Shown here in pieces: positions 1-64,000 of a stretch of DNA of 64,000 nt. The stretch covers positions 35,355 through 99,354 of the forward strand of contig JAOUBX010000007.1 in the NCBI GenBank assembly GCA_029860075.1, in the 5' to 3' direction. This DNA comes from Deltaproteobacteria bacterium. GTDB lineage: Bacteria; Desulfobacterota; JADFVX01. The notes under the pieces were generated by a model, which had not been told where the DNA came from, did no database searches, and saw nothing but the letters and a program-made list of their open reading frames with translations. A program made the translations under genes and the position numbers. Every line of letters begins with the position of its first letter. Within the stretch, counting starts at the first letter, position 1.

Positions 1-1206
1 GAAGTCCTCGGGCCAGAGGCAAGCGTTGATGAGATCAAGGATCTTATCAAGAGGAAGGGGCAGGTTTTCATCAAGCCTATCTTCAAAGGAGGTGTCGGTA
101 AAAAAGGTAAGTCCGGCCTTATCGGAAGGGCTTCCGATATTACAACGGCCATTTCAGAAAAGGAAAGACTTTATTTTGCGGAACATGTTCACGGCACGAC
201 AAGCGCCAAGGCTGACGGCGTTACTTTCGAAGGGGGAGTAGCGGCAGACCATGAAGTTTACTTTTCACTCAGTGATTCTACAGAATTCCGCGCACCTGTT
301 ATGACTATTACCCACCACGGTGGTGTCGATATCGAAGAGCTTCCGGCGGACAAGATCAAGGTTGTTCCCTTCGATCCGCTTACAGGACTGAAATCATTCC
401 ACGTATCCAATGCACTGGAAGAGCTGGGCGCTCCCAAGGAGATCATCAGCCCCCTCGTTCAGAACCTTCCCAAACTCTGGGACCTTTACAACAACTACGG
501 CATGAATATGCTTGAACTGAACCCCATCAGGATGAGCCCGAACAAAAAAGGCAGACTCGTTCCTGTTGCCTGTGACTTTAAGGGTTCTTTCGATCAGGAC
601 GATCCGGCATGGAAGAGGCTTGAGCTTCCTTCTCACCTCTTTGCTTCCGACTACTCCGAGTTCGAGCAGGAAATTAACCAGCTTAGAACTTATCAGGGAC
701 AGTCCGATGTTTTCGTCATGAATGACAAGGGAACCATTACGGCGCCTACCTTCGGTGGTGGAGCCAATGCGCTTGTAACGGAGCTTCTCGGTGACAGGGC
801 GACTATCTCTTCCGACTTCGGTGGTAACCCTCCCTATGAGAAGATGTTCCAGATTTCACAGATCTGCTTCAAGTACTGGCTCAAGCAGTCCAACGTGCTT
901 TTTGTTATCGGTGGCAAGGCGAATAATACTGATATTTATGAAACATTCAGGGCCATGGCTGACGCGCTGAGATGGTATTTCCAGACCTACGGACCGACAC
1001 CGCTTTATGTTGTTGTCGGAAGGGGCGGACCAAATCTCATCAGGGGTATGGCTTACATGAAGGACACCCTTGAGTCACTGGGTCTTCCATACAGGGTTTT
1101 CGGTTTCGACAGTGCCATGAGCGAAGTTGTAAACTATGCCCTTGCAGCGGACAAGTGGATGGAAAAAGAGGGTAGAAAACAAGTTTCAGCCCTCATAGGC
1201 GCTTGA
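1..1206 (+). CDS. aclB: ATP-citrate lyase small (beta) subunit, ATP-grasp SucC-like; 5' end cut by window edge
   Basis: Frame 1 is open from nt 1 (EVLGPEASVDEIKDL...GGVGKKGKSGLIG) and runs into the listed 301..1206 ORF. The sequence is succinyl-CoA-synthetase-beta-like and lies directly upstream of a CoA-ligase/citrate-synthase-like fusion gene. Confidence 0.7.
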   Translation, partial: EVLGPEASVDEIKDLIKRKGQVFIKPIFKGGVGKKGKSGLIGRASDITTAISEKERLYFAEHVHGTTSAKADGVTFEGGVAADHEVYFSLSDSTEFRAPVMTITHHGGVDIEELPADKIKVVPFDPLTGLKSFHVSNALEELGAPKEIISPLVQNLPKLWDLYNNYGMNMLELNPIRMSPNKKGRLVPVACDFKGSFDQDDPAWKRLELPSHLFASDYSEFEQEINQLRTYQGQSDVFVMNDKGTITAPTFGGGANALVTELLGDRATISSDFGGNPPYEKMFQISQICFKYWLKQSNVLFVIGGKANNTDIYETFRAMADALRWYFQTYGPTPLYVVVGRGGPNLIRGMAYMKDTLESLGLPYRVFGFDSAMSEVVNYALAADKWMEKEGRKQVSALIGA

Positions 1207-1226
1207 TAATAAGGAGGAAATGAGCG

Positions 1227-3926
1227 ATGCATAAAGAAGGTGTAAAAGGATTCCCTTACTACGTAGGGGTTGACTCGCTTAGCGAGATAGCGACAAAAGA
1301 TGACCGCGTTTGCGTATTAAATATTGTTGGTGGCGAGAGCAGGACCGTAACGCCTGTCAGCCATATTTATTCGGGCGGCAATATCGTTTTCGGTACCAGC
1401 CCCGGACGCTCGGGGCAGAAGCTGAAAACTTCCATTGGTGATATTCCTGTTTACAACTCGGTTAAAGAAGGACTGGCGGCAGGCCACAAGTTCAATACGG
1501 CTGTTATCTATCTTCCACCTTCCGGTGTAAGAGACGGCGTTGCCGAGGTTGTCAGGAAAAATCCCGATCTTAAGAAGGTAATCATTCTTACTGAAAAGGT
1601 ATCTGTCAGGGATTCAAGAATTGTAAGAGCTATTTGCCAGACTAACGGCGTTGACGTTTTCGGTGGTAACTGCCTCGGTGTGGCCGATTCCTGGAATCAT
1701 GTAAGGATCGGTGGCGCTCTCGGCGGTAACGCCCCTGAAGAATCTCTCCTCAAGGGTTCCGTGGCCCTCTTCTCCAACTCGGGTAACTTTACGACGACTA
1801 TCGCCGTTTATCTCGGTACGGAAGGATGGGGAACGACGACTTCCATCTCATCCGGTAAGGATGTTTATATCCAGTACGGCCCGAAAGAATTTACACATGC
1901 ATTCCATAATGATGACCGTTCAAAGGCGGCCGTTATGTACGCCGAGCCCGGTGGATATTACGAGCATGGCCTCAAGTTCGACAAGCCCGTTGTCGCCTGT
2001 GTTGTTGGACGCTGGAAGGCGAAGCTGACCAAGGCCTGCGGACATGCCGGTTCTCTTGCCGGGTCCGGTGATAACGCCATGGCTAAAGAGCAGTGGTTCA
2101 TGGACTACTTCGATTGCGATGATATTTACACACCGGAAAAGCCTGTATTCACAAAGAAGGGCGCTGTTGTTACAAACATTGCTCACATTCCTGAAGCTCT
2201 TTCAAAGGTTATGGAAGCCAACGGCATCAAGCCTGACTTCGAGCCGACAGGTGACCTTTCTCTCAAATGCTGGATGGGTAACAACCAGGGCCTCAACCTT
2301 CCTGAAGAACTCGATGTGCCTGTTGTTACGGCAATGGAGCCCTACGATGAGCAGATTGAAGCCATTGACAAGCAGGTTGGTGCTCAGTTCCCGAGACAGG
2401 CCATGAAGGACACTTCAGGCGCATCCATGATGGATCCCAAGACGCAGGTTACCAAGGTCCACAAGGTTTCCATCCTCGATTGTTCCAAGAAAAATCTTGA
2501 GGAAAACCTCGTATTCTCTCTCATGAAGGAATACCCTGAAGAGAGAGCAACAAAGCTTGCTAACCTCGCTTTTAATACCTACGTTAATATGAATGGTGAT
2601 GTTGCACTTGCTGCAGCTGATGCATCAAGAGAAGCGGAGAACTCGCCAAATACGGTTCTTGCTTCTGCTATTTCTATTATCGGTAAAGGCCGTGCCAAAA
2701 AGGCCACTGCCGCTATCGATCTTATGACGGAGCTTTTCCAGCATGATAAAGTAGAAGATCCTTTTGCCGGTGACGGCGCTGCCAGGGCGGGCGCTCTTTC
2801 TGCCGATCAGAAGGCGGTATTAACTGACGGTGAAGATGGTTCCAAATTCCTGGAAAGCGCAAAATCACTTGGTGGTGATTCCATGTTCATCCAACTCCTC
2901 GATGCAGCGACAGGCGGCAAGCCTTCACAAGACGCCGTACTTGGCGCTATCTGGGCGACTGTTGGCTGGAGCGGTCTCATGAGGAAGAAAATTTCCAAAC
3001 TTACCATGGGCGAACTCCCCTGGTATTCGCTTGTATTCAGCGCATTTGTCGGTGCTTCCGTTCCTGCTGCCAAGCATACGGCTGACAGCTTCTGCGGTGT
3101 GAAGAGTGATGAGATCATTGATGGCTGGAGCTTTACGGAAACGGCCTTCCTTGCTCTTATCGGTAAAAAGCCGAATAAAGCGGAGCTCTTCGAGTTCAGC
3201 GTTCTTCTCGGTCTTATCATCTCCAACGGTCCGGGAACAATCTCTGCCCAGGGCGCTAAAGGCGCCGTCAGTGCAGACGGCCCGCAGGACCCACTGAGAG
3301 TCCAGATCAACAAAGCCTTCGTTGGAATGCTCACGCACACCGGTTTTGCCCATGGCGGTAACGGTTACGAGGCGGTTGCCTTCCTTATCGACCTCTTCAA
3401 GAGCAGTGGTCTCAAGGACCCTGCCGATAAGGGACACGGTATCGACCTCAAGGCGATTGCAACTAAATACTCCAGGGACTACGCCGACTACAAGAAGCGT
3501 GAGAAAGCGGCAGGAAACATCGATTACGCCAAGGTGCCCTGTATTAACCACCCTGTCTTCAAAGGCAAGGATGTTAACTACGACCCAAGAGAGCAATTCG
3601 TCTCAGGGCTCTTTAACGACAAGGGGATTTACAACGTATTCCTCGATTTCTACCACAATATAGTTCAGTCCATGTTTGAGACAAAGGTAACGAAGAACGT
3701 TTACTGTGTTAATGTAGACGCTGTTATTGCTGTCATCCTTCTCAAGATGGTCTGGGGCCTCTACAACGACGGCAAGATAAGTGACGCTGAAGTTGAAAGC
3801 GCTGGTTTCACGACCTTCCTCTTCGGCAGGATGATCGGTACGGCCATCGAAGCGGACGATCACCAGAACAGGGGCAGGAATATGGATACAAGAACTGCGG
3901 CAAGCAAGTGCAGCTATGTAGGGTAA
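1227..3926 (+). CDS. aclA: ATP-citrate lyase large (alpha) subunit-like; SucD-like CoA-ligase N-terminus, long middle region, citrate-synthase-like C-terminus
   Basis: SD AAGGAGG lies upstream. The N-terminus is SCS-alpha-like and has the phosphohistidine motif CGHAGSLAG. The C-terminus has citrate-synthase-like motifs (FAHGGNGYEA, NHPVFKGKD, DDHQNRG). At 899 aa it is longer than the roughly 600 aa recalled for classical AclA. Confidence 0.7.
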   Translation: MHKEGVKGFPYYVGVDSLSEIATKDDRVCVLNIVGGESRTVTPVSHIYSGGNIVFGTSPGRSGQKLKTSIGDIPVYNSVKEGLAAGHKFNTAVIYLPPSGVRDGVAEVVRKNPDLKKVIILTEKVSVRDSRIVRAICQTNGVDVFGGNCLGVADSWNHVRIGGALGGNAPEESLLKGSVALFSNSGNFTTTIAVYLGTEGWGTTTSISSGKDVYIQYGPKEFTHAFHNDDRSKAAVMYAEPGGYYEHGLKFDKPVVACVVGRWKAKLTKACGHAGSLAGSGDNAMAKEQWFMDYFDCDDIYTPEKPVFTKKGAVVTNIAHIPEALSKVMEANGIKPDFEPTGDLSLKCWMGNNQGLNLPEELDVPVVTAMEPYDEQIEAIDKQVGAQFPRQAMKDTSGASMMDPKTQVTKVHKVSILDCSKKNLEENLVFSLMKEYPEERATKLANLAFNTYVNMNGDVALAAADASREAENSPNTVLASAISIIGKGRAKKATAAIDLMTELFQHDKVEDPFAGDGAARAGALSADQKAVLTDGEDGSKFLESAKSLGGDSMFIQLLDAATGGKPSQDAVLGAIWATVGWSGLMRKKISKLTMGELPWYSLVFSAFVGASVPAAKHTADSFCGVKSDEIIDGWSFTETAFLALIGKKPNKAELFEFSVLLGLIISNGPGTISAQGAKGAVSADGPQDPLRVQINKAFVGMLTHTGFAHGGNGYEAVAFLIDLFKSSGLKDPADKGHGIDLKAIATKYSRDYADYKKREKAAGNIDYAKVPCINHPVFKGKDVNYDPREQFVSGLFNDKGIYNVFLDFYHNIVQSMFETKVTKNVYCVNVDAVIAVILLKMVWGLYNDGKISDAEVESAGFTTFLFGRMIGTAIEADDHQNRGRNMDTRTAASKCSYVG

Positions 3927-3953
3927 GTATCTGAATTATAGATTGACTGAAAA

Positions 3954-3985
3954 GGCCCTCCCCGATTCGGGAGGGCCTTTTTTTT
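3954..3985 (+). terminator. Rho-independent terminator after the ACL genes
   Basis: Perfect 10-bp stem ggccctcccg/cgggagggcc with a 3-nt loop, followed by T8. Confidence 0.8.
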
Positions 3986-4140
3986 GATTCTTCCCTCCTG
4001 CAACAAACAAAATTATCCTTCTCTAAATGATAGTAGCTTTTAACCGGAAAGTTGCAATTTCTTATTAAATATGATTTAGTTTAAATCAAAATCTTTGCAT
4101 GGCTGGCTGACGATGCGAAAAAAATACTTAAAGGGGAACA

Positions 4141-4749
4141 ATGATTAAAGCAATGCGAATATTGGTTCTAATGCTCCTGGCTTCATTAGTTGCGACAGGA
4201 TGTTCGACGATGGATGTTGCTCCCGAGCGCGGCATGGACCAAAATGGTAATCCCGTTTTCAATTCAATTCAGATATATGAGCAATCGAATGAAGAATACG
4301 ATCTAGTCGCCGGTTACTATACAATTGGTGGCAATATCGCCAATCCCGAATCATCCGTTTTTGTATCGATCGATCCTACAATTGCCGAAATAATGGACTT
4401 CGCAACGGGGAGACCTTCCTATTTTTTCGTTGTACACAAGCGTCGGATCACGAAAGCACTTCTTTCATTGAACCCGATCAATGGTGGACGCGGCTATAAT
4501 TACACACTGGTGGACGCCGAAACCGGCACTGCAGAAAGGGCACCTTCAAAATTGCGTGGCAGCTTGACAGAGCACAGGTACAAAGAATTGACTGGTGCGT
4601 TGACTGGTCCTGAGAAAGACACGATTGAATTCAAGGCAGACGAGGCTGTCGGCGTCCCCGTGAATGGCGTATATTACCTGGTGCTTCCTTTTGAAGATGT
4701 ATTGAATGAAGTGACAGGTATTATTGAAGAGCGGATGTTAATCCAATAA
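4141..4749 (+). CDS. Hypothetical lipoprotein
   Basis: The signal peptide has a lipobox (LLASLVATGC|S). SD GGGGA lies upstream. No recognisable domain. Confidence 0.6.
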   Translation: MIKAMRILVLMLLASLVATGCSTMDVAPERGMDQNGNPVFNSIQIYEQSNEEYDLVAGYYTIGGNIANPESSVFVSIDPTIAEIMDFATGRPSYFFVVHKRRITKALLSLNPINGGRGYNYTLVDAETGTAERAPSKLRGSLTEHRYKELTGALTGPEKDTIEFKADEAVGVPVNGVYYLVLPFEDVLNEVTGIIEERMLIQ

Positions 4750-5934
4750 CTCTCTCTTCGATTTTTTCAAAACCTTCACTCTTTCCGTATAGATGAAATA
4801 TTCACTCCAGACCATGACCTGTTCCCAGAAATATTCGATGATTCGTTGAGACCAGGGGCGTTTGACCCATGATGTTAGATCAATTTGGGTGCAATTCTGA
4901 AAATCATCGTTAAACATTTCCATAACCTGATGGGCAAAGTCATTATCCCTTACTTCCTGGTTTGCTTCCATGTTCCAGCGAAGACTCCACCGGTCGAGAT
5001 TGGTAGACCCTATGGAGACCCAGTTGTCACAAAGCATGACTTTCGAGTGGAGAAAAGAGGGTTCATATTCATAGATTTTTACACCGCTTTTCAGCAGTTT
5101 GAAATAATAGGTTTGGCTTATTCTTCTTACCGACGGGTGATCCGTGCGGCTGCCCGGTAAAATGATCCTCACATCGATGCCTTTTCTGGCAGCCTTTGCC
5201 AGTGTGCGCCTGATCTTCCAGGTAGGAATGAAATAGGCCGTCATGATCCAGACCCTTTTTTTTGAAGTTCTTACGCGGCTTATTAGAGACCTGATGGTGG
5301 CATGTCTTTTTCTGCGATCAAAAAAGGCCACCTTCCCCTGCATTATTCCTGCCGTGCCGTGGTTCTTTGCCGGGGAGAGGGATGCTTCCCTTTTGCTCCA
5401 CCTTTTCCAGAGGTTCAGAAAGGACCTTGCCCAGTCTTTTGTTACGGGTCCTCTGATCTGGACCATTGTTTCCCGCCAATATGTGCTTTTGCCGTCGTTG
5501 GCGCTGAATTCGTCGGTCAGGCCGGCGCCTCCCGTAAAGGCTGTTTTACCATCGATGACGAGAAGTTTCCTGTGATTCCTGTGAAGATTAAAGCGCCACT
5601 TCCAGTAGCGAAGGGGATTAAAAAAAGCCATTTCTATTTTGCTTTTATTAATCCTTTGCCGGTCCGCATGTCCAAGTTTCCAGGAGCCGAAATCATCGAT
5701 GAGGAGGTAGACTTTAACGCCCCTTTCAGCGGCCTTAACAAGTTCATTGATAAAGCGCGTGGTTATATCCCCCGATTCCATAAGATACATTTCAAGGAGA
5801 ATGTATTCCCTTGCCTCCCTGACGGCATCGAGCATTGCCGTAAAAAAAACAGGGCCGTTAACTAAAAGGCTGAAGTGGTTGCCTTCTTTCCAGGGGCTTC
5901 CTCTTCTGATTAGGCTTGCTTTTTTTTTCTTCAT
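4738..5934 (-). CDS. Phospholipase D family protein / cardiolipin synthase (ClsB-like)
   Basis: Two HKD motifs are present (HRKLLVIDGKTAFTGGAGLTDE and HSKVMLCDNWVSIGSTNLD). The ATG at 5934 is preferred over the upstream TTG at 5970. Confidence 0.75.
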   Translation of the reverse strand: MKKKKASLIRRGSPWKEGNHFSLLVNGPVFFTAMLDAVREAREYILLEMYLMESGDITTRFINELVKAAERGVKVYLLIDDFGSWKLGHADRQRINKSKIEMAFFNPLRYWKWRFNLHRNHRKLLVIDGKTAFTGGAGLTDEFSANDGKSTYWRETMVQIRGPVTKDWARSFLNLWKRWSKREASLSPAKNHGTAGIMQGKVAFFDRRKRHATIRSLISRVRTSKKRVWIMTAYFIPTWKIRRTLAKAARKGIDVRIILPGSRTDHPSVRRISQTYYFKLLKSGVKIYEYEPSFLHSKVMLCDNWVSIGSTNLDRWSLRWNMEANQEVRDNDFAHQVMEMFNDDFQNCTQIDLTSWVKRPWSQRIIEYFWEQVMVWSEYFIYTERVKVLKKSKRELLD

Positions 5935-6045
5935 TTTTATCTTTCGGGAAAAAAGGTGAAATGTGTTCAATTTAGTTCAAGTTATGTGACAAGTCTATTA
6001 AATTTTAGCATAGTTTAAAAAAAGGGTTTTGTGGCTATTCATGTC

Positions 6046-6131
6046 TCCCCCTTTATCAAAGGGGGAATAAGGGGGATTTTCTAATTGCGGTAATTACAAA
6101 TCCCCCCTCACCCCCCTTTACGAAAGGGGGG
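6046..6131. repeat. Cluster of three C5-6/G5-6 hairpins (cccccttt..aaaggggg type)
   Basis: Three hairpins were read directly: ccccctttatcaaaggggg, gggggatttt...aaatccccc and cccccctttacgaaagggggg. Related hairpins occur at 6686-6703 and 58770-58865. Confidence 0.7.
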
Positions 6132-6268
6132 AATGGAATATGCTTATGTTTTGTACGCTTTTTCATAGAGTTTCAAGCAGTTCCGACGCTTTACAATTGC
6201 ATTTGAGGGCGTTTCAGATTATGATATGTCACTGTCTTGAACAGTCAAAGCGTTTAATGGAGGGGATT

Positions 6269-6619
6269 ATGCTGGACCTAATCAAGAAAAGTCTGGAGGC
6301 TGCCATCGGAGGTATCTCCAGCACGCAGGAAAAGATGAAAGAGCTTGCCGATGAGCTTGTTGTCAAAGGGCACCTTACAAAGAAGGAGGGTGTTGATCTT
6401 CTTGAGGAGCTAAAAGAGACGGTAAAGGAGAGTCATAAGAAACTTTCAGCCATTATTGAAGATCAGGTAAGAAAAATCATGAAAGAGATGGGTGTTGCCA
6501 CCCGGGCTGATGTAAAGGCTTTGACGGGCAGGATTGATAAGCTCGAAAAAGAGCTTGCAAAAAGTAAGAAAAAAAGCGCCCCTGAAAAGCCTGCAAAGGC
6601 GAAAACGAAAAAAAACTGA
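6269..6619 (+). CDS. Phasin-family / PHA-regulator-like coiled-coil protein (COG3937-like)
   Basis: The ATG at 6269 is preceded by GGAGGGG. The sequence (MLDLIKKSLEAAIGG...KELADELVVKGHLTKKEG...ATRADVKALTGRIDKLEKEL) has the typical phasin layout and a Lys-rich tail. Confidence 0.55.
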   Translation: MLDLIKKSLEAAIGGISSTQEKMKELADELVVKGHLTKKEGVDLLEELKETVKESHKKLSAIIEDQVRKIMKEMGVATRADVKALTGRIDKLEKELAKSKKKSAPEKPAKAKTKKN

Positions 6620-6641
6620 AAAAGTCGGAAACCTGACAGGG

Positions 6642-6672
6642 GACAGGTCATCTTAAAACCTGTCTCTTTTAT
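6642..6672 (+). terminator. Rho-independent terminator
   Basis: Stem gacaggt/acctgtc with a 9-nt loop, followed by a T-rich run. Confidence 0.55.
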
Positions 6673-6766
6673 TACGCAGCATTCTTCCCCCTCTTGCAAG
6701 GGGGATTCTTTTTCCTGTCACTTTTACCGGAAAAAAGAGTATTAAAGATATTAAGGAGAGTAAAAA

Positions 6767-7639
6767 ATGTTTGAAGGTGCATTTTCGGCGCTGGTTACAC
6801 CCTTTAAGGATAATCAGGTCGATGAAGAAGCCTTAAGGGGAATTATCGGTTTTCAGATATCGAAAGGGATAAACGGGCTGGTCCCTTGCGGGACGACAGG
6901 TGAGTCGGCAACGCTTACCTATGAAGAGCATAAAAAAGTGATCGAGATTACCGTCGATGCGGCAGATGGCCGTGTTCCCGTCATTGCCGGCGCCGGGTCT
7001 AATTCGACGGCTGAAACGATAGACCTGGCAGCCCATGCAAAAAAAGCGGGCGCCCATGGGGCCTTGCTTATTACACCTTATTATAATAAACCGACACAGG
7101 AGGGGCTTTATCTTCATTATAAAAGCGTTGCTCAAGCCGTTGATTTGCCGCTTGTTCTTTATAACGTGCCGGGCAGGACCTGTGTCAACATGCTTCCCGA
7201 AACGTCAGCAAAGCTTTCAGCCATAGAAAACATCGTCGGTATCAAGGAGGCAACGGCTGATATGGAGCAGATCAGCTGGCTGAAAAAACTTTGCCGTGAT
7301 CAGTTTTCCATTCTCTCCGGTGATGACGCCACAGTGCTCCCCATGATGACTCTTGGCGGCCGTGGTGTAATTTCCGTCGTTTCCAACGTGGTTCCCGGAG
7401 AGATGGCCGCCCTTTGCCGGGCCTGCCTCGATGGTGACAGGGATAAGGCGCTGGACATTCATTACCGGTTGCTGCCGCTTACCAGGGCGCTTTTTAGTGA
7501 AACCAATCCTATTCCCGTTAAAGAAGCGATTCATATGATGGGGCTCATGAGTGATGAGGTGAGGCTTCCCCTGACGAGGTTGCCCGAAGATAAGAGGCCT
7601 GCCTTGTCAGCAGTACTAAAAGAACTTGATGTTATTTAA
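6767..7639 (+). CDS. dapA: 4-hydroxy-tetrahydrodipicolinate synthase
   Basis: Full-length DapA-like sequence (ALVTPF...GLVPCGTTGESATLT...YNVPGRT...GIKEA). SD AAGGAGAG lies upstream. Confidence 0.9.
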   Translation: MFEGAFSALVTPFKDNQVDEEALRGIIGFQISKGINGLVPCGTTGESATLTYEEHKKVIEITVDAADGRVPVIAGAGSNSTAETIDLAAHAKKAGAHGALLITPYYNKPTQEGLYLHYKSVAQAVDLPLVLYNVPGRTCVNMLPETSAKLSAIENIVGIKEATADMEQISWLKKLCRDQFSILSGDDATVLPMMTLGGRGVISVVSNVVPGEMAALCRACLDGDRDKALDIHYRLLPLTRALFSETNPIPVKEAIHMMGLMSDEVRLPLTRLPEDKRPALSAVLKELDVI

Positions 7640-7653
7640 GAGGGTTTATTAAA

Positions 7654-8172
7654 GTGGAAAAAATGTTTGAATCTATGCTCTGGAACAGCCGTTATCTGGT
7701 ATTGCTTGCTGTTATTGCCAGTCTGCTTACGTCGGTTCTTCTCTTTTTTATGGCCTTTTTTAATGTAGGCTATCTGTTGATGAATTCCGTCGCATACATT
7801 GGAGATTTCCTTTCCGGAGAGATAACAAAGGAGATGAAGTATGCCTTTCATGCCGATATGGTGGGGCAGATTATCAGTTCCATTGATGATTTTTTGCTCG
7901 GTACGGTGCTGCTCATCTTTTCGCTGGGGCTTTATGAACTTTTCATCAGCAAGATAGACCAGGCGGAAGAGGGGAACCAGATCCTGCTCATTAGGAACCT
8001 CGATGATCTGAAAAACAGGCTTGCCAAGGTCATACTTATGATCCTCATTGTGACCTTTTTCAAGAATGTTATCCAGATTAATTACCATGAGCCGCTCAAT
8101 ATTCTTTATCTTGCCGCGGGAATCCTCATGGTTGCCCTGGCGCTTTACTTTTCTCACAAACAGGAGCATTAA
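7654..8172 (+). CDS. YqhA/UPF0114 family membrane protein
   Basis: Family-typical N-terminus (FESMLWNSRYLVLLAVIASLL) and several TM helices. The start could instead be the ATG at 7663. Confidence 0.6.
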   Translation: MEKMFESMLWNSRYLVLLAVIASLLTSVLLFFMAFFNVGYLLMNSVAYIGDFLSGEITKEMKYAFHADMVGQIISSIDDFLLGTVLLIFSLGLYELFISKIDQAEEGNQILLIRNLDDLKNRLAKVILMILIVTFFKNVIQINYHEPLNILYLAAGILMVALALYFSHKQEH

Positions 8173-9134
8173 TGCCCATATCGCTTGCGCTCCTTGTCGT
8201 CGGATTCGCTCTGCTGGCCAAAGGTGGAGATTTTCTTGTCGATGGCGCTTCCTCCATTGCCAAGCATTTTAAGGTCTCCGAGCTGGTCATCGGCCTTACT
8301 ATTGTCTCGCTGGGTACTTCCGCGCCGGAACTGCTCGTCAACATTATTGCTTCTGTGGGCGGCAGTTCAGGCATTGCTCTTGGGAACGTTTTCGGCAGTA
8401 ACATTTGTAATACATTACTCATCCTCGGTGTGGCTGCCGTCATTGCACCCATTTCGGTACAGCGGGGTACCGTTTGGAAAGAGATCCCCTTTTCACTCTT
8501 TATTACCTTCGTGCTGGGTCTGCTTTTAAACGATACTTTTTTCGGCAATTCAGGCGCAGACCGTCTGTCCAGGGGGGATGGCTTCGTGCTTCTCGTTCTT
8601 TTCGGGCTTTTTATGTACTACGTTTTTACAATCAGCAGCAGTGATGAAGCGGGCGGAGAGGATGGCGAGATTGCCGATATGGGGCTTGGCAAGTCTTCTG
8701 TTTTTATTGTTCTGGGACTGGTTGGTCTTGTGGCGGGAGGTAAGCTGGTTGTCACAGGCGCCGTTGATATTGCAAGGACTTTCGGAGTCAGTGAGGCCCT
8801 TATCGGACTGACTATTGTTGCTATCGGAACGTCACTGCCGGAACTCTTCGCTTCGGCCATGGCTGCCTATCGCGGCAAGTCCGATATTGCCATAGGCAAC
8901 GTAGTCGGATCGAATATTTTTAACGTTCTTTTCGTTCTCGGCATCAGTTCCGTTATCAAGACCATTCCCTATCCCTCCTTATTAAATGCAGACCTCGCTC
9001 TTGTTGTCCTGTCCATTTTTTTTGTTTTTGCTTTCATGTTTTCAGGCAGGAAGCACCGCCTGGAAAGATGGGAGGGCGCGTTGCTTGTATTTACCTATTT
9101 CGCCTACATGGTTTATCTTGGCATAAGGGAATAG
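8172..9134 (+). CDS. Ca2+/Na+ antiporter, CaCA (YrbG) family
   Basis: Two alpha-repeat motifs are present (GLTIVSLGTSAPELLVN and GLTIVAIGTSLPELFAS; GNVFGSNI/GNVVGSNI). It is coupled to the upstream gene through a TAATG overlap. Confidence 0.85.
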   Translation: MPISLALLVVGFALLAKGGDFLVDGASSIAKHFKVSELVIGLTIVSLGTSAPELLVNIIASVGGSSGIALGNVFGSNICNTLLILGVAAVIAPISVQRGTVWKEIPFSLFITFVLGLLLNDTFFGNSGADRLSRGDGFVLLVLFGLFMYYVFTISSSDEAGGEDGEIADMGLGKSSVFIVLGLVGLVAGGKLVVTGAVDIARTFGVSEALIGLTIVAIGTSLPELFASAMAAYRGKSDIAIGNVVGSNIFNVLFVLGISSVIKTIPYPSLLNADLALVVLSIFFVFAFMFSGRKHRLERWEGALLVFTYFAYMVYLGIRE

Positions 9135-9160
9135 TAGAAGCTCTCCCGGCATTTGCTTGT

Positions 9161-9235
9161 CATTCCCGATTTAGTCGGGAACCCATAAAACCTAAAAGAT
9201 TATTTTAGACGGGATTAGCATGATTTACGGGATAA
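9161..9235. repeat. Intergenic repeat fragment (ttcccga..tcgggaa hairpin plus gacgggatt units)
   Basis: Shares the motifs ttagacgggatt and acgggata with the repeats at 10.7, 11.9 and 17.1-17.4 kb. Confidence 0.6.
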
Positions 9236-9252
9236 AGATGAAAAATGAAATG

Positions 9253-10416
9253 TCAGGGTAATATTTTGCCAATTGCCTGCCAGGGGATGACTTCAACGCC
9301 TGTACGAAGCTGGGTTTCTTTTCCTCCGTAAACAATTCTTGCCGGACCAGCTGTTTCACCCGCGAAAACAAGCCACTTGTCAATACCTTTAAAGTAGTCA
9401 CGAGTAATGGTTTGCCCGGATTTTATTTCAAGGGGCTCCAGCTTTTCACCTTTCTCCATAATCAGATCGATCTCGTTGCCCGTACTGTCCCGCCAGAAGC
9501 ACAAATTTGATGCAAGCCCCCGGTTGTATCTGCTTTTCAGCAATTGGGAAATAACAAACCCTTCGAAAAGTGCACCCCTCATGGAATGGATGGAAAACTG
9601 TTCTGCATTCTGAATGCCCAGCAAATAAGCTGCCAGGCCTGTGTCATGAAAGTAGAGTTTTGGCGATTTTACAAGCCGTTTACCGAAGTTTTTGTGGTGG
9701 GGCGTTAGAAGAAAGACGATATAGCTGGCTTCCAGGATTGATATCCAGGCCTTTGCCGTATTGTGTGTAATACCGCAATCATTGGCAAGTGACGAGAGAT
9801 TGAGAAGCTGTCCGTTTCTGGCGGCACACATTTTCAAAAAGCGCTGAAAAGTTGTCAGGTCTCTTACGTTAACCATTTGACGCACGTCACGTTCCAGGTA
9901 GGTAAGTATGTAATTTGCATGCCATGTTGGTGGTTTTACATCCCTGTCATAGAGCGGGGGATAAAGGCCGGAAAATAGAAGACTGTCGAGAGAGGTTGTC
10001 TTCCTGCCTGCTTCCTGGAGTTCACTCAAGGCAAAAGGGAGCAGGTGTACAAAGCCTGCGCGTCCGGCAAGGCTCTGAGTAATGCGGGAAAGAAGGCCGA
10101 ATTGTTGTGATCCTGTAAGTATGAAGAGTCCGCATCGCTTGTCTTTGTCGACAGTTCCCTGAATGTAGGAAAAAAGTTCCGGACAATTCTGTACCTCGTC
10201 GAGAACGGCGCCATCAGGATAGCTTGCAAGAAATCCCCGGGGATCAGTAGTGGCATATTCTCTTTGATCGAGTTCCTCCAGCGAAACATAGGGTTTGTCG
10301 CTGAAGAAATCCCGGACGAGCGTTGTTTTCCCCGATTGTCTGGGCCCTGTCACGGTCACAACGGGAAATCCCCGGGAAAGTGAGGCTAATGTATGGGCAG
10401 CCTGGCGCTTAATCAT
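9253..10416 (-). CDS. AAA-family ATPase with DUF4143-like C-terminal domain
   Basis: Walker A motif GPRQSGKTTL. The overall layout is typical of AAA_14 + DUF4143 proteins. The ATG at 10416 (MIKRQ) is preferred over 10494. Confidence 0.7.
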   Translation of the reverse strand: MIKRQAAHTLASLSRGFPVVTVTGPRQSGKTTLVRDFFSDKPYVSLEELDQREYATTDPRGFLASYPDGAVLDEVQNCPELFSYIQGTVDKDKRCGLFILTGSQQFGLLSRITQSLAGRAGFVHLLPFALSELQEAGRKTTSLDSLLFSGLYPPLYDRDVKPPTWHANYILTYLERDVRQMVNVRDLTTFQRFLKMCAARNGQLLNLSSLANDCGITHNTAKAWISILEASYIVFLLTPHHKNFGKRLVKSPKLYFHDTGLAAYLLGIQNAEQFSIHSMRGALFEGFVISQLLKSRYNRGLASNLCFWRDSTGNEIDLIMEKGEKLEPLEIKSGQTITRDYFKGIDKWLVFAGETAGPARIVYGGKETQLRTGVEVIPWQAIGKILP

Positions 10417-10505
10417 AATTTTGATTTTAGCACTTTTTTGCAAATTGTCAATGCAATTTACAATTTGCAAGAGCTTCTGATTGCAAATGTACACTGTCTG
10501 ATATT

Positions 10506-10616
10506 ATGGCTGAGCTTTACTTTAAGCAAAAAGTAGAACAGGGTTTAAAAGACATTGAAGAAGGCAAGGTTTTAAGCCATGAAGATAGTAAAAGCTTAAA
10601 TATTTTAAAATCATAA
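10506..10616 (+). CDS. 36-aa ORF resembling the C-terminal end of an antitoxin-type protein (possible remnant)
   Basis: MAELYFKQKVEQGLKDIEEGKVLSHEDSKSLNILKS. The DIEEGKVxSHE-type ending is common in small antitoxin/DNA-binding proteins. It is too short to be sure it is expressed. Confidence 0.2.
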   Translation: MAELYFKQKVEQGLKDIEEGKVLSHEDSKSLNILKS

Positions 10617-10620
10617 TAGT

Positions 10621-10822
10621 TCTGTGAAGATCAGTGTCGGAGAAACATCTTCAATGTTTTCAAACCTGTTGATCCTGTCAAAAGAAAAAAGATTTAAGGC
10701 TTGTTTTTAGACGGGATTAACGGGATTGACGGGATTGACGGGATTGACGGGATAAGGTCAAAGTCGTAGTGAGAATATTAGACACAGATTATTTATGACT
10801 GGCTTATGATTTTTACTGAAGG
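10621..10822. repeat. About 200-bp nested-palindromic (MITE-like) repeat, copy A, with 5 tandem 9-bp units (acgggattr)
   Basis: The left arm (cctgttgatcctgtcaaaag) is the reverse complement of the right-arm units (gacgggattgacggg). The outer arms are gatcagtgtc / gacacagatt. Long stretches are near-identical to copy B. Confidence 0.8.
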
Positions 10823-10903
10823 TATTACCTTGGTGTACTATAAGCTCTATCCCTTTTAATCATTCCTGTTGGCATCTCTCCCCATCTCTGGTATAAAAAG
10901 TGT

Positions 10904-11485
10904 ATGAAAAAGAAGGAAATCCTTGAACTGATAAAAAAGACTGCCTCTCCTTTGAAGAGGCAGCTGCTTATGGTTTCTCTAATTAGTGCTCTCCTTGAAA
11001 AGAGAGGAAAAGTTCCACCCATTCTTATCGGTGGTTGCGCACTTTCTTATTATTCAAGAGAGGTCTATTTTACTGCTGACATTGATCTCGCCTGTAGCGA
11101 CAGAGAAAGTCTCAATCAGGTCCTCATGGATTTGGGATTTCAAAAAGAAGGGCGCTACTGGTTTAATGATGATCTGGCTATTGCTGTTGAAGCGCCTGCC
11201 GGTATACTTGTCGATGAAGACGCTCCTCTGGAAGTAGTCGAGTTTGAAGAAGGTTTAAGTTGTCAAATACTGGGTATGGAAGATCTTCTTATTGACAGGA
11301 TGAATGCTTGCAAACACTGGAAATCGGAATCTGATTGTGAAATGGTTGAATTGCTTGTAACCCGCTATAAAGAGATTCTTGACTGGGATTACCTGAAAAA
11401 GAAGGCATCCAGACCGGAAAATGATATCTATGAAGAATTGTTGGAAATGAAAAGGAAAGTAAACGATGAAAATCAGGAAAACTAA
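10904..11485 (+). CDS. Putative minimal nucleotidyltransferase-fold protein
   Basis: The motif IGGCALSYYSREVYFTADIDLA resembles the GG..A....(x)n..D.D signature of MNT/AbiEii-like NTases. No other domain is recognisable. Confidence 0.4.
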   Translation: MKKKEILELIKKTASPLKRQLLMVSLISALLEKRGKVPPILIGGCALSYYSREVYFTADIDLACSDRESLNQVLMDLGFQKEGRYWFNDDLAIAVEAPAGILVDEDAPLEVVEFEEGLSCQILGMEDLLIDRMNACKHWKSESDCEMVELLVTRYKEILDWDYLKKKASRPENDIYEELLEMKRKVNDENQEN

Positions 11486-11681
11486 ATATGAAGAGGTTTC
11501 TCCACTTGAGTTTCTTGCATTACGGGAAAAACTCAATATAGGCAGATACAAAAAAGAACGAAGCCGTGATGACGCAAAAAAGAAGCTTCTTCGTGAACTT
11601 GCCTTAAAAAAAATGGATGAAATAGAAAAAGATGATTATATTCTTGTAGGCGAGAGGAAGAGGCGACTCAAGATAGATTGA
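11466..11681 (+). CDS. Small basic hypothetical protein overlapping the NTase-like gene by 20 nt
   Basis: 71 aa, Lys/Arg/Glu-rich. The overlapping start suggests translational coupling. No recognisable family. Confidence 0.35.
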   Translation: MKIRKTKYEEVSPLEFLALREKLNIGRYKKERSRDDAKKKLLRELALKKMDEIEKDDYILVGERKRRLKID

Positions 11682-11790
11682 GGATCTTTTTAGTAAGAAT
11701 CAGGGTAAATATTAATTGAAATCAGACACAGATTAACACTGATTTCTTTATGATTTGTACTGAAGATAAGAAGGTTTTAATCATATATTA

Positions 11791-11980
11791 TCTGTAAAAA
11801 TCAGTGTCCGGAAAATATTTTAGAATTTGAAATCCGGTAAATCCTGTTGATCCCGTCAAAAGAAAAAGATTTAAAAGCTTGTTTTTAGACGGGATTGACG
11901 GGATTGACGGGATAATGTCAAAGTCGTAGTGAGAATATTAAACACAGATTATTTATGATTGGTTTATGATTTTTACTGAA
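11791..11980. repeat. MITE-like repeat, copy B (3 tandem 9-bp units)
   Basis: Aligns by eye with copy A over most of its length (caaaagaaaaagatttaa..gcttgtttttagacgggattgacggg...gtcaaagtcgtagtgagaatatta.acacagattatttatga). A partial right end also occurs at 11724-11765. Confidence 0.8.
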
Positions 11981-12013
11981 AAATGGTAGGTTTTTATCTT
12001 TAAAATCAGACTT

Positions 12014-12140
12014 TATCAGTGAAGATCAGTGTCCAGAAAAATGTTTTAGGTCTTGAAATCCAGTGAATCCTGTAAATCCCGTCAAAAGAAAAAAAGGTTT
12101 AAAGCTTGTTTTACACGGGACAGGCGGGATAGCCGGGGTA
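12014..12140. repeat. MITE-like repeat, copy C (degenerate right arm)
   Basis: atcagtgaagatcagtgtcc...gaatcctgtaaatcccgtcaaaagaaaaaaaggtttaaagcttgtttt, followed by diverged gggacaggcggga units. Confidence 0.65.
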
Positions 12141-12788
12141 AAATCAGTATCAAAAAAAGATTTCCCTCCAGACTCTCCTCGGAGTCCTCTGCGCTAAATA
12201 AACTCCCACAGCTTCTATCCCTTCTTCCGTTCCCAAACTCTTGCAAAACAAATCCCCTTTGTTTTGAACAATATTGCTCTGTCTGACTATGAAAAAACTG
12301 AGCGTTCAAAAAAAGATATAGTTTGTATTTTATAATAATATCAGTGTGTTGCGGCTTGTAGCGTTACAATAGTGCTGTATGTGGCGCATTTATTTTATTG
12401 ACAGATAATGAGAAAATATGTACTTCTATCATCGTTTATTTTTTCCTGTATTTTTTATATTCTTGGAAGTTTAAGGCCATTTTAATGGAAAATATAGGAA
12501 TACGACGAAATACAGAACTTTCCGGCCAGATATACCTCACTTGATCAAAAAAGATTGATAGCGTTTTGCGGGATCAACGGCATGGAACAACAAATAGGGG
12601 AATATCGATAATGGTTAAGTTATTAAAAAATGGGAAAGTTGTCGGGACGGCAGTTGGTCGGAAAGTATTGCCGCAGTAAGCAATGCGCTTAAAAAACAGT
12701 GCAGGCCCAGTTGGGTGTTTTGGCATGATGTGTGCCGGGCAAGTATGAATTTTTCATAATGAATATTAAAAAATGGGAGGGAAAACGT

Positions 12789-15700
12789 ATGAATCGTATC
12801 TGGAGCAAAGTTATTGTATATAGCTCCTTTCTTATGCTATTTAGCTCACAAGCGCAGGCATTTAAGGTTGATACCCATGTTTGGGTAGGGCAACAGGTCA
12901 TCAATGACCTGGAAGATGACGGGAAGCTAACATTTAAATTTTTAAATCAATCATCAGTTGAAATAGCCGTAAACAGCGATATTACCAATGCTATTTTAAG
13001 TAACAAGTCTGACTTTTTGATGGGGAATATCGGTCCTGACGCTGTTCCTGATGTGGTAGCCGGTCAGATAGCCGTTCATCCCGGCGATACGGATTGGAAA
13101 ACTAACGGTTGGCTAAATTATTTATTAGGCCGTACTTCCTATAGTGATGATGCCAAGGCCTTTGTTTACGGCTATCTCGGGCATGCCGCAGCCGATGTTT
13201 TTTCTCATACTTACGTCAACCAGTATGCAGGGGGCACTTTCCTTCTGACTGATGGAGAAATCCTGGTTGAAGAAAGGCATTTTATCCTGGAGGGCTTTAT
13301 CAGCAAGCATCTTCCCCCTCTGAAAGACCACACAGGGGCAGATTTAGGTTCGCCATGGAGCCAGATAACACTTGATGACAACTTCGCCACCTTTGCCAGA
13401 GATGCCCTGATCTTTAATGACGAGGTTCAAGGTCAATACTGGCAGAATTCCACCGCCCCTCATCTAGCCGCTTACTACGATTACAGAAAGGCTATCCATG
13501 ATCTCGCTGAAGATCCTATCTGGCATGAAATCGATATGCTGGCCGTGATGATTGTAGGTTATTTCTTCGATATCTCTATTTCTCCTGATGAAGCTGACAA
13601 GATTGTTAATGAGGCCCAGCCGATTATCGACACCTTTAATGGGACCATTCCTGATAATCTTCAGCAACTGGATCAGGCTTTATTTGATTTGTCCATGAAG
13701 TATGAGGGTAAGGGATTTGCGGCACTTGAACATGCCAATGCCGAGTTGGCCAGATTGGAAAATGATCTTCTGGCAAAAAAACAGGAATTGGATAATAAAT
13801 TAGTAGAGCTTGCTCTTTTAACTATACCTGAATGTTGCGCTGAGGTTTGTGGTCCGTTTGGCATAGCGTGCGTAGATGTTTGTGAGCCAACTTGCATGGT
13901 TTTGCGAGGCCAAATAATTAATCAAATAAATGCACTAAATGATTTTATACACACTCTTGAAAATCAATTATTAGGTATAGAAGACGATTATCATGATGCT
14001 GTCAGAGCTGTCAGAGATAATGCTATTATTGCCGCCACTGCTGGTCTGAACATAAAAAATGCCATTATAGATCTCTTGCAGATCCCCTATGCCGATGCAT
14101 CACCCATTCAAGCAACTTTAAGGTACTGGCGGGATGATGTTGACAAGGCCATGCTTGAATACGTTAAAGCGACGGGACAGACCATGCTTAATACAATGGA
14201 TCCCAATGCAAGCGCCCTTGAACCGATCACCAATTGGTTCGATTGTTATCACAAGGGGATTATCGGTATACCCACCGCCATCTCCGGCTGTGAGTTCAAG
14301 GATTCAGTAGCAGAACTTAAAAATGCACTTGTCAATATAATTTCCATCATTGAAGAGTACTCAACTATGAAAAACGTACTTGGCACTCCCGGTTATACGG
14401 AACTAAAGAATCTCGAGCAACAAGTTGTAGATCTGTTTGTGGATGAGCTAAAAGAAGAAGCCGGTGAGCAGCTTTTAAGTATGCTACCCGAAGAGGTAGA
14501 GGACATTATTGAACTGATTGATGCAGACCCAAATGATGCGACCTTAAACCTGTATTTCACCAAGCCGGAATCTGGGTCTTACAAAGGACTTGTCATGATT
14601 CCTGATATGGCTGAGAGGGTAAAAGCTGAAATGTACTTGAAAGATGGAAAGTTTGATCCTGAAAGGTATGCCGTTGCCTATAATGCCATTGTGCTTGCCA
14701 AGCTTGCTCTGCTAGACAAGACTCAGTTAAACGAGTTGGCCACTCAGGCAGGGGTCGATTTGGATGAGTTCGGTGGAAACCTGTTTGATGAGGTAGACAA
14801 CGCCGTTGCTGTTGCGTTTGAAAACATCGATGCTGATCATCAATGGATGGAAGATCCACCGCCAGTACCGAATACACTGGGACTGCCCTTTGAAACAGCA
14901 ACTTCATTTGTCTCAGAAACCGGATTTTTGCTCTGGAAAGACAAGGAGAGAGCAAGAGACAAAATGTTCCGTTCTCTTTTCATCGGCCCTCTGTCTCCAG
15001 GTATTGATGCACCCAATGAAATAGGAAAGGCCCCTGTTATCAGCAGCGATTATCCCTATAAGCCTTGTTTTGCCCATCCTTATCCCGATGATATTTATGA
15101 TACGACTTGTACTGACATGATGAGTTTTCCTGTTGTCGTCGTTACGGATGGTGTGGGCCAGGTAACAAGTGCTGATGGCATGATAAGCTGCGGGAGCGAT
15201 TGTGAGGAATCTTATACTGTTAACACAGTTGTTACCCTGACGGCTACACCTGGAGTTCACTACGATTTTACTGGGTGGGAAGGTGGTGGTTGCGCTGGTG
15301 TTACACCATGTACTGTAACCATTGATAAATATCAGCTTGTAAGAGCGAACTTTACCAAAAAGATTTATAATTTAATGATCTCGAAAACAGGATCCGGTAC
15401 CGGTACTATTTCAAGTGCATCTATCGGGATAAATTGTGGGGAGAATTGTTCCTATGGCTATGAAGCGGAAAACTCGGTAACTCTTACGGCTAAACCAGAC
15501 ATTTGTTGTGAGTTTAGAGGTTGGAATGTTGCTGGCTGCGGCGGACTTGATTGCAGCATCTCAATGAATTCTCCTTTGACAGTATCGGCTGAATTTCAAC
15601 CTGCAACAGATCTGGTTCGCATCAAAGAGACTCTAATGCCTTTCAACTCGATTCAGGCAGCCTATGAATACGCTCATAATGCTGGAATGACTACTGTTAC

Positions 15701-15878
15701 GATTCAGAGTAAAGCTGTTGAGTTTGCTGAGACTGTTGATCTGCGCTGGCCCATTTCAGTGACATTGGAGGGTGGATATAACTGGAATTATACGGTTGCA
15801 GATAATGTAACTATATTGAACGGTGATATAAACGTTAGTAATGGCAGCGCAAATATCGCGAGCTTTGTTCTGCAATAA
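12789..15878 (+). CDS. Large secreted protein: Zn-dependent phospholipase C-like N-terminal domain plus C-terminal divergent InlB B-repeat-like domains
   Basis: The ATG at 12789 follows GGGAGGG. Signal peptide MNRIWSKVIVYSSFLMLFSSQAQA|F. PLC/P1-nuclease-like His/Asp motifs are present (DTHVWVG, GNIGPDAVPD, GYLGHAAADVFSHTYVN). There are two C-terminal repeats of the form G.ISCG..C...Y....VTLTA.P....F.GW.G..C.G...C.V. Confidence 0.6.
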   Translation: MNRIWSKVIVYSSFLMLFSSQAQAFKVDTHVWVGQQVINDLEDDGKLTFKFLNQSSVEIAVNSDITNAILSNKSDFLMGNIGPDAVPDVVAGQIAVHPGDTDWKTNGWLNYLLGRTSYSDDAKAFVYGYLGHAAADVFSHTYVNQYAGGTFLLTDGEILVEERHFILEGFISKHLPPLKDHTGADLGSPWSQITLDDNFATFARDALIFNDEVQGQYWQNSTAPHLAAYYDYRKAIHDLAEDPIWHEIDMLAVMIVGYFFDISISPDEADKIVNEAQPIIDTFNGTIPDNLQQLDQALFDLSMKYEGKGFAALEHANAELARLENDLLAKKQELDNKLVELALLTIPECCAEVCGPFGIACVDVCEPTCMVLRGQIINQINALNDFIHTLENQLLGIEDDYHDAVRAVRDNAIIAATAGLNIKNAIIDLLQIPYADASPIQATLRYWRDDVDKAMLEYVKATGQTMLNTMDPNASALEPITNWFDCYHKGIIGIPTAISGCEFKDSVAELKNALVNIISIIEEYSTMKNVLGTPGYTELKNLEQQVVDLFVDELKEEAGEQLLSMLPEEVEDIIELIDADPNDATLNLYFTKPESGSYKGLVMIPDMAERVKAEMYLKDGKFDPERYAVAYNAIVLAKLALLDKTQLNELATQAGVDLDEFGGNLFDEVDNAVAVAFENIDADHQWMEDPPPVPNTLGLPFETATSFVSETGFLLWKDKERARDKMFRSLFIGPLSPGIDAPNEIGKAPVISSDYPYKPCFAHPYPDDIYDTTCTDMMSFPVVVVTDGVGQVTSADGMISCGSDCEESYTVNTVVTLTATPGVHYDFTGWEGGGCAGVTPCTVTIDKYQLVRANFTKKIYNLMISKTGSGTGTISSASIGINCGENCSYGYEAENSVTLTAKPDICCEFRGWNVAGCGGLDCSISMNSPLTVSAEFQPATDLVRIKETLMPFNSIQAAYEYAHNAGMTTVTIQSKAVEFAETVDLRWPISVTLEGGYNWNYTVADNVTILNGDINVSNGSANIASFVLQ

Positions 15879-15909
15879 AAAAAATATCTAAAGGAAAAGA
15901 GAGGTAAAA

Positions 15910-16542
15910 ATGAAAAAAACAATATTGGGTTTATTCGGTTGTATATTGTTAATTGGTGTCTCGGTTTATGCCGCTGGTGATCTTTTTTTAACGGGGAACC
16001 TGATTGTTGAAAATGGTAATATTGGTGTAGGAACAACCACTCCACAAGCCAGGTTGGATGTTAAAGGCACTATTTCCGGTTTTGGTGTTGTACCTATAGG
16101 ATCAGTCACCGCCTGGCATAAATCCTTTGAAAATACACCGGTGCTGCCCGATGGCTGGGTGGAATGTAATGGACAGGTACTTGATGATGCAGCTTCGCCT
16201 TATAACGGTCAAACAATTCCCAATCTGAATCTAACCAACCAGAGTGACTCGCTCAATGGATATACCAATGGTGCTTTTTTAAGGGGGGGGGAAACTTCCG
16301 GTACAGTTCAGACTGCTACTTCCCATGTAAATGTTTTCGGGCATCCATCAGGTTCATACAGAATGACTTATACTCCCAAAGTTGAGACACCTTTCGGCCC
16401 TCCAGGAAATGACAAAACGCTAACAACAGGTTGGATTGATGCCAATTGGCAGGGTACAAGTTGGGGAACTGGTGATTTGGTTACTACTTATGCATCCCGA
16501 CCGGTTAATATGTCGGTTGTATGGATAATGCGAGTGAAATGA
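15910..16542 (+). CDS. Secreted phage-tail-collar-domain-like protein
   Basis: A signal peptide is followed by the tail-fibre-type motif GNIGVGTTTPQARLDVKG. A collar-like core is present (PDGWVECNGQVL...Y.GQTIPNLN...FLRGG). The gene contains a G9 tract at 16283-16291. Confidence 0.55.
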   Translation: MKKTILGLFGCILLIGVSVYAAGDLFLTGNLIVENGNIGVGTTTPQARLDVKGTISGFGVVPIGSVTAWHKSFENTPVLPDGWVECNGQVLDDAASPYNGQTIPNLNLTNQSDSLNGYTNGAFLRGGETSGTVQTATSHVNVFGHPSGSYRMTYTPKVETPFGPPGNDKTLTTGWIDANWQGTSWGTGDLVTTYASRPVNMSVVWIMRVK

Positions 16543-16590
16543 TTAACTGTTTTCATGAAAATCTTTGGTTTTAGCAGAAAGAGGTAAAAA

Positions 16591-17049
16591 GTGAAAAAAT
16601 ATATAAAAATAAAAACTGGTATTTTAGGTATTGTATTGTTGCTCATTGGTACCGGATTGTATGCAGCTGATCTGACAGTAACCGGTGCTGTAAAAACGCC
16701 TACAATTTGTGATGAAAATGGGAATAACTGTAAAGCAGTATCGAGTATTACCTCACAATTGTTTGGTAATAGAATAGAGAAAACACTTGGAACATACTTG
16801 GCTGAGACTGACGGTTTTTTGCATGGATACGTTATAAGTATGGGAACGATAGCTAATAATCTTCTTATATACACCGATTCAAATCCTGATCCGACTAGTT
16901 TAATAATTAGAGCAGGTAAGGAAACCACATCAATTCCTATTTGGAACTATGTGCCCTTTATGGTGCCGATTAAAAAAGGAGATTATTATAAAATAGTCTC
17001 TGAAAACTCAGTTGTTGCAAGTATTTATTGGATGCCTATAGGAAATTAA
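16591..17049 (+). CDS. Small secreted hypothetical protein
   Basis: It has a signal peptide. The N-terminal DLTVTGAVKTPTICDENGNNCKAV resembles the leader region of the neighbouring protein family. A good terminator follows. Confidence 0.5.
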   Translation: MKKYIKIKTGILGIVLLLIGTGLYAADLTVTGAVKTPTICDENGNNCKAVSSITSQLFGNRIEKTLGTYLAETDGFLHGYVISMGTIANNLLIYTDSNPDPTSLIIRAGKETTSIPIWNYVPFMVPIKKGDYYKIVSENSVVASIYWMPIGN

Positions 17050-17073
17050 TTGGGTTTGTCAAGTAATCGTTAA

Positions 17074-17099
17074 AAGGGTGAGCAGTGCTCATCCTTTTT
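17074..17099 (+). terminator. Rho-independent terminator
   Basis: 10-bp stem aagggtgagc/gctcatcctt (one G-U pair), 3-nt loop, then a T run. Confidence 0.7.
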
Positions 17100-17100
17100 A

Positions 17101-17220
17101 TTTGAATTAAAATCCGGTTGATCCAGTCAAAAGAAAAAGATTTATTCTTAGACGGGATTAACAGGATTGACAGGATAAGAGCAAAAGAAATAATCGGACA
17201 CAGATTTATTATGATTATTT
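17101..17220. repeat. MITE-like repeat, copy D
   Basis: aatccggttgatccagtcaaaagaaaaagattt...ttagacgggattaacaggattgacaggataag...ggacacagatttattatga. Confidence 0.7.
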
Positions 17221-17259
17221 AAAAAAGACAAGTTCTTACATATTTACAATCATATTTTG

Positions 17260-17386
17260 ATCAGTGAATATCAGTGTCGGAAAAAAGTTTTAAGGGTTTT
17301 AAAAATCCGGTAGATCCTGTAAATCCTGTCAAAAGAAAAAAATTAAAAGACTGTTTTTAGATGGGATCAACGGGATTTACAGGATA
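17260..17386. repeat. MITE-like repeat, copy E
   Basis: gatcagtgaatatcagtgtcgg...ccggtagatcctgtaaatcctgtcaaaagaaaaaaatt...ttagatgggatcaacgggatttacaggata. Confidence 0.7.
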
Positions 17387-17527
17387 AAAAAGCTAAATTT
17401 CTTTCTTCGTGAAACCTTCGTGCCCTTGGTGGATAAAGATTGATGCAGAACTTGACTTAATTCCTTCTGGATTCCCGATCTGGCCGGGAATGACAGATTA
17501 TAAACAATCAGTGTCTAATTATTTTTT

Positions 17528-18481
17528 TTACTCTTTCCCCAACTCCTCCATCACTGCCGAAAAGAGCAGCGGCAACATAATCTCATGATGCCCCGTGAGA
17601 GCATAACCCTTTCCACCGTCCTGTGTGGGGCGCTTTACCACATTGGTGAGGGGCCGGTAGTGCTGCATAAAGTCCATGTTAACGGTAGAGAAGTTTTTCA
17701 CCTCGTGCCCCAGGTTTCTGACCAGTGTAAGGGCCTTTAAAAAGACTTCCGGCAGGAGGACGGCTGAGCCTACGTTAAGATAAATGCCGCCGTCGAGCCT
17801 GGAAATGACTGACGAAAAAAGCCTGAAATCGGTGTAGCTCCCTTGGCCTATCGCTGCGCCGTCGGCATGGGGGTGCATGTGGATGATATCTGTTCCTACG
17901 GCCACGTGGATGGTGACAGGCACGTTCAGTCGTGCTCCGGCGGCAAGGATACTCTTGCCGGCATGAGGGAGCTTTTCCCTGTTGATCATCTCGCCCACGC
18001 TTTGGCCGATGCCGATGCCCTTCTTTACACCTTCCTTGATGGCAACATTCAGCATTCTGCCTGTCTCCTCGGCCATGCCGAAAGTGCCGCCGTCTATTTC
18101 AGCGGCTACGTCTTCAGAAGTTTGTCCCGTATAGGCCAGTTCGAAGTCGTGGACAATGCCGGCGCCGTTCATGGCAATGGAATTGATAATGCCTTTCTCC
18201 ATGAAATCAATAATCATTGGACCGAGGCCAACCTTGATGACATGGGCGCCCATAGCGAGGGCAATCACTTTTTCTTCCCTGTGGGCCCAGGCCGTTTTTG
18301 CGGCAATTTCCTTCAGGTCTCCTGCTGCAAGAATTTGAGGTAATCCTTCCAGGAAAGCGGCAAAGGAATTTCCACTTTTTACAGGATGGCCCAGGTCGTC
18401 AACGGATACCTTGCTTTTTCTCCCTTTTATGGAATAGGTTTTTACCTTATCCAGTTCAATTGGCTTAAAATCTTTCATCAT
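17528..18481 (-). CDS. Deoxyhypusine-synthase-like family protein (bacterial homologue, function unknown)
   Basis: The core GAHVIKVGLGPMIIDFMEKGIINSIAMNGAGIVHDFE and the C-terminal HHEIMLPLLFSAV resemble the DHS-family layout. This is based on recalled motifs only. Confidence 0.4.
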   Translation of the reverse strand: MMKDFKPIELDKVKTYSIKGRKSKVSVDDLGHPVKSGNSFAAFLEGLPQILAAGDLKEIAAKTAWAHREEKVIALAMGAHVIKVGLGPMIIDFMEKGIINSIAMNGAGIVHDFELAYTGQTSEDVAAEIDGGTFGMAEETGRMLNVAIKEGVKKGIGIGQSVGEMINREKLPHAGKSILAAGARLNVPVTIHVAVGTDIIHMHPHADGAAIGQGSYTDFRLFSSVISRLDGGIYLNVGSAVLLPEVFLKALTLVRNLGHEVKNFSTVNMDFMQHYRPLTNVVKRPTQDGGKGYALTGHHEIMLPLLFSAVMEELGKE

Positions 18482-19056
18482 TATTTTACCCCGAAAATAA
18501 TCTGGTCTACCAGATCGCAGATGGCGTGGCCTATGGTAATGTGGACCTCCTGTATTCTTGCCGTTGCTTCCGATTCCACATTAAGGAGAACGTCGACAGC
18601 TTCGGCTATCTTGCCGCCATTCTTGCCTGTAAAAGCGACGGTTTTCACTCCTGTGGCGCGGGCTGCTTCCAGGCCCTTGAGCACGTTTGGTGAATTGCCG
18701 CTCGTGCTTATTCCAATGGCTATGTCTCCCTTTCCTGCCAGAGCCTTTACCTGCTTGGAAAAGATTTCTGAAAAATCGTAATCATTACCGATGCTTGTAA
18801 TAATAGAACTGTCTGTCGTCAGGGCAATGGCCGGCAGTGGTGGCCTTTCTATGCGGAACCGGTTGACGAATTCGGCAGCCAGGTGCTGGGCGTCTGCCGC
18901 ACTTCCTCCATTGCCGAAAAGGAGCAGCTTGTTGCCGTTTTTGAATGCATGCGCAATGGAGACGGCCATATCAACAATTGCATTGACATTCTTTTCTGCA
19001 AAACTTTTCTTCAGTTCGGCGCTCTCTTCAAATATTGCTAAAACCTTGCCTTCCAT
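18481..19056 (-). CDS. gmhA: SIS-domain D-sedoheptulose-7-phosphate isomerase-like
   Basis: LLLFGNGGSAADAQHLAAEFVNRF...ALTTDSSIITSIGNDYDF...GISTSGNSPNV. It shares one nucleotide (18481) with the downstream DHS-like gene, whose start codon begins at this gene's last stop-codon base. Confidence 0.8.
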   Translation of the reverse strand: MEGKVLAIFEESAELKKSFAEKNVNAIVDMAVSIAHAFKNGNKLLLFGNGGSAADAQHLAAEFVNRFRIERPPLPAIALTTDSSIITSIGNDYDFSEIFSKQVKALAGKGDIAIGISTSGNSPNVLKGLEAARATGVKTVAFTGKNGGKIAEAVDVLLNVESEATARIQEVHITIGHAICDLVDQIIFGVK

Positions 19057-19196
19057 TATTATCTCCCTTTTTCAGGTTTTGCTGTTTTCTTGGTTGCGAA
19101 ACATTCAATAGTAAATCAGGTTTTCCGCAGTAAAATAACTTGCATTTTATAAGTCCCTAAACTATGATTAGTATCAAAAAAGACAAGGAGGAAATT

Positions 19197-19523
19197 ATGG
19201 GCGAAAATACCCTTACCCTTTCTGATGACGGTTTTGAGGCGGAGGTTCTCTCCTCCGATGTTCCTGTTCTTGTAGACTTCTGGGCTACCTGGTGCGGGCC
19301 ATGCAAGGCGATTGCACCGATTATTGAAGAGATAGCTACAGAGTACAGCGGCCAGGTAAAGGTAGGAAAGCTGAATGTGGATGAAAATCCAAAGACGCCG
19401 GGTAAATATGGTGTTAGAGGCATTCCGACCCTCATACTCTTCAAGGGTGGAGAAGTTGTCGACCAGGTTGTCGGCGCTGTTCCCAAGTCACAGCTTGATG
19501 AGCTTGTGAAAAAAGCCATTTAA
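19197..19523 (+). CDS. trxA: Thioredoxin
   Basis: WCGPC active site. The ATG at 19197 follows AAGGAGG. Confidence 0.9.
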   Translation: MGENTLTLSDDGFEAEVLSSDVPVLVDFWATWCGPCKAIAPIIEEIATEYSGQVKVGKLNVDENPKTPGKYGVRGIPTLILFKGGEVVDQVVGAVPKSQLDELVKKAI

Positions 19524-19539
19524 AGCGTTGCCATTTCCA

Positions 19540-19569
19540 AAAAGCCGGGCCATATGGCCCGGCTTTTTT
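19540..19569. terminator. Bidirectional terminator between convergent trxA and mreB
   Basis: 20-nt perfect palindrome gccgggccatatggcccggc, flanked by an A run on one side and a T run on the other. Confidence 0.8.
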
Positions 19570-19594
19570 ATTGGTCTATTTAAAAGTCAGGGGC

Positions 19595-20644
<1,050 letters not shown>

Positions 20645-20874
20645 TCAAACAGAGCGGATTTAAATCGGAAATGCTATCAGATAAAATATCCAAGATCAAG
20701 AGAAAACAGTTCCACCGTAGAAATAATACTTGTTTTTTAACCCCTCCCTGTTTTACTATGGGCGGTAATTTTTTCTGAAAAAATATAATCCCGGAAAGGG
20801 CGGTTGGATCATGGTTTCCGGCGCAATCGCTTCATTCCGGGATAATAACGATAAGTATAAAGGAGTGGTATTTC

Positions 20875-22770
20875 ATGTTAGGTTTAATGCGCAGACATTC
20901 ACGTTCAATTTTTATCAAACTAATCTATGTGGGGCTCATATTAAGCTTTGTTGTCTGGGGGATTGGTACTTACCAGAGCAGGGACAGCTTCATTGCAGCC
21001 AGGGTGGATGGTGAAGAAATCAGCATGTCGGAATACCAGCGGACCTTTGATAACATGCTCAACTCTTTAAAGGAGAATATGAAGGAAAACTTTAAGGAGG
21101 AGATGATCGAGGCCTTTAATCTCAAAAAGCAGGCAATGGACTCGCTTATTAACAACATCCTCCTCCGGAAGGAGGCAAAAAGGCTGAGCCTTCGCGCTGA
21201 GGATAACGAAATTCAGGGCAGGATAGACTCATACCCCGCTTTTCAGAAGGATGGCCGCTTTGATAAGGCAACTTACCGCCTGGTGCTCAAGAATAACCGG
21301 CTCAAACCTGCTGATTTTGAGGAAGAGCAGAGACGACTGATCCTCATGTGGAAAGCGGAAAGCGCCATAAAGAACAGCGCTGCAGTTACCGATGATGAGG
21401 TGCTAGCTTCGTTTGTGGAGCAAAAAGAGACGGTCAGCCTGGATTACATCAAGGTTTCTCCGGATAAATTCAAGGGCCGGGTTAAGCCTTCATCTGCCGA
21501 GGTGCAGGAATACTTTGCCGCCAATATGGGCGAATTTACTATCCCTGAAAGGGTAAAAATGGGCTATGCCCTTTTCAAGCCCGAAGATTTTGTCAAGAAG
21601 ATCAAGCTTACTCCCGAAGAATATGAGGACTATTATAACAGCTATATCGATGATTTTACTATTCCGGGAGAAGTTCGGGCGAGCCATATTCTGCTTAAGT
21701 TCAATGACAACCGTGAAGAGGCGAAAGCGAAAGCCGGGGAGTTGCTTGAAGGGATTAAAGGCGGGGAAGATTTTGCGGCGCTGGCTGCGGAGCATTCGGA
21801 AGATCCCTTATCTGCCGGCAAAGGCGGCGATCTGGGTTTCTTTGGTCCCGGGGATATGGTTAAGGACTTTGAAGAGGCCGCTTATGCCCTGGAGAAGGGC
21901 GCTGTTAGTGAGGTTGTGGAAAGTGTCTATGGTTATCATATTATAAAGGTAACCGATATTAAGGAGGAGAAGGTTACTCCTCTTGCCGAGGTTAAGGGGA
22001 AGATCAGGAAGGTGCTTGAATCAGAAATATCGAGGGAGCTTGCCGAGAGCATGGCCGAAGATATTTATTATGAAGCCCTGAGAGGGAAAAACCTGGAAGA
22101 ACTGGTCAAGGAAGAAAAGATTCCTTTCAAGACAACCGGTTTCTTTAATCTGGATAATATTCCCGCACAATTTGATCCTCTTAGAGAGGTTGTCTTGTCG
22201 GCCAATGCGGAAGCGCCGGGATGGGTGAGCAGACCCAGAGAGGCTGAGGGGAAGTTTTACATTCTTACCCTTATAAATAAAGAAGCGCCGAGAGAGCCCA
22301 GGCTCGAGGAAGTAAAAGCCGCCGTCACGGCGGCGGTAAAAGAGAAAAAGGCAAGAGAGGTGGCCGCTGCCCTGGGAGAAAAGCTCCTGGAAGGGATCAA
22401 AAAAGGGTTAGACCTTAAAAAGACCGCTTCAAATAACGGTCTGAAACTGGAATCGACAGATCATTTCAGCAGGGTAGCCCATTCCATCCCGGGAATTGGC
22501 GTGTCGCAGGAAATAGTAGTGGATGTGTTTCAGTTGAGCAGTGAAAAGTCCATTTCTGAAAAAACCTACAACGTTGGAAACAATATTTTTGTTGTGGGCC
22601 TTAAAGAGAAGAAGGATGCTGATCCCGCGGAATATGAAAAAGAGAGAGAGAGCTTTCGTTCCAGACTTCTTGAGCAGAGAAGAGACGAGGTATTCAGGCG
22701 CTGGCTCGATGAGGCGAGGAAAAATGCCGACATCATTTATAACGAAGATTTGGCAGACCTGAAAGGGTAA
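20875..22770 (+). CDS. ppiD: Periplasmic chaperone/peptidyl-prolyl isomerase PpiD-like
   Basis: N-terminal TM anchor, SurA_N-like region and a parvulin domain (VRASHILL...GGDLGFFGPGDMVKDFEEA...YGYHIIKV). Confidence 0.75.
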   Translation: MLGLMRRHSRSIFIKLIYVGLILSFVVWGIGTYQSRDSFIAARVDGEEISMSEYQRTFDNMLNSLKENMKENFKEEMIEAFNLKKQAMDSLINNILLRKEAKRLSLRAEDNEIQGRIDSYPAFQKDGRFDKATYRLVLKNNRLKPADFEEEQRRLILMWKAESAIKNSAAVTDDEVLASFVEQKETVSLDYIKVSPDKFKGRVKPSSAEVQEYFAANMGEFTIPERVKMGYALFKPEDFVKKIKLTPEEYEDYYNSYIDDFTIPGEVRASHILLKFNDNREEAKAKAGELLEGIKGGEDFAALAAEHSEDPLSAGKGGDLGFFGPGDMVKDFEEAAYALEKGAVSEVVESVYGYHIIKVTDIKEEKVTPLAEVKGKIRKVLESEISRELAESMAEDIYYEALRGKNLEELVKEEKIPFKTTGFFNLDNIPAQFDPLREVVLSANAEAPGWVSRPREAEGKFYILTLINKEAPREPRLEEVKAAVTAAVKEKKAREVAAALGEKLLEGIKKGLDLKKTASNNGLKLESTDHFSRVAHSIPGIGVSQEIVVDVFQLSSEKSISEKTYNVGNNIFVVGLKEKKDADPAEYEKERESFRSRLLEQRRDEVFRRWLDEARKNADIIYNEDLADLKG

Positions 22771-22876
22771 GGTGAATCGGGAAGCTTAATCTCTGTTAAA
22801 GAGGGATTTTAATCGGGAAAGGCCGTGAAACCGATGAATTACACTATAAATATATGCCCCCTTGCTGTTTCCGGGC

Positions 22877-23791
22877 TTAAAAACCTCTCTTTTTGTTTAT
22901 GGCCCTGACCATGCTGTAGAGGGTGTCGTTTACCGGTGTTTCTCTTTTGAGTTCTTTTCCCCTTTTTGATACTGCGCCATTTAACGCTTCTATCTCCATT
23001 CGCCGGCCCTTTTCCATGTCCATGAGCATGGAAGTCTTTATCTCACCCTGTTTTTCCGTGTGGGCAATTGTTTTTTGGGGAAGGTCACGGGAAACGGCAA
23101 TGCCGAGGCCCTGTGCCAGGTCAACAACTTCTTCCATCGCTTTTTGGACAACCTCTCTTGTCGACTTGTCTGACAGTATATTACTGACGGCGCATCCCGT
23201 CAGGGCGGTAATGGCATTAAAACCGCAGTTCCATACCATTTTCTGCCACATTACCTTTTTGATGTCCTCTGAAAGTCTTGCCTCTATGCCGCAGGACTGG
23301 AATGTCCGGCAGACCTTTTCTCCTCTTTCAGAGAGGCCGCCCTCGATTTCGCCGAAGGTTATGCTCCCGGCAGCGCTGTGAACGATGAGTCCAGGCTCTT
23401 CCATGCGGGAGCCTATGAAGGCAACGCCTGCCATCACCTTTTCCATGCCCAGAATTTGTCCCAGCTGCTCTTCATTATCTACACCGTTTTGGAGGGAAAT
23501 AATTATTGTTTCAGTTCCAACCATGGGTGCAATGAACTGAGCCACCTCCTTTGTGTCGAAGGACTTGACACAGAAAAGGATAAGGTCACAAATTCCTGTT
23601 TCGGAAGGATTGTCGCCCGCCTTGACGTTAATATGAAAATCACCCTTATAGCTTTTTACCCTGAGACCCTCTGTTTTTAAAGCTTCCAGGTGTTTTCCCC
23701 TGCCGAGAAAGGTAACATCCATACCTCCACGGGCAAGCAGACCTCCATAGTAAGCGCCTACACCGCCGGGGCCTGCCACTGCAATTTTCAT
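22877..23791 (-). CDS. panE: 2-dehydropantoate 2-reductase (ApbA/PanE family)
   Basis: MKIAVAGPGGVGAYYGG Rossmann N-terminus and a family-typical C-terminus (MLMDMEKGRRMEIEALNG). The ATG at 23791 follows an AAGGAAGGGAG-type SD. Confidence 0.8.
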   Translation of the reverse strand: MKIAVAGPGGVGAYYGGLLARGGMDVTFLGRGKHLEALKTEGLRVKSYKGDFHINVKAGDNPSETGICDLILFCVKSFDTKEVAQFIAPMVGTETIIISLQNGVDNEEQLGQILGMEKVMAGVAFIGSRMEEPGLIVHSAAGSITFGEIEGGLSERGEKVCRTFQSCGIEARLSEDIKKVMWQKMVWNCGFNAITALTGCAVSNILSDKSTREVVQKAMEEVVDLAQGLGIAVSRDLPQKTIAHTEKQGEIKTSMLMDMEKGRRMEIEALNGAVSKRGKELKRETPVNDTLYSMVRAINKKRGF

Positions 23792-23919
23792 TGTTTGACT
23801 CCCTTCCTTATTACCCATTTTTATGGAGGGTAAATTATAACCTTGTTCTCCCTTTTGTCAATACCGTAAGAGACCGGCTTTTTTGCCTGATGCGAGGGTG
23901 TTCGGGGGCTAGAATCTTC

Positions 23920-23948
23920 TTGACAGTAAGGGGATTTATTACTACTAT
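23920..23948 (+). promoter_or_regulatory. Near-consensus sigma70-type promoter
   Basis: TTGACA (23920-23925), a 17-nt spacer, then TACTAT (23943-23948). It sits immediately upstream of the long stem-loop element. Confidence 0.55.
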
Positions 23949-23955
23949 TTCGGTG

Positions 23956-24113
23956 GAGGTTAGTACTCCTTCAAGGTGATAAATTGGGGCTCAGAGCTTC
24001 ACAAGTCAGTCAAGGCAAGGCGCGGTCCGATGAGAATGGTTTGCCCTTTTCAAGGACTGCAACGCAGCATTGGCCAACTGAACTCTAATTTATCACCTTG
24101 AATGAGTACTAGG
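23956..24113 (+). ncRNA. Candidate structured RNA (6S-like rod or structured pgpA leader)
   Basis: 23961-23985 pairs with 24087-24111, giving 24 of 25 bp. Further imperfect helices lie inside (23992-24000/24079-24086, cagtc/gactg, aaggcaa/ttgccctt). The 3' arm covers the pgpA ATG at 24102. Confidence 0.3.
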
Positions 24114-24593
24114 CAAATCAAAGAGAAAACATTCTCCGATCATGTTGTTCTTTTTATTGCAACGGGAGGGTATAGCGGTTACTTTCCCTTTGCCCCCGGG
24201 ACGGCAGGGACGGTTGCCGCCATTCCTGTTTACCTCCTCTTTGCCATGCCCGGTCACATCCTTTACCTGCTCCTTTTCGCAATACTTCTTCCTCTGTCAT
24301 TCTGGGCCTCGGGCCGTGCCGAGAAGATTTTCGGAGCAAAAGACAGCGGCATGATCGTTATTGATGAAATTGCCGGTTATCTTGTGACCATGTTTATGGT
24401 CCCTGCGGGGTGGCAGTATGTGGTTGCCGGTTTTTTTCTTTTCCGGTTCTTTGATATCAGTAAAATTTACCCCGCCGGGTCCATGGAAAAGATCGGCGGT
24501 GGTGTGGGTGTTGTTATGGATGATATCGTTGCCGGTGTTTACGCCAACCTCTCCCTTTGGTTGCTTATCTATGTGGGTGCTCTCCCGTGGTAG
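24102..24593 (+). CDS. pgpA: Phosphatidylglycerophosphatase A
   Basis: ATGGYSGYFPFAPGTAGTVAAIP...IDEIAG...FR.FDI.K motifs are typical of PgpA. No clear SD precedes the ATG. Confidence 0.8.
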   Translation: MSTRQIKEKTFSDHVVLFIATGGYSGYFPFAPGTAGTVAAIPVYLLFAMPGHILYLLLFAILLPLSFWASGRAEKIFGAKDSGMIVIDEIAGYLVTMFMVPAGWQYVVAGFFLFRFFDISKIYPAGSMEKIGGGVGVVMDDIVAGVYANLSLWLLIYVGALPW

Positions 24594-25849
24594 ACAAGCG
24601 AAAGGTGGCGCCTTCAGCTGAGGTTATCGTTGTGGGAAATAACCTTGTTTTAAACCATCTCGGTGATGCGGCCAGGAAATATGTTGCATCGGGGCTGGTC
24701 AAGGCAGGGTTCAGGGTAGAAAGGTTCTCTCTCATCGGGGATGATGAAAAGGCCCTGGAAGAATTGCTGTCAAAGGGCCTTGAAACTCCTGATGCCGATG
24801 TTCTTATTGTTGTGGGAGGTATTGGGAAGGAGTCTGGCGACATTGCCTCCAGGGCTGCCGCCAGGGTGACGGGAAGGAGGCTGGTCGTTTCCAACGATAT
24901 TCTGGGGCATATGAGGTCGGCACTTGAATCAAGAGGGAGAGAGATGTCTCCTTCCGATGAAAGGCTTGCCCTTATTCCGCAAAAAGCGCAGGTACTGAAA
25001 AATCCGGTAGGCCCTGTTTGTGGATTTATGCTGAAAGAGGGCAGGAAAAAACTTTTTTTTATTCCCGGCAGGTCCGGTTATATTCAGGCTATTTCATCGG
25101 AAAGTCTCTTTCCTCTTTTAGCTGAAGAGGCTCCCGGTAAGGGGCTTGCCTTTAACCGCCTCTTTCATACTTTCGGCCTTAAAGAAGAGAGAATGAAGGC
25201 GCTCCTTGCCCAGGCAATACCGCCTGTTGAGGGTGTGGAGATCACTTATAGCCATGCTCTTGAAGAGACGGCCGTCAGCCTTTCTGCCACAGGGGCAAAG
25301 GGAGAGAAGAGGCTGGAGAAGCTGACGTCCATCGTGAGAGAATCGCTCGGTGACTGGATCTTTGCAGAAGAAGGCGGAACGATGGAAGAGACGGTGGGAA
25401 ACCTGCTCAGGCTTAAAAGGGCGAGCCTCGCGACGGCAGAGTCCTGTACCGGTGGAGGAATCGGGAACCGCATTACCAACGTATCGGGCAGTTCCGACTA
25501 TTTCGAGATGGGTGTTATTGCTTATTCAAATGAGGCAAAAACCAAACTTCTCGGTCTTCAGCCTTCCCTTATTGAAAAGAAGGGCGCCGTCAGTTCGGAA
25601 GTTGCCCTTCTCATGGCGCAGGGAGTGCGCCGGCTCGGCAGGGCGACCTTCGGGCTTGCCGTCACAGGTCTTGCCGGGCCACGGGGCGGAAACAGGAAAA
25701 AACCGGTAGGGACCGTTTTTATTGCTTTTGCATGGGAAGAGGGGAGTTGTTTCGAAAAGTATAATTTTGAGGGAAGCAGGGAAGAAATTAAAAAACTGAC
25801 TTCCCAGGCGGCCCTCGATTTTTTGAGAAGAGAACTTGTAAAGCGATAG
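24587..25849 (+). CDS. cinA: CinA-family protein (MoCF-binding domain plus nicotinamide-nucleotide amidohydrolase PncC domain)
   Basis: The N-terminus is MoaB/CinA-like and the C-terminus is PncC-like (ATAESCTGGGIGNRITNVSGSSDYF...GLAGP). The start is uncertain: GTG at 24587 or 24605, or ATG at 24557. Confidence 0.75.
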   Translation: MVDKRKVAPSAEVIVVGNNLVLNHLGDAARKYVASGLVKAGFRVERFSLIGDDEKALEELLSKGLETPDADVLIVVGGIGKESGDIASRAAARVTGRRLVVSNDILGHMRSALESRGREMSPSDERLALIPQKAQVLKNPVGPVCGFMLKEGRKKLFFIPGRSGYIQAISSESLFPLLAEEAPGKGLAFNRLFHTFGLKEERMKALLAQAIPPVEGVEITYSHALEETAVSLSATGAKGEKRLEKLTSIVRESLGDWIFAEEGGTMEETVGNLLRLKRASLATAESCTGGGIGNRITNVSGSSDYFEMGVIAYSNEAKTKLLGLQPSLIEKKGAVSSEVALLMAQGVRRLGRATFGLAVTGLAGPRGGNRKKPVGTVFIAFAWEEGSCFEKYNFEGSREEIKKLTSQAALDFLRRELVKR

Positions 25850-25861
25850 CAGGTCTTGCCT

Positions 25862-26452
25862 ATGAAAAGGAAGGAAGAAGATGAGATCAGGAGTTTTATT
25901 GCCCTCGATCTTTCACCCTCGAACCTTCTGGGCATAAAAAGACTTCAGGAAGGGTTGAAGCAAAGATCAGCAGGTGTAAGATGGTTAAAGACCGAGTCTA
26001 TTCATCTTACGCTCAAGTTTTTGGGGAATATAAATGAGGAAAAAGTGGAGGCCCTCTGTGCTGCGCTAGGCGCTTTACGTGAAAGCCATAGCTTTTTTCA
26101 TCTTTCACCTTCCCGGGTAGGCGCATTTCCCCGGCTTGACCGACCAAGGGTAATCTGGCTCGGTGTGGAAGGGGACCTTGACGCGCTCCATAGTCTCTGG
26201 CGGGACGTGGAAGCCGGCTGTTTTATGGCCGGTTTTGAGAAAGAGAAGCGGCCCTTTTCGCCCCACCTGACGCTGGGGCGGGTGAAGGATTTTAAGAAGG
26301 CGGCGGGCCTTGACAAGGCTTTGGAAGGAATGGGCTCCTTTGCTTTTGAACCTTTCAGAATTGATGCAGTTCATCTTTACAGGAGTGAATTAAGGCCTGA
26401 GGGCGCTCACTATACAAAAATAAAATCTTTTCCCCTCAAGGGGGGAGAGTAA
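25862..26452 (+). CDS. thpR: RNA 2',3'-cyclic phosphodiesterase (2H family, ThpR/LigT)
   Basis: Two H-x-T-x motifs are present: HLTLKFLG and HLTLGRV. Confidence 0.8.
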
Positions 26453-26465
26453 GAGGAGGATAAAA

Positions 26466-27485
26466 ATGTGTGCTGATGCAAACAGGGAAAAAGCGATAGA
26501 ACTGGCCCTCGGTCAGATAGAGAGACAGTTTGGTAAAGGTTCCATTATGAGAATGGGTGGGGAATCTTTATATAACGATATCCAGACCATTTCTACGGGT
26601 TCCATCGGGCTTGACGTAGCCCTTGGCGTGGGCGGGGTGCCGACAGGAAGGGTCATAGAAATTTACGGACCTGAATCTTCAGGGAAAACGACACTGGCCC
26701 TGCATATTGCGGCAGAGGCCCAGAAAAAAGGTGGCATTGTGGCCTTTGTCGATGCCGAACATGCTCTCGATATTTCTTATGCAAAAAGGCTTGGTGTTAA
26801 GGCGGAAGACCTGCTCATTTCCCAGCCTGATACGGGGGAGCAGGCCCTTGAAATCGCTGAAATGCTCGTACGGAGCGGCGCTGTCGATGTGCTCGTTGTC
26901 GATTCGGTGGCGGCCCTTGTGCCACGGGCGGAGATTGAGGGTGAAATGGGAGATTCACACATGGGACTTCAGGCCAGGCTCATGTCGCAGGCGCTCAGAA
27001 AACTGACGGCCACCATCAGCAAGTCAGGAACGGTCCTTATCTTTATTAACCAGATCAGGATGAAGATCGGCGTTATGTTCGGCAATCCCGAAACGACGAC
27101 AGGCGGTAATGCCCTCAAATTCTATTCCTCCATCAGGCTTGATATCAGGAAGGCGGGCGCCATCAAGCAGGGGCAGGATAATATCGGCAGCCAGACCAAG
27201 GTGAAGGTTGTCAAAAACAAGGTAGCTCCTCCCTTTAAGGAAGTTATCTTTGATATAATGTATGGTGAAGGCATATCGAAAGAGGGTGAACTTGTCGATA
27301 TCGGCGCTGAAATCGGGGCTGTTGAAAAGAGCGGTGCCTGGTACTCTTTCGGCAGTGAACGTATTGGACAGGGGAGAGAAAATGCCAAGTCCTACTTCAG
27401 AGACAATCCTGAGGCGGCATTGAAGCTGGAAGAGCAGATTCTCAATCATTATGGCCTGAGCAGGGAAGAGACGGCAGAGGCATAG
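26466..27485 (+). CDS. recA: Recombinase RecA
   Basis: Canonical RecA sequence ([60 protein letters not shown]). Confidence 0.95.
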
Positions 27486-27540
27486 CCTCATTGTTTATTG
27501 ACGCATAGCCTGGTTGCCTGTTAACTGACGAGGTGAAACA

Positions 27541-28698
27541 ATGGAACTTGATGAAATATTAAAAGTGGGCGCCCAAAAAGGGGCTTCCGATGTTCATCTG
27601 AAAGTGGGACTTCCTCCTATCTTCAGGATTGATTCCGTCCTTTATCCTGTTAAAAACCTTCCCCGTTTCACAGCTGAATCACTTTCAGACATGATCTTTT
27701 CCATTATGACGGAATCCCAGAAGAAGAACTTCAGGAATGCCCATGAAATAGACCTCTCCTATGGTGTTAAGGGGCTGGGCAGATTCAGGGTTAATGTGTT
27801 CCAGCAACGAGGCACCCTTGGCGCTGTTTTGAGAATCATTCCCATGAATGTTAAATCCCCTGAAGAGCTTCATCTTCCCAAGGTTATTGAAAGGTTGGCT
27901 GAACAGCGGCGAGGCCTGATCCTTGTTACAGGGACGACGGGGAGTGGAAAATCGACGACCCTTGCATCCATGATCGATTACATCAATTCATCCCGTACGG
28001 CCCATATCATTACCATAGAGGACCCTGTCGAATTCCTTCACCGCGATAAGAAGAGCGTTATTACCCAGCGTGAAGTCGGTTTTGATACGCTCGATTTTTC
28101 AGGGGCCCTGAGAAGTTCACTGAGGCAGGACCCCGATGTCATCCTTGTGGGAGAGATGCGTGACGTGGAGACCATAGAGATAGCCATTACGGCAGCCGAG
28201 ACGGGTCATCTTGTTCTCTCAACCCTTCATACCCTTGATGCCAAGGAGACCATTAACAGGATTGTTTCCGTATTTCCACCCCATACCCAGCACCAGGTAA
28301 GGCTCGCCCTGTCAGGGGTGCTCAAGGGGGTTATTTCCCAGCGTCTCGTCGTCAGAGCCGACGGCAAAGGACGTGTGCCTGCCGTGGAGGTGCTGGTAAG
28401 CACATCGAGAATCAGGGAGTGCATTGCCGAAGAAGAAAAACTCAAGGAGATTCCCGATGCTATTGCGGCAGGGCATACCATGTATGGAATGCAGACTTTT
28501 GACCAGTCGCTTATGGGACTTCTAAAAAAGAATTTCATTACCTATGATGATGCCATGAAAAATGCCACTAACCCTGATGACTTTGCCCTCAAAATGCAGG
28601 GTGTCTCTTCTTCGAGCGACAGCCAGTGGAGTGATTTTGAGAAAGAAAAGGAAAAAAAACCGGAAAAGGGAGATGACATCGATATCGAACGCTTCTGA
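27541..28698 (+). CDS. pilT: Type IV pilus retraction ATPase PilT
   Basis: GASDVHL, Walker A GTTGSGKSTT, Asp box, Walker B ILVGEMRD, and the TGHLVLSTLHT His box. Confidence 0.85.
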   Translation: MELDEILKVGAQKGASDVHLKVGLPPIFRIDSVLYPVKNLPRFTAESLSDMIFSIMTESQKKNFRNAHEIDLSYGVKGLGRFRVNVFQQRGTLGAVLRIIPMNVKSPEELHLPKVIERLAEQRRGLILVTGTTGSGKSTTLASMIDYINSSRTAHIITIEDPVEFLHRDKKSVITQREVGFDTLDFSGALRSSLRQDPDVILVGEMRDVETIEIAITAAETGHLVLSTLHTLDAKETINRIVSVFPPHTQHQVRLALSGVLKGVISQRLVVRADGKGRVPAVEVLVSTSRIRECIAEEEKLKEIPDAIAAGHTMYGMQTFDQSLMGLLKKNFITYDDAMKNATNPDDFALKMQGVSSSSDSQWSDFEKEKEKKPEKGDDIDIERF

Positions 28699-29164
28699 GG
28701 GTGAAAGGGCAAGGAATACTGCCTGCAGATTTCTTTCCTATTGTGCAAGAAGTACCTTTCAAGTAGAAAAAAAGCTGAAAGAGAGAGGTTTTGCTGAAGA
28801 GGTTGTCAGTGAAACCATTGACAGGTTAAAGGAACTCGGCTTTCTTGATGATGCCTCCTTTGCAGAGAGCTTTGCCAGGGATCTGGCCCTGGTTAAGGGT
28901 TTTGGACGGTTCCAGATAGAGAAAAGGCTTAAAGATAAAGGTATTGAAGGGGAAGCGCTGACCCGGGCCATTGAGAGGGTTTTTTCTGAAATAGATGAAT
29001 TTGAAGCTGCCCGAAGGCTTGCTTTGAAAAAAACAAAAGGACACTTAAATTCTGTCCGGGATAAGGCGAAAATAGGAAGGTACCTTTATGGCAGGGGCTA
29101 TTCGTGGGATATTATAACTGAAATATTGAAGGGATTAGATGACCGGAAAAGAGATCAGGAATAG
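28673..29164 (+). CDS. recX: RecA regulator RecX
   Basis: RecX-like helical repeats (CRFLSYCARSTFQVEKKLKERGF..EEVVSETIDRLKELGFLDDASFAESFAR). The ATG at 28673 follows GGGAG. It overlaps both pilT and alaS by 26 nt. Confidence 0.75.
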   Translation: MTSISNASEGERARNTACRFLSYCARSTFQVEKKLKERGFAEEVVSETIDRLKELGFLDDASFAESFARDLALVKGFGRFQIEKRLKDKGIEGEALTRAIERVFSEIDEFEAARRLALKKTKGHLNSVRDKAKIGRYLYGRGYSWDIITEILKGLDDRKRDQE

Positions 29165-31784
29165 TTTTTTAAGTTTTTTTGAAAAAAAGGGCCACAAGGC
29201 GCTGGAGAGTTCTCCCCTTGTACCCCACGGCGACCCTACGCTTCTTTTTACAAATGCGGGAATGGTGCAGTTTAAGGGCGTTTTTCTCGGTGATGAAGAG
29301 AGGCCTTGCGGCAGAGCAGTAACCGTCCAGAAGTGTCTCCGTGCCGGTGGAAAGCATAATGACCTGGAAAATGTAGGGAAAACAGCCAGACATCATACTT
29401 TTTTTGAAATGCTGGGCAATTTTTCCTTTGGCGATTATTTCAAGGAAGAAGCTATCGAGCTGGCATGGGAGTATCTGACGGGGGTGCTTGGGCTTCCCGG
29501 GGAGAGGCTTATCATTACCATTTTCAATGATGACGATGAAGCGGGCAAAATCTGGGAAGAAAAGGCAGGCCTTTCGCCGGAGAAGATCGTCAGGTGCGGC
29601 GAAAAGGATAACTTCTGGTCCATGGGTGATACGGGGCCCTGCGGACCCTGTTCGGAGATCCATTACGACCAGGGAGAAGCTGTGGGTTGCGGCAGGCCCG
29701 AATGTAATGTTGAATGTGATTGTGACAGGTACCTGGAAGTATGGAACCTTGTTTTTATGCAGTATAACAGGGATGAAAAAGGGCAGCTGACACCTCTGCC
29801 TCATCCAAGCATCGATACGGGCATGGGCCTTGAGCGCCTCGCCGCCGTTGTGCAGGGCAAAAGCAGTAATTTTGATTCCGACCTCTTTGCCGGTATATTC
29901 AGGCACATTGAAGAACTGTCTGAAAGAAAGTACGGTGATAATGAAAAAGATGATATCTCCATGCGGGTTATTGCCGACCATATGAGGGCCATTACCTTTC
30001 TCATAACGGACGGCGTGCTTCCTTCCAATGAAGGGAGAGGTTATGTTTTAAGAAGGATTATGAGGAGAGCTGCCCGTCATGGAAGAAAGCTGGGTCTTAA
30101 GGAACCCTTCCTCCATCTGACGGCAGGCGCTGTTGCCGATGAAATGGGAGAGACTTATCCTGCCCTCAAAGAGACGCGGGATTATTGCGCCAGGGTCATT
30201 GTTCATGAGGAAGAGCGGTTCTTGAATACTCTCGATCACGGGATGCGCCTTCTTGAAGAAGAGGTTGAAAAACTGAAAGATGAGGGCGCTCACATGCTTA
30301 ATGGTGAGGTCGCTTTCAAGCTTTACGATACTTATGGTTTTCCTCTCGATCTTACGGAAGACGTGCTGAAAGAATCAGAAATGACTGTTGACAGGGACGG
30401 TTTTGAACGTTCCATGGATAAACAGAAGGATGCTGCCAGGCAGGCATGGGCCGGTTCCGGCGAGGATAAGGTATCGGCTGTTTATGCAGAGCTTGTAAAA
30501 AAAGGGATTAATGAGACGGACTTTGCCGGTTATGATGCGGCTGAATGCGAGGGCAAGGTCCTTGCCATTATAAAAGAGGGCAAAATTGCTGATTCGGCCG
30601 GTGAAGGGGATTCCCTTGAAATCGTTACGGACAGGACCGTTTTTTATGGTGAATCGGGTGGTCAGAAGGGGGATGCAGGGGAAGTCTTCACTTCATCAGG
30701 CTCGGTCATGACCGTCAGTGATACCTGGAAGCCCCTTGCTTCACTTGTTGTTCATAAGGGGACGGTAAAAAGGGGACGCTTCCATAAAGAGGACAGGGTT
30801 CAGTTGAAGATTGACGCCGAAAAAAGAAGCGCCACAGAAAAGAACCACAGCGCTACTCACCTCCTCCATTCAGCCCTTAAAGAAGTGCTTGGCGACCATG
30901 TCAACCAGGCAGGTTCACTTGTTGCCGGCGACAGGCTCCGCTTTGATTTCAGTCACTTTACATCGCTTAGCCGGAGAGAGTTGGCAAAGATAGAAGAGAT
31001 TGTCAATGAGCAGATCTGGTTCAATTCTCCTCTTTCCACTGAACTTCTCTCCATTGCTGAGGCCAAAGCGAAGGGAGCAACGGCGCTCTTTGGTGAAAAG
31101 TACGGTGATACGGTACGTGTCGTTACTGTACCGGGATTCTCCATGGAGCTTTGCGGCGGCACCCATGTTAATATGTCGGGGGAGATCGGCCCCTTCAGGA
31201 TTATTTCTGAAGGGGGAATTGCTGCCGGTGTCAGGCGGATTGAGGCGGCAACAGGACAAAGAGCCTATGAAATTTCCCTCAGGGAAAGGGAGGAGCTTGA
31301 TCATGTGGGAGCGCTTGTCCGGGGTAAGGGGGGAGAGATTGGTAAAAAAGTAGAAGCCCTCATTGCAAAGCAGAAGGGGCTTGAAAATGAAATTAACAAG
31401 CTTAAGGAAAAGCTTGCCTCTTCCGGTGGTAAGGACATGATGGCCGATGTGATCGAGGTGAATGGCACAAAAGTCCTTTCCATCCGCATTGAAGGCGCCG
31501 ATGCAAAGAGCCTGAGAAGCCTTATGGATAACCTGAAAAACAAAATCGGCTCGGGGGTAGTCGTTATTGGGGCGCCTGATGCTGACAAGGTGCTTTTAAT
31601 TGCCGGTGTTACCAGTGATCTGACGTCCAGGTTCCATGCAGGAAAGATTGCAGGCCAGATAGCTCCCCTCGTAGGTGGAAAGGGCGGTGGCCGGCCTGAT
31701 ATGGCTCAGGCTGGCGGTAAGGATGTTTCAAAACTTGATGATGCCCTTGCAAAAGTCAAAGAAATCGTAGCAAATACCGTCTAA
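29139..31784 (+). CDS. alaS: Alanine--tRNA ligase
   Basis: 881-aa canonical AlaRS (FTNAGMVQFK, RAGGKHNDLENVG, FFEMLGNFSFGDYFK, HSATHLLH, and a DHHA1-like GGKGGGRPDMAQAGG). Confidence 0.95.
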   Translation: MTGKEIRNSFLSFFEKKGHKALESSPLVPHGDPTLLFTNAGMVQFKGVFLGDEERPCGRAVTVQKCLRAGGKHNDLENVGKTARHHTFFEMLGNFSFGDYFKEEAIELAWEYLTGVLGLPGERLIITIFNDDDEAGKIWEEKAGLSPEKIVRCGEKDNFWSMGDTGPCGPCSEIHYDQGEAVGCGRPECNVECDCDRYLEVWNLVFMQYNRDEKGQLTPLPHPSIDTGMGLERLAAVVQGKSSNFDSDLFAGIFRHIEELSERKYGDNEKDDISMRVIADHMRAITFLITDGVLPSNEGRGYVLRRIMRRAARHGRKLGLKEPFLHLTAGAVADEMGETYPALKETRDYCARVIVHEEERFLNTLDHGMRLLEEEVEKLKDEGAHMLNGEVAFKLYDTYGFPLDLTEDVLKESEMTVDRDGFERSMDKQKDAARQAWAGSGEDKVSAVYAELVKKGINETDFAGYDAAECEGKVLAIIKEGKIADSAGEGDSLEIVTDRTVFYGESGGQKGDAGEVFTSSGSVMTVSDTWKPLASLVVHKGTVKRGRFHKEDRVQLKIDAEKRSATEKNHSATHLLHSALKEVLGDHVNQAGSLVAGDRLRFDFSHFTSLSRRELAKIEEIVNEQIWFNSPLSTELLSIAEAKAKGATALFGEKYGDTVRVVTVPGFSMELCGGTHVNMSGEIGPFRIISEGGIAAGVRRIEAATGQRAYEISLREREELDHVGALVRGKGGEIGKKVEALIAKQKGLENEINKLKEKLASSGGKDMMADVIEVNGTKVLSIRIEGADAKSLRSLMDNLKNKIGSGVVVIGAPDADKVLLIAGVTSDLTSRFHAGKIAGQIAPLVGGKGGGRPDMAQAGGKDVSKLDDALAKVKEIVANTV

Positions 31785-31918
31785 TAACACCTTTTTCTTG
31801 ATTCATTGCCTCTTCTCCTGTAAATTATAAGGTCTTCTACATAGGGCGGCGTTTCCATGCCAAAGGCATAGGACCTGGCCCTATTTTAATTTTTTTGCAA
31901 AAGTGAAGGAGGTTAGAC

Positions 31919-32104
31919 ATGTTTGGAATAGGAATGCCGGAACTGATAATAATTCTTGTTATAATCCTCGTCATATTTGGAGCCGGAAAACTTCCCGAGA
32001 TAGGGTCAGGTCTCGGCAAGGCAATAAAAGGTTTCAAGGGCGGCCTCAAGGAGGTTGAGGCTGATATCAAGTCTGATGATAAGGATGGTCAGGAAAAGGC
32101 CTGA
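31919..32104 (+). CDS. tatA: Twin-arginine translocase TatA/E
   Basis: [50 protein letters not shown] lies upstream. Confidence 0.9.
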
Positions 32105-32128
32105 ACAGGGTTTTAAGGATTTTTCATC

Positions 32129-32611
32129 ATGAGCGCTAAAAGAAAATTAATAGCCGGTGTGCTGACTTTGTCCGATAGCAGGAGTGAGGCTGAAGATGAA
32201 AGTGGAAAGGCCATCAAGGAGATCCTGGCGAGAGAAGGCTTTGAGACGGTAGAGTACGCCGTCATTCCCGATAACAAGGTGATGATAAAAGAGACGCTTG
32301 TTGTCTGGGCCAATGAAAGGCTTGATCTTATTGTAACAACGGGAGGGACGGGGCCCGGCCCGAGAGACGTAACGCCTGAAGCGACTGAATCGGTTTTAGA
32401 AAGGAATATGCCCGGCCTTTCCGAGCTTATTCGAATGGAGGGGCTCAAAAAGACGAAAAGGGCCTGCCTTTCGAGAGGCGTTAGCGGTATCAGGGGGAAG
32501 ACGATTATTATCAACCTGCCGGGGAGTAAAAAAGGCGCCGTTGAGTCTCTCGAAGCGGTTATTGATCAAATCCCCCATGCCCTATTAATGATGGAAGGAG
32601 GGGGCCACTGA
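32129..32611 (+). CDS. mog: Molybdopterin adenylyltransferase-like MogA/MoaB family protein
   Basis: MoCF-biosynthesis domain (LSDSRS...DLIVTTGGTGPGPRDVTPEAT...PGLSEL...INLPGS.K). Confidence 0.8.
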   Translation: MSAKRKLIAGVLTLSDSRSEAEDESGKAIKEILAREGFETVEYAVIPDNKVMIKETLVVWANERLDLIVTTGGTGPGPRDVTPEATESVLERNMPGLSELIRMEGLKKTKRACLSRGVSGIRGKTIIINLPGSKKGAVESLEAVIDQIPHALLMMEGGGH

Positions 32612-32612
32612 T

Positions 32613-33392
32613 TTGAGTGACTCTGCCGTCGATAGAGAAGAGGAACAGGACGAGAGTGCGGCTCCCTTAACGGAGCACTTAAAAGAGCTTAGGACGAGGC
32701 TGATTCGCAGCTGCTGGGCTGTGGGGATCGGTTTTGCCGCTTCTTACAGTTTTTCCAGTGAGATTTTTAATCTGCTCATGCATCCCCTGGTAAAGGTCAT
32801 GCCCGACAAGAGTTCCATGATTTTCACGGGACTTACGGAAGGTTTCTTTACTTATCTCAAGGTTGCATTTCTGACAGGACTTATGCTGGCCACGCCTGTT
32901 ATTTTCTACCAGATATGGGCATTTATTGCGCCGGGTCTTTACAGCCATGAAAGAAAATATGTCATTCCCTTTACCGTTCTTTCCGTATTTTTCTTTACCG
33001 GTGGGGCAATTTTCGGCTACTTCCTGGTATTTCCCTTTGCTTTTGAGTTCTTTATGAGCTTCAATACGGAAGATATTGTTGCCCTTCCGTCGATGAAGGA
33101 ATATCTCGCTTTTTCGACGAAACTGCTTATTGCCTTTGGCACGGCATTTGAGCTGCCCATCTTTATCGTTTTTCTGGCCAAGTTTGGTCTTGTTACTGTT
33201 GAGATGCTGACGAAAAACAGGAAGTATGTTCTCGTCGGTTCATTCATCGTGGCGGCTCTTCTTACGCCTCCCGACGTGGTCACCCAGACGCTGATGGCTT
33301 TCCCTCTTATGCTGCTTTATGAACTCGGCATTATCGGGACCCGATTATTTGTAAGAAAAAAGACAGAAACCAGTGAAGAACTATCAACATAA
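32613..33392 (+). CDS. tatC: Twin-arginine translocase subunit TatC
   Basis: The LTEHLKELRTRLI motif and six TM segments are typical of TatC. TTG start. Confidence 0.88.
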   Translation: MSDSAVDREEEQDESAAPLTEHLKELRTRLIRSCWAVGIGFAASYSFSSEIFNLLMHPLVKVMPDKSSMIFTGLTEGFFTYLKVAFLTGLMLATPVIFYQIWAFIAPGLYSHERKYVIPFTVLSVFFFTGGAIFGYFLVFPFAFEFFMSFNTEDIVALPSMKEYLAFSTKLLIAFGTAFELPIFIVFLAKFGLVTVEMLTKNRKYVLVGSFIVAALLTPPDVVTQTLMAFPLMLLYELGIIGTRLFVRKKTETSEELST

Positions 33393-33408
33393 AGGAGTAA
33401 AGAAGTAA

Positions 33409-34374
33409 ATGGACAAGTATCCACGCATGTTTATCATTTCCAGTGTAGTCTACCTCTTGATCGGCACCATGATGGGAGCCTTGATGGCGAGTCACGCCCT
33501 TGATCCCTTTTATCGTTTTATCCATATCCATGTCAATCTTTTCGGATTTATGGCTATGGTCGTATTCGGTGTTGCCTACCATATTCTTCCCCGTTTTATG
33601 GGGAAATCCTTAAAATTTCCGGCCCTTGTGCCCTTGCATTTCTATTCGGCACATATCGGTCTTATCGGGTTAATGATTGCCTATGCCGCCAATGGTTATG
33701 TTGACCCTGACCAAAAATCGGCCTACCTGCTTTTCCAGATGTCGTCAGGTTTTGCATCGCTGGCTGTTGTTTTCTTCGCCCTTAATATTATTCCCGTCCT
33801 TATTATGACGCCCAGAAAACCGATTAATGTGCCTGCACCGGCACCTTCGTCACAGCCGAAAGCTGAAAATGAGACGGGAGTGACCTTTACGGCAGATATG
33901 AAGATAGGGGAAATACTGGAAAAGCGCCCCGAGACGCTCTCCATTTTTGTCAGCGCCGGTTTTAAGGCGCTTGCAGACCCTGAAAAGAGAAAGTCCATGG
34001 GAGAGAAGCTTGTTTTGAAAACAGCCTGCCAGATAAGAGGTATCGATCTTAAGGACTTGCTCTCCAAACTTAACGGCCCTATCTCCGCGGAGGAAGCGAA
34101 GGTTGAAGCGCCTGCGGCTCCCCAGGTTCCCCCCCAACAGGCGCTTTCCCTCAAAAGGGGTGATCTTGTTGAACTGAAGACGCCCGTGGGGCATATGATC
34201 CAGGTTTATCCCGAAACGAGAAAAGTATTGGAAGATAACTACGGTGGCGAGTGTTTTACCTGTCCCGGTATGGCTATTGAAACGGTGGAGCAGACGGCCC
34301 ACATGCATAACAAGGCGCCTGAGGATATTTTGAACCAGGTCAACAGCATTGTTAAGGATGCCTTGAGCGAGTAA
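33409..34374 (+). CDS. Membrane protein with His-bearing TM domain and two C-terminal DUF1858-like domains
   Basis: The N-terminal about 130 aa form 4 TM helices with FIHIHVNLFGF...GVAYHILPRF. The C-terminus has two copies of the DUF1858-type pattern (FTADMKIGEILEKRPETLSIF..., and ...YPETRKVLEDNYGGECFTCPGMAIETVEQ). Confidence 0.5.
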   Translation: MDKYPRMFIISSVVYLLIGTMMGALMASHALDPFYRFIHIHVNLFGFMAMVVFGVAYHILPRFMGKSLKFPALVPLHFYSAHIGLIGLMIAYAANGYVDPDQKSAYLLFQMSSGFASLAVVFFALNIIPVLIMTPRKPINVPAPAPSSQPKAENETGVTFTADMKIGEILEKRPETLSIFVSAGFKALADPEKRKSMGEKLVLKTACQIRGIDLKDLLSKLNGPISAEEAKVEAPAAPQVPPQQALSLKRGDLVELKTPVGHMIQVYPETRKVLEDNYGGECFTCPGMAIETVEQTAHMHNKAPEDILNQVNSIVKDALSE

Positions 34375-34398
34375 AGTTAGTGGCGTGAAAATAATTTG

Positions 34399-34434
34399 AA
34401 ACCCCTTTTGCCTTGAGGTATGAGGGGTTTTTTG
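34399..34434 (+). terminator. Rho-independent terminator
   Basis: Stem aaacccct/aggggttt followed by a T run. Confidence 0.6.
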
Positions 34435-34517
34435 TCCTTTATTCTTGAAAAAAAGGCCTCTTTTCTTTACTATAGTAAGGCTAAGCGCTTAAAAATAAAT
34501 CAATCCAGGGACAACTT

Positions 34518-35615
34518 ATGGCTGTTAGAGAAGAAGACATATTAGAAGCATTAAAAGTTGTGATCGATCCTGATCTCAAGAAAGATATCGTCTCTTTGGG
34601 ATTTATAAAAGAGATGAAAATAGCCGGTTCAAGTGTAAGTTTTGATCTTGAACTGACGACCCCTGCCTGCCCGCTCAAGGCAGAGCTTGAAAAAGGGGCG
34701 AGAGAGGCCGCTTTATCCGTAGCGGGTGTTGAAGACGTTAAGGTAAATGTCACCTCCAGTGTGAGAAAAGCGGGTCCCGGTGGGATGACGGCGCCTAAAA
34801 TTGAGAATCTAATTCCTTCCGTTAAAAATGTTATTGCTATTGCCAGCGGTAAGGGAGGGGTGGGGAAATCGACAGTCAGTGTTAACCTTTCCCTTGCTAT
34901 GGCTGCGGAAGGCGCTAAAGTCGGACTCCTTGATCTCGATATTTACGGACCCAGTATTCCCATGATGATGGGCGCGAAGGGTCAGCCTAAAAATGATGGC
35001 GGCAAGATGGTTCCCATTGAAAATCATGGTGTGAGAATGATGTCGCTCGGGTTTCTCGTTCCTGACGGCGCGCCCCTTATCTGGCGTGGCCCCATGGTGA
35101 TGAGCGCCGTCGAGCAGCTACTTAAGGATGTGGCCTGGGGAGATCTCGACTACCTCTTTATCGATCTGCCGCCGGGCACGGGAGATGCCCAGCTTTCACT
35201 TACCCAGAAGGCGCATATGAGCGGCGCTGTTATTGTTACGACGCCGCAGGACGTGGCCCTTCTCGATGCAACCAAGGGTCTTGCCATGTTTAAAAAAGTG
35301 AATGTCGATGTGCTGGGAATCATCGAAAATATGAGTTTTTATCTCTGCCCCAACTGCGGAGAAAGATCTGAAATATTCAGTCATGGCGGGGCGAGAAAGG
35401 CCAGTGAGAAGGAAGGCGTTCCCTTTCTCGGGGAGATTCCCATCAATGTAAATATCAGAGAAGGCGGTGACAGCGGCAAGCCGATTGTTATTGCAGACCC
35501 GGAGGGGCCGCTTGCAGAGCGGTTCAGGGAAATGGCAAAGGCTTTGGCTGCCAGAATTAGTATACAGAGTTTCCAGGAAAACCAGGAGAACAATGCAGCA
35601 ACTGCAAACCAATAA
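34518..35615 (+). CDS. apbC: Mrp/NBP35/ApbC-family Fe-S cluster carrier ATPase
   Basis: N-terminal DUF59-like region, deviant Walker A ASGKGGVGKST, and the CPNCG CxxC motif. Confidence 0.88.
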   Translation: MAVREEDILEALKVVIDPDLKKDIVSLGFIKEMKIAGSSVSFDLELTTPACPLKAELEKGAREAALSVAGVEDVKVNVTSSVRKAGPGGMTAPKIENLIPSVKNVIAIASGKGGVGKSTVSVNLSLAMAAEGAKVGLLDLDIYGPSIPMMMGAKGQPKNDGGKMVPIENHGVRMMSLGFLVPDGAPLIWRGPMVMSAVEQLLKDVAWGDLDYLFIDLPPGTGDAQLSLTQKAHMSGAVIVTTPQDVALLDATKGLAMFKKVNVDVLGIIENMSFYLCPNCGERSEIFSHGGARKASEKEGVPFLGEIPINVNIREGGDSGKPIVIADPEGPLAERFREMAKALAARISIQSFQENQENNAATANQ

Positions 35616-35634
35616 AGAGAGCAAGGAGAAAAAA

Positions 35635-35871
35635 ATGAGTATAAGTGAAGAGAAAAAGAATGCCATTATCGAGGCTTTAAACAGCATCAGACCCTACCTT
35701 CAGGCTGATGGTGGTGATGTAGAGTACGTGGATTATGTTGATGATGTGGTACAGGTAAGGCTTAAGGGCGCCTGCGGCACGTGCCCCAGCGCCATGATGA
35801 CCCTTCAGATGGGTGTAGAAAGAGCTATTAGAGAAAAACTTCCCGAGATCAAGGGCGTTGTTGCCGTATAA
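35635..35871 (+). CDS. NifU C-terminal-domain (Nfu-type) Fe-S scaffold protein
   Basis: The ATG at 35635 follows AAGGAGA. The sequence has IRPYLQADGGDVEYV...LKGACGTCPSA. Confidence 0.85.
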   Translation: MSISEEKKNAIIEALNSIRPYLQADGGDVEYVDYVDDVVQVRLKGACGTCPSAMMTLQMGVERAIREKLPEIKGVVAV

Positions 35872-35906
35872 GGGCTAAATTCTCGATTATTTGGAATGTT
35901 AACTAT

Positions 35907-35950
35907 AATCCCCTCTTCCGGCAGAGCAGTCTTTGCCGGAAGAGGGGATT
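35907..35950 (+). terminator. Strong 15-bp hairpin without T tract (terminator/attenuator-like); 3' arm contains the SD of the next gene
   Basis: Stem atcccctcttccggc / gccggaagaggggat with a 12-nt loop. The next gene's ATG is at 35956. Confidence 0.45.
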
Positions 35951-35955
35951 AAGTA

Positions 35956-36270
35956 ATGAAAAGGAGTAAGTCCTTGGAAGATAAAAAAAAGGAAGTCAAA
36001 CTGCAGATCGATATCGACGATGTAACGGCGCAGGGGGCCTACTGTAATTTTGCCATCGTCAATCACTCCGATACGGAATTTGTCATTGATTTTATCTACC
36101 TTCAGCCTATGCAGCCCAAAGCAAAGGTGAGGTCGAGAATCATTACGGCCCCCAAACATGCAAAGAAACTGGTTAATGCGCTTCTGGAAAACATCAAGAG
36201 ATATGAAGAGAAGTTCGGGCCTGTTCCCGAAGATAACAGCGATATAACACCTCAGGATATTGTCCATTAA
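35956..36270 (+). CDS. DUF3467-domain protein
   Basis: YCNFAIVNHSDTEFVIDFIYLQP...ITAPKHAKKLVNALLENIKRYEEKFG is the typical DUF3467 pattern. Confidence 0.7.
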   Translation: MKRSKSLEDKKKEVKLQIDIDDVTAQGAYCNFAIVNHSDTEFVIDFIYLQPMQPKAKVRSRIITAPKHAKKLVNALLENIKRYEEKFGPVPEDNSDITPQDIVH

Positions 36271-36302
36271 TATTGCAACCGTCCCCTTCATCCCCTGATT
36301 TA

Positions 36303-39300
36303 ATGTCAAACACACTTTCCGGTAACATCCCCCTGGGGCTGGCCGGTGATGAAAGGAAGGCCATTGCCGGTCTTAAAGGATCGTCCCTTGCCTGGCTTCT
36401 TTCCCGAAATATCGAGGCCGGTGAAGGGCCGTTTTTCATCATTGCGCCCTCTTCGACGGAAGCGGAAAAGCTCTTTGGAGATCTCAAATTCTTTCTGGGA
36501 GAAAAGAGCAGGGTCTGCTATTTTCCTCAATGGGAGGTTCTTCCCTATGAAAACCTTTCACCCCACCGGGCAATCGTATCGGAAAGGCTTAAAACCCTCT
36601 ATGCTCTTGCTGTTGATGACGTGCATGCCCTTATAACGACGGTTCCATCGGCCATGCAAAGGGTTATGCCTAAATCGGTTATTACGGGCATGGTCGATTA
36701 TCTTGTTACAGGTGAAGAGATCCCTTTTGACGGTTTCCTGGAGAGCCTGGCAGAACGGGGGTATGTAAGGACGCTCCATGTGGAAGAGATGGGAGAGTTC
36801 AGTGTCAGGGGGGGGATCGTTGATATCTTTGGGCCTGCAATGGATTTTCCGGTGCGAATTGAGTTTTTTGGTGATGAGGTGGAGTCGATGAGGGAGTTTG
36901 AACTTGAAAGCCAGAAGTCTACCGGTGTGGAACTTGAAGAGCTGACCCTTCTTCCTGCGGGAGAAATATTCCTCAATCCCCAAAAAGGGAAGGCCATTAC
37001 CCGAATTATCAAGGTGAGGGGCGTTGACGGGGGAGCGTCGAGAGACCATCTTAATGAAATCCGGAACAGCTTTAACGAAGGAATTCCTTTTCAGGGGATA
37101 GAGTTTTTTCTTCCCGATTTTTATCCTGAATGGGCCACTCTCTTTGATTATCTTCCCCCCAAAACGATCACTGTGAGGCTTGATAACGAGGAGCTTCTAT
37201 ACCGGGCCGGTGAATTTGAAAAAAGCTTTATCGAAGGCTATGAAAAAGGGTGGGCCAATGGCTGGCCCTTTCCTGAGCCGGAAAGGTTTTATCTCCATGG
37301 GGAATCTCTCATGACAAGCCTCGATAAATGGCCCTCTCTCCTGGTGGGTGGCGTTAATGTGGGAGAGAAGGAAGCTGTCAGGATCGATGTAGAAAATAAC
37401 CGTGATATTCGCACCTTCATTAGCGGCGCAAAAAAAGAAAAAAGTCCTCTTGAACTGCTTGTTGAGAAAATCAGTGAATGGCGAAATGATGGTATCTCTC
37501 TTTTCTTTTCTGCCCATACCCGGGGGCAGGGAGAGCGCCTGGGAGAGCTTCTCAAATTTCACGGCCTTAATATTTCCATTAAGGAAAGTCCGCCTGACTT
37601 TAAAGAAACAGGTGATGGAATTCCCCTTTACATAGGTGAGCTTTCTACAGGCTTTAAAGACCTGGAAGGCCGTTTCGTGCTTATCACGGAAGAGGATGTT
37701 TTCGGCGAAAGGCACAAAAGGCGCGGACGGCTTAAAAAGGCAGGTGATCTCAGGATTGCCTCCTTCGGCCAGCTTAAAAGCGGCGACTGCATTGTCCATG
37801 TTGATCACGGTATCGGGATATACAAGGGGCTGGGCAAGCTGGAAGCGGGCGGGACCATTGGCGACTACCTGGAACTTGAATACTTTGGTGGCGACAAGGT
37901 TTTTCTCCCCGTCGACAGGCTGAATCTGGTTCAGCGTTACGGAGGGGGTGAAAATGAAGTCCCCAAACTGGATAAACTTGGCGGCACATCCTGGGAAAAG
38001 GTCAAGAAAAGGGTCAAAAAGGCCGTTACTGAAATGGCGGCTGAACTTCTGGAAATTCATGCCGCCAGGGAGGTTATGAAGGGCCATGCCTATGCCGTCG
38101 ACAGTGAGGAGTTCAGTGAATTTGAGGCCTCCTTCGAATATGAGGAGACACCCGATCAGAAAAATGCCATCGATGACGTTATTAACGATATGAAAAGCAG
38201 GCGGCCTATGGACAGGCTGGTTTGCGGGGATGTGGGCTACGGCAAGACGGAAGTTGCTGTCAGGGCGGCCTTTGTGACAGCCATGGAAGGGCGGCAGGTG
38301 GCCCTTCTCGTTCCTACGACCATCCTCGCCCAGCAGCATTACCAGACTTTTTGCGACAGGTTCAAAGGCTACCCCATTGTTGTCGAGAGATTGACCCGTT
38401 TTTGCAGCGGAGCCAGACAGAAAGAGGTGGTAAAAAAGCTTGAAGAGGGGAAAGTCGATCTTATTATCGGGACACACAGGCTTTTACAGAAAGATGTCAA
38501 ATTCAGGAACCTTGGGCTTGTCGTCGTTGATGAGGAACAGCGTTTCGGTGTTACCCACAAGGAAAAACTGAAGAAGATAAGAAAAACGGTGGATGTGCTC
38601 ACTCTGACAGCCACGCCTATTCCCAGAACACTTCACATGTCCATGATGGGAATCAGGGACTTAAGTATTATCAGCAGCCCTCCCGAAGGGCGTCTCGCCA
38701 TACGGACCTTTGTTACCAATTATGACGAGGAAGTTATCAGGGAAGCCGTTATGAGAGAACTCAGGCGCGGCGGACAGGTCTTTTTTGTGCACAACCGGGT
38801 GCAGGATATTGAAAATGTTGCAGCCAATATGCGGGAGATCGTTCCCGAGGCGAAGATTGCCATTGCCCACGGTCAGATGCATGAGCATGAATTGGAAAAG
38901 GTGATGCTTGAATTTGATAAAGGTGAAAAGAACCTTATTGTTTGCACCACAATTATTGAATCGGGCCTCGATATCCCCAATGCCAATACGATAATCATGC
39001 ATAATGCCCAGAGTATGGGCCTTGCCCAGCTCTATCAGTTAAGGGGAAGAGTGGGCAGGTCTAAACACAGGGCTTATGCCTACCTCCTTGTCCCAACGGG
39101 ACTCATTCTCACGAAAGAGGCAAGAAAAAGACTTCAGGCTATACAGGAAATGAAGGAACTCAGTTCCGGGTTTCAGCTTGCTTCCTATGACCTCGAAATC
39201 AGGGGGGCCGGGAATATTGTGGGAGCGGAACAGTCGGGAAATATTGAGGCTGTCGGTTTTGAACTCTTCTCCTCCATGCTGGAAAAGGCAGTAGCCGAAG

Positions 39301-39761
39301 TGAAGGGTGAACTGCTTCGGGAGGAAATAGAACCTGAAATCAGGTTCCCTTATCCGGCCTTTATAGGGGAAGATTACGTGGCTGATACAAACCAGAGGCT
39401 AAACCTTTACAAACGTTTCTCCTCTTTGTGCGATGAAGATGAGCTGAATGAAATGAAACCTGAACTCCTCGATCGTTTCGGACCCATACCGAGAGAGACC
39501 CTGAATTTTATAGAACTCATTTCACTCAAAATGGTCCTTAAAAAACTGATGATAAAGGAAGCCCTTATTTCAGAAAAGGCGCTTTCTTTTGCCTTTCATG
39601 AAAAAGCGCCTGTCAATGTGGACAAGCTCCTTGCTCTTGTCAATAAATCACCGGCCAAATATTCAATTACTCCCGATTTGCGCCTTAAGGTTAAACCGTC
39701 CTCCGGTGACTGGTTAAAGGCCCTTAATGAAGGTAAAAAGATATTGAAAGGACTAGGTTAA
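36303..39761 (+). CDS. mfd: Transcription-repair coupling factor Mfd
   Basis: UvrB-homology N-terminus, CarD-like region (GDCIVHVDHGIGIY), SF2 helicase motifs (GDVGYGKTEVA, DEEQRFGV, LTATPIPRT, QLRGRVGRS) and a TRG motif region. Confidence 0.93.
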   Translation: MSNTLSGNIPLGLAGDERKAIAGLKGSSLAWLLSRNIEAGEGPFFIIAPSSTEAEKLFGDLKFFLGEKSRVCYFPQWEVLPYENLSPHRAIVSERLKTLYALAVDDVHALITTVPSAMQRVMPKSVITGMVDYLVTGEEIPFDGFLESLAERGYVRTLHVEEMGEFSVRGGIVDIFGPAMDFPVRIEFFGDEVESMREFELESQKSTGVELEELTLLPAGEIFLNPQKGKAITRIIKVRGVDGGASRDHLNEIRNSFNEGIPFQGIEFFLPDFYPEWATLFDYLPPKTITVRLDNEELLYRAGEFEKSFIEGYEKGWANGWPFPEPERFYLHGESLMTSLDKWPSLLVGGVNVGEKEAVRIDVENNRDIRTFISGAKKEKSPLELLVEKISEWRNDGISLFFSAHTRGQGERLGELLKFHGLNISIKESPPDFKETGDGIPLYIGELSTGFKDLEGRFVLITEEDVFGERHKRRGRLKKAGDLRIASFGQLKSGDCIVHVDHGIGIYKGLGKLEAGGTIGDYLELEYFGGDKVFLPVDRLNLVQRYGGGENEVPKLDKLGGTSWEKVKKRVKKAVTEMAAELLEIHAAREVMKGHAYAVDSEEFSEFEASFEYEETPDQKNAIDDVINDMKSRRPMDRLVCGDVGYGKTEVAVRAAFVTAMEGRQVALLVPTTILAQQHYQTFCDRFKGYPIVVERLTRFCSGARQKEVVKKLEEGKVDLIIGTHRLLQKDVKFRNLGLVVVDEEQRFGVTHKEKLKKIRKTVDVLTLTATPIPRTLHMSMMGIRDLSIISSPPEGRLAIRTFVTNYDEEVIREAVMRELRRGGQVFFVHNRVQDIENVAANMREIVPEAKIAIAHGQMHEHELEKVMLEFDKGEKNLIVCTTIIESGLDIPNANTIIMHNAQSMGLAQLYQLRGRVGRSKHRAYAYLLVPTGLILTKEARKRLQAIQEMKELSSGFQLASYDLEIRGAGNIVGAEQSGNIEAVGFELFSSMLEKAVAEVKGELLREEIEPEIRFPYPAFIGEDYVADTNQRLNLYKRFSSLCDEDELNEMKPELLDRFGPIPRETLNFIELISLKMVLKKLMIKEALISEKALSFAFHEKAPVNVDKLLALVNKSPAKYSITPDLRLKVKPSSGDWLKALNEGKKILKGLG

Positions 39762-39978
39762 TGTGGTAGTTTTTAAACGGACTTTCAGTGGGGGAATCCC
39801 TTGTAAATCATGCCGCTTGAACCTCCGGCAGGCGCAGCCCCCAAGGAGGGCGATTAGTGGGGGCGATGAGTCGGGAAGCCGGGTTCCTCATTTGCGCCTT
39901 GCTGATTGTGCGGGGTGGTTTTTGCAATTTCAAATTTAGAGACTTAATATGATGAGAAATAACGGTAGCCTTTTATAT

Positions 39979-40923
39979 ATGAAAAGCCTTCTTTTTATCG
40001 GCATTCTCCTGCTTGGCGGTTGCAAAGGCAAGGCTCCCCGGGAGGAAGAAAAAGCGCTGGCCAAAGTCGGCATGAATGTTATTACGCTTACCGAATTTGA
40101 AGAGTCCTTTTCTTCTACGGGCAAGCGCTATGCTTCCAACTATCCCATGGACAGGAAGAACAGTCTCAAGCTCAAAGCGGCTTATCTCAACCAGCTTATT
40201 GAAGAGAAGCTGATTATGGCTGAGGCGGAAAAAATGAAAATTAATGTGGGGATGGAAGAGATTGATGCCACCATTGCAGAACTTAAAAAAAATTACGGTG
40301 ATGATAACAGTTTCAAAAAGGTTTTTATCGATGAGCACCTGGATCTTGCCGTCTGGCGGGAAAAGGTGAAGAAAAAGCTTCTGGTGGAAAAAGTAATCTA
40401 CCGGACGGTTTCATCAAAAGTCGATATTTCCGATGAAGAGATAAAAGATTATTACGAGAACAACCTTGATGAGTTCCATAGTGATGAAAAGGTCAAGGCA
40501 AAGCAGATCTTCCACATGGATGAAAGAGAAGCCAGCAAGGCGCGAGAAAGGGTAAGGGCGGGTGAGGATTTTGCCGCTGTTGCCATGGATGTTTCCCAGA
40601 GTCCCGATGCAAGTGAAGGAGGAGATCTGGGTTATTTCGGCAGGGGAATTATGCCCCCTGAATTTGATGAAACGGTATTTACCATGGAGGTAGGGTCCCT
40701 TAGTGAAGTGGTAAGGAGCAGTTACGGGTATCACATTTTTCTCCTTGAAGACAGGCGGGAAGAAAGAGATCTGAGCTTTGAAGACGTGAAAGAAAAGATT
40801 GCCGAAGTTATCCGCAGGAATAAGGAAGAGCATATATACGGAAAGTGGATAGATGGGTTAAGGGAGAAGACGAATATAGAAATCAATCACGAATTGCTTC
40901 AAAGGAGTATACTGTTAAGATGA
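39979..40923 (+). CDS. SurA/PrsA-like parvulin PPIase, lipoprotein
   Basis: Lipobox LLLGGC, SurA_N-like region and a parvulin domain (AKQIFH...GGDLGYFGRGIMPPEFDE...YGYHIFLL). The start is ATG 39979, or upstream at 39949. Confidence 0.75.
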   Translation: MKSLLFIGILLLGGCKGKAPREEEKALAKVGMNVITLTEFEESFSSTGKRYASNYPMDRKNSLKLKAAYLNQLIEEKLIMAEAEKMKINVGMEEIDATIAELKKNYGDDNSFKKVFIDEHLDLAVWREKVKKKLLVEKVIYRTVSSKVDISDEEIKDYYENNLDEFHSDEKVKAKQIFHMDEREASKARERVRAGEDFAAVAMDVSQSPDASEGGDLGYFGRGIMPPEFDETVFTMEVGSLSEVVRSSYGYHIFLLEDRREERDLSFEDVKEKIAEVIRRNKEEHIYGKWIDGLREKTNIEINHELLQRSILLR

Positions 40924-41864
40924 AAAGTATTTTTTTATTCATATTGAGCGCCCTTCTGCTCTGTTCATTTCCGCTTCATGCGGAAGTTTTCGACAGGGTT
41001 GTTGCCTCTATCGGTGATGATGCCATTACCCTTTTCGATATCGATCGGGAAGCCGGCCCTCTTCTCAAACAGTATAAAAAGGATGAAAAGAGACTTTACG
41101 AAACACGGAAGGCAATACTCGAAAAGCTGATTGAAAAGGTGCTTCTCATGAGAGAGGCCAGGCTTATGGGACTGGAAGTGAGCAAAGGGGAAGTAACTTC
41201 CGCCGTCGATAATATTAAGCGAGAGAATAAGATCGGTCATGATGAGTTGGTACGGGCTCTGGCACAGGAAGGGATGACCTACGAAAAGTATGTAGATGAG
41301 TTGAAAGGACAGATCCTGAGATCGAAGGTGCTTGATAGAAAGGTTAGAGGCAGCATTAATATCAGTGATGATGACATCAGCTTTTATTATGAGAAAAATC
41401 GCGATATTTTTAAATCAGATGAAGAGATCAGGGTAAGGCATATCCTTTTTCTTGTTCCCAAGGAGGCGGGCGAGGAAAAGCTGAAGGAGGTAAAGACAAG
41501 AGCGGAAGCTGTTTTAAAACTTGCCAGAGGGGGAGAAAATTTTGAGGCGCTGGCAAAAAAACATTCCCAGGGGCCTTCCGCATCGTCAGGAGGAGACCTG
41601 GGGTATTTCAGAAAAGAAGATATGGTGAAGGAGTTTTCACGCGCCGCCTTTGCCTTGAACGTTAATGAGGTGAGTGACCTTGTCCTTTCTCCCTTCGGGT
41701 TTCACATTATAAAAATGATGGACAGGCGGGGAGGAAAGGCTGTTTCCTTCGATGATGTAAAGGGCAAGATCAAGGCCATCCTTTTTAGCGAGGAAATGGA
41801 AAAGGGCGCTAAAAGTTATATTGAAGAATTAAAAGACACTAACGATCTGAAAATTCTCCTCTAA
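40920..41864 (+). CDS. surA: Periplasmic chaperone SurA-like parvulin PPIase
   Basis: ATGA overlap with the preceding gene. It has a signal peptide, a SurA_N region and a parvulin domain (VRHILF...GGDLGYFRKEDMVKEFS...FGFHIIKM), and is followed by pdxA as in the classical surA-pdxA arrangement. Confidence 0.8.
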   Translation: MKSIFLFILSALLLCSFPLHAEVFDRVVASIGDDAITLFDIDREAGPLLKQYKKDEKRLYETRKAILEKLIEKVLLMREARLMGLEVSKGEVTSAVDNIKRENKIGHDELVRALAQEGMTYEKYVDELKGQILRSKVLDRKVRGSINISDDDISFYYEKNRDIFKSDEEIRVRHILFLVPKEAGEEKLKEVKTRAEAVLKLARGGENFEALAKKHSQGPSASSGGDLGYFRKEDMVKEFSRAAFALNVNEVSDLVLSPFGFHIIKMMDRRGGKAVSFDDVKGKIKAILFSEEMEKGAKSYIEELKDTNDLKILL

Positions 41865-42889
41865 TGCAGGCAAGCTTACCTAAAATCGGCATCTCCATGG
41901 GAGACCCTGCGGGAATCGGGCCGGAAATAATCCTTAAGGCCCTGACAGATGAAAAGGTTCTGAATACTTGCCTCCCTCTTGTCATCGGTGATAGCGGTGT
42001 CCTTCATGAGATGGCCAAAAAGCTGGATATTCCTTTTCCGCTGACCTCACTGGATACCCTTTCAGATTGGCAAGATAATTCTTCTCCTGCCATCCTGTCT
42101 CTTACATCGCTTCAGCATGCAGTCTGCGGAGAAGTATCCAAATCATCAGGACATGCCTCGGGCTTGTACATTCAAAAGGCCGCAGAACTTGCCCTTGGCG
42201 GTGAAATTGACGGCATTGTTACGGCGCCCATTAACAAGGAATCATTCAATCTGGGAGGTTTTGACTATCCGGGGCATACGGAATTTCTGGCCCACCTTAC
42301 TAAAACGGAAAATTACGCCATGATGCTCATGGGGGAGACGCTGAGAGTGGTGCTTCTCACCATTCACTGCCCACTCATGGAGGTTGCCGGGAGACTTACC
42401 AGGGAAGACACGATAAGGATTATCAGGCTCTCCCATGAAACGCTGAAAACATATTTTGCCATAGAAAATCCCAGGATTGCCCTGGCTTCGTTAAATCCAC
42501 ATGCCGGAGAAGGGGGCCTATTTGGTGAGGAGGAGGAACAAATCCTTATCCCTGCATCCCGTATGGCCAGGGAGGAAGGCATCGATGTGACTGAGCCTCT
42601 GCCGGCAGATACGCTCTTTTTCAGCGCCGTCAGGGGAAAGTATGATATCGTTGTATGCCCTTACCATGATCAGGGCCTTATTCCACTGAAACTGCTTCAT
42701 TTTGAAGACGGTGTCAACGTAACGCTTGGTCTTCCCATTGTAAGGACCTCTCCCGATCACGGGACGGCTTTTGATATAGCCGGAAAAGGTCTTGCAAAGC
42801 CGGAGAGTATTAAGGCTGCTATCTTTACAGCCCTTACTATGATCCGGGCGAAGAAGACATCTCAAGGAGGCATTGCTTATGAAAAGTGA
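41864..42889 (+). CDS. pdxA: 4-hydroxythreonine-4-phosphate dehydrogenase
   Basis: GDPAGIGPEI, TAPINK, GHTEFLA, LNPHAGE.G and YHDQGLIP motifs are present. Confidence 0.9.
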   Translation: MQASLPKIGISMGDPAGIGPEIILKALTDEKVLNTCLPLVIGDSGVLHEMAKKLDIPFPLTSLDTLSDWQDNSSPAILSLTSLQHAVCGEVSKSSGHASGLYIQKAAELALGGEIDGIVTAPINKESFNLGGFDYPGHTEFLAHLTKTENYAMMLMGETLRVVLLTIHCPLMEVAGRLTREDTIRIIRLSHETLKTYFAIENPRIALASLNPHAGEGGLFGEEEEQILIPASRMAREEGIDVTEPLPADTLFFSAVRGKYDIVVCPYHDQGLIPLKLLHFEDGVNVTLGLPIVRTSPDHGTAFDIAGKGLAKPESIKAAIFTALTMIRAKKTSQGGIAYEK

Positions 42890-44312
42890 AATAAAATTCG
42901 GTACTGACGGCTGGAGAGGTGTTATCAGCCGCGATTTTACCTTTGAAAACGTGAGGTGGGTGAGTCAGACCGTGATTGATTACCTGAAAAAAGAGCATCT
43001 CCATGGGAAAGGGCTTGTCATCGGTTATGACAGACGCTTTCTTTCAAAAGAATATGCCCAGGAGGTTGCTTCTGTTGCCGCTGCCAACGGCGTAAAGGTT
43101 TTTATGGGGAAGAACTTTGTTCCCACTCCTGCCGTGTCCTGGGCCGTCAAGGAAAAGAACGCCGCAGGCGGGATAATGGTAACGGCCAGCCACAATCCGC
43201 CAAAATACAATGGTATCAAGTTTAAGGAGGCTTTTGGTGGTTCGGCCTTGCCGGAGACGACGGCCCTTATCGAAAATATGCTTGAGAAAAGACAGCAGGA
43301 GGGAAAGGAACCCCTTTCCGGCAGTTTTGGTGATGAAGTGGCAAAGGGAAATATTATCGACTATGACCCTCTCGAAAGTTACTTGAGGGCAGTGCGAAAC
43401 TTTGTTGATCTCGATAAGATCAAAGGGAGTGGTATCCGGGTTGCCTATGATCCCATGCATGGCGCAGGTAGTGGCAGTATTGGCGCCATACTTGATGAAA
43501 TAGGCATAGAGGTAAGGGAAATAAGGGGGGATGATAACCCCGGTTTTGGCGGCATCAGTCCTGAGCCGATAGACAGGAACCTGGAAAAGCTCATGAAGAT
43601 GGTGGCCCGGGAGAACTATGATATCGGCCTTGCCACTGACGGAGATGCAGACAGGATTGGCGCCGTTGATGGTGAAGGAAAGTTTTTTAACTCTCACAGA
43701 ATACTTACGGTGCTTGCCAGGCATCTCATTGAAGAGCGGGGAATGCAGGGCAGTATCATCAAGACGGTTTCGGGAACAGCCATGATCGATCATATGTCCC
43801 GTAAGTTTGGATTAAAGGTGGAAGAAACGCCTATCGGTTTCAAGCATATTTGCAAGAAAATGCTAAAGGGAGGCGTCTTGCTGGGAGGAGAAGAAAGCGG
43901 CGGCATCGGTATTACCTCACACCTTCCCGAAAGAGACGGTATTCTCGTCGGACTTTTGCTCGTAGAAATTATGGCTGTTAAGGGGAAGGGCATCTACGAT
44001 GTGCTGGAAGAAGTTTTTCATGAATTCGGTCCTTTCCATTACGACAGGATCGATGTGGAGATAAAAAAGGAAGAGATGGCAACGGTGAGATCGCTCCTTG
44101 AAAGCTATCACCCGCAAAGCATTGCCGGTATGAAAGTAAAGGGTGAAAACAGGATGGACGGTGTCAAATTCCTTCTGGGAGAGAGAAGCTGGCTTCTCAT
44201 CAGGGCTTCGGGAACGGAACCGGTACTCAGAATCTATGCAGAGTCCGACTCCCCTGAAAATGTAAAGAAATTGCTTGATGAAGGAAAAGAGGCTGCCGGG
44301 CTTAGGGATTGA
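42879..44312 (+). CDS. Phosphoglucomutase/phosphomannomutase family protein
   Basis: FGTDGWRG, active-site TASHNPPKYNGIKF, metal loop ATDGDADR, GGEESGG, and RASGTEP near the C-terminus. The ATG at 42879 follows AAGGAGG. Confidence 0.88.
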   Translation: MKSEIKFGTDGWRGVISRDFTFENVRWVSQTVIDYLKKEHLHGKGLVIGYDRRFLSKEYAQEVASVAAANGVKVFMGKNFVPTPAVSWAVKEKNAAGGIMVTASHNPPKYNGIKFKEAFGGSALPETTALIENMLEKRQQEGKEPLSGSFGDEVAKGNIIDYDPLESYLRAVRNFVDLDKIKGSGIRVAYDPMHGAGSGSIGAILDEIGIEVREIRGDDNPGFGGISPEPIDRNLEKLMKMVARENYDIGLATDGDADRIGAVDGEGKFFNSHRILTVLARHLIEERGMQGSIIKTVSGTAMIDHMSRKFGLKVEETPIGFKHICKKMLKGGVLLGGEESGGIGITSHLPERDGILVGLLLVEIMAVKGKGIYDVLEEVFHEFGPFHYDRIDVEIKKEEMATVRSLLESYHPQSIAGMKVKGENRMDGVKFLLGERSWLLIRASGTEPVLRIYAESDSPENVKKLLDEGKEAAGLRD

Positions 44313-44617
44313 TTAAGAATAGTTCCCCCGGAATCAGCAGCGATTCCCGGCCTGTCCCTATGGAAATCTGCAACAATTATTTCTGCCTGGAATGACGCAC
44401 AGTCATGGTTGTTTCGACTCGGAGGTTTCCGGCCGGAGATCTCTGTCCGGGAGTTTCTGAGAGGTACCGGGTTAAGACCTCTCACTATATTCGAGACAAG
44501 AATTTCTCCTCGCACCCCAAGGGCGCTTGTCACTTTGTTCAGGCGCATTTCAAATGACAGGTCAGCGCAAGTTCCCAAGGGGACATGACTGAGAGATCTC
44601 CCGAATTTATTCAGGGC

Positions 44618-45259
44618 TTAACAGCAGCCCCGAACTTGCGGATGGCAGCAGCAGTCATGATGGTGATAGTCATGGCTGTCATTACAATGGCAGGAACAGC
44701 CGCCATGCGGCCCGCAGTCATCATGATAATTAGGGTGGCAGGTACCATGATGGGAACCATGATGAGGATCACAATGGGAGCCATGATGAGGGTCATCATG
44801 ATGCCGGCTGCATGCATGCTGTCCTGATAAACCACCCATGAGAGAAAGTCCGCCTGCGAGGCCTGTATTGATAAAGTCGATTCCAAGGCGTACCATTCCA
44901 CCGACTTTATTGAGCAATTCCTGGTTTCCTTCATGCGCTTTGGGCGAAAGCGGCATTCCTGTGGGCGCTGAAGCATGATGGTGATGGTAACTTCCGTAGG
45001 GTTGTCCATGAATATGATATTGAGGCGGGAATGCCTGGATCTTCCCGGCATTAGCTGTCCACTGCTTACTTCTGTATGCCTCTGCCTGTCGCTGAAATTC
45101 TTCGTAGGCTTCTTTTGCGCTTGTCCCCTTCTCACCCAATGTTTCCCTTGAGACCACGTTTTCAGTGGCTGCGCTCAAATTTTCTCTGAGAGAATTAATG
45201 TTATCTGCCTTTACTTCTTTTATTGTTTTTGCTGATTTCTTTCGTGGTCTTGTAGCCAT
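44618..45259 (-). CDS. Orphan protein with Gly/Leu-rich segment and extreme His/Cys-rich C-terminal tail (operon gene 11)
   Basis: SD AAGGAG. 213 aa. The last 66 aa contain about 19 His and 12 Cys by hand count (..HHDDPHHGSHCDPHHGSHHGTCHP...HDCCCHPQVRGCC). No signal peptide. Confidence 0.65.
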   Translation of the reverse strand: MATRPRKKSAKTIKEVKADNINSLRENLSAATENVVSRETLGEKGTSAKEAYEEFQRQAEAYRSKQWTANAGKIQAFPPQYHIHGQPYGSYHHHHASAPTGMPLSPKAHEGNQELLNKVGGMVRLGIDFINTGLAGGLSLMGGLSGQHACSRHHDDPHHGSHCDPHHGSHHGTCHPNYHDDCGPHGGCSCHCNDSHDYHHHDCCCHPQVRGCC

Positions 45260-45293
45260 AAATGGTCTCCTTTATAAGAATGTGTGATTATCC

Positions 45294-45917
45294 TTAACAG
45301 CTGAATACCTCACACCACCTGACGCGGGCAATAGTGTTAATGGTGAGGGCAATTAACCTGGCGCCCGGATTTACCGTAATAATATCTTCTTTAATGTGAT
45401 AGCCGGGCTGGATAGGGTCTTTCACCCAGACTAATGTGTGGTCTTCACTATCTTCCACTGCAACTGCAACGAGGGACTTTGCCGTATTGTCATTTTTCTC
45501 CAGCATATACTCAACTGACAGGTGAACGCAGCAACCACCGCCGATTATGCTCTTTTCAGCGCCTATGCCGGCGCTGGATAATAAAAGTGGTTTAAAAAGT
45601 AAGCCCGCTGTTTCAAAACCGTTTAATTTCTCGGAAATAAGTTTCACTCCCTCTTTAGGGTCCCGTATAATCAGGGGTTCTACCAAAAGTTCCTTTGATT
45701 CCTTGCGGCAATGTTTGTGTCCGCAGCAGCATTTGCTCACAGGGTGGCAACAGGAATGACAAAAATGATGATTATGGCCATGATGATCATGCCCATGATA
45801 ATGAGGGCGGTGATAGCTGTATGCAGGGGAATTTGCCCGACGACGTACATTCCGGGTTGCCACATCAGCCGGGTTTCCCCCGGCATCAGCAGAGTTTGTA
45901 TTAATAGTTAAAGCCAT
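45294..45917 (-). CDS. Orphan protein: His/Cys-rich N-terminal region plus about 100-aa beta-rich domain ending RWCEVFSC (operon gene 10)
   Basis: SD GGAGG. The N-terminal region reads HRPHYHGHDHHGHNHHFCHSCCHPVSKCCCGHKHC. The C-terminal domain is paralogous to gene 9. Confidence 0.65.
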   Translation of the reverse strand: MALTINTNSADAGGNPADVATRNVRRRANSPAYSYHRPHYHGHDHHGHNHHFCHSCCHPVSKCCCGHKHCRKESKELLVEPLIIRDPKEGVKLISEKLNGFETAGLLFKPLLLSSAGIGAEKSIIGGGCCVHLSVEYMLEKNDNTAKSLVAVAVEDSEDHTLVWVKDPIQPGYHIKEDIITVNPGARLIALTINTIARVRWCEVFSC

Positions 45918-45956
45918 GTTTTGTCCTCCAAATAAAAAAATAATAAAAAGTTTAAA

Positions 45957-46412
45957 TTAACAAATCAGGTCTTCACACCACCTTAGCCTGGCCCTGCATT
46001 TTTTTACCGTTAAACTGATTACCGAACCCGGCGGGAGTTGAAGGGGTAATTTTTTCACATAATATCCGGCAGGCGCCGATGTAATAGATAGAACCACTAC
46101 AGAGTCAACTTTTACTTCTACTAATAAGGGGTCCGAACCGTCAGAGAGGTATTCCAGATTGACGGTAACGTCATTTTCTCCACCAATGTATGTTTCGGCC
46201 TCTCCTATCCCGGCAAAGCTGTCGGCAAATATTTCTTGAGGGTACTTTATAAGTATTGCTGATGGACAGCAACACTCATGGGGCGGATGATGGCAGCCGG
46301 GACAAAATTCCGCTGAAGGTACAGCATAATAATGGGGCGCCGGAGTCTGATAGTTATACCCGCAGCACGGGCAGCAAGACGCATGATGCGCAGGGTAAGT
46401 ACAGTTATGCAT
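45957..46412 (-). CDS. Paralogue of gene 10: Cys/His-rich N-terminus plus beta-rich domain ending RWCEDLIC (operon gene 9)
   Basis: AGGAGG lies 9 nt upstream of the ATG at 46412. The N-terminus reads HHASCCPCCG...CPGCHHPPHECCCP. The shared positions AGIG..IGG..V.LEY...PG...LT...AR.RWCE...C align by eye with gene 10. Confidence 0.65.
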   Translation of the reverse strand: MHNCTYPAHHASCCPCCGYNYQTPAPHYYAVPSAEFCPGCHHPPHECCCPSAILIKYPQEIFADSFAGIGEAETYIGGENDVTVNLEYLSDGSDPLLVEVKVDSVVVLSITSAPAGYYVKKLPLQLPPGSVISLTVKKCRARLRWCEDLIC

Positions 46413-46430
46413 TTTCACCACCTCCTGAAA

Positions 46431-46613
46431 TTAGGGTTGTTGTTCCTTGGTTGCTTCCTTGATGCTTTCCAGGGTATCATCGACTATACTGAAACTGCTT
46501 TTTACTACCGTATTTAAAACTTCTGTAACACCCTCGGTAAGCTTGCTCGATATAATTTGATTTGCCGTTTCATTGATTACCTTGTTTAATGGTCCCAGCA
46601 GACTTATTGCCAT
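46431..46613 (-). CDS. 60-aa hypothetical helical protein (operon gene 8)
   Basis: SD GGGAGGTGA. Amphipathic sequence with no Cys or His. No recognisable family. Confidence 0.5.
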   Translation of the reverse strand: MAISLLGPLNKVINETANQIISSKLTEGVTEVLNTVVKSSFSIVDDTLESIKEATKEQQP

Positions 46614-46665
46614 AACATCACCTCCCTGTTGGATTAAATTTTTTTCTATTCCTGTTGTTGTGCTT

Positions 46666-48126
46666 TTATTGGATAAAAAGATGGCGGGCTGATATACCCT
46701 TTTTCATTGAATGAATTCCAAGATCTGAAGCTTTTGAGATTACATCCATTCCCCAATTGAGATTTTTTGTGGGGTTTTCCATCATTCTGCTAATAATCCT
46801 CGTTAAGTCTATTAATGTCCTTAATCCACTTTTAAGAACCCCGCCGGACCCATTATTTTGGGACTGATTCAACAGTTTAATCCAGAATGCCGGATTGACA
46901 GGAATGGCGTTCACTATGGTTAAGGGTGAGAAGCATGCGCTTGCCGGTGTCACGCCTGTAAATATTCCGCCACACATGTCTCTGAATTCCTTACTGTTTC
47001 TTGTCATCTCACAAATCATTTTCAGTGCAAGAAGGTAGGCTTCTCTTAAATTTGGATTTCTTGCGATACTTAATATGAGACTCCCTGTGAGCCTGTCCAG
47101 TCCTGATATGTCATCCTGGATTTCATTAAAGCTATTTAGGTTTTCAGCGGAAAAGTCATTTCTTTCAAGAGCATTCATGGCGATAAAAGCCGCCAGGTGA
47201 CCACCTTCAAGGGCAATATGAATACCGCCGCCATTTATGGGGTCCGTCATATTTGCCGCATCGCCTATCAAAAGGACCCTTTCTGCGACGGTTTTTTCCA
47301 ATTTAGGAAAACAGGCCCTGCCGCCGCCCAGTTTTTCCGGTTTGGCGTCTTTTTTTAAGCGATGAGACAGATTTTTTGCGACAAAATCGTCAAAAACCTC
47401 TTTAAGATGAGGTTTCATGGGGAAATTGGCGTCATAAACATAGCCGACACCCACATTTGCACGTCCACTGTCGTCGGCAAAAACCCAGCCATAACCGGGG
47501 AAAAAATCTTTATCGAAGTATATCTGGACTTTCGATTTATCTATGATCATGTCGGGGTAATATGCCCTTATGGAAGCGGCAACGGACTCCCCCTTAATAC
47601 TGTTGCCGATCTCCCTGGAAACGACCGAGTTTACACCGTCAGAACCAATAACCATTTTGGCTTCATAGGTGACAGGTGCATTATCTTCAATGGCTTCTAT
47701 GCATATGCGATCCTTTTTGGCAGCAATTTTCTTTACATGGCAGCCTTCTTTAAACGTTACTCCTGATGAAACGGCATTTTTTACCAATATATGGTCAAGC
47801 GTTCTCCGTTCAAGTTGTACGCCGAAACCGGGGAACTTTTCCCCTTCCGGAAAACCGCTGGAAATAACATATTCGCCGTTGACATAAAGGTCACCTGAAT
47901 CGGTATAGCCTTTACATTCATCGAGTACCTCATTAATGCATCCCAGCATATCGATCCAGTAAACGGCTTTAGGGGCCAGAAAGTCACCACAAACCTTATC
48001 TCTGGGGAACCTGGACTTATCGAGTAATAAGACATTTACCCCTTCCCTTGCAAGAAAGGTAGAGGTGCTGCTTCCACCGGGACCGGCACCGACGACTATG
48101 ACGTCATAAAAATTGTTGTTTGCCAT
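46666..48126 (-). CDS. FAD-dependent oxidoreductase, geranylgeranyl-reductase family (operon gene 7)
   Basis: The N-terminal YDVIVVGAGPGGSSTSTFLAREGVNVLLLDKSRFPRDKVCGDFL and the later LIGDAANMTDPINGGGI are typical of the GGR/FixC-type family. At 486 aa it has a C-terminal extension. Confidence 0.7.
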   Translation of the reverse strand: MANNNFYDVIVVGAGPGGSSTSTFLAREGVNVLLLDKSRFPRDKVCGDFLAPKAVYWIDMLGCINEVLDECKGYTDSGDLYVNGEYVISSGFPEGEKFPGFGVQLERRTLDHILVKNAVSSGVTFKEGCHVKKIAAKKDRICIEAIEDNAPVTYEAKMVIGSDGVNSVVSREIGNSIKGESVAASIRAYYPDMIIDKSKVQIYFDKDFFPGYGWVFADDSGRANVGVGYVYDANFPMKPHLKEVFDDFVAKNLSHRLKKDAKPEKLGGGRACFPKLEKTVAERVLLIGDAANMTDPINGGGIHIALEGGHLAAFIAMNALERNDFSAENLNSFNEIQDDISGLDRLTGSLILSIARNPNLREAYLLALKMICEMTRNSKEFRDMCGGIFTGVTPASACFSPLTIVNAIPVNPAFWIKLLNQSQNNGSGGVLKSGLRTLIDLTRIISRMMENPTKNLNWGMDVISKASDLGIHSMKKGISARHLFIQ

Positions 48127-48161
48127 TAGCTGCTTCCTGTTTGATCAGGATATATTTTACT

Positions 48162-48863
48162 CTAAACAGGGGAACTCACAATGATTACCAGGGGTATTTG
48201 ATACTCATCTTCCCCTGAAACGGTGACGAGGCCCCTGTATGCATCAGGCGGTGCATTTTCAGGTATCTTCCCTGAAAATACGAGTTTCTCAAAATCCATC
48301 GGTGCAATGGATATTTTTGATGGATTAATTTTGAAGGACTTTGCATTTATCTGGAAATTAGTTTTATCTCCCACAAAATCAGCGGCAGCCGCAAATTGCA
48401 GTTGTTTTGATCCCTGATGCGTTTCATTATCTATTGAGAAGGAAATCGTTACTTCACCACCGGCAAAGGCAGGCATCCTGTTGCTGACAAGGGGCTGGCT
48501 GTTTTCCGGTTCCTGCCGATGGTTTGGCGGTGCTTCAGGAGGCGCTGTTTGTTCCTGGCTCTGGCCTGTAAATTTTCTGATTAAATCTTCATAGTTTACT
48601 TTTGGGCCTGATGAATCTTCCTGCGTCTGGGTTTTCAATATGTCTGACGCCTTGTCGGAGGCAACGCCTCCAAGTTTGCTAACCAGGTTAACGCCCAGTT
48701 CAAGCCCTGTTTCTACAAGGTCGATCCCTCTGTCAAAAATTACGCCTATTTTGTCAATATTGTCCTTCGATGAATGGTTGCTGGATTGAGACGCTCCTTC
48801 GTCGCCGCCTTTAGAAGAATTTCCGTTCTTTTTTTGAGACTTTTCCGATTCGGTTTTAACCAC
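48162..48863 (-). CDS. Orphan protein: low-complexity N-terminus, Gly/Leu motif, Ig-like C-terminal domain (operon gene 6)
   Basis: GTG start after AGAGGA. GIDLVETGLELGVNLVSKLGG resembles segments in genes 5 and 11. The C-terminal roughly 100 aa look like a CARDB/NEW3-type beta-sandwich (..PDAYRGLVTVSGEDEYQIPLVIIV). Confidence 0.6.
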   Translation of the reverse strand: MVKTESEKSQKKNGNSSKGGDEGASQSSNHSSKDNIDKIGVIFDRGIDLVETGLELGVNLVSKLGGVASDKASDILKTQTQEDSSGPKVNYEDLIRKFTGQSQEQTAPPEAPPNHRQEPENSQPLVSNRMPAFAGGEVTISFSIDNETHQGSKQLQFAAAADFVGDKTNFQINAKSFKINPSKISIAPMDFEKLVFSGKIPENAPPDAYRGLVTVSGEDEYQIPLVIIVSSPV

Positions 48864-48964
48864 TTTATCCTCTTTATGCTTTATTTTTACGGGTACTTTG
48901 GGGTATGTACTATGGCATTTCTTCCCCTCTATCCCGAAAATCTATCTTTTTATACTGCCGCTAT

Positions 48965-49279
48965 CTAACAGCAGCAGGAACAGCCGCATCGTTCATGATG
49001 AGGAGGATAGCAGTCGACTGTATAGCAGTGCTGATCACAGCAATGACTGCTGCACCCATGATGACCGTGATGACCGGAGTGATGGTAAGAATGAGACCCG
49101 CCACACCTCGGATCACCCCAGATAGCGCTGTCCACTATATTTTTTACCAAAGAAGACCCACCGTAAATAAAAGACGATGCCAGGCTTGTCAAACCGCCTG
49201 CAATTCCTGCCAGCCCACCTGTTTGTACCGGATAAGGCGAATGGCATGGATGATGACCATGGTAACCATGATAACTCAT
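48965..49279 (-). CDS. 104-aa His/Cys-rich protein with central Gly/Leu segment (operon gene 5)
   Basis: SD GGGGAGGG. There is a 4-nt overlap with gene 4. The sequence runs MSYHGYHGHHPCH...GGLAGIAGGLTSL...HSYHHSGHHGHHGCSSHCCDQHC...CGCSCCC, with about 16 His and 12 Cys by hand count. Confidence 0.65.
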   Translation of the reverse strand: MSYHGYHGHHPCHSPYPVQTGGLAGIAGGLTSLASSFIYGGSSLVKNIVDSAIWGDPRCGGSHSYHHSGHHGHHGCSSHCCDQHCYTVDCYPPHHERCGCSCCC

Positions 49280-49884
49280 TTTGTTCCCTCCCCATGAATT
49301 GTTAAAGCGACCCTGCTTGCATTTCTTGCAAAAGATGAGACTTCACCTGAAGCCATTGATGCCTCTCTGCATTTTGAAGGAATAGCAGGATTTCCTCCTG
49401 TTGCTTCTATGGCATAACTGCGGTTATGCCTTATTTCCTGTTCTTTCCTGTATTTGTCCCGTGGAATCATATGGGTGCTGCCTTTTAACAGTATTCTGAA
49501 TAGTTCCAGACCCAGAAATTTTCCGCTTACCGTATAATTAGAGGGTACGTGAAAGTCCTGGTACGTTCCAACGGAGATTGGCGGCATTCTTCGTACATTC
49601 ATATCAAGCGGCGGAAGTTGCCTTAAAGCCACATTCATGGGGGGAAGGTTGGTCACCTGAAATTTATCGACTTTGATTGGGTCGATATTTCGGACCTGGT
49701 TGACATGAAAGGAATCGATATTGATAGGATCTATGTGATTGATTTCCTTTACGTGATGGGCAACAGGGTCAATATTGCGGACTTCTTTAACATGGAGGTC
49801 TACAGGGTCAATGCCTTTAACCTCCCTTATTTTCAGGTGTACACTTTCGCTATCACTGTCATTTTGTAAATAAACATTACCCAT
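49276..49884 (-). CDS. Orphan repeat protein with about 7 tandem 10-16-aa IDP(V/I)/LPP units (operon gene 4)
   Basis: SD AGAGGGA. Repeats run LKIREVKGIDPVD / LHVKEVRNIDPVA / HHVKEINHIDPIN / IDSFHVNQVRNIDPIK / VDKFQVTNLPPMN / VALRQLPPLD / MNVRRMPPIS. Confidence 0.6.
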   Translation of the reverse strand: MGNVYLQNDSDSESVHLKIREVKGIDPVDLHVKEVRNIDPVAHHVKEINHIDPINIDSFHVNQVRNIDPIKVDKFQVTNLPPMNVALRQLPPLDMNVRRMPPISVGTYQDFHVPSNYTVSGKFLGLELFRILLKGSTHMIPRDKYRKEQEIRHNRSYAIEATGGNPAIPSKCREASMASGEVSSFARNASRVALTIHGEGTK

Positions 49885-49962
49885 CTTTTATCCCTCTTTG
49901 CGTCTAAGATTTATAAAAGCTTCTTGTAAATGGTAAAGAGAACCGATCAACTATATATCGTT

Positions 49963-50682
49963 TTATGCCGGCCACTTATAATTTGCTAAAATTATCTTCG
50001 CTTCATCGCCGGCAGAGGTCCCGTTTAAAGAAACTTCAACAGTAACTACTGTTGTTGCTTCGCTTATGCTGTTTGGTGCGCGGTAAAAACCGCCGTTATC
50101 AATACTTCCCACTACAGGGCTTCTTGTCCAGGTGATATTCGATGATGTGGAATTACTGATAATAGTCCGGAATTGCTGGACCTTATTGCTATTATCTATA
50201 TAGTTATTCTTATGTCCTGTACGGCAATATAAGTGCACGACCTTCGGGAAAATTTCGATAACCGGTTCGGCTTCAGGTTCAGGACCCACACCTACAATGT
50301 TGACGATGGCCGTTGCTTTCCTGGTGGGATCATCAATTGATGTGGCAACAACGATATCCGTCGTATAATTGCCATAATCAGTATCCGCATCATAATCAGG
50401 CGCTATATAAAGACCTGATGAATTGATACTGCCTTCCCCCGGTTCTCCTTTTTCATTAAATACTTCCCACCTGACTCTGTTTGTGGGGGCATTGAATATT
50501 GCCGAATCAAACTGTATCCGCGTATTTACAGGATCAACGTAGCGTTCATTTTTGAAGTAAACTTCTGCATTTTCAGGCCATATCTCGATTTCTATCTGAT
50601 GCTCGCAAATGATGTGATGATGCCTTACATGGGGTAAGCATCTAACCTGATGGTTTCTATGTCTATGCTTATTTAAATACAT
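49963..50682 (-). CDS. Orphan protein: His-rich N-terminus plus two tandem Ig-like repeats (operon gene 3)
   Basis: The N-terminus reads MYLNKHRHRNHQVRCLPHVRHHHIICEH. It is followed by two roughly 95-aa repeats, each starting IEI(W/F)P and containing (W)...G.I...G.Y.AP. No obvious SD. Confidence 0.55.
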   Translation of the reverse strand: MYLNKHRHRNHQVRCLPHVRHHHIICEHQIEIEIWPENAEVYFKNERYVDPVNTRIQFDSAIFNAPTNRVRWEVFNEKGEPGEGSINSSGLYIAPDYDADTDYGNYTTDIVVATSIDDPTRKATAIVNIVGVGPEPEAEPVIEIFPKVVHLYCRTGHKNNYIDNSNKVQQFRTIISNSTSSNITWTRSPVVGSIDNGGFYRAPNSISEATTVVTVEVSLNGTSAGDEAKIILANYKWPA

Positions 50683-50712
50683 AAGTGATTGGTTTTTACC
50701 GGAAATATATTT

Positions 50713-51132
50713 TTACTCGTCACAGTCGATGAGGCCGAGTTCTATTGACGGCTTTGCTGAAACCTTGCCATTTAATTTGCCTTCCGCCTCTATTTCGGAA
50801 GAGCACTTCATTTGCCCATCCATTTCCCCGCTTATCTCATCTGTTTTGACTGTTCCGCTTAATCTGAAGGAAGCTCTCTTTACTTTCAGATCAAAGGGGC
50901 TGATTCTTGCCTTAAAAGCCCCTACCGATGCAATCAATACGGGCGCGCGTTTTTTTCTGAAAGGGACAGTCATCTTAATGGGGATTTCATCTATAGCAAT
51001 GTTTATTTCACCGACAGTCATGTCGCCGCGGCCGGAAGCAGTGAGGGAGGCTTTGCACTTGAGCGGATCAAGGCGGGTTTTCATTTTGAAAGAGGGGTTG
51101 CTTTTTAGTATTCCTTTAGCTTTAAAATTCAT
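50713..51132 (-). CDS. Basic beta-rich orphan protein (operon gene 2)
   Basis: SD GAGGAG. The start lies 2 nt after the gene 1 stop. 139 aa, ends LIDCDE. No recognisable family. Confidence 0.55.
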   Translation of the reverse strand: MNFKAKGILKSNPSFKMKTRLDPLKCKASLTASGRGDMTVGEINIAIDEIPIKMTVPFRKKRAPVLIASVGAFKARISPFDLKVKRASFRLSGTVKTDEISGEMDGQMKCSSEIEAEGKLNGKVSAKPSIELGLIDCDE

Positions 51133-51134
51133 AT

Positions 51135-51338
51135 CTACTTCTCCTCACAATCAGAAATTTCACCTTCTTCCCCTTCGGGATAAACACGATCTGCAAGATC
51201 GCCGCACATATCATCGAGGGTGACATTTAAATTTTCGTAGCCTGCCAGGGCTTCATTGAGTTCATTGCAGTTGTCACCTGAAACCTCGAATGAAACGAGC
51301 GGCCCCAGTCTGACTTTAAGTACGATTCTGGACGACAT
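51135..51338 (-). CDS. 67-aa acidic orphan protein (operon gene 1)
   Basis: SD AGAGGGGA. Ends EGEEGEISDCEEK. It is the first gene after the divergent intergenic region. Confidence 0.5.
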   Translation of the reverse strand: MSSRIVLKVRLGPLVSFEVSGDNCNELNEALAGYENLNVTLDDMCGDLADRVYPEGEEGEISDCEEK

Positions 51339-51401
51339 ATAAAGTTCCCCTCTAGTCGATGAAATAATAAAAAAACAAAGTTCTTTCGTAAAATAAGATC
51401 A

Positions 51402-51429
51402 ACTTATATAATTAAAGCAAAATATAAGT
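51402..51429. promoter_or_regulatory. Inverted repeat ACTTATAT-N12-ATATAAGT in the divergent intergenic region (candidate operator)
   Basis: Read directly from the AT-rich 222-bp spacer between the two divergent operons. Confidence 0.3.
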
Positions 51430-51560
51430 CAAGTTATTTTTGAACCAAATGTCAAGGGGCGCAGACTCCTAATGGAATCTGTATAGAAAGTTTACTCCAT
51501 GAAATGGGGGTTGGCAAAAAAAGTTTTTGACCTGAGGAACGAAAAAAATAAAAGCAAGCT

Positions 51561-53309
51561 ATGGTCCAAATTAACGATGTGGATTCCAATAAGATGACCT
51601 TACATTGTCCGGAAAATTGTGCAACTTTAGATAGAGACAGTTATTCTTATTACAACAGTAAGAGAGATCCTCACCCTCCTTCACAGGAAATAGAGATAGT
51701 CAAAACCATATTTCTTAGAGAATACGGGAAAAAGGATCCTCCTTCGGGCAGAATCAGAAGTGGTACCTTTGATGATTTTATGTCTTCTCTGGCAAGTCTG
51801 AAAGCAAAGCATGTAGACACAATCATTCTGCTTCCCCTTCATCCCCTTGGCAAGGCCCTGTGGGGCGCTGTGGCCAGTCCCTATGAACCGATGGATTATT
51901 TTTCAATAGAGCCCTCTCTTGTAAAACATAACTGGGGAGCAGGCACGGCGCGGCTTAAGAGTGAATACAAGCGCTTTAAAAAGAATCATCTCCCCGGAGA
52001 AATGGAGGAATTCAGGCTCTTTAAAAAAAATGTAAGAGTTCTGGAATATGCAAAGTACAATGCAGCAAAACTTATTAGCCGGGAAAAAAACAGGGCATTG
52101 AATGATTTTACTGATTATAAAGATGAGCCTCATTACAAACTGCTTATGGAGGAAACGCTCTTTGAGCAGTTTGTGGCAAGGAAGAAATTCCTTGGTTTTA
52201 TTGAACATGCCCACTGGCTGGGATTGAAGATTATCATGGATATTCCGGGATATTTTGGTACAGACAGTATTGCCGATCTCTTTTATGAAAATTATATCCG
52301 TAAAAATAAAGACGGCACTTATTACCAGCCCGGTTTCGATCAATGGGGGCATGGATGGTATACGCTCAGGCAAATGGAGGTAAATAACTCCAAAGCGCTT
52401 CATTATTTATGTTCCATCTACAGGTATTGGGTTGATGAATTCAAGGTGGACGGCTTCAGGATCGACGCCATACTGACTCAGCCCGATCTTTATGTAAAAG
52501 CTATTCGGCAAGCTGTACCCCATACCTTTCTCCTGGGAGAAACGATAGGAACGTTTAAAGGTGATATTGAAAGGAAGTATATTGATGAGCTTAAGCTCGA
52601 TTCAATCTATAATCCTGAATGGATATGGACAGGTGATATAAAGAAATATCTTGTAAAAGCGCACAAAAGACCTTCCGGCAGGCGATTGTTTCATATGAGG
52701 GATACTCATGACGAAGGGAGGCTCAAAAAGGGAGACCCTTTTTCCATACCTAGAAAGAAGTACCTCTCCCTCCTGGCAATGGCACTCCTGGGACTGCCGG
52801 GGAAAGATATTATCGGTTTTCTCGATGGAAACTTTGATTTGCTGGAAGGGACTCCAGAGCTTCACGAGCTTTATCTGAAAGAGTTTTATGTTGCTGATCA
52901 AAGCAGTATCTGCTTTTCCGATGGGACGGAACTTGGCTCATCAGAGTATATTAAGCGGCTCATATATCTTAGAAAAAAACTTGATCCCCTGAGAAAGAGT
53001 GGTAATATTGTCTTTCTTGAACAATGGAGCAAGCAGATCTCTTCCTATGTGAGAGAAGGGGAAAAGCTTGACGTCATTGTTATAAGCAATGTGGGAGATG
53101 TGAATTTCAGCGGTTCCGTTAAGATCCCGGTAAGGGCCGGTTTTTTTATCGATGAAAATAGGGACATTTGCAAAGATCTCATATCTGGTAAAAGAATAGG
53201 AATTCCTTGCTCCACAGGCAAAGGTATTATATTAACGCTCGATATCGGCCAGTCAGTGGCTTTCTCATTGAAGAAAGGCGATTGCTCTCTTTTGAGAAAG
53301 CAGATTTGA
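51561..53309 (+). CDS. Divergent GH13 (alpha-amylase superfamily)-like protein, cytoplasmic
   Basis: Matches to GH13 conserved regions: region II VDGFRIDAI, region III FLLGETIG, region IV-like MRDTHDE. The region I-like IIMDIPG lacks the usual His. No signal peptide and no clear SD. Confidence 0.55.
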   Translation: MVQINDVDSNKMTLHCPENCATLDRDSYSYYNSKRDPHPPSQEIEIVKTIFLREYGKKDPPSGRIRSGTFDDFMSSLASLKAKHVDTIILLPLHPLGKALWGAVASPYEPMDYFSIEPSLVKHNWGAGTARLKSEYKRFKKNHLPGEMEEFRLFKKNVRVLEYAKYNAAKLISREKNRALNDFTDYKDEPHYKLLMEETLFEQFVARKKFLGFIEHAHWLGLKIIMDIPGYFGTDSIADLFYENYIRKNKDGTYYQPGFDQWGHGWYTLRQMEVNNSKALHYLCSIYRYWVDEFKVDGFRIDAILTQPDLYVKAIRQAVPHTFLLGETIGTFKGDIERKYIDELKLDSIYNPEWIWTGDIKKYLVKAHKRPSGRRLFHMRDTHDEGRLKKGDPFSIPRKKYLSLLAMALLGLPGKDIIGFLDGNFDLLEGTPELHELYLKEFYVADQSSICFSDGTELGSSEYIKRLIYLRKKLDPLRKSGNIVFLEQWSKQISSYVREGEKLDVIVISNVGDVNFSGSVKIPVRAGFFIDENRDICKDLISGKRIGIPCSTGKGIILTLDIGQSVAFSLKKGDCSLLRKQI

Positions 53310-53355
53310 CCGGTATTGTGTCAGAAATCTGAAAAAATGGTGTGCTAATCCTGAA

Positions 53356-54288
53356 ATGATTGATATTGATGATTTTATAAAGAATGACAAAGGGCAGCAG
53401 GAAATCGATCATTGCCTGAAGAGGCTTCGTGATAAAGCTGATGAAGTTTTACGGCCTCTTGCCACAAGCTATTATCCGGCCATGATAGCCCATGATCATG
53501 CCAGTGAATTCAACAAAATGCGTGAGCTCAGCACCAAAATGATGCTTGTGGGGCAGGCATGTGCAGAGATTGCCGGATATGAATTTAATGATAAGCTCAT
53601 TATGTTAAGTGCGCTTTTCGGCGGTTGCTGCTTTCTGGGTGATAGCTTTATCGATGATTATGACGATGAAGAAACACTGGATTATATAAACAGGCTGGAG
53701 CGGCTCCTTACAAAAGGGTGGTTTGAAATAAGTGATGACCGGGAAAAACTCTTTTATGTTATCGTGACAAGGCTTTTTTCTGAATGTGATGTTTTTGAAG
53801 AGAAAACACGGCAGGCCATTTTCGGACAGTTTCTGGCCCAGAAAAGGGATGCTTTATGGAGGCTGGACCATACAGAACTTATGTCCTTATCTCATGATGA
53901 GAAAATCGACGCCCTTCTCCAGTGCGCCAATGACCGGGGTGGATATGTGACTCTCGTACTTTCACTTGTCCTTACTGAGGAGCTTTCTCTGCATTATCAG
54001 CATATTCTCTATCTGGCCGGTAAGCTTTTTATGCATATCGATGACCACGGCGATCACCATCAGGATAAATACAACAAAAGATTTACCTATATGAACAGTA
54101 TCGATAATCCGGCTGATAAACTGGAAAAACTTTTCAATAATATTGTTTCAAAGATCAAGTCGGACTTGCCAGAAAATGGCGGACGTGATATTTTAACAAA
54201 CTTTTTGACACGCTATTATCACACACGCTTAAAAAAACATATTTTGGAGCAAAACAGGGGAAGCAGCAGGTGGGTAATTTATGAATGA
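53356..54288 (+). CDS. All-alpha protein with two DDxxD motifs (isoprenoid synthase / ComQ-like fold candidate)
   Basis: FLGDSFIDDYDDEE at about residue 95 and MHIDDHGDHHQD at about residue 228. The spacing of about 130 aa resembles the FARM/SARM spacing of trans-isoprenyl diphosphate synthases. Confidence 0.4.
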   Translation: MIDIDDFIKNDKGQQEIDHCLKRLRDKADEVLRPLATSYYPAMIAHDHASEFNKMRELSTKMMLVGQACAEIAGYEFNDKLIMLSALFGGCCFLGDSFIDDYDDEETLDYINRLERLLTKGWFEISDDREKLFYVIVTRLFSECDVFEEKTRQAIFGQFLAQKRDALWRLDHTELMSLSHDEKIDALLQCANDRGGYVTLVLSLVLTEELSLHYQHILYLAGKLFMHIDDHGDHHQDKYNKRFTYMNSIDNPADKLEKLFNNIVSKIKSDLPENGGRDILTNFLTRYYHTRLKKHILEQNRGSSRWVIYE

Positions 54289-54874
54289 CTATTCCCATAA
54301 TTACAGGAAGTTATTCGATCGTTTTTCTATAGAACTTCAGTCAATTTATAAAAGGCCATCTGAAAAAGAAAAGGCTCCCCTATTTAATATCAGTTGTGAA
54401 AATGAAGCGGCAAAGGCCCCATTTCAATATGACTCGGCAAATGCCGTTCTTCACAGGACAGGCTGTAAATATATTGATGGAAAATACAACCTTTCTATTT
54501 TTGCCCTGTGGGAAATCAACGAGGAAGACCTCGCTTTTGCCTGTAAAAAATGTAAGCCTCATTTAACCGGAGGAGAGGGTTTGGAAAAAGATCCAGTTTC
54601 AGATATGATGTACGGTATTTTTTCTCTCATCGACCAGTTTGGCTCGGTCCTTATAGAAAGAGGGAAAGAGTATAAAAAAACAGGCAGCGGTAAAAAGCTT
54701 GCCCATTCATTAGGCGCTAATCTCAGTGAACAGCAGGAAAAGCTCCTCGATAAATCCATATCCAGCCTTGACTTGCTCATTAATTCTCTTCATCAGCTCA
54801 ATATGCAGCTGGAAAGCGGGGAGAAGAGAGACAAAAAAGAAGAAAACCATGGTAATTCGGAAAGCGCCAGGTGA
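54281..54874 (+). CDS. Hypothetical protein with H..C...C..C Zn-ribbon-like motif and coiled-coil C-terminus
   Basis: HRTGCKYI...ACKKCKP. It has an 8-nt overlap with the upstream gene and a 4-nt overlap with the downstream gene. Confidence 0.45.
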   Translation: MNDYSHNYRKLFDRFSIELQSIYKRPSEKEKAPLFNISCENEAAKAPFQYDSANAVLHRTGCKYIDGKYNLSIFALWEINEEDLAFACKKCKPHLTGGEGLEKDPVSDMMYGIFSLIDQFGSVLIERGKEYKKTGSGKKLAHSLGANLSEQQEKLLDKSISSLDLLINSLHQLNMQLESGEKRDKKEENHGNSESAR

Positions 54875-55776
54875 GTTCCCATCACTTTACAAGCCGGTAC
54901 AGAAAGAATCTCGACTGGCTGCAAAGCAAGGCAGTTAGTGACCTAAACTATGATATACAGGGGACTTTTTTAACGCTGGAGGTCGATGATAAGGAGCTTC
55001 TGAGCTTGCTGGCAGAGCGTTATGGTTGTTTTTTTTACGGGGAAAAAGTTTCTTCCTCGCGCAGAATCAAAATTAAGAAAAACAAGAGACACTTCATTTT
55101 TACAGATTCCCAGGGGAAATCGTTTCCTTGCCGTCATATGGGTGAAGTACTTTATCCATACCTGGCCCACACTTTCGATGAAATATATGAAGCTCTGGCA
55201 GGCCATTTAGTCTTTCATGGTTCAGCTTTTTCAACAGATGCCGGTGGTATATTGATATTGGGGAGAGCGGGAGCAGGGAAGACCAGCCTCCTCCTGGAAA
55301 TGATTAAAAGGGGTTTTTCTTATATCTCCGATGATGTTTCAATCGTGGATATTTCAGGGAGAAAGGAGTTAATCCCAAATCCACAGGGCTTTAAATTGAG
55401 AGAGCCGCTGTTAAGCTGTCAGGGTGTTGAAAGGTCAGGTTTTAAGGGTAAATATATTAATCCATGTAATATTGATAATTTGGATATTTCATCGACATGC
55501 CCCTTGTTGGCAGTCATATTGCTGGCTGATGAAAAGGGTAATGGTTACGCCGGTCGTCCTGCTTATTTTGGTGATTATGCAGAACCTTTAAGTAAATTGA
55601 TTATTCCCCCTTCAGCAAGAAAGTCTTCTTTAGGGACAATTAGCGCCCTTTTTGATAAAATACCACTTATAGTCATGAATTCCTCAAAAGAAATAGCTGT
55701 TGAGAAAAAAGCTCAAAATATTCTGGACCGGCTTGATCTCAATCACAAAGGTAATTCCACATTAAAAGCAGGGTGA
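54871..55776 (+). CDS. HPr-kinase-C-terminal-like P-loop protein (HprK-related kinase)
   Basis: FHGSAFSTDAGGILILGRAGAGKTSLLLEMIKRGFSYISDDVSIVD matches the HG..V...G.GVLI.G.SG.GKS......L...G..L..DD pattern. Confidence 0.55.
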   Translation: MSSHHFTSRYRKNLDWLQSKAVSDLNYDIQGTFLTLEVDDKELLSLLAERYGCFFYGEKVSSSRRIKIKKNKRHFIFTDSQGKSFPCRHMGEVLYPYLAHTFDEIYEALAGHLVFHGSAFSTDAGGILILGRAGAGKTSLLLEMIKRGFSYISDDVSIVDISGRKELIPNPQGFKLREPLLSCQGVERSGFKGKYINPCNIDNLDISSTCPLLAVILLADEKGNGYAGRPAYFGDYAEPLSKLIIPPSARKSSLGTISALFDKIPLIVMNSSKEIAVEKKAQNILDRLDLNHKGNSTLKAG

Positions 55777-55783
55777 TAGTGCA

Positions 55784-57577
55784 ATGGTGAAAAGCAGAGG
55801 CAAGCTGTCCATCAAGTATGTAGGCGGTCTTCTTTTAAAGCGAAATTTTATTACAGAAGAGCAGCACAGGGAGCTTCAGCTTCACGGGGAGGCACAACGG
55901 GCAAGGCTCAAAAAAGCGAGAGATTCAGCTTCAAAAAGCAAGATATCTCATCTCGATGACAGCATATCAGCGCCTGAGGTGATCGCTTCTTATGAAATCG
56001 AGATTCCCGGTAAAAAGGGGAAAACCCTTACGGAAGATACTATTACGGAAGTAATCGCCGATGAAGTGGGACTGAGCTACCTGAAAATCGATCCGCTCGA
56101 ACTCGATATGGATACGGTCACTTCTCATATTTCCCAGCCTTTTGCAAGAAGGCACCTTGTTGTGCCTGTTACTGAAAAAAGAGGGGTCGTTACGGTAGCC
56201 GTGGCAGACCCCTTCGAGCTTGAGTCTGTGGAAGAACTGCAAAGGGCCAAAAAGCTGAAGCTCAATATCGTCATGAGTTCAAAAAGCGATATTGTCAAAA
56301 TACTGAAAGAATTTTATGGATTCAGTTCCTCCGTTATTGCCGCACAGAAGGAGAGAACGGAGGGTTTCGATATAGGAAACCTCGAACAGTTTGTACAGTT
56401 AAAATCCCACTCTGAAATCGATGCCTCGGACCAGCATATCGTCAATGCTGTTGAATATCTTATGCAGTACGCTTTTGACCAGAGGGCAAGTGATATCCAT
56501 ATCGAGCCAAAAAGGGAAAAAACGAACGTCAGGCTGAGAATAGACGGTGTTCTTCACGAAATCTATTCCATACCAAAAGCAATTCACCCCCCCATTATTT
56601 CAAGAATAAAAATGCTTTCCCGTATGGATATTGCTGAAAAAAGGCGGCCCCAGGACGGGAGGATCAAAACCAATTATAAAGATAAGGATATTGAACTTCG
56701 TGTTTCCACCATGCCTGTCGCTTTCGGCGAAAAGGTAGTTATCAGGATTTTTGATCCCGACGTGCTTTTGCAGGACCTTGAAGAACTCGGTTTTTATCCC
56801 CGTGAATTCGAGTTTTTTAAATCATTCATTAATAAGCCCAACGGTATTATCCTCGTGACGGGGCCCACGGGAAGCGGTAAAACGACAACCCTCTATTCGG
56901 CCCTTAATGCCCTGGCCTCTCCCGATATTAACATTATAACCGTTGAAGACCCTATCGAAATGGTGATGGACCAGTTCAACCAGGTGGGACTTCAAACGGC
57001 CATCGGCGTTACTTTCGGAAATGCGCTGAGAACCATACTGAGGCAGGACCCGGACATTATAATGGTCGGTGAGATAAGGGACAAGGAAGCGGCGGAAAAT
57101 GCCGTTCAGGCAGCGCTTACAGGTCACCTTGTTCTTTCCACGCTCCATACCAATGACGCCCCTTCATCCATTACAAGACTTATCGATCTCGGAATACCTT
57201 CCTTTCTTATTTCTTCAACAGTAATAGGCGTCATTGCCCAGAGGCTGGTTCGAAGGATCTGTCATGAATGTAAAAGGGAAAGAGAACTTACTCACGAGGA
57301 AAGGGCTCATCTCGAACTATCAGGAAAAGATATCACTGTTTATTTCGGAGAGGGTTGCAAGGACTGCAGGGGAACGGGCTACAGGGGGAGAGACGGTGTC
57401 TTTGAAGTGATGGAGATATCTGAATCTGTAAAAGAAGTTATGACTGACAAGGTAAGCCTGGCTGCTCTTAAGGAGGTAGTGAAAAGTGACGGTATCCTTA
57501 CGGTCAGGGAGTGTGCCGTAAGAAAAATGCTTGAAGGGGTGACTACCTACGAAGAGGTGGTAAGGATTACGGGGTAG
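55784..57577 (+). CDS. GspE/PilB-family secretion ATPase with MshEN-like N-terminal domain
   Basis: Walker A GPTGSGKTTT, Asp boxes, Walker B IMVGEIRD, His box TGHLVLSTLHTN and a tetracysteine motif (CHEC...CKDC). The N-terminal GGLLLKRNFITEEQHRELQ is MshEN-like. Confidence 0.8.
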   Translation: MVKSRGKLSIKYVGGLLLKRNFITEEQHRELQLHGEAQRARLKKARDSASKSKISHLDDSISAPEVIASYEIEIPGKKGKTLTEDTITEVIADEVGLSYLKIDPLELDMDTVTSHISQPFARRHLVVPVTEKRGVVTVAVADPFELESVEELQRAKKLKLNIVMSSKSDIVKILKEFYGFSSSVIAAQKERTEGFDIGNLEQFVQLKSHSEIDASDQHIVNAVEYLMQYAFDQRASDIHIEPKREKTNVRLRIDGVLHEIYSIPKAIHPPIISRIKMLSRMDIAEKRRPQDGRIKTNYKDKDIELRVSTMPVAFGEKVVIRIFDPDVLLQDLEELGFYPREFEFFKSFINKPNGIILVTGPTGSGKTTTLYSALNALASPDINIITVEDPIEMVMDQFNQVGLQTAIGVTFGNALRTILRQDPDIIMVGEIRDKEAAENAVQAALTGHLVLSTLHTNDAPSSITRLIDLGIPSFLISSTVIGVIAQRLVRRICHECKRERELTHEERAHLELSGKDITVYFGEGCKDCRGTGYRGRDGVFEVMEISESVKEVMTDKVSLAALKEVVKSDGILTVRECAVRKMLEGVTTYEEVVRITG

Positions 57578-57660
57578 TTTTTGCCGTACTTTTTCATCTC
57601 GCGCAGAGGCGCAGAGAAAATTAATCACAGAAGGGTGGGGAAATCACGGAAATGTTTTTT

Positions 57661-57746
57661 GACAGGATTAACAGGATTAACAGGATTTAAGGGATGAAAA
57701 GGATTCAACGATTTTAAACTTGCAACCCGCAACCTGTAACCCGTAA
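57661..57746. repeat. Short periodic repeats: 9-bp (gacaggatta)x3 then 7-bp (caaccyg/taacccg)x3
   Basis: gacaggattaacaggattaacaggattt, then gcaacccgcaacctgtaacccgtaac. The 9-bp units belong to the same family as those at 10.7, 11.9, 17.1-17.4 and 62.8 kb. Confidence 0.75.
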
Positions 57747-57756
57747 CAATCTTTCA

Positions 57757-58239
57757 CTACCCTCTTTTATAGGCCAGGTCGATCTCATTTTTAATTTCAT
57801 GAAGAAACTCATCAACAGTAAGGTTCCCGGCGCTTAAAAAAGGCGATATCAAAACAGGGGGGCTTTTCAATTTGGGAATAAAGACTAAAAAGGAAGGGGT
57901 GCCTCTAAGGCGATATTTATTAAAGAGGATTCTTTCAGCCTCTCCTTTGTCGGTGTTTATTTCCACTTTTAGAATATTTCTTAAAAATTCCTCCCCTTTT
58001 TCAGTGGCGAGATAATTATTTTCCAGCTTTTTACACCATGAGCAGGAGCTTGCGTGGAAGTAGACAATCAAAGGGCTTTCCTTCGCCTCAGCCTTTTTAA
58101 GGGCCAGCTCATAGCCCGGGGCGCCATGCTCCCAATGAGGGAAAGTATAGGCGGGTACAGAATGGTCGAAAAGGGATTTGAGAATTAATGAACACAAAGC
58201 AAGGGCAAAGAATGCGGGAATAATTTTTTTTGATTTCAT
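57757..58239 (-). CDS. Secreted thioredoxin-fold protein (CxxC = CSWC)
   Basis: It has a signal peptide. PLIVYFHASSCSWCKKLE, and later GTPSFLVF (cis-Pro region), are typical of the thioredoxin/DUF255-like fold. Confidence 0.65.
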   Translation of the reverse strand: MKSKKIIPAFFALALCSLILKSLFDHSVPAYTFPHWEHGAPGYELALKKAEAKESPLIVYFHASSCSWCKKLENNYLATEKGEEFLRNILKVEINTDKGEAERILFNKYRLRGTPSFLVFIPKLKSPPVLISPFLSAGNLTVDEFLHEIKNEIDLAYKRG

Positions 58240-58374
58240 GGTTGGCTGCTTCCTTTTTTTAACCTGGCATTATCAGGATTGATTAAGGGTAACCTTACCA
58301 TACAGGAAAGTTTTTGTTAGATGGTGATTAATCTTAAAGGGTTCAAATGATGTCTTGATTAAAAGAGAATTTTT

Positions 58375-58600
58375 CGCGCAGAGCCGCCAGGAGCGCAGAG
58401 AAAATCTATTAAGTATTTCAAACAAATGCCACTTCAGCGATCAGGAGAAATCTTGAATTTTCATTTCCTGACAGGAACCACAGGGTTAAAGATTTTTGTT
58501 TTGGACTTTAGAGTCATTAACCCTTGAATAAGCCCCTATCCTTGAAATCAGTGGAAATCCGCTAAATCCGTGTCATCCGTGTTCTATAGCTCCTCTCTGT
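58375..58600. repeat. Patchwork of short intergenic repeat motifs
   Basis: Three motifs recur elsewhere. gcgcagagccgcc..gcgcagagaaaat also occurs at 57598-57625. cagcgatcaggagaaatcttgaa also occurs at 62766-62790. gaaatcagtggaaatccgctaaatccgtgtcatccgtgtt is of the same type. Confidence 0.6.
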
Positions 58601-58722
58601 GCGAAACCAATCTCTCAATCCGCATTCCGCTTCAAGAAGGCTTCTTCCCTTTTTTAAAAGGACAAGATCGAGGTTGTTGAATTTTCCACCGACCGACTTT
58701 TGATATTTAAACCTGGAAAGAG

Positions 58723-58909
58723 CAGTTGGATCCAGTAGTGTCCGGTTAGAAAATTGCAGAAATTTAAAACCCCCTCCCTTTCAAGGGGAGGGGATGGGTT
58801 AACATGGAAATGGTATCAAAAAAAATAACCCATCCCCCTCCTGACCTCCCCCTTGAAGGGGGAGGAACAGCGGTGCAAATTCCTAACCGGACAATACTGA
58901 GTTGGATCA
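58723..58909. repeat. About 187-bp nested palindromic element (MITE-like or structured RNA)
   Basis: The outer arms are cagttggatcc.gta.tgtccggttagaaaattgca and tgcaaattcctaaccggaca.tac.gagttggatca. Inner pairing joins gggatgggttaa to ttaacccatccc. Two C/G hairpins are present (cccctccc..ggggagggg and cctccccc..gggggagg). Confidence 0.7.
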
Positions 58910-59371
58910 TGGTTTCTACAAATTCTAAGGTTAAGCGTTATAAAACAAGCGAGACAATATCAATAACCTGATATCTCTCCTGGCCGGCATTAAAATACTT
59001 GGGATAGAGTCAACAAAAGAGCTTTTTACCTTCTAAAAATATAAAAATTCCACCCCAAAACCAAAGTTACCATCTATTTTAAGGAGCGCAAATTTTTTAT
59101 TAATAATCAGGATCGGCAGGTATCGAAAAAATATTTATAAAAACTTGCATGTGGAAAAACAGATGCTAGAGTTAATCTAGGGGTGGGGATCCCTTTCTTC
59201 TTTGTTTTGTCATAAAAACACCACACTTCTTTAATAAGAGAGAACGTACAGTCACTATCCGGACAATTTTAATATCCGCAAGAGAATCATCATTATTGAA
59301 TATTATCATAATAATTTAAACCAAACTGTCAGTCTTTGAGAAAAGTAACTTTATCAAGAAAGGACGTAGAA

Positions 59372-62300
59372 ATGGCTGCTATCAATAATAGGATAAATTT
59401 TTTAAAAGTATCAGCGCTTATCTTGTTTACGGGTCTCTTTGCTTTACTTGCCACAGGGGCAGCAGACGCTGCTGAAGTTTTCAGAACCAAGTTTAAGGCA
59501 GGTTCAGCCTATCTGATCGTTGAGATTCTTGATGATGACCTGGCTCATTTTGAACTCTCAGCTATAGGCGATGGCCCATCAACGAATGACTCACTTTATA
59601 CGTCGCCAATGGTCCTAAAGACTGATTACAAAGGAGCTGCAACTGTATCTCAAAACAATAACATTATAGAAACCAGTGAGATACGCCTTGAAATTGACAA
59701 AAGCAATCTTTGCATCAAGCTGATTGATAAAAGTAAGGGTAATTCTCGTCTAACGACGGTTTGTCCCGTTGATCTATCGATGGGATTGAAAGGGATAAAT
59801 ATTGAACCGGGACAAATACAGAATATCTATGGCCTGGGTCAGGAATTTAAGCGCTTAGGCTCATCAGATGGCGACTGGATTAAATTGGGAGTACGTCAGG
59901 GAATGAGTCGAAAGAGCAATCAACAGGTGGGTTTTGAACAAGCTCCCCCGGGGCAACAATTTTTTGTAGATGCAGGAAACGGTTTCCAGGGCTTCCAACA
60001 AGCGGCTGTGGGTAACGTGCAAATTCCAGTGTATTATGCTGTCGGTGCGAATAATCTCAACTATGCTCTATTTATGGATAATATCTACTGGCAGAGGTGG
60101 GATTTTAAAAAAAATTGGTGGCAGGCCCGGATGTATGGAGATCAACTGCGTTTTTACTTTATGACCGGTCAGGATTTACCTGATCTGAGGTCGGACTTTA
60201 TGGAATTGACGGGCACGCCGCCAATTCCTTCACGGAAATCATTCGGTATGTGGGTATCCGAATTTGGCTATGACAATTGGGATCAGGTCGATATTCTTAA
60301 AAAAACTTTGAGAGATGATAAATTCCCATTAGATGGTTTTGTCCTTGATTTGAATTGGTTTGGCGGCATAAGTCCGAAAACCAACATGGGGCGCCTTAAT
60401 TGGGATCAGGATCAGGATGCCTTAGTGAAGAATAACGGGTACTTTTTTCCAAAACCAAGTGAAAAAATTAAAAAATACGCTGAAGATAATATTCGTATCG
60501 CCGCAATTGAAGAATCCTATTTAGCCAGGACAGAGCCTCTTCTTGATACCTTTAAAAATATACCAAAGAACTTTATGGCCTACCAGCGAAACGGCAACAG
60601 CTGTAACTCAACCATTGAGGAACCCGTATTTATTAATGCAGCGGACTTCTGGGGCGAAGGCTGGATGTTTGACTGGTCTGAGCCGGCACTCGGCCAATGG
60701 ATTCACAATAACCGTCGCTTCCCGGAACTGGTAAAAAGAGGAATCCATACTCATTGGACTGATCTGGGAGAACCCGAGCGTTTTGAGCCATCTGCCTGCT
60801 ACGAGGGGGTAGAGACTACTGTTTCCGGCAAAAAGAACGAACATACGGATATCCATAACATATACAATCTGCTCTGGAATAAATCTATTTGGGACGGCTA
60901 CGTTGAAAAGCAGGGGCAGGCGGATGAACTGGGCATAATCAATCCGCGCCCTTTGATTCTGACCCGTTCAGGGGCCGCTGGAACTCAGCGATACGGCGCA
61001 GCAATGTGGTCCGGGGATATTGCCTCTAGCCTGGAGTCTCTTGCCACGCATTCAAACGTACAGATGCATATGTCCTTTTCCGGCATTGACTATTACGGTG
61101 CAGATATTGGAGGTTTTCGCCGCGAAGTACTTCCAGGCAACAAAAAAGAGGGCCCCTTTAACACAAGTTATCAAGATGAGATGTATACTCAGTGGTTTGC
61201 CAACGGAAGCTGGTTCGACATCCCCGTCCGTCCTCACACCGATAACGAATTCGGGGAGAACCGAAACAGCTGTAAGAATAATTTCGCCAACAGAAAGCCA
61301 CCCTGCTACGAAACAGCGCCAAATCTTGTAGGCAAGCCTGATAGTAATTTAGCCAATATCCGTCAACGGTACGAATTGATTCCCTACTATTACTCCCTTG
61401 CTTATCGAGCCTATCTTCAGGGAGAACCTGTAATACCACCCCCTGTATTTTACTATCAGAACGACTCTAACTTGAGAGAGATGGGGCATGAAAAGATGAT
61501 TGGCAGAGATATTCTGGTCGGAATTGTCGCTAAACATGGTGAGTATGAGCGCAATGTTTATCTGCCGAAGGGTAGATGGGTAAATTATCATTCTAATGAG
61601 TGGGTTGACAGTTCGGGAGAGGAGATAAAGAATGCACCTCTTTATCGGGAAGGAATTTTGCGGTTGCCGGCCTTTGTACGTGCCGGAGCTATCCTTCCCC
61701 AGATGTTTGTTGATGAAAACACTAAGGATGCCTTTGGCCATCGGCTTGACGGAACTGCAGCTCATAATGAATTGATTGTTCGCGTCTATACTGATGAAAG
61801 GCCATCGACTTTCACATTGTACGAGGATGATGGATTAACCCTGAATTATAAGGAAAGCGGGCGGCCAGGCTATCACTACAGAACAACTGTCCTCAAGCAG
61901 CAAAAGAATAATGACACTGTAACCGTTACTATCGACCCGGCTGTTAACAAGAACGGTGACGACGAGGTGGCAAAGTCCTTTAATGGAGCTGTCAGCAGCC
62001 GGGCAAATATTGTTAAATTGATTGTCAACAATGCCGAGGCAAAAGCAGTCAAAATTAACAATACGCCACTGACTAAATATACATCTCAAGAAAATTTCGA
62101 TACCGCTGAAAGTGGTTGGTACAATGCTGCCAACAACCTGATTGTGGCAAAATCGGGCAAAATGGATGTCAACAGTACCATTAAAGTTTTTTCTTTTCAG
62201 CTAAGATCTGTTCCGGCAAAAACATCGGTCAACTTTGTCTGTGACAATGGTTTTACAACTCCCGGCGAGAGTATCTATGTTACAGGCAGTATTGAAGCCT

Positions 62301-62569
62301 TAGGTAATTGGAACCCGGATAAAGCGGTTAAGCTTGATCCAAATATCTACTACGAATACATCCTACGAGCGGATAAAAAGCTTCCTGGTCCTACGAAACC
62401 AGTCTGGACAAGTGTAATTAATAACCTGCCGCCTAATACTACCTTCGAGTGGAAATGTATACGGCGACATGAAAACGATGCGAACCAGGTTCAGTGGCAG
62501 CCGGGGGACAACAATAAGAAAACTACTGTTACTCATGGCTACGCGGGAAAGAGTTACGGTACCTTTTAA
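59372..62569 (+). CDS. Secreted GH31-family glycosidase/transglycosylase with C-terminal CBM20 starch-binding domain
   Basis: Signal peptide ...ALLATGAADA. GH31-like regions are present (DGFVLDLNWFGG, HWTDLGEPE, AAMWSGDIAS). The C-terminal VNFVCDNGFTTPGESIYVTGSIEALGNWNP...W...F.WKCIRR is CBM20-like. Confidence 0.7.
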   Translation: MAAINNRINFLKVSALILFTGLFALLATGAADAAEVFRTKFKAGSAYLIVEILDDDLAHFELSAIGDGPSTNDSLYTSPMVLKTDYKGAATVSQNNNIIETSEIRLEIDKSNLCIKLIDKSKGNSRLTTVCPVDLSMGLKGINIEPGQIQNIYGLGQEFKRLGSSDGDWIKLGVRQGMSRKSNQQVGFEQAPPGQQFFVDAGNGFQGFQQAAVGNVQIPVYYAVGANNLNYALFMDNIYWQRWDFKKNWWQARMYGDQLRFYFMTGQDLPDLRSDFMELTGTPPIPSRKSFGMWVSEFGYDNWDQVDILKKTLRDDKFPLDGFVLDLNWFGGISPKTNMGRLNWDQDQDALVKNNGYFFPKPSEKIKKYAEDNIRIAAIEESYLARTEPLLDTFKNIPKNFMAYQRNGNSCNSTIEEPVFINAADFWGEGWMFDWSEPALGQWIHNNRRFPELVKRGIHTHWTDLGEPERFEPSACYEGVETTVSGKKNEHTDIHNIYNLLWNKSIWDGYVEKQGQADELGIINPRPLILTRSGAAGTQRYGAAMWSGDIASSLESLATHSNVQMHMSFSGIDYYGADIGGFRREVLPGNKKEGPFNTSYQDEMYTQWFANGSWFDIPVRPHTDNEFGENRNSCKNNFANRKPPCYETAPNLVGKPDSNLANIRQRYELIPYYYSLAYRAYLQGEPVIPPPVFYYQNDSNLREMGHEKMIGRDILVGIVAKHGEYERNVYLPKGRWVNYHSNEWVDSSGEEIKNAPLYREGILRLPAFVRAGAILPQMFVDENTKDAFGHRLDGTAAHNELIVRVYTDERPSTFTLYEDDGLTLNYKESGRPGYHYRTTVLKQQKNNDTVTVTIDPAVNKNGDDEVAKSFNGAVSSRANIVKLIVNNAEAKAVKINNTPLTKYTSQENFDTAESGWYNAANNLIVAKSGKMDVNSTIKVFSFQLRSVPAKTSVNFVCDNGFTTPGESIYVTGSIEALGNWNPDKAVKLDPNIYYEYILRADKKLPGPTKPVWTSVINNLPPNTTFEWKCIRRHENDANQVQWQPGDNNKKTTVTHGYAGKSYGTF

Positions 62570-62749
62570 ATTTATTCATGTACGTATTTGACAATGTTTT
62601 TTCCGGGCACACCGGGGTGCATTTCATGCACCAAAAAAAGCGTTGGCAATGCCTCAAAAAAATAATGGACGAGAAAAGGGAAAACGTAACGGTTCTCTTT
62701 TTCGAGGAAAGACTGTTTTAAAAAGAGAATCGTCCCGTTTTCTGCCCCC

Positions 62750-62815
62750 AAACAAATGTCATTTCGACGATCAGGAGAAATCTTGAAAATCTTTTTTTGA
62801 CAGGATTAACAGGAT
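62750..62815. repeat. Repeat motifs (cgatcaggagaaatcttgaa plus gacaggattaacagga units)
   Basis: Matches 58437-58465 and 57661-57690 by eye. Confidence 0.65.
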
Positions 62816-62819
62816 GGGC

Positions 62820-63158
62820 TCAGATATTGGATGGTAAAAATGTAGTAACGATTAATATTATCATCAAAATAAAGCCCACAATTGTAAGACGTTTTCCTGA
62901 TGACAGACCACCGAGCGCCCATCCGGCATAACCGAGTAAAATGACAGGAGCGGAAAGTACTGCTGCACCCAAAATATAGGCAAAGGCCAGCTCTCCATTT
63001 CTAAAAGACGGATTGTTAAGAAAATTTTCAATGACTTCACTCCTTATATGGACCCCGTCAGAAGGGCCTACCGTCAATGCAAGAAAAGGAGCGAGGCTCC
63101 ATCCCGTTATGACAAATAAATATGAAAAAATCTTTTTCCAGTTTATGTTTGATAGCAT
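62820..63158 (-). CDS. Small integral membrane protein, unknown function
   Basis: 112 aa with three predicted hydrophobic helices. No recognisable family. Confidence 0.4.
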   Translation of the reverse strand: MLSNINWKKIFSYLFVITGWSLAPFLALTVGPSDGVHIRSEVIENFLNNPSFRNGELAFAYILGAAVLSAPVILLGYAGWALGGLSSGKRLTIVGFILMIILIVTTFLPSNI

Positions 63159-63559
63159 GATTTAAAGTGAGTTGCCTTTGTTTATTCTCATTCCCTATCT
63201 TAATTACTGCTTCCTTTAATTAGTTTTCATCGGTCAAGGGTGCTTTTTCGCAATCTCTGCGTCAATCTTCAGATTTGCTTGTGCGACGTACAGCAGTACG
63301 ACTCGGCGAAACCCTTGATTTCCTTGACCTTGCAAAAAATCCCTCCTTTCCGAATTGAAAACATAGTTTGATTTATTATAGTTTCTGGATGGGAACTAAT
63401 TAGCAATTATCAATATGTTCATTGGTTTTTAATTGTTTAAACAGTGCATTTCATCCCCCAAAAGAGGCTTTTAAGGTCAAAAAGTGGGCTGATATTGAAG
63501 GTTTATTCTTTAATATCAATTGCTTGACCTGGTCCGACCCCCCACACCACCTCCGTGTT

Positions 63560-64000
63560 CTATTCTTCGTTCCATGCAACAGGATCCACTTTATAAAAGC
63601 TCTCCAATTCATGATAAAGCTCGGCATGCTTCTTCTTCAGTTGTTCCGGTTTTTCAAAAAAGGTTTCAGTAGCAACAGCGAAAAATTCTGCTGGATTAGT
63701 GGCGCCGTATTTATGCATCACACTTTTTTTCCTTTTAGATGCTTTTTTCCTGAGCAATTCATATTCTTTTGAAAAAGTCCGTGACCAGGTCGAGTAAGCA
63801 GAGCGCACTTTAAGGACAGGTGCCCCGTCGGCGCTGCCATCCTCCTGATCAAGTTGATGGGCAAATTCATGCATTGCCACATTATGGCCGTCCTGAAAAT
63901 TCAGTACACCGTTTTTTACACTATCCCAGGCCAGAACAACGGTGCCGTGCGTCCATGATTCACCAAGACGAACAGACGAGTCAGTTGAATTTGAACCGAA
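63560..64000 (-). CDS. Zinc metallopeptidase, MtfA/M90-like; N-terminus beyond window edge
   Basis: It has the HEFAHQLD zinc motif and a downstream NPAEFFAVATETFFE. The reading frame stays open upstream of the listed Met to nt 64000. Confidence 0.6.
   Translation of the reverse strand, partial: FGSNSTDSSVRLGESWTHGTVVLAWDSVKNGVLNFQDGHNVAMHEFAHQLDQEDGSADGAPVLKVRSAYSTWSRTFSKEYELLRKKASKRKKSVMHKYGATNPAEFFAVATETFFEKPEQLKKKHAELYHELESFYKVDPVAWNEE

Follow-up and report, generated by a model that had tools for sequence, protein, structure and literature searches.

The locus lies within a 64,000-nt stretch of DNA that was analysed as a whole (the window; positions in Table 1 refer to it), and we propose that it represents one copy of a self-contained, horizontally spread module of 13 genes. 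Our preferred reading, held tentatively and at rather less than even probability, is that the module builds a cytoplasmic, isoprenoid-lipid-associated protein assembly such as a coat, scaffold or inclusion. An earlier note on this DNA had delimited a unit of eleven genes, and all eleven same-strand open reading frames (g1-g11) are present; the unit is nevertheless larger, since g-1 and g-2 (53356-54874), transcribed divergently from g1-g11 at this locus, also belong to it.

Table 1. Features of the locus, with positions in the 64,000-nt window.
Feature	Position	Strand	Length (aa)	Description
g11	44618..45259	-	213	Gly/Leu amphipathic segment and metallothionein-like tail
g10	45294..45917	-	207	Cys motif and predicted eight-strand jelly-roll
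g9	45957..46421	-	154 (probably 151)	Paralogue of g10
g8	46431..46613	-	60	Small; helical look from sequence
g7	46666..48126	-	486	Flavoprotein of the geranylgeranyl-reductase family
g6	48162..48863	-	233	Gly/Leu amphipathic segment and conserved C-terminal domain
g5	48965..49279	-	104	Gly/Leu amphipathic segment and metallothionein-like Cys tail
g4	49276..49884	-	202	Repeats of 11-12 residues with Pro
g3	49963..50682	-	239	Two homologous ~100-aa domains in tandem (probably Ig-like)
g2	50713..51132	-	139	Basic; beta-rich look from sequence
g1	51135..51338	-	67	Small acidic protein
Divergent promoter region	51339..51560	.		Between g0 and g1
g0	51561..53309	+	582	Divergent alpha-amylase-superfamily (GH13/GH77-like) protein
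g-1	53356..54288	+	310	Predicted class-I isoprenoid (terpenoid) synthase fold
g-2	54281..54874	+	197	Putative zinc-binding protein

Judged by its sequence, the g1-g11 cluster looks like a tightly packed, expressed operon with a conserved promoter region. The gaps from g1 to g11 are, in order, 2, 30, 78, -4, 101, 35, 52, 9, 39 and 34 nt, within the range of -4 to 101 nt that the note had given, and GGAG-type Shine-Dalgarno sites stand upstream of every gene except g3. Between g0 and g1 lie the elements TTGACT-17 nt-ATATAA and, for g1, a GAGGGG Shine-Dalgarno site; the ~140 bp upstream of g1 share ~90% identity with the orthologous locus L064, at a dS of at least 0.8, where synonymous sites are near saturation. 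Inspection of g1-g11 found no signal-peptide-like N-terminus, and the top 19-residue Kyte-Doolittle window stays below 1.5 in each structural protein, in agreement with the earlier view that signal peptides and transmembrane helices are absent. The absence of a signal peptide is also compatible with non-classical export or with release by lysis.

Purifying selection and recurring gene order show that the module genes are real, well beyond chance. A search for co-occurrence and synteny recovered the collinear module (g-1, g-2 and g1-g11) across at least 10 phyla, and its gene order is found again in dozens of unrelated genomes; carriers belong to the Desulfobacterota, Nitrospirota, Nitrospinota, Alpha-, Beta- and Gammaproteobacteria, Acidobacteriota, Actinomycetota, Chloroflexota, Calditrichota, Methylomirabilis and others. 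A complete set of the 13 families is present in 30 of 55 loci, and most of the remaining loci are cut short by contig ends; each family is represented by 36-55 orthologues among the loci fetched, so that the proteins can no longer be called orphans. Compared with L064, dN/dS is 0.04-0.18 for every module gene (g-1 0.08; g-2 0.15; g1 0.08; g4 0.08; g8 0.12; g2, the minimum of the cluster, 0.04), similar to the housekeeping neighbours used as controls (PGM 0.064; PdxA 0.118). Diderm as well as monoderm phyla are among the carriers, as would suit a cytoplasmic structure, and the carriers range from strict anaerobes, sulfate reducers among them, to aerobic soil bacteria. The patchy distribution, together with IS1595 neighbours, fits a transferable and self-sufficient module.

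The earlier note had recognised a single enzyme, g7. This assignment stands, as g7 scores 200.6 bits against the TIGR02032 geranylgeranyl-reductase (GGR) family (cutoff 158.8) and is the sole protein among g1-g11 with a Pfam or NCBIfam match; its best PDB match is the digeranylgeranylglycerophospholipid reductase 3oz2 (E 2.7e-25), with which it shares the Cys of the ..CGE/D.. motif and GYxWVF, signature residues that mark it as a GGR-type prenyl reductase. The count of enzymes, however, is at least two, g-1 having been overlooked, and with g-1 and g-2 the dedicated isoprenoid branch escaped notice too. Although Pfam, NCBIfam and PDB sequence searches returned nothing for g-1, its all-helical AF2 model (mean pLDDT 92.9) indicates a class-I isoprenoid-synthase fold whose Asp-rich metal sites are intact: isoprenoid synthases make up all of the best 50 Foldseek matches in the PDB (for example, CrtM 3ae0, GGPPS 5jfq and the diterpene synthase 7e4n; TM 0.59-0.62), matches which are weak, with TM at most 0.62, and D96, D100, D101, D229, D230, D233 and D237 are invariant. 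These motifs would suit head-to-head synthases and terpene synthases equally well. Relatives of g-1 were found in 54 GTDB species representatives; it stands at the head of the module in almost every other locus, and wherever a fetched locus extends far enough to reveal the neighbours of g-1, more module genes follow it.

The pairing of g-1 with g-2 is constant, g-2 lying directly 3' of g-1 in 52-53 loci (here with an overlap of 8 nt). We found no significant match for g-2 in PDB and Pfam searches; its HxxxC...CxxC site, with H58, C62, C88 and C91 kept in at least 51 of 53 sequences, suggests a putative zinc protein, and its C-terminal half is helical. Copies of g7 are more variable: of the 39 loci that cover the interval from g6 to g9/g10, 26 carry a single copy, ten carry two and three lack the gene, the locus of the closest relative being one of the three, which implies that a reduced isoprenoid is not indispensable or that the reductase is encoded elsewhere in the genome.

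The note had also grouped the other proteins into paralogous families, and profile-profile comparison upheld the pairs g9-g10 (hhalign 99.8%, E 5e-30), g5-g11 (86.9%, E 4e-6) and, over the Gly/Leu segment, g6-g11 (76%, E 2e-5). In g10, a disordered N-terminus is followed by the motif F-C-x-S-C-C-H-P-x3-C-C-C-G-x4-C, in which six of eight Cys are invariant or at least 90% conserved, a helical linker and an eight-strand domain that is predicted to be a jelly-roll: the AF2 model (pLDDT 77.8 overall, above 85 in the beta domain) gives weak Foldseek matches of CBM/jelly-roll type (E ~4e-4, TM at most 0.41). Conserved Cys lie in its first strand (GGGCC) and in its last, at the C-terminus (..RWCEVFSC). 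The g9 protein has a Cys-rich N-terminus, a domain homologous to that of g10 and the C-terminus ..RWCEDLIC; AF2 models cover g-1 and g10, two of the 13 proteins, and a jelly-roll in g9 is suggested by homology. Its start is probably three codons 3' of the listed GTG, and its cluster representative is the 151-aa form. All 298 homologues of g10 are unnamed and lack Pfam domains, and the g9/g10 superfamily comprises 207 representatives among 1.84 billion proteins, none with extra domains; so small and closed a superfamily is usual for a protein with a dedicated structural role.

The Gly/Leu segments of g5, g6 and g11 have hydrophobic moments of 0.46-0.56 (g6 0.56) and a modest mean hydrophobicity. 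In g11 (36 loci) the segment lies between a charged N-terminus and a tail ending ..CHPQVRGCC (consensus P-[GS]-V-G-[SN]-C-C), in which Cys makes up a median of 24% of the last 50 residues; in g5 (40 loci) the corresponding median is 14% and the tail, which in this lineage is also His-rich, ends ..CSCCC. The g6 protein (43 loci) has a disordered N-terminus, the Gly/Leu segment, a low-complexity linker and a C-terminal domain of beta-rich look, with N128, R129, S141-F-S143, D190-F191 and others invariant, and it had no match in a PDB search. The four CCC motifs reported earlier were located in g10 (KCCCGH), g9 (ECCCPS), g11 (DCCCHP) and g5 (CSCCC). Of the His/Cys-richness claimed for these proteins, the Cys component is conserved, whereas the His component is specific to this lineage: His makes up 0-8% of g11 in 36 orthologues, against 12% in the window.

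Among the other small proteins, iterated profile search identified g1 in 52 loci, and g8 was identified by profile search in 39; g1 had no match in Pfam, NCBIfam and further family searches. The g2 protein is present in 50-51 loci; a bactofilin match was sub-threshold (16 bits against 27.9), with no backing from a PDB profile search. Profiles of the N- and C-terminal halves of g3 (49-50 loci) match each other (98.5%, E 4e-15), which bears out the repeats described in the note as a tandem duplication of a ~100-aa domain; the "Ig-like" label comes from a weak PHROG "Ig domain" match (E 0.0019), and a PDB sequence search found nothing. Its N-terminus is His-rich in this lineage. An alignment of 27 orthologues of g4 (46-47 loci) shows a conserved C-terminal core, ..RSFP..AGNPAIPS; PDB and Pfam searches had no match for the protein.

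Searches of Pfam, NCBIfam, PHROGs, PADLOC, PDB sequence profiles and the literature were empty for the structural proteins, with no confident match to a known system. The module thus matches no described system, as the note had held, and may build an unrecognised intracellular structure. In the assembly that we tentatively favour, g-1 with its obligate partner g-2, plus g7, would supply an isoprenoid with some or all of its double bonds reduced; the beta-rich proteins g2, g3, g4, g9 and g10 and the C-terminal domain of g6 would be the building blocks; and g5, g6 and g11 would dock on the lipid phase through amphipathic, glycine-zipper-like helices. Cys-rich motifs and C-terminal CC ends could hold the structure together by metal-thiolate clusters or disulfides, or could instead be attachment points for the isoprenoid, and metal binding would then be a structural property and not necessarily the purpose. 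We infer the assembly, the lipid association and the localisation of the proteins, and take the note's metal binding and self-assembly in the same sense.

The attachment of isoprenoid could itself be the main function. In a bacterial protein S-prenylation system, g-1 would ionise a prenyl diphosphate at its Mg/Asp-rich site, the zinc of g-2 would activate the C-terminal Cys thiol (CC, CxC or xC) of g5, g9, g10 and g11, and g7 would then saturate the attached chain, so that lipidated proteins are anchored without transmembrane helices to the cytoplasmic membrane face or to a lipid body. We regard this, the boldest of the readings considered, as unlikely, if the least so of the alternatives. Cys lies within the final three residues in 140 of 154 sequences of these four families (g5, 33/40; g9, 35/39; g11, 36/36), against 5/333 in the other seven, giving Rab-like ends (..CC, ..SC, ..CxC) on proteins with no other membrane anchor, and one module combines an isoprenoid-synthase-fold enzyme, a paired putative zinc protein and a prenyl reductase. 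There are possible analogies in ComQ, an isoprenoid-synthase homologue which prenylates the ComX peptide, and in eukaryotic FTase/GGTase, where the Cys thiol is activated by zinc. However, a literature search gave no precedent for endogenous bacterial Cys-prenylation or for reduction of protein-bound prenyl groups, Pfam and NCBIfam show no sequence similarity of g-1 and g-2 to protein prenyltransferases, the ends have no common recognition motif, the terminal Cys of g5 and g11 sit in tails already 14-24% Cys, and some lineages (Bryobacteraceae, for example) have lost that of g9.

The main idea of the earlier note, that the cluster serves primarily for cytoplasmic storage or detoxification of metal (Cu, Zn, Ni, Cd) or metal sulfide on a protein scaffold, we consider slightly less probable again. 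Metal would be sequestered by the metallothionein-like tails of g5 and g11 together with the g9/g10 Cys motif, in keeping with the dense, conserved Cys (and one His in the g10 motif), the abundant extra His of this lineage and the cupredoxin or Nramp gene near individual loci. Against this, His-richness is not conserved; the cluster is not consistently accompanied by a metal transporter, metallochaperone, metal-responsive regulator or riboswitch in the loci compared; carriers with such different lifestyles lack an obvious common metal stress; and the isoprenoid enzymes and nine proteins that are not Cys-rich are left unexplained.

An extracellular, Ena-like fibre or coat, cross-linked by disulfides and either displayed or released, is an improbable product of the module; in it, g9/g10 jelly-rolls would polymerise by strand augmentation and N-terminal Cys connectors would bond first- and last-strand Cys of neighbouring subunits. 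The g10 protein does combine a flexible, Cys-rich N-terminus with Cys in the first and last jelly-roll strands, and in Ena1B (bioRxiv 10.1101/2020.08.21.260141) residues Cys10 and Cys11 of the N-terminal connector bond to Cys24 in strand B and Cys109 in strand I of adjacent subunits. Ena2A (9i0y) is among the g10 Foldseek matches (probability 0.89, TM 0.40), but only 43rd, amid generic jelly-rolls. Neither g9 nor g10 has a match in Pfam, where the Ena family is represented by DUF3992. Disulfide formation is unlikely given strict-anaerobe carriers and cytoplasmic-type proteins, no export or sortase-like component is conserved among module loci, eight motif Cys far exceed the needs of a connector, and here too the isoprenoid enzymes have no role.

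Least probable by our estimate, and very unlikely, is a terpenoid natural-product or lipid cluster with the small proteins as carriers, immunity or regulatory factors or RiPP-like precursors, for although two isoprenoid enzymes are present and g-1 plus g7 may be analogous at the level of fold to bacterial squalene synthesis (HpnC/HpnD with a flavoprotein reductase; HpnC, 4hd1, is among the Foldseek matches of g-1), the products of 10 of the 13 conserved genes are domain-sized and non-enzymatic (beta-sandwich, repeat or amphipathic), module loci have no tailoring enzymes, transporters or regulators in common, the Cys-rich proteins differ from RiPP precursors in their large conserved folded domains, and Pfam and NCBIfam revealed neither a protease nor a cyclase of the kind that matures RiPPs.

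Outside the core, g0 is an accessory neighbour, with scores of 27 bits for Pfam GH77 and 20 bits for Alpha-amylase and weak NCBIfam matches to GlgB/TreS; a homologue adjoins the cluster in one locus from the Calditrichota (L036), and GH13 cyclomaltodextrinase-like genes flank it at 10 loci, which represent at least 5 phyla. This recurrent GH13 neighbour and the CBM-like fold of g10 could indicate an alpha-glucan as the partner of the assembly in place of a lipid.

All eleven consecutive minus-strand ORFs (g1 to g11) lie where an earlier note on this DNA had placed them, tightly packed with intergenic gaps, from g1 to g11, of 2, 30, 78, -4, 101, 35, 52, 9, 39 and 34 nt. The four CCC motifs listed in that note are all present, no N-terminus resembles a signal peptide or a lipobox, as it had said, and within the eleven a curated-library match is indeed limited to the 486-aa g7, a geranylgeranyl-reductase-family flavoprotein (TIGR02032); of the Shine-Dalgarno sites claimed for nearly all genes, GGAG-type sequences are found before ten, and one gene has none. 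The most hydrophobic 19-residue window on the Kyte-Doolittle scale stays below 1.5 in every structural protein.

The closest relative of the window (L064) shares its housekeeping neighbours, and the cluster proteins of the two are 58-90% identical. Between them dN/dS is 0.04-0.18 for every cluster gene, with 0.064 and 0.118 for the adjacent controls PGM and PdxA; these values and the synteny across phyla rule out spurious ORFs and establish that the genes are real. The ~140 bp upstream of g1 are ~90% identical in the two genomes, with synonymous sites near saturation, and a promoter-like site (TTGACT-17 nt-ATATAA) is found upstream of g1; no riboswitch or other RNA element was found in the leader, nor a sigma-54 site or upstream motif common to the loci. 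For g9, the Shine-Dalgarno site touches the listed GTG start codon; a start at the ATG three codons further on has the usual spacing and yields the 151-aa form, which represents the cluster in public collections. The long alternative-frame and antisense ORFs overlapping g11, g10 and g5 look like by-products of repetitive His/Cys codon composition, not separate genes.

Coordinates of the genes and other features discussed (L-numbers denote fetched loci that carry the module)
Feature	Locus	Coordinates	Strand	Remark
g1-g11	window	44618-51338	-	eleven ORFs
g1	window	51135-51338	-	first gene of the eleven
g5	window	48965-49279	-	
g7	window	46666-48126	-	
g9	window	45957-46421	-	
g10	window	45294-45917	-	
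g11	window	44618-45259	-	last gene of the eleven
g-1	window	53356-54288	+	310 aa
g-2	window	54281-54874	+	197 aa
g0	window	51561-53309	+	alpha-amylase superfamily
Alpha-amylase-superfamily gene	L063	18632-20125		
Alpha-amylase-superfamily gene	L053	18456-19925		
Alpha-amylase-superfamily gene	L056	17597-19384		
Alpha-amylase-superfamily gene	L036	5957-7561		
Alpha-amylase-superfamily gene	L016	18155-19504		
HPr-kinase-C-like P-loop protein	window	54871-55776	+	overlaps g-2 by 4 nt
PilB/T2SSE ATPase	window	55784-57577	+	follows HPr-kinase-C-like gene
GH31 enzyme	window	59336-62569	+	with CBM20 starch-binding domain
Phosphoglucomutase	window	42873-44312	+	
ORF adjoining mreB	window	17528-18481	-	317 aa
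Alternative-frame/antisense ORF	window	44585-44827	+	
Alternative-frame/antisense ORF	window	44611-45135	-	
Alternative-frame/antisense ORF	window	48905-49297	+	
Alternative-frame/antisense ORF	window	45711-45911	+	
IS1595-family transposase gene	L003	2019-2681		Seep-SRB2 MAG
IS1595-family transposase gene	L009	1-758		Bryobacteraceae MAG
Position of reductase gene	L064	9203-9293		gene absent; closest relative
Position of reductase gene	L015	15961-16518		gene absent; Nitrospirota MAG
Position of reductase gene	L014	~15253-15506		looks truncated; Deltaproteobacteria MAG
Cupredoxin or Nramp gene	L064	11498-11860		
Cupredoxin or Nramp gene	L008	7942-8274		
Cupredoxin or Nramp gene	L009	11662-12903		

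The unit comprises thirteen genes, not the eleven first described: g-1 and g-2, both missed in the earlier note, belong to it. Genes for the ~310-aa and ~190-aa proteins precede the g1-g11 order on the same strand in Seep-SRB2 E20 (Deltaproteobacteria), Calditrichia, Nitrospira sp. T9, Bryobacteraceae and a “Rhodobacteraceae” MAG; in the window they lie on the strand opposite to g1, separated from it by the divergent alpha-amylase-superfamily gene g0. The conserved order is g-1, g-2, g1, g2, g3, g4, g5, g6, g7, g8, g9, g10, g11, and of the 55 loci, iterated profile searches found 30 with every one of the 13 families; contig ends cut most of the others. Nor are the proteins orphans, as had been supposed: g-1 has 135 homologues and g10 has 298, all of the latter “hypothetical,” without Pfam domains and from MAGs of several phyla. 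When clustered at 90% identity each protein forms a singleton or doubleton cluster. The contig is of metagenomic origin (ERZ27296429, 113 kb).

A single-sequence pattern scan of GTDB found no close relative of g7, and a g-1 profile scan (one genome per GTDB species) succeeded instead, detecting g-1 in 54 species. Its carriers belong to Desulfobacterota, Nitrospinota, many Nitrospirota, Gammaproteobacteria, Alphaproteobacteria (Acetobacteraceae, Caulobacter sp. BK020, Reyranella, Rhizomicrobium, Rhodospirillales URHD0017), Betaproteobacteria (Paraburkholderia panacisoli DCY113, Rhodocyclaceae), Verrucomicrobiota, Acidobacteriota, Dehalococcoidia, Solirubrobacterales/Actinomycetes, Methylomirabilis, Calditrichota and Chitinivibrionales, and include a “Bacillaceae” MAG. 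This patchy distribution is consistent with horizontal spread, and the IS1595-family transposase genes directly beside the module in two MAGs fit horizontal mobility. A phage, plasmid or defence origin was rejected, given one weak PHROGs Ig match, none in PADLOC, and no g-1 relatives on viral contigs or PLSDB plasmids. The comparison shows a thirteen-gene module that is self-contained, selected and transferable; sulfate reducers, Nitrospira, Caulobacter, Paraburkholderia and Actinomycetota alike carry it in a single order, it is under strong purifying selection, and it almost certainly has a specific, transferable role.

The flavoprotein g7 scores 200.6 bits against TIGR02032, above the curated cutoff of 158.8, and aligns over 330 residues with 3oz2, the digeranylgeranylglycerophospholipid reductase of Thermoplasma (E 2.7e-25). 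The alignment covers both FAD motifs, VVGAGPGGS (the Rossmann GxGxxG) and LLIGDAANMTDPINGGGI (LxGDAA); KVCGDFL lies opposite RCGEGL of 3oz2, keeping the Cys of the CGE motif, and GYGWVFA opposite GYIWVFP, keeping YxWxF with the final P replaced by A. From the literature on 3oz2 and 3atq, we take the conserved Cys to be Cys47 of the Thermoplasma enzyme and YxWxFP to be the substrate-clamping motif. The FAD motifs, the CGE Cys and YxWxF link g7 to the archaeal and bacterial geranylgeranyl reductases (3oz2, ChlP/BchP, MenJ), from which it differs in an additional C-terminal region of ~150 residues and in a context unlike the lipid, chlorophyll or quinone pathways. Among the functional subfamilies examined (MenJ, DGGGPL reductase, BchP/ChlP) g7 falls far below every equivalog cutoff, at 124 against 700 for MenJ and 110 against 580 for DGGGPL reductase, with a further score of 101 against 343. 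Judged by its sequence, g7 is a member of the geranylgeranyl reductase family and of no defined subfamily. One copy is present in 26 loci, two in ten and none in three, including the window's closest relative; the two-copy loci, mostly Alphaproteobacteria, carry tandem paralogues.

The earlier note had recognised g7 as the one enzyme of the system, but g-1, with an isoprenoid-synthase fold, stands beside it. The AlphaFold (AF2) model of g-1 (pLDDT 92.9) is all-alpha, and its best 50 Foldseek matches in the PDB are all isoprenoid synthases (listed probabilities 0.98-1.00, TM 0.32-0.63), among them CrtM, GGPP/FPP synthases, bacterial class-I terpene synthases and HpnC. Two Asp-rich motifs lie ~130 residues apart: in the first (consensus DSFIDDFGEE, of the DDxxD/E type) D96, D100 and D101 are invariant, as are the four Asp of the second, D229-D230-x-x-D233-x-x-x-D237, whose spacing suits DDxxD, DxxxD and NSE/DTE alike. 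No match to Pfam or NCBIfam isoprenoid-synthase families was obtained at E <0.1, and a 40-sequence profile found no sequence match in the PDB. As modelled, and with these motifs, g-1 falls within the class-I isoprenoid-synthase fold superfamily but in no sequence family; the motif pair is predicted to be the superfamily's two-motif Mg-binding arrangement, compatible with a head-to-head synthase, a cyclase-type enzyme or a transferase. The all-alpha fold and the two invariant Asp-rich motifs are shared with the CrtM/squalene-synthase type, trans-prenyl synthases and bacterial terpene synthases; unlike class-I isoprenoid synthases, g-1 is without detectable sequence homology, reaches a TM of only 0.45-0.62 against them, has the second motif D-D-x-x-D-x-x-x-D and has an obligate partner of putative zinc type. 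This partner, g-2, always follows g-1 directly and overlaps it by 8 nt in the window; conservation of H58, C62, C88 and C91 in at least 51 of 53 sequences suggests a putative zinc site. A terpenoid biosynthetic cluster with passenger genes is a most unlikely account of the whole.

The structural proteins gave nothing significant in Pfam, NCBIfam, PHROGs or PADLOC. PDB searches with phmmer and hmmsearch, using single sequences and 24-40-sequence profiles (g-1, g-2, g2, g3, g4, g6), gave nothing below E 0.06, and the small, conserved g1, g2 and g8 have no detectable relatives in known families. For g2 a bactofilin assignment was rejected: PF04519 gave 16 bits against 27.9, over 33 residues, and a 26-sequence profile found no PDB chain. 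The proteins g9 and g10 are paralogues (hhalign 99.8%), and their superfamily has only 207 representatives among 1.84 billion proteins, none with extra domains. In g10 a disordered N-terminus is followed by a Cys motif, two helices and an eight-strand beta-sandwich; of the eight Cys in the motif, F-C-x-S-C-C-H-P-x3-C-C-C-G-x4-C, six are either invariant or conserved to at least 90%. GGGCC is found in the first strand of the sandwich, and its last strand closes the protein with ARVRWCEVFSC. In Foldseek the beta domain groups with sandwiches of the jelly-roll/CBM type (E ~4e-4, TM up to 0.41), and the search found nothing specific in the PDB or viral models, the viral matches being generic beta-sandwiches only. 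A ~35-residue Gly/Leu segment with a helical hydrophobic moment of 0.46-0.56 is common to g5, g6 and g11 (hhalign E 4e-6, 2e-5), in g3 a ~100-aa domain is duplicated in tandem and gives a weak Ig-domain signal, and g4 has Pro-containing repeats of 11-12 residues and a strongly conserved C-terminal core. The eleven proteins other than g7 and g-1 belong to no described family.

The module would, as we tentatively read it and at clearly less than even confidence, build, in the cytoplasm, an assembly of proteins that is associated with isoprenoid and joined by its thiols. Its components are an isoprenoid-diphosphate-type enzyme, a putative Zn partner, a prenyl reductase, and cytoplasmic-type beta-sandwich, repeat and amphipathic proteins with conserved Cys arrays, and an assembly fits because the carriers are both monoderm and diderm, no export component is conserved and the families are closed. 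Part of the earlier interpretation survives here, namely an undescribed, conserved and probably self-assembling system with thiol chemistry at its centre; the “orphan” label, the count of eleven genes, the single enzyme and the weight given to His proved mistaken or incomplete. An intracellular lipid-associated structure, if that is what it proves to be, would join the few organelle-like assemblies of bacteria. The text of PMC5947290, on Seep-SRB2, makes no mention of inclusions.

Cys lies within the last three residues in 33/40 sequences of g5, 35/39 of g9, 36/39 of g10 and 36/36 of g11, that is 140/154 for these four families and 5/333 for the other seven. The ends are CC, xC or CxC, a likeness to CaaX/CC/CxC proteins on the substrate side only, not in the enzyme. 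One alternative to the assembly, which we hold to be fairly unlikely, is protein S-prenylation, with the Rab-like CC/xC termini as acceptors, g-1/g-2 as transferase and g7 as chain reductase. Of all the readings it would cover the largest number of features at once, and eukaryotic Rab/CaaX prenylation and the ComQ/ComX pair of Bacillus resemble the module in that putative substrates with terminal CC, CxC or xC are encoded alongside an isoprenoid-diphosphate-binding fold (g-1) and a putative zinc site (g-2). ComQ is an isoprenoid-synthase homologue able to prenylate a peptide, and it modifies Trp, not Cys. S-prenylation is, however, without precedent in the literature searched; g-1/g-2 are unrelated in sequence and fold to alpha/beta prenyltransferases, no locus protein has a Pfam match to prenyltransferase domains (alpha-subunit PPTA repeats, beta-subunit repeats), and we know of no protein-bound prenyl reductase. 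The fuller version, in which g-1/g-2 prenylate the terminal Cys of g5, g9, g10 and g11, g7 saturates the chain, and the lipid-anchored proteins, Cys-rich jelly-rolls and amphipathic ones, form with the rest a novel type of intracellular coat on the membrane or on lipid bodies, shared by horizontal transfer across at least ten phyla, is unlikely. Should the C-terminal Cys be prenylated, this would be the first system by which bacteria prenylate their own proteins, and its enzyme would be of a new type.

The His/Cys-richness pointed out in the earlier note holds for Cys, which is conserved, but not for His: in g11 His is 0-8% across 36 orthologues against 12% in the window, and in g5 it ranges from 1 to 16%. 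The tails of g5 and g11 are metallothionein-like, with a median Cys content over the last 50 residues of 14% (g5) and 24% (g11), in CC, CxC and CxxC arrays of similar CC/CxC spacing; they differ from metallothioneins in that the proteins are larger, the tails are fused to non-Cys regions of 50-150 residues and contain Tyr, His and Trp, and no metallothionein Pfam match was found. A Gly/Leu-rich hydrophobic segment before a short metal-ligand-rich C-terminal tail also recalls Mms6/MamG/MamD-type proteins, but the segments of g5/g11 are amphipathic, not transmembrane, their ligands are Cys in place of the acidic residues of Mms6, and no mam, mad or man genes or Pfam markers occur in the cluster. 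Such tails would suit metal storage, yet as a primary role we consider this improbable: His is not conserved, neither metal-handling neighbours nor riboswitches are conserved, and the isoprenoid enzymes are left without explanation. A cupredoxin or Nramp gene lies near the module in individual loci, none conserved across loci.

A disulfide-linked fibre like that of the Ena1A/B endospore appendages of Bacillus (DUF3992) draws on the Cys topology of g10, which parallels that of Ena1B (bioRxiv 10.1101/2020.08.21.260141). In both, a flexible N-terminal peptide that bears Cys precedes a single jelly-roll subunit, conserved Cys are placed in the first and the last sandwich strand (B and I in Ena), signal peptides are lacking and paralogous subunits are encoded side by side. 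We nevertheless judge such a fibre very unlikely. The DUF3992 match is absent from g9/g10 (Pfam, E up to 0.1), Ena2A ranks 43rd in the g10 Foldseek list as a generic fold match (TM 0.40), and there is no sequence relationship; g10 has an 8-Cys/His motif where Ena has a CC pair, and the module, unlike Ena, has 11 further conserved genes including isoprenoid enzymes and occurs in diderm, non-sporulating, anaerobic bacteria, many of its hosts being strict anaerobes.

The earlier note could not match the gene set to magnetosome, gas-vesicle, BMC, encapsulin, spore-coat, metallothionein or RiPP clusters; the module as a whole likewise fits none of these systems as tested here, nor any phage or defence system tested (Pfam, NCBIfam, PHROGs, PADLOC). 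Mam/Mms, GvpA, BMC-H/P, encapsulin shell and Cot markers all went undetected in the 13 core proteins, g0 and the HprK-like and PilB-like neighbours. With gvp, encapsulin and BMC loci the module shares a compact, collinear and patchy arrangement of mostly small non-enzymatic proteins without secretion signals, but its isoprenoid enzymes and Cys-rich proteins are missing from those systems. Eleven of the 13 proteins match no curated family and a twelfth, g-1, is recognisable only by predicted fold; full-text literature searches, which were not exhaustive, returned nothing relevant on a cluster of this kind or on Cys-prenylation in bacteria. The function given here to the module is entirely inferred. 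Its parts (Cys-rich jelly-rolls, metallothionein-like tails, a lipid branch) are of possible interest for metal-binding or self-assembling biomaterials, and the existence of cultured carriers (Caulobacter sp. BK020, Paraburkholderia panacisoli DCY113, Nitrospira sp. T9) makes the question directly testable.

Among the neighbours, a gene of the GH13 cyclomaltodextrinase-like kind adjoins the module in 10 loci, from at least five phyla. The end at which it lies differs: some phyla have it downstream of g11, others have it upstream, in divergent orientation. Most of these alpha-amylase-superfamily proteins are cyclomaltodextrinase/maltodextrin-glucosidase-like GH13 enzymes, g0 of the window being a divergent relative. 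The gene is a recurrent but non-universal accessory, which suggests that it was recruited repeatedly and that a link to alpha-glucan is possible. The beta domain of g10 resembles carbohydrate-binding modules, and a GH31 enzyme and phosphoglucomutase, both within 8 kb of the cluster, add to the alpha-glucan-related neighbourhood in this genome. The HprK-like and PilB-like genes were rejected as parts of the module; because their arrangement is common only to the window and L064, they are probably lineage-specific context. The PilB-like ATPase shares 62% identity with its counterpart in Candidatus Magnetomicrobium, and no magnetosome gene was recognised in the set of proteins scanned. For the ORF adjoining mreB, Pfam gives no match at E up to 1e-5. 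For the AlaRS of the window, identity is 56-58% with Desulfobacterota, Nitrospinota and Nitrospirota, and 69-73% with the best named matches (“MAG: bacterium” and “Proteobacteria bacterium”).

Follow-up and report, generated by a model that had tools for sequence, protein, structure and literature searches.

Genes at the locus

The window, by which we mean the whole 64,000-nucleotide stretch of DNA analysed, carries an operon of 11 genes, g1-g11, extending along the minus strand from 51338 to 44618 (Table 1). All genes lie on the same strand, separated by -4 to 101 nt, and a ribosome-binding site precedes most of them. The operon genes are real and under constraint: in locus L001/L002, which shares its flanks with the window, g1-g6 and g8-g11 are retained at 53-90% identity, with purifying selection on all 10 genes kept in this syntenic relative (Ka/Ks about 0.04-0.17 each). 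The operon is restricted to one lineage and was detected in only 3-4 lineages, from sediment metagenomes. The host lineage is deep, with its closest AlaRS 57% identical, and carries ATP-citrate-lyase genes.

Table 1. Coordinates of the operon genes and of the features discussed in the text.
Feature	Position (nt)	Strand	Description
Upstream non-coding region	51348..51457	-	84% identical to L001 over 112 nt (blastn)
g1	51135..51338	-	67 aa, small, acidic; first gene of the operon
g2	50713..51132	-	139 aa, basic; 90% identical in L001, Ka/Ks 0.037
g3	49963..50682	-	239 aa; His-rich N-terminus (nt 50599-50670); 77% identical in L001
g4	49276..49884	-	202 aa; N-terminal repeats of ~13-16 aa, VKEVRNIDPV type; conserved C-terminal half
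g5	48965..49279	-	104 aa ORF; start overlaps g4 stop by 4 nt
g5 Gly-rich middle segment	49109..49225	-	aa 19-57; aligned with g11 module by profile-profile comparison only
g5 His/Cys tail	48968..49108	-	aa 58-104; 11 His, 11 Cys
g6	48162..48863	-	233 aa ORF
g6 module and conserved extension	48630..48767	-	aa 33-78: KDNIDKIGVIFDRGIDLVETGLELGVNLVSKLGGVASDKASDILKT
g7	46666..48126	-	486 aa, geranylgeranyl reductase family flavoprotein
g8	46431..46613	-	60 aa, small, acidic; 77% identical in L001
g9	45957..46421	-	151-154 aa; N-terminal Cys/His tract (nt 46263-46409)
g10	45294..45917	-	207 aa; His/Cys tract at the N-terminus, aa 35-71 (nt 45705-45815)
g11	44618..45259	-	213 aa ORF, GGAG ribosome-binding site
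g11 module	44819..44923	-	aa 113-147: QELLNKVGGMVRLGIDFINTGLAGGLSLMGGLSGQ
g11 His/Cys tail	44621..44818	-	aa 148-213; 19 His, 12 Cys

Ten of the 11 genes have no relative in Pfam, NCBIfam, PHROG, PADLOC or PDB. The product of g7 matches TIGR02032 (4.4e-59, 200.6 bits; cut-off 158.8) and the Pfam families FAD_binding_3 and GGR_cat, with its C-terminal ~150 aa lying outside the assigned domains. As an accessory gene, g7 occurs in the window and L087 and is missing from L001/L002. The best-conserved protein of the operon is g2, which we judge from its sequence to be beta-rich and regard as a candidate scaffold; its match to Bactofilin was below threshold (E = 0.014, 16 bits, Pfam cut-off 27.9). 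After its His-rich N-terminus, g3 weakly matches one Ig-domain family of PHROG (E = 0.0019), and in our own reading may contain two Ig-like domains. The g4 protein is 80% identical in L001, where it has one additional repeat, and g8 is predicted to be an amphipathic helix. The likely start of g9 is the ATG at 46412. The g9 and g10 proteins are paralogues (BLASTP E = 3e-10), each with a tract followed by a beta-rich domain, ending in RLRWCEDLIC in g9 and in RVRWCEVFSC in g10, whose tract holds CCHPVSKCCC.

Upstream of g1, the conserved non-coding region contains TTGACA/TTGACT boxes and an imperfect inverted repeat, TTGAC-N6-(G/T)TCAA, and is likely to be a promoter plus operator; a consensus promoter scan gave weak sites only, at 51517-51489 and 51392-51364. 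Pfam scans of window ORFs returned housekeeping families only, and no Ni enzyme, metal transporter or metal regulator was found among the window ORFs scanned. The sole metal-related neighbour is a cupredoxin located 3' of g11 in L001, which appears to be exported and is not in the window. A conserved neighbouring protein of 310 aa carries a pair of DDxx(D/E) motifs separated by 129 aa and has no Pfam, NCBIfam or PDB family match. An HprK-like kinase is encoded close to the operon.

No signal peptide was seen on reading the N-termini of the operon proteins by eye, and none of these proteins has transmembrane-like hydropathy, with the highest 19-residue Kyte-Doolittle mean being 1.44. The reduced cytoplasm is therefore their likely site, and the operon proteins are apparently cytoplasmic.

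A constrained module common to g6 and g11

The original prediction described a similar hydrophobic Gly/Leu-rich segment in g6, g11 and g5, and the peptides it quoted each occur exactly in these three ORFs. The g6 protein has a polar N-terminus, the module, a Pro/Gln-rich linker and a beta-rich C-terminal domain, without any His/Cys tract. In g11, a helical N-terminus with a conserved AKEAYEEFQRQAEAY is followed by a His/Tyr/Pro-rich stretch, the module and a His/Cys tail. The orthologues of g6 (P0004 and P0005) are 67% identical to it, while those of g11 are 53% (P0002, BLASTP; 60% in the MAFFT alignment) and 51% identical (P0007, MAFFT alignment).

For g6 and g11, the claim of a common segment holds and withstands composition-corrected statistics. 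BLASTP with compositional adjustment aligned the two modules over 31 aa at 39% identity (E = 1e-5), and their Smith-Waterman score of 61 was reached by none of 2000 shuffles (22.7 +/- 4.5). Single-family profiles of g6 and g11 found each other as the best non-self match among 1455 ORFs (E 0.03-0.04), and the full g11 profile recovered g6 at E 0.0016 and 0.0029 (HMMER, composition correction on). The hhalign score of 29.5 compares with a block-shuffle null of 13.6 +/- 2.8, which reached it in 0 of 200 cases. This sequence evidence shows the module of ~33 aa to be homologous in g6 and g11. A module profile run against 1.84 billion representative proteins matched g6-type and g11-type proteins only, which fits a private interaction module.

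The module is almost unchanged in three lineages and is the most constrained part of its proteins, with a Ka/Ks of 0.028 in g6 (the lowest in the protein; 0.16 for the whole gene) and 0.078 in g11 (0.17 for the whole gene), and 0.068 for the corresponding middle segment of g5. Invariant within it are K, G, G-I, G-L, G, L and G, including the G-L-x-x-G. In both g6 and g11, the first half of the module is where the amphipathic moment peaks (muH 0.51-0.56). The module is not, as first described, a plain hydrophobic Gly/Leu repeat, since it contains Asp, Glu, Lys and Arg and lacks transmembrane-like hydropathy. It is predicted to be helical: AF2 models of low confidence give g6 a helix over 32-78 with strands over 129-230 (pLDDT 42), and g11 helices at 11-36, 41-70 and 106-137 with a disordered tail (pLDDT 46).

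The relationship of g5 to g11

The g5 protein has a His-rich N-terminus, an uncharged Gly-rich helix (G21xxxG25xxxG29), NIVDSAIWGDPR and a His/Cys tail ending in CGCSCCC. Its orthologue in L001 is 79% identical pairwise and 83% identical by MAFFT, and its Ka/Ks is 0.105 overall. The inclusion of g5 in the family depends on the method. BLASTP gave no relevant match of g5 to g11 or g6, Smith-Waterman shuffles of the segment gave p = 0.14 against g11 and 0.63 against g6, and HMMER profiles linked g5 to g11 only with composition correction off. Direct comparison of g5 with g6 gave no match, and the tails of g11 and g5 aligned to each other at p = 0.049 (Smith-Waterman). These results favour the rather unlikely reading that the likeness of g5 is convergent low complexity and that the module is common to g6 and g11 only. 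In contrast, profile-profile comparison by hhalign aligned g5 19-100 colinearly with g11 111-205, through segment and tail, at a probability of 84-95%. The score of 49.7 was reached by 0 of 200 shuffles in each of three tests, in which all blocks (21.3 +/- 5.8, local composition kept), the segment block (36.0 +/- 4.4) or the tail block (27.8 +/- 5.6) was shuffled. The register differs from that originally proposed, with GGLAGIAGGLTSLASSFIY of g5 opposite ELLNKVGGMVRLGIDFIN of g11 and GGSSLV opposite GGLSLM, and in the tails HGCSSHCCDQH..HHERCGC lies opposite GGCSCHCNDSH..HHHDCCC. Also against convergence is the identical order of elements in the two proteins: a His/Tyr/Pro-rich stretch, a Gly-rich helix, GCSxHCxDxH and HHxxCxC. 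It is probable, from these alignments, that g5 is a short, diverged paralogue of g11 and that the module is present in g5 as well.

His/Cys-dense tracts in five proteins

Tracts rich in His and Cys occur in five operon proteins, as the tails of g11 and g5 and at the N-termini of g3, g5, g9 and g10. The composition originally reported for the tails was accurate: the last 66 aa of g11 contain exactly 19 His and 12 Cys (47%), and His and Cys make up 44% of the last 50 aa and 50% of the last 40 aa of g5, against a background in long window ORFs of 2.0% His and 1.0% Cys. The reported tail elements were also all present (HH x9, HxH x4, CC x3, CxC x3 and CCC x1 in g11; HH x5, HxH x2, CC x3, CxC x3 and CCC x1 in g5). 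The proposed order of segment followed by tail describes g11 and g5. It is not a general rule, since g6 carries the module without a tail, and the module is as such not specific to tails.

Cys is the best-kept residue class, and its positions rank with the module as the best-conserved features. In the g11 tail, 8 of 12 Cys are kept compared with 10 of 35 other residues; g10 keeps all 11 of its Cys in L001 compared with 97 of its 180 other residues, and 9 of the 11 Cys in the g5 tail are kept in L001. Invariant in g11 across three lineages are C150, C188, C190, C203, C205, C212 and C213, together with H153, H179, D181, H185, H201 and D202. The g11 tail combines a variable PHHGSH-type insert with a conserved end, HDCxC(H/Q)PxVxGCC, and both orthologues lack a stretch of 14-17 aa of the tail in the window. 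A CC(H)P-x3-4-CC motif is common to g10 and the end of g11.

Discussion

The explanation that we tentatively put forward, as a possible reading of these sequences, is that g1-g11 encode parts of one cytoplasmic multiprotein assembly in which the module joins subunits and the tracts bind metal. The module would consist of two helices, the first amphipathic (K-[IV]-G-x-[IM]-x-x-x-G-I-D-[LF]-[VI]) and the second rich in small residues and bearing the invariant G-L-x-x-G, and would pack helix on helix against itself or against a shared partner. The original suggestion that the segment might anchor or oligomerise a tail fits its constraint, its peak of amphipathicity and the invariant G-L-x-x-G. 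The low confidence of both structure predictions (pLDDT 42 and 46) makes the helical hairpin and the way it packs tentative.

The same features could instead belong to an in-plane amphipathic anchor, tethering g6, g11 and g5 either to a membrane or to an isoprenoid or lipid body, with the tails displayed at its surface. The amphipathic peak in the first half of the g6 and g11 modules, the uncharged Gly-rich stretch of ~30 aa in g5 with its GxxxGxxxG, the location of g7 within the operon in two of three lineages for which that position is visible, and the prenyl synthase-like DDxx(D/E) motifs of the 310-aa neighbour are all consistent with such an anchor. We nevertheless consider it unlikely, as no segment reaches transmembrane hydropathy, L001/L002 retains the module proteins without g7, the 310-aa neighbour has no assigned family, and a module Ka/Ks of 0.03-0.08 points to a specific protein interface more readily than to a lipid-binding helix. 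Similarly doubtful is the possibility that the Cys/His tracts serve not for storage but as defined structural clusters (Fe-S or Zn), or as redox-active or cross-linking Cys, in a structural or electron-transfer assembly. The fixed set of 7 Cys, 4 His and 2 Asp that g11 keeps in all three lineages, the complete retention of Cys in g10 and the recurrence of CC(H)P-x3-4-CC would suit defined clusters, and the flavoprotein g7 inside the operon could be a redox partner. Set against this, the tracts are His-rich and of variable length, with part of the g11 tail absent from the orthologues, the g11 tail is disordered by AF2 prediction, Fe-S and zinc-finger families gave no match, and one lineage does without g7.

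The C-terminal ends of g11 (-GCC), g5 (-CSCCC) and g10 (-FSC) recall those of eukaryotic Rab proteins, which are geranylgeranylated at C-terminal CC or CXC motifs. Modification of these ends, such as S-prenylation associated with g7 and the DDxxD protein, or a role as RiPP-like cores, seems extremely improbable. The terminal GCC of g11 is unchanged in three lineages, the CSCCC and FSC ends are kept in two, and isoprenoid-related neighbours and the HprK-like kinase are nearby; but prenyltransferase, radical-SAM, YcaO and lanthipeptide enzyme families were not detected, the lineage without g7 keeps identical termini, and the proteins are long and multi-domain in comparison to RiPP precursors. 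Biomineralisation, in which a self-assembling Gly-rich motif spaces nucleating tails, of a metal sulfide for example, is very unlikely, although a layout in which an ion-binding tail comes after an assembly motif is analogous to that of Mms6, MamG and MamD (PMC4900750), and several proteins of one operon carry dense ligand tracts. In Mms6, a Gly-Leu repeat has been proposed to interlock subunits and space acidic, iron-binding C-termini (PMC4900750). The operon proteins have no alternating Gly-Leu run and no membrane span, and their tails are built of His and Cys rather than acidic residues. Glycine-zipper motifs give tight helix packing, and the GlyZip of calcyanin, present in three copies, is ~50 aa long with ~12 Gly-x3-Gly units and a central Gly-Pro (PMC8890360). 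The operon proteins resemble it in the single G21xxxG25xxxG29 unit of g5 and the invariant GLxxG of g6 and g11, but have only one to two units, and charged residues inside the module. Magnetosome-type families are absent from the Pfam scans of window ORFs, where the only actin-like protein is MreB. The likeness to magnetosome or calcyanin proteins raised in the original prediction is as such not supported.

The tracts look like metal-binding tails, by analogy with SlyD and UreE, in which a disordered terminal tract dense in His/Cys (HxH, HH, CC, CxC) is attached to an unrelated folded or oligomeric part and differs in length between species. H. pylori HspA, Hpn and CooJ are further Ni-chaperone-type proteins with such tails. 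The Cys content of the operon tails, with up to 12 in 66 aa and CCC runs, appears higher than that of most chaperone tails. In composition, the g11 and g5 tails match, again by analogy, tails for which Ni or Zn binding is known from experiment. SlyD tails are His/Cys-rich, each chain taking up more than one Ni or Zn ion, with up to 7 Ni(II) in E. coli and 2.4 Ni or 3.3 Zn in H. pylori, and the His-rich tail of UreE holds most of the Ni bound by that protein (PMC7055735, PMC3292732). Unlike SlyD and UreE, the operon proteins have no FKBP, UreE or GroES domain or sequence homology, hydrogenase and urease genes were not found near the operon, and the tracts are distributed over five proteins of one operon and are partly N-terminal.

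Bacterial metallothioneins of the SmtA/BmtA family contain a Zn4Cys9His2 cluster. The tracts similarly present Cys and His ligands in CxC and CC motifs, and the invariant 7 Cys and 4 His of g11 would suffice to build a small metal-thiolate cluster. In contrast to metallothioneins, which are free domains of ~55 aa, the tracts lie within larger modular proteins, and the operon proteins match no Pfam or NCBIfam metallothionein model. The encapsulation or targeting peptides of microcompartments and encapsulins are short conserved amphipathic helices on unrelated operon proteins, beyond poorly conserved linkers. The module is likewise a short conserved amphipathic helix on otherwise unrelated operon proteins, separated from the rest by linkers of low conservation, but is internal rather than terminal, and the operon proteins include no BMC shell or encapsulin family.

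We infer helix packing or docking by the module, metal binding by the tracts, and a role in storage or buffering. Module packing would unite the g6 beta-domain with the g11 and g5 tails in a single complex, in which the His/Cys tracts would be flexible sites, similar to SlyD tails or metallothioneins, that hold several metal ions through thiolates and imidazoles. Such a complex may sequester, buffer or pass on a soft or borderline metal, such as Ni, Zn, Cu(I), Co or Cd.

Results

The range 44618-49279, to which the original prediction referred, comprises the last seven genes of an eleven-gene minus-strand operon (g1 to g11) that runs from 51338 to 44618, with spacing between a 4-nt overlap and 101 nt and ribosome-binding sites before most genes. 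A syntenic locus of a related lineage, from other sediment metagenomes (L001/L002), retains g1-g6 and g8-g11 at 53-90% amino-acid identity. The flanks are the same in both, with mfd, two surA-like genes, pdxA and phosphoglucomutase on one side, and an amylase-like gene, a 310-aa ORF, a 197-aa ORF, an HprK-like gene and an MshE-type ATPase on the other. Ka/Ks was 0.04-0.17 for every gene compared between these loci, with synonymous sites near saturation, and Logan contigs from two sediment runs covered the region with no joints or indels. Together, the Ka/Ks values and the kept synteny establish that these are real protein-coding genes, by this comparison under purifying selection, and exclude a low-complexity artefact. 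Long plus-strand ORFs lie antisense to the g11 and g5 tails; the conservation pattern favours the minus-strand frames, and the Met/Val/Ile/Thr-rich plus-strand ORFs are mirror products of His/Cys codon bias rather than genes.

Coordinates of the operon genes and of other features of the window and related loci
Feature	Window	Strand	Length	Related locus
g1	51135-51338	-	67 aa	
g2	50713-51132	-	139 aa	
g3	49963-50682	-	239 aa	
g4	49276-49884	-	202 aa	L001 6794-7441
g5	48965-49279	-	104 aa	
g6	48162-48863	-	233 aa	
g7	46666-48126	-	486 aa	L087 748-1689
g8	46431-46613	-	60 aa	
g9	45957-46421	-	154 aa	
g10	45294-45917	-	207 aa	
g11	44618-45259	-	213 aa	
g6-g8 spacing without g7			90 nt	L001 8541-8631
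ORF antisense to g11 tail	44585-44827	+		
ORF antisense to g5 tail	48905-49297	+		
Region upstream of g1	51348-51457			
High-depth element downstream of g11 stop	44472-44587			
310-aa ORF	53356-54288	+	310 aa	L001 2402-3334
Cupredoxin and M50 peptidase				L001 10836-11906
Intergenic repeat family	9199-9242, 10621-10824, 11791-11984, 12016-12148, 17110-17394, 57652-57695			
Context genes (ATP-citrate-lyase type, phasin, amylase-like, GH31)	301-3926, 6140-6619, 51561-53309, 59336-62569			

Upstream of g1 the window and L001 share 84% identity over 112 nt, in a region that carries TTGACA/TTGACT boxes and an inverted repeat, TTGAC-N6-GTCAA, perfect in L001 and with one mismatch in the window, which is a possible regulator binding site. 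The g2 protein is 90% identical between lineages (Ka/Ks 0.037); it matched bactofilin PF04519 over 33 residues only, at 16.0 bits (E = 0.014) and below the cut-off of 27.9, and had no PDB sequence match. The g4 protein contains 13-16-aa repeats of the VKEVRNIDP type, the number of which varies by lineage (L001 has a 13-aa insertion), and it had a weak PDB match to a leucine-rich-repeat protein (E = 0.12). In L001 the interval from g11 to the phosphoglucomutase gene contains an M50 peptidase and a cupredoxin of the plastocyanin/azurin family whose N-terminus is hydrophobic; both are missing from the window, with no remnant detected by tblastn. Immediately past the g11 stop lies an element with a single copy in the window, a Logan depth of 38-82 (run X1) versus approximately 10 for the operon, and many loose contig ends on both sides, which suggests a short element with many copies in the metagenome or genome. 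A separate intergenic repeat family has a 109-nt unit as well as GACGGGATT units of 9 nt in tandem, preceded by TTTTAGAC, and several of its copies flank small unannotated ORFs at 10.6-17.4 kb.

The original prediction held that three operon proteins share a hydrophobic Gly/Leu-rich segment, and the three peptides are present in g5, g6 and g11 exactly as quoted. With composition-corrected statistics, similarity beyond chance was confirmed for g6 and g11, which aligned by BLASTP with compositional adjustment over 31 aa at 39% identity (E = 1e-5). The Smith-Waterman score of the two segments was 61, versus 22.7 +/- 4.5 for shuffled sequences, and was reached by none of 2000 shuffles; their hhalign score was 29.5 versus 13.6 +/- 2.8 after block shuffling (0/200). 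A profile of g6 alone found g11 as its best non-self match among 1455 ORFs, and vice versa (E 0.03-0.04), and a full g11 profile matched both g6 orthologues with HMMER composition correction on (E 0.0016 and 0.0029). By these sequence comparisons, the segment of approximately 33 aa is a homologous module of g6 and g11.

The tests of g5 disagree. BLASTP, Smith-Waterman (p = 0.14 with g11; 0.63 with g6) and composition-corrected HMMER linked it to neither protein, and HMMER matches appeared only with composition correction off. In favour of a relationship, hhalign placed g5 residues 19-100 colinear with g11 residues 111-205 at 84-95% probability. The score of 49.7 exceeded all 200 locally composition-preserving shuffles (21.3 +/- 5.8), all 200 in which the segment block alone was shuffled (36.0 +/- 4.4) and all 200 in which the tail block alone was shuffled (27.8 +/- 5.6). 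The register differs from that originally proposed, with ...LTSLASSFIY-GGSSLV of g5 opposite ...VRLGIDFIN(TGLA)GGLSLM of g11, and HGCSSHCCDQH...HHERCGC of the g5 tail opposite GGCSCHCNDSH...HHHDCCC of g11. On this divided evidence we take g5 to be a probable, not proven, short paralogue of g11. The rival explanation, that the likeness of g5 arose by convergence, would accommodate the failure of the pairwise and HMMER searches; the colinear hhalign match through both segment and tail argues for the paralogue.

Across three g6 and two g11 lineages the invariant module residues are K, G, G-I, G-L, G, L and G, and a third g11 orthologue, P0007, retains LLDKVGEMLRLGLDFINASLAGGLSLMEGVS. Judged by Ka/Ks, constraint in each protein is strongest in the module (0.028 versus 0.21 for the linker of g6; 0.078 versus 0.25 for the N-terminus of g11), and the middle of g5 has a value of 0.068. 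In both g6 and g11, amphipathicity over 18-residue windows peaks in the first half of the module (muH 0.51-0.56), whose second half has many small residues and a conserved GLxxG, and g5 carries a G21xxxG25xxxG29 zipper. AF2 models of g6 and g11 from 3-sequence alignments placed a helix across the module in both, which at pLDDT of 42 and 46 is only a hint. No operon protein has a transmembrane-like span (19-residue Kyte-Doolittle mean <=1.44 in all), and no signal-peptide-like start was seen on reading the N-termini. We therefore rejected secretion or membrane insertion, and the operon proteins would most simply be cytoplasmic.

The original hand count for the g11 tail was correct, its final 66 aa containing 19 His and 12 Cys (47%), and the HH, HxH, CC, CxC and CCC elements occur as described. 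In g5, His and Cys make up 44% of the last 50 aa and 50% of the last 40 aa (11 His and 11 Cys in the 47-aa tail), against a background of 2.0% His and 1.0% Cys in long window ORFs. Further tracts had gone unmentioned: the N-termini of g9 and g10, which are paralogues (BLASTP E = 3e-10), are Cys/His-rich, and those of g3 and g5 are His-rich. The N-terminal tract of g10 and the end of g11 have a CC(H)P-x3-4-CC motif in common. Cysteine is the best-conserved residue class, with 11/11 retained in g10, 9/11 in the g5 tail, and 8/12 in the g11 tail versus 10/35 of its other residues. The three-lineage g11 alignment has 7 invariant Cys, 4 His and 2 Asp in the tail (C150, H153, H179, D181, H185, C188, C190, H201, D202, C203, C205, C212 and C213), and a 14-17-aa His-rich stretch of the window protein, with a duplicated PHHGSH, is absent from both orthologues. 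By analogy, a fixed ligand set with an expandable His-rich part is the pattern found where a tail takes up several metal ions. In the AF2 model the g11 tail is unstructured.

The family is very rare, with one relative of g11 and two of g6 among 5.8 billion protein clusters. Run with HMMER over all 1.84 billion representative proteins, the module profile gave four hits: the g6 cluster, the g11 cluster, P0007, which sits on a 526-bp contig with no gene context, and a eukaryotic repeat protein (P0006), rejected as spurious since only positions 3-15 matched, 14 times. A module-alignment search of a protein database returned no candidates, but as it also missed the known members this result carries no weight. 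For g2 there was no relative in 185,579 species genomes, and a metagenome scan found one contig only, from a JGI sample in which the L001 lineage was already present. Searches of plasmids by tblastn with g2 and g10 found nothing, and plasmid, phage and defence origins of the operon were rejected, with no marker family or signal for any of them. All sources of the family are sediment or environmental metagenomes. The best matches of the host AlaRS among species representatives, only 51-57% identical, are scattered across Nitrospinota, Nitrospirota and Desulfobacterota; the host belongs to a poorly represented lineage. The window also encodes ATP-citrate-lyase-type genes (Citrate_bind and CoA-ligase domains), a phasin, an amylase/4-alpha-glucanotransferase-like protein and a GH31 enzyme with a CBM20 starch-binding domain.

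Discussion

For ten of the eleven operon proteins the curated libraries contain no relative: searches of all of them against Pfam, NCBIfam, PHROGs and PADLOC gave only the match of g7 to the geranylgeranyl reductase (GGR) family and sub-threshold noise, and PDB sequence searches with g2, g4, g10, g11, the 310-aa neighbour, the module profile and a g5 profile gave nothing meaningful. In function, the g11 and g5 tails find their closest parallel, by analogy, in those of Ni metallochaperones. In E. coli SlyD, up to 7 Ni(II) are bound by a tail rich in His, Cys, Asp and Glu; the His/Cys-rich tail of H. pylori SlyD binds 2.4 Ni or 3.3 Zn, and most of the Ni of UreE is bound by its His-rich tail (PMC7055735, PMC3292732). 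Proteins of the SlyD/UreE/HspA type have a His- or His/Cys-rich disordered terminal tract, and g11 and g5 share such a His/Cys-rich terminus, predicted to be unstructured in g11; however, no FKBP, UreE or GroES domain was matched in g5 or g11 in Pfam, NCBIfam or PDB sequences, and with the chaperone domain absent membership of this type fails. Bacterial metallothioneins (SmtA/BmtA) were not among Pfam/NCBIfam matches with E up to 0.1. The tails are a new version of a known type of feature, and the operon that encodes them is otherwise an orphan.

Since g6 and g11 have the module in common by descent, and are under their strongest constraint there, the observation is in part stronger than could be known from the original reading. 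That it anchors or oligomerises the proteins is plausible. We tentatively suggest, at rather less than an even chance, a cytoplasmic assembly in which the module would pack helix to helix, with itself or with a common partner, and so bring the g6 beta-domain and the g11 and g5 tails into one complex. The g2 protein, with its sub-threshold bactofilin match, and the repeat protein g4 would be candidate scaffolds, and the five His/Cys tracts would bind soft or borderline metal, which the complex would store or buffer. A much bolder version, which we consider improbable, is an undescribed protein-scaffolded metal body in the cytoplasm of an uncultured sediment bacterium with ATP-citrate-lyase genes. 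In such a body g2 and g4 would polymerise, the adaptors would be g3, g6, g9 and g10, and the private GxxxG module would serve to dock g5 and g11. Through their dense His/Cys tracts, five subunits would store much thiophilic metal or seed a metal-sulfide phase.

Other explanations should be weighed against this packed assembly. The module could be a lipid-surface anchor tied to isoprenoid chemistry, and its amphipathic first half would suit such a surface. The g7 flavoprotein falls in geranylgeranyl reductase family TIGR02032 (4.4e-59; 200.6 bits versus a cut-off of 158.8), and the divergently transcribed 310-aa ORF, 84% identical between lineages and with no Pfam, NCBIfam or PDB match, has two DDxx(D/E) motifs, at aa 100 and aa 229, a spacing like that of trans-prenyl synthases and class I terpene synthases. 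Together, the two genes hint at isoprenoid chemistry. However, g7 is accessory, lying between g6 and g8 in the window, following g6 in the related locus L087, and absent from L001/L002, where a 90-nt gap is all that separates g6 and g8. The tracts could instead form defined Fe-S, Zn or redox sites, with which the invariant g11 ligands would be compatible, and the lineage-specific His-rich stretch fits better with binding of several ions; alternatively, though with very little probability, the C-terminal Cys residues, which include the invariant C212 and C213, could be modified.

True biomineralisation is a further rival, and a likeness to biomineral-associated proteins had originally been drawn, as an analogy, from a Gly/Leu repeat followed by a mineral- or metal-interacting tail. 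This resemblance did not hold, as the defining features of Mms6 and calcyanin are all absent. Mms6 has a Gly-Leu repeat, an acid-rich iron-binding C-terminus and a magnetosome-cluster context (PMC4900750). In contrast to the repeating Gly-Leu dipeptide of Mms6/MamG, the segments here are GLAGGLSLMGGLSG, GLELGVNLVSKLGG and GGLAGIAGGLTSL, without a (GL)n run; Mms6/MamG are membrane-embedded, unlike these proteins with their low hydropathy, and have acid-rich C-termini, where the present tails are 44-50% His and Cys. No mamAB-type magnetosome genes were found, Pfam matches in window ORFs of at least 150 aa (all plausible ones but one) being housekeeping only and the sole actin-like match a canonical MreB, and magnetosome membership was rejected. 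The calcyanin GlyZip is an apolar motif of approximately 50 aa, with approximately 12 Gly-x3-Gly units and a central Gly-Pro, present in two or three copies (PMC8890360). In contrast, g5 has one GxxxGxxxG and g6 and g11 a single GLxxG, and calcyanin membership was likewise rejected.

With so few relatives, the module being confined to four sequence clusters among 1.84 billion representative proteins, and no curated family, function must come from experiment. If the cytoplasmic assembly is correct, metal-binding His/Cys tracts would be spread over five co-operonic proteins with a private assembly module, in contrast to known His/Cys tracts, which are single add-ons to a chaperone. The combination of a compact natural assembly module and a metal tail would be usable in protein engineering, and the operon would point to dedicated intracellular metal handling or storage in a deep uncultured sediment lineage.

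Follow-up and report, generated by a model that had tools for sequence, protein, structure and literature searches.

Two adjacent genes on the minus strand of a 64 kb stretch of deltaproteobacterial DNA (the whole stretch analysed, hereafter the window) encode small Cys/His-rich proteins with similar C-termini, and the question that they raise is what such a pair is for and with which partners it acts. The initial annotation, made from the sequence alone, described tandem paralogues with a common β-rich domain. Both the paralogy and the domain were borne out, but the operon context (∼13 genes, including two more Cys/His-tailed proteins and isoprenoid-type enzymes) had been overlooked.

Gene pair, family and predicted fold

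The long paralogue, gene 9 (45294–45917, minus strand; 207 residues), was delimited using the list of open reading frames, its homologues and an AF2 model; its ATG is preceded 7 nt upstream by a GGAGG ribosome-binding site. The protein runs from a His-rich N-terminus through a seven-Cys motif and a variable helical linker to a jelly-roll ending in RVRWCEVFSC. The short paralogue, gene 10 (45957–46412, minus strand), comprises 151 residues from ATG 46412, which is the best start and the one adopted in the initial annotation; the alternative GTG at 46421 given by the ORF tool overlaps an AGGAGG ribosome-binding site. Here, a Cys/His/Tyr/Pro-rich N-terminus leads without a linker into a jelly-roll of the gene 9 type ending in RLRWCEDLIC. 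The Cys/His strings quoted previously agree exactly with the sequence.

The two proteins were aligned by BLASTP at 26% identity (E=2e-9) and the profiles of their orthologue sets were aligned by hhalign with a probability of 99.9 (E=1.8e-31) over 123 columns that include the N-terminal Cys motif. The similarity read by eye thus persists in a formal alignment, and the shared positions AGIG, IGG, (L/V)EY, PG...LT and AR(V/L)RWCE...C were reproduced by BLASTP; the spacing given as V.LEY was inexact, the actual forms being V.L.VEY in gene 9 and V.V.LEY in gene 10. Neither gene gave a match in Pfam (none at E ≤ 0.1), NCBIfam, PADLOC or the PDB sequences, and the domain thus maps to no Pfam family with an assigned function. 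With 208 of 1.84 billion representative clusters, the family is a small, closed one, and none of the 298 gene 9 homologues carries a Pfam domain or a name. A tblastn search of the PLSDB plasmids with gene 9 gave no match and hence no evidence of plasmid carriage; full-text literature searches for the family or the operon, including its literal motifs, found no description. Genes 9 and 10 are an ancient pair belonging to a family without annotation.

The AF2 model of gene 9 (pLDDT 78 overall and >90 in the C-terminal domain) contains eight strands, and the C-terminal domain of genes 9 and 10 is, as confidently modelled, a jelly-roll. The jelly-roll matches returned by Foldseek for gene 9 included CBMs, tail-fibre tips and Ena. 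The best PDB matches include CBM16, CBM6, CBM22 and CBM61 (E ∼5e-4 to 5e-3, TMt ∼0.36); Ena2A fibres are also among the matches (probability 0.91–0.95), with TM-scores of 0.25–0.40 that are no better than those of the CBM matches. A relationship to viral capsids was considered and rejected, as Foldseek against BFVD gave generic jelly-roll matches only, e.g. tail-fibre tips.

Conservation of the Cys/His motifs and of the C-terminus

In 89 sequences of the gene 9 family, at ∼45% identity, 11 Cys and two His residues occupy fixed positions with 78–100% conservation; Cys and His make up 5.5 and 4.7% of the residues, respectively. The N-terminal motif F-C-x-x-C-(C)-H-P-x3-C-(C)-C-G-x3-C-R-K-E-x-K-E-L-L-V (residues 52–78; 45684–45764, minus strand) leads directly into the first β-strand (residues 71–79). 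Within it C63, C65 and C70 are 100% conserved, C53 and C56 99% and H58 92%, and P59 is invariant.

A dN/dS ratio between the paralogues is meaningless at 26% identity, and orthologues in the closest relative were used as the reference instead. Purifying selection acts on all genes compared in this way: dN is much smaller than dS, which is saturated (>1), so that only dN is informative. In gene 9 the lowest dN was obtained for the motif (0.085 for residues 51–80), against 0.51 for the first 50 residues and 0.82 for the linker (residues 81–115). The Cys-rich N-terminal region had been taken to be fast-evolving; its motif is instead the slowest segment, and the divergence sits in the His-rich first 50 residues and in the linker. 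Nor do the two N-termini resemble each other in composition only, as had been supposed: the Cys motif is alignable by hhalign and conserved between the paralogues, its counterpart in gene 10 being FCPGCHHPPHECCC (residues 36–49; 46266–46307, minus strand). In gene 10 this motif is kept in the deltaproteobacterial, Nitrospinota and Gallionella orthologues and is lost in Nitrospira and many Alphaproteobacteria.

The jelly-roll domain of gene 9, delimited from conservation and the AF2 model (residues 116–207; 45297–45572, minus strand), contains IGGGCCVHLSVEY (C129, C130 and H132) and the C-terminal ARVRWCEVFSC (W201, C202 and C207). C130, W201 and C202 are 100% conserved, H132 97% and C207 93%. 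The CC-x-H motif is confined to gene 9 and has been lost in the gene 10 family, which retains RWCE. The C-terminus of gene 9 (RWCEVFSC; 45297–45320, minus strand) was compared across the 89 family members, of which 59 end in RWCEVFSC, 11 in RWCEIFSC, eight in ...SCC and six in ...SG. At the C-terminus of gene 10 (RWCEDLIC; 45960–45983, minus strand) most orthologues read RWCExxCC; several are without the terminal Cys and end in ITY, VEY, IEY, ATF or LIY, and the closest relative has ...CEDLIY. What had been described as an invariant Trp-Cys...Cys terminus therefore holds for R-x-R-W-C-E in the last strand, present in 89/89 gene 9 proteins and nearly all gene 10 orthologues, and does not hold for the last Cys. 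The functional C-terminal site proposed in the initial annotation is a fair reading, because R-x-R-W-C-E is (nearly) invariant in both paralogues.

In the window, at least 14 Cys and His residues within 40 occur in four ORFs only, all within the operon, and among ORFs of 60 residues or more the searched motifs, including a -CC or -CxC end, are confined to these four Cys-rich operon proteins. In their families one Cys or a Cys-Cys pair falls among the final one to three residues (...VFSC, ...xxCC, ...PSVxxCC and ...YxxCC(C)), several gene 10 orthologues excepted.

The operon and its isoprenoid-type enzymes

The pair lies in constant order in a collinear operon of ∼13 genes, found in 56 genomes from at least ten phyla. 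Among its hosts are Nitrospira (a nitrite oxidiser), Methylomirabilis, Gallionella, the SEEP-SRB2 methane-seep partners, common soil Alphaproteobacteria and Actinomycetota, and Acidobacteriota; two cultured isolates, Paraburkholderia panacisoli DCY113 and Rhodospirillales bacterium URHD0017, carry the operon. A gene 10-type ORF lies immediately upstream of a gene 9-type ORF in ∼55 loci, and in nearly every locus complete over that stretch; this order suggests a hetero-oligomer. In addition to the pair, the operon encodes two further Cys/His-tailed proteins, several small β-rich proteins and an enzyme of the class-I terpenoid-synthase fold; in most loci a GGR-family flavoprotein is encoded as well. 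No signal peptide or TM segment was found in any of the 13 operon proteins. Scans of all of them against Pfam, NCBIfam and PADLOC matched only the GGR-family protein, the one product covered by a curated model; in the PDB, sequence/profile searches with the gene 9, g310 and g202 families gave no match.

The minus-strand operon begins with the small acidic protein g67 (51135–51338). The small β-rich g139 (50713–51132, minus strand) is the most conserved small protein (90% identity to the closest relative, dN 0.046), and g239 (49963–50682, minus strand) has a His-rich N-terminus and β-rich repeats (GLYxAP), with a Pfam match in none of 32 family members. g202 (49276–49884, minus strand) contains N-terminal (V/I)xE(V/I)xxIDP(V/I) repeats; its stop codon is overlapped (ATGA) by the start of g104HC (48965–49279, minus strand), the fourth Cys/His-rich protein, in which a hydrophobic, Gly-rich helix separates the His-rich N-terminus from a Cys/His tail that ends in ...CSCCC. 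g233 (48162–48863, minus strand) has a basic disordered N-terminus, a Gly-rich helix (KGLDLAEAGxxLG) and a C-terminal β-sandwich (NRLPLxPG..ISFSINNDS...IAPMDFEKF). Next to gene 10 lies g60 (46431–46613, minus strand), a small helical protein (MAIxxLGPxNxxINxT...). The third Cys/His-rich protein, g213HC (44618–45259, minus strand), combines a KAEFQEYKKR-type helix, a Pro-rich linker and a conserved Gly-rich helix (LRLGIDLINxGLAGGLxL) with a metallothionein-like tail ending in C-C-x-P-S-V-x-x-C-C; its gene closes the operon in at least 27 loci. The Gly-rich helix is common to g233 and g213HC (hhalign E=6e-5, probability 65).

The geranylgeranyl-reductase-family (GGR) FAD protein (46666–48126, minus strand; 486 residues) scored 200.6 bits against TIGR02032 (cut-off 158.8) and 30.9 against PF22578 GGR_cat (cut-off 27). 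Of 60 loci, 53 have its gene; the cluster of the closest relative lacks it. On the plus strand, g310 (53356–54288) is, as modelled, an enzyme of the class-I terpenoid-synthase fold: the AF2 model has a pLDDT of 93.5 and the best 50 Foldseek PDB matches are all terpene synthases, prenyl-diphosphate synthases or CrtM (TM-scores up to 0.65). As in the bacterial enzymes of these classes, the fold is all-α and carries two Asp-rich motifs, here invariant (D96-S-F-x-D100-D101 and D229-D230-x-G-D233-x3-D237), ∼133 residues apart at the canonical helix ends. g310 differs from class I synthases in that motif 1 reads DxxxDD rather than DDxxD and in that no match was found in Pfam, NCBIfam or the PDB sequences; unlike in typical terpenoid gene clusters, it is always coupled to a 197-residue H/C/C/C protein and ∼11 non-enzymatic proteins. 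The former, g197 (54281–54874, plus strand), is translationally coupled to g310 and co-conserved with it in 39 loci; its invariant H58, C62, C88 and C91 point to a site of the Zn type. g310 co-occurs with the gene 9/10 pair in 39 loci and is missing from ∼7 otherwise complete clusters.

A divergent intergenic/promoter region (51339–51560) shares a conserved block, CCTTGACATTTGGTTCAAAAATAACTTGACTT...TTAATTATATAAGTTG, with the closest relative. A GH13/GH77-like α-glucan enzyme (51561–53309, plus strand) is inserted in the cluster and separates its two halves; it is accessory and not core; GH13 flanks the cluster in other phyla too. It is the sole recurrent flanking family (PF00128; 8/∼43 dereplicated loci, in four phyla) and is absent from most loci. 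The census of flanking genes gave no recurrent metal transporter, metallochaperone or metal-responsive regulator; one ZIP transporter and one cupredoxin were seen. Genes for a phosphoglucomutase and a GH31+CBM20 protein lie near the cluster in the window, and downstream of g197 the HPr-kinase-like and MshE-like genes occur in particular lineages only and do not belong to the core.

Several functional assignments were rejected. A magnetosome or mad/mam cluster is contradicted by the absence of mam-type genes and by hosts that are mostly non-magnetotactic, anti-phage defence by the lack of a PADLOC match, RiPP precursors by folded domains of 150–250 residues under uniform purifying selection, and c-type haem binding by 'CHSCCH' by the motif not being CxxCH and by the absence of a signal peptide.

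A candidate metal site and competing readings

In our preferred reading, to which we assign a probability of roughly 40%, the gene pair codes for structural subunits that reside in the cytoplasm and carry a composite metal site of thiolate and imidazole ligands. The ligands would be provided by the N-terminal CX2C(C)HPX3C(C)CGX3C knuckle, by CC-x-H at the start of an inner strand (in gene 9 only) and by R-x-R-W-C-E...C in the last strand; from canonical jelly-roll topology these should converge at one edge of a single sheet, where a soft metal or a metal–sulfur cluster may be bound. The dense conserved array of 11 Cys and two His could form metal–thiolate clusters, as judged from the sequence. 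The change of C57 to Gly coincides with a Cys at position 67 in 14/17 sequences, as expected if the site needs a fixed number of ligands, and in the absence of signal peptides and TM segments the thiols should be cytoplasmic, reduced and free for metal. The Cys motifs are preceded by His-rich tracts, and a single operon brings together four proteins rich in Cys/His. Gene 9 and gene 10 would probably pair as a hetero-oligomer and, with the two other Cys/His-tailed proteins and several small β-sandwich proteins, may build an intracellular multi-protein assembly in which metal is either stored or bridges the subunits, the terpenoid-synthase-fold enzyme and the GGR-type reductase supplying a putative isoprenoid component.

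Metallothioneins and His/Cys-rich metal-storage proteins (e.g. SmtA/BmtA and Hpn) offer a comparison. Like metallothioneins, genes 9 and 10 are extreme in Cys/His content, show CxC/CC/CxxC spacing, are cytoplasmic and remain Cys-rich up to the C-terminus; unlike them, their Cys/His segments are appended to or interleaved with a folded jelly-roll, their motif spacing is strictly conserved, and they have neither a metallothionein Pfam/NCBIfam match nor a recurrent link to metal homeostasis. The lack of a metal-homeostasis neighbour, with GH13 as the sole recurrent one, counts against the metal-site reading. The gene 10 family is without CC-x-H and often without the N-terminal Cys motif yet keeps RWCE, so that a metal site cannot account for all of the conservation, and the isoprenoid enzymes are left without an obvious role.

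A rival reading is isoprenoid modification, in which g310, possibly with g197, would prenylate the C-terminal Cys or the invariant Trp of the four Cys-tailed proteins and the GGR would saturate the chain, giving lipid-anchored proteins. Geranylgeranylation of Rab proteins at -CC/-CXC ends and tryptophan prenylation in ComQ/ComX, ComQ being a member of the polyprenyl-synthase family, are the known precedents. The likeness lies in four operon proteins with -CC, -CxC or -xC ends, which alone among the ORFs of 60 residues or more in the window carry the searched motifs, in an invariant Trp near the C-terminus and in an isoprenoid-diphosphate-utilising fold in the same operon; the confident fold of g310 with its Asp-rich motifs, its company with the pair in 39 loci, the invariant H/C/C/C residues of g197 and a reductase above the GGR cut-off all point the same way. 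Unlike in the precedents, no FTase/GGTase-type protein-prenyltransferase Pfam family is found among the operon proteins, and the candidate substrates are folded domains and not short peptides. g310 has no Pfam polyprenyl-synthase match and is absent from some otherwise complete loci, and the cluster of the closest relative is without the GGR gene. As for the C-terminal Cys motif, gene 9 ends in -FSC in 93% of the family and gene 10 mostly in -CC, no canonical CaaX occurs, and several gene 10 orthologues do without the terminal Cys, which is also unspecific, since metallothioneins too have Cys-rich ends. We regard this modification as possible but unlikely.

A covalent polymer is quite unlikely, although its precedent is close in architecture: Ena1A and Ena1B of Bacillus endospore appendages are tandem paralogues with a jellyroll and an N-terminal connector in which a Cys-Cys motif and a spacer precede the fold, and disulfides are formed to Cys residues in strands I and B (10.1101/2020.08.21.260141). 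Genes 9 and 10 are likewise tandem paralogous genes with one jelly-roll, a Cys-bearing N-terminal segment on a flexible stretch and a terminal-strand Cys; gene 9 has CC motifs, C70 just before the first strand, C202 in the last and a linker that varies from 35 to 80 residues, and the paralogues might co-polymerise by β-sheet augmentation into a fibre or lattice, the linker-tethered Cys-rich N-terminus forming disulfides with the strands of neighbours. Ena subunits are not known to carry signal peptides, none was found in the proteins here, and Ena2A fibres appear among the Foldseek matches. Those matches are nevertheless weak and the CBM matches are as good, there is no DUF3992 or other Pfam match, and the modelled Cys motif abuts the first strand without the spacer of the Ena connector. 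Eleven conserved Cys and the conserved His far exceed what cross-linking needs. The hosts are Gram-negative and actinobacterial non-spore-formers, mostly the former, rather than spore-forming Firmicutes, and the 13-gene operon, with its isoprenoid enzymes, has no export route from a reducing cytoplasm. An association with α-glucan, in which CBM-like jelly-rolls would let the operon build or decorate a cytoplasmic polyglucan body, takes up the CBM6/16/22/61 matches, the recurrent GH13 neighbours and, in the window, the GH13/GH77-like gene inside the cluster with the phosphoglucomutase and GH31+CBM20 genes nearby. It is improbable: the jelly-roll likeness is generic and without sequence relationship or a CBM Pfam match, the context is intracellular, most loci have no GH13, and the invariant Cys/His, the RWCE motif and the isoprenoid enzymes are left unexplained; to our knowledge, CBMs do not carry Cys/His-rich extensions. 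Highly improbable is the maturation of a cysteine-tryptophylquinone-type cross-link from the invariant W201-C202, with the flavoprotein as a QhpG/LodB-like Trp hydroxylase. The flavoprotein does score against NCBIfam QhpG (76 bits) and LodB (55 bits), but far under the cut-offs (240 and 400), whereas it passes that of the GGR subfamily; the closest relative's cluster has no flavoprotein, and the cluster has no radical-SAM enzyme and no amine-dehydrogenase or oxidase partner.

An operon this large and this widespread usually specifies a discrete structure or pathway of the cell. The four Cys/His-tailed proteins, unrelated or paralogous, point in combination with an unannotated terpenoid-synthase-fold enzyme and a prenyl reductase either to a new kind of metal-handling body inside the cell or to a new chemistry of protein lipidation. 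It would be a long shot to combine the two and to suppose that the operon encodes a widespread, previously unrecognised cytoplasmic assembly in which the jelly-roll pair and the two Cys/His-tailed proteins are lipidated on the C-terminal Cys or Trp by a transferase of the class-I terpene-synthase fold, with a GGR-type reductase saturating the chain. If true, this would be the first system of protein isoprenylation native to bacteria, and its product would be a metal–thiolate-rich, lipid-coated protein body.

The gene pair and its family

The long paralogue, gene 9, occupies 45294–45917 on the minus strand (207 aa) and adjoins the short paralogue, gene 10, which lies on the same strand and was placed by the ORF tool at 45957–46421 with a GTG start. 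On reading of the DNA, the ATG at 46412 is the better start because the AGGAGG ribosome-binding site shares its last base with the G that opens the listed GTG and precedes the ATG by 8 nt; this favours the end coordinate of 46412 (151 aa) in the initial annotation. Gene 9 has a GGAGG 7 nt upstream of its ATG. The intergenic gaps are 18–39 nt, and both genes are therefore regarded as co-transcribed with their neighbours.

The C-terminal similarity originally reported for the pair holds under formal alignment: BLASTP gave 26% identity (E=2e-9) and recovered the blocks AGIG, IGG, (V/L)EY, PG...LT and AR(V/L)RWCE...C, and a profile–profile comparison of 89 gene 9 homologues with 33 gene 10 orthologues from related loci gave a probability of 99.9 (E=1.8e-31) over 123 columns. 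The similarity is thus genuine and has firm statistical backing.

A search of 5.8 billion proteins yielded 298 gene 9 homologues, all 'hypothetical' or unnamed and none with a precomputed Pfam domain. The initial annotation had not recognized the domain; Pfam, NCBIfam and PADLOC likewise gave no match for either gene, and the gene 9 family profile matched no PDB sequence. When 1.84 billion cluster representatives were searched exhaustively with an HMM, 208 were retrieved at E<=1e-3 (145 at E<=1e-10), all of them short proteins of the gene 9 or gene 10 type. Judged by these searches, the family is small and closed, without a link to other domain architectures.

Predicted fold, conserved residues and selection

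Gene 9 was modelled by AlphaFold2 with the 89-sequence alignment (mean pLDDT 78; ∼45 for the first ∼50 residues and ∼70 for the Cys motif). Residues 117–205 and strand 71–79 (pLDDT ∼83–96) together comprise eight strands, and two helices at 87–112 form a linker. Foldseek searches of the PDB and BFVD returned jelly-roll/beta-sandwich domains only (CBM16/6/22/61, tail-spike and tail-fibre tips, Cry toxin domains and Ena2A fibres), with E values of ∼5e-4 to 5e-3 and TM-scores of 0.25–0.4; on the basis of the model, these are generic fold matches and not homology.

The N-termini of the pair had been described as alike in composition only, whereas gene 9 has a defined motif across the 89 sequences, FCxxC(C)HPxxxC(C)CGxxxCRKExKELLV, in which C53 and C56 (99% each), C57 (78%), H58 (92%), C64 (82%) and P59, C63, C65 and C70 (100% each) are conserved. 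C57 is replaced by Gly in 17 sequences, 14 of which have Cys at position 67; this looks like a ligand swap, though probably within one clade. C129 (99%), C130 (100%), H132 (97%) and W164 (100%) are conserved in the domain, as are R198, R200, W201, C202 and E203 (all 100%) and C207 (93%) at the C-terminus. If strands 71–79, 131–139 and 195–205 are B, D and I, respectively, strand I would lie between B and D, and C70, C129/C130/H132 and C202/C207 would come together along a single edge of the BIDG sheet as a composite site, which follows only if this canonical jelly-roll assignment holds.

The gene 10 family keeps the IGG, LEY, GY, PG and A-R-x-R-W-C-E blocks and lacks both the linker and the CC-x-H motif; the N-terminal Cys motif is kept in some lineages only and the usual ending is -CC. 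The orthologues at loci L046 and L054 carry RWFE without a terminal Cys, those at L014, L023, L027 and L029 retain RWCE with non-Cys last residues, and that of L061, the closest relative of the window, ends CEDLIY. Of the proposed invariant Trp-Cys...Cys end, W201 and C202 of gene 9 are upheld, and their gene 10 counterparts nearly so, but the last Cys is not.

In a comparison of the window with L061, in which dS was saturated (>1) and the ratios are rough, dN was far below dS in every operon gene. Within gene 9, dN was 0.51 for residues 1–50, 0.085 for the Cys motif (51–80), 0.82 for the linker (81–115) and 0.20 for the jelly-roll domain; the fast evolution ascribed to the N-terminus applies to its His-rich extremity and to the linker, but not to the Cys motif.

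The operon and its surroundings

Contigs with homologues show the same neighbours, and 13 consecutive genes were orthologous in all-against-all BLAST. Among GTDB genomes scanned at one per species, 56 loci were found, in Nitrospira/Nitrospirales (many loci), Nitrospinota, Ca. Methylomirabilis, SEEP-SRB2 and other Deltaproteobacteria, Gallionella, Rhodocyclaceae, several Gammaproteobacteria, Acetobacteraceae, Rhizomicrobium, Reyranella, Solirubrobacterales, Acidobacteriota and Bryobacteraceae, Verrucomicrobia and Chitinivibrionales, and in the isolates Paraburkholderia panacisoli DCY113 and Rhodospirillales bacterium URHD0017. The collinear order is g310, g197, g67, g139, g239, g202, (g104HC), g233, GGR (a geranylgeranyl-reductase-family flavoprotein), g60, gene 10, gene 9, g213HC. 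By regular-expression scan, nearly every locus complete over this stretch has exactly two ORFs with the ending R-x-R-W-[CF]-E-x(2-6)-stop, ∼550–750 bp apart, the gene 10 type (...CC) always first and the gene 9 type (...VFSC) second; the duplication is therefore older than the operon's spread, and neither protein occurs without the other.

The window has the cluster in two parts: g310 and g197, together with a lineage-specific HPr-kinase-like gene, occupy 53356–55776 (+), and the remainder runs divergently on the other strand, from 51338 to 44618 (−). A GH13/GH77-like alpha-glucan enzyme gene (51561–53309, +) lies inside the cluster and precedes g310. L061 shares this layout, but without the GGR gene (46666–48126, −, in the window), which is absent between g233 and g60 (8493–9487 of ENA ERZ27251186 k141_151445); GGR is thus not an obligatory in-cluster component. 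Downstream of its cluster L061 has a cupredoxin and an M50 peptidase, both absent from the window. The divergent intergenic region 51339–51560 contains a block near-identical in L061 with repeated TTGAC elements (CCTTGACATTTGGTTCAAAAATAACTTGACTT...TTAATTATATAAG), in all likelihood a promoter and a regulator site; no known box was recognized in it. The gene of the 301-aa HPr-kinase-C-terminal-domain protein starts in an overlap with the stop codon of g197, and the next gene encodes an MshE-type T2SSE ATPase that has an MshEN domain (54871–57577, +); these two genes accompany the cluster in L061 only and not in other phyla.

The 310-residue g310 (53356–54288, +) is unannotated and had no Pfam, NCBIfam or PDB sequence match. 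Its predicted fold is an all-helical domain (pLDDT 93.5), and all 50 of the 50 best PDB matches were class-I terpene synthases, prenyl-diphosphate synthases or dehydrosqualene synthase (CrtM), with TM-scores of up to 0.65. The invariant motifs D96-S-F-x-D100-D101 (DxxxDD) and D229-D230-x-G-D233-x3-D237 (DDxGDxxxD) sit in the model at the ends of helices 79–101 and 212–232, where class-I enzymes bind Mg-diphosphate; g310 thus seems to represent a branch of the terpenoid-synthase superfamily that has not been described. The translationally coupled g197 (54281–54874, +, 197 aa) overlaps the g310 stop codon and always travels with g310; its invariant residues H58, C62, C88 and C91 are likely to form a Zn site. 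The flavoprotein passes the curated geranylgeranyl-reductase subfamily cut-off.

Among the ORFs of the 64-kb window, at least 14 Cys+His per 40 residues occur only in genes 9 and 10, g213HC (44618–45259, −) and g104HC (48965–49279, −). The latter two extremely Cys/His-rich proteins each combine a Gly-rich helix with a metallothionein-like tail and have conserved ends, CCxPSVxxCC and ECVPxxYxxCC, respectively. In g233 (48162–48863, −) a Gly-rich helix stands ahead of a beta-sandwich; the ∼38-residue helix common to g233 and g213HC, (K/L)GxDLxxxGLxxGxxL (hhalign E=6e-5, probability 65), may be a docking or targeting helix on different payloads. Signal peptides are absent from all 13 operon proteins, as are hydrophobic segments of membrane-spanning length. 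Long antisense ORFs rich in Met, Ile, Val, Thr and Ala lie opposite the Cys/His-rich segments (44585–45135, 45695–45911 and 48905–49297, +); these resemble mirror-image artefacts of repetitive CAY/TGY codons rather than genes.

A Pfam census of 141 ORFs beside ∼43 dereplicated loci revealed one recurrent family, GH13 alpha-amylase-family proteins, at eight loci (13 before dereplication) in four phyla, and no recurrent metal transporter or regulator. A maltodextrin-glucosidase-like GH13 gene directly follows the last operon gene in other phyla (L003, 11451–12716; L041, 10924–12711), and a phosphoglucomutase (42873–44312) and a GH31+CBM20 protein (59336–62569) lie near the cluster in the window. 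A metal transporter was seen next to one cluster only: in L031, a Gallionella MAG, a ZIP-family zinc transporter gene (3205–3963) adjoins the relocated reductase a short way upstream. Around the cluster, the window has the gene content of an ordinary chromosome (ATP-citrate lyase, DapA, MreB, RecA, AlaRS, Mfd, SurA, PdxA and PGM). Two ATP-citrate-lyase-subunit-like genes (301–3926, +; Citrate_bind, ATP-grasp_2, CoA_binding and Succ_CoA_lig) suggest a reductive-TCA-cycle autotroph, and a lower-GC stretch (∼0.39–0.43) at 12732–15878 (+) encodes a 1048-aa protein with zinc-dependent phospholipase C and InlB B-repeat-like domains.

Possible roles of the pair

Several rival roles were weighed. Isoprenoid modification of the Cys-rich proteins is favoured by the C or CC endings in all four Cys-rich families and by an operon encoding a predicted diphosphate-ionizing fold and a prenyl reductase, and is considered unlikely. 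Somewhat less probable is an Ena-like disulfide polymer, a reading favoured by an architecture that mirrors Ena fibres in its tandem paralogues, jelly-roll and putative Cys connector. Binding of alpha-glucan, to which the CBM fold matches and the recurrence of GH13 genes nearby would point, is improbable, and a Trp-Cys quinone cofactor, suggested by the weak similarity of the flavoprotein to QhpG/LodB, very improbable. In membership tests the pair lacked at least one defining feature of each of the kinds compared (Ena/DUF3992, metallothionein, prenylated proteins and CBMs); because of this, and because no curated model, solved structure or description in the literature searched was found for the family or operon, both were rated as lying outside known systems, with function a hypothesis.

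Genes 9 and 10 are an ancient, inseparable pair of paralogous cytoplasmic jelly-roll proteins with strictly conserved Cys, His and Trp positions, embedded in a broadly distributed operon in which an isoprenoid-type enzyme pair is combined with ∼11 small proteins that are not enzymes and of which four are Cys/His-rich. The most economical reading, tentatively held at a probability of about 0.4, is that the conserved Cys thiolates and His imidazoles would hold a metal or metal–sulfur site and that the pair would then build into an intracellular assembly as a structural component.
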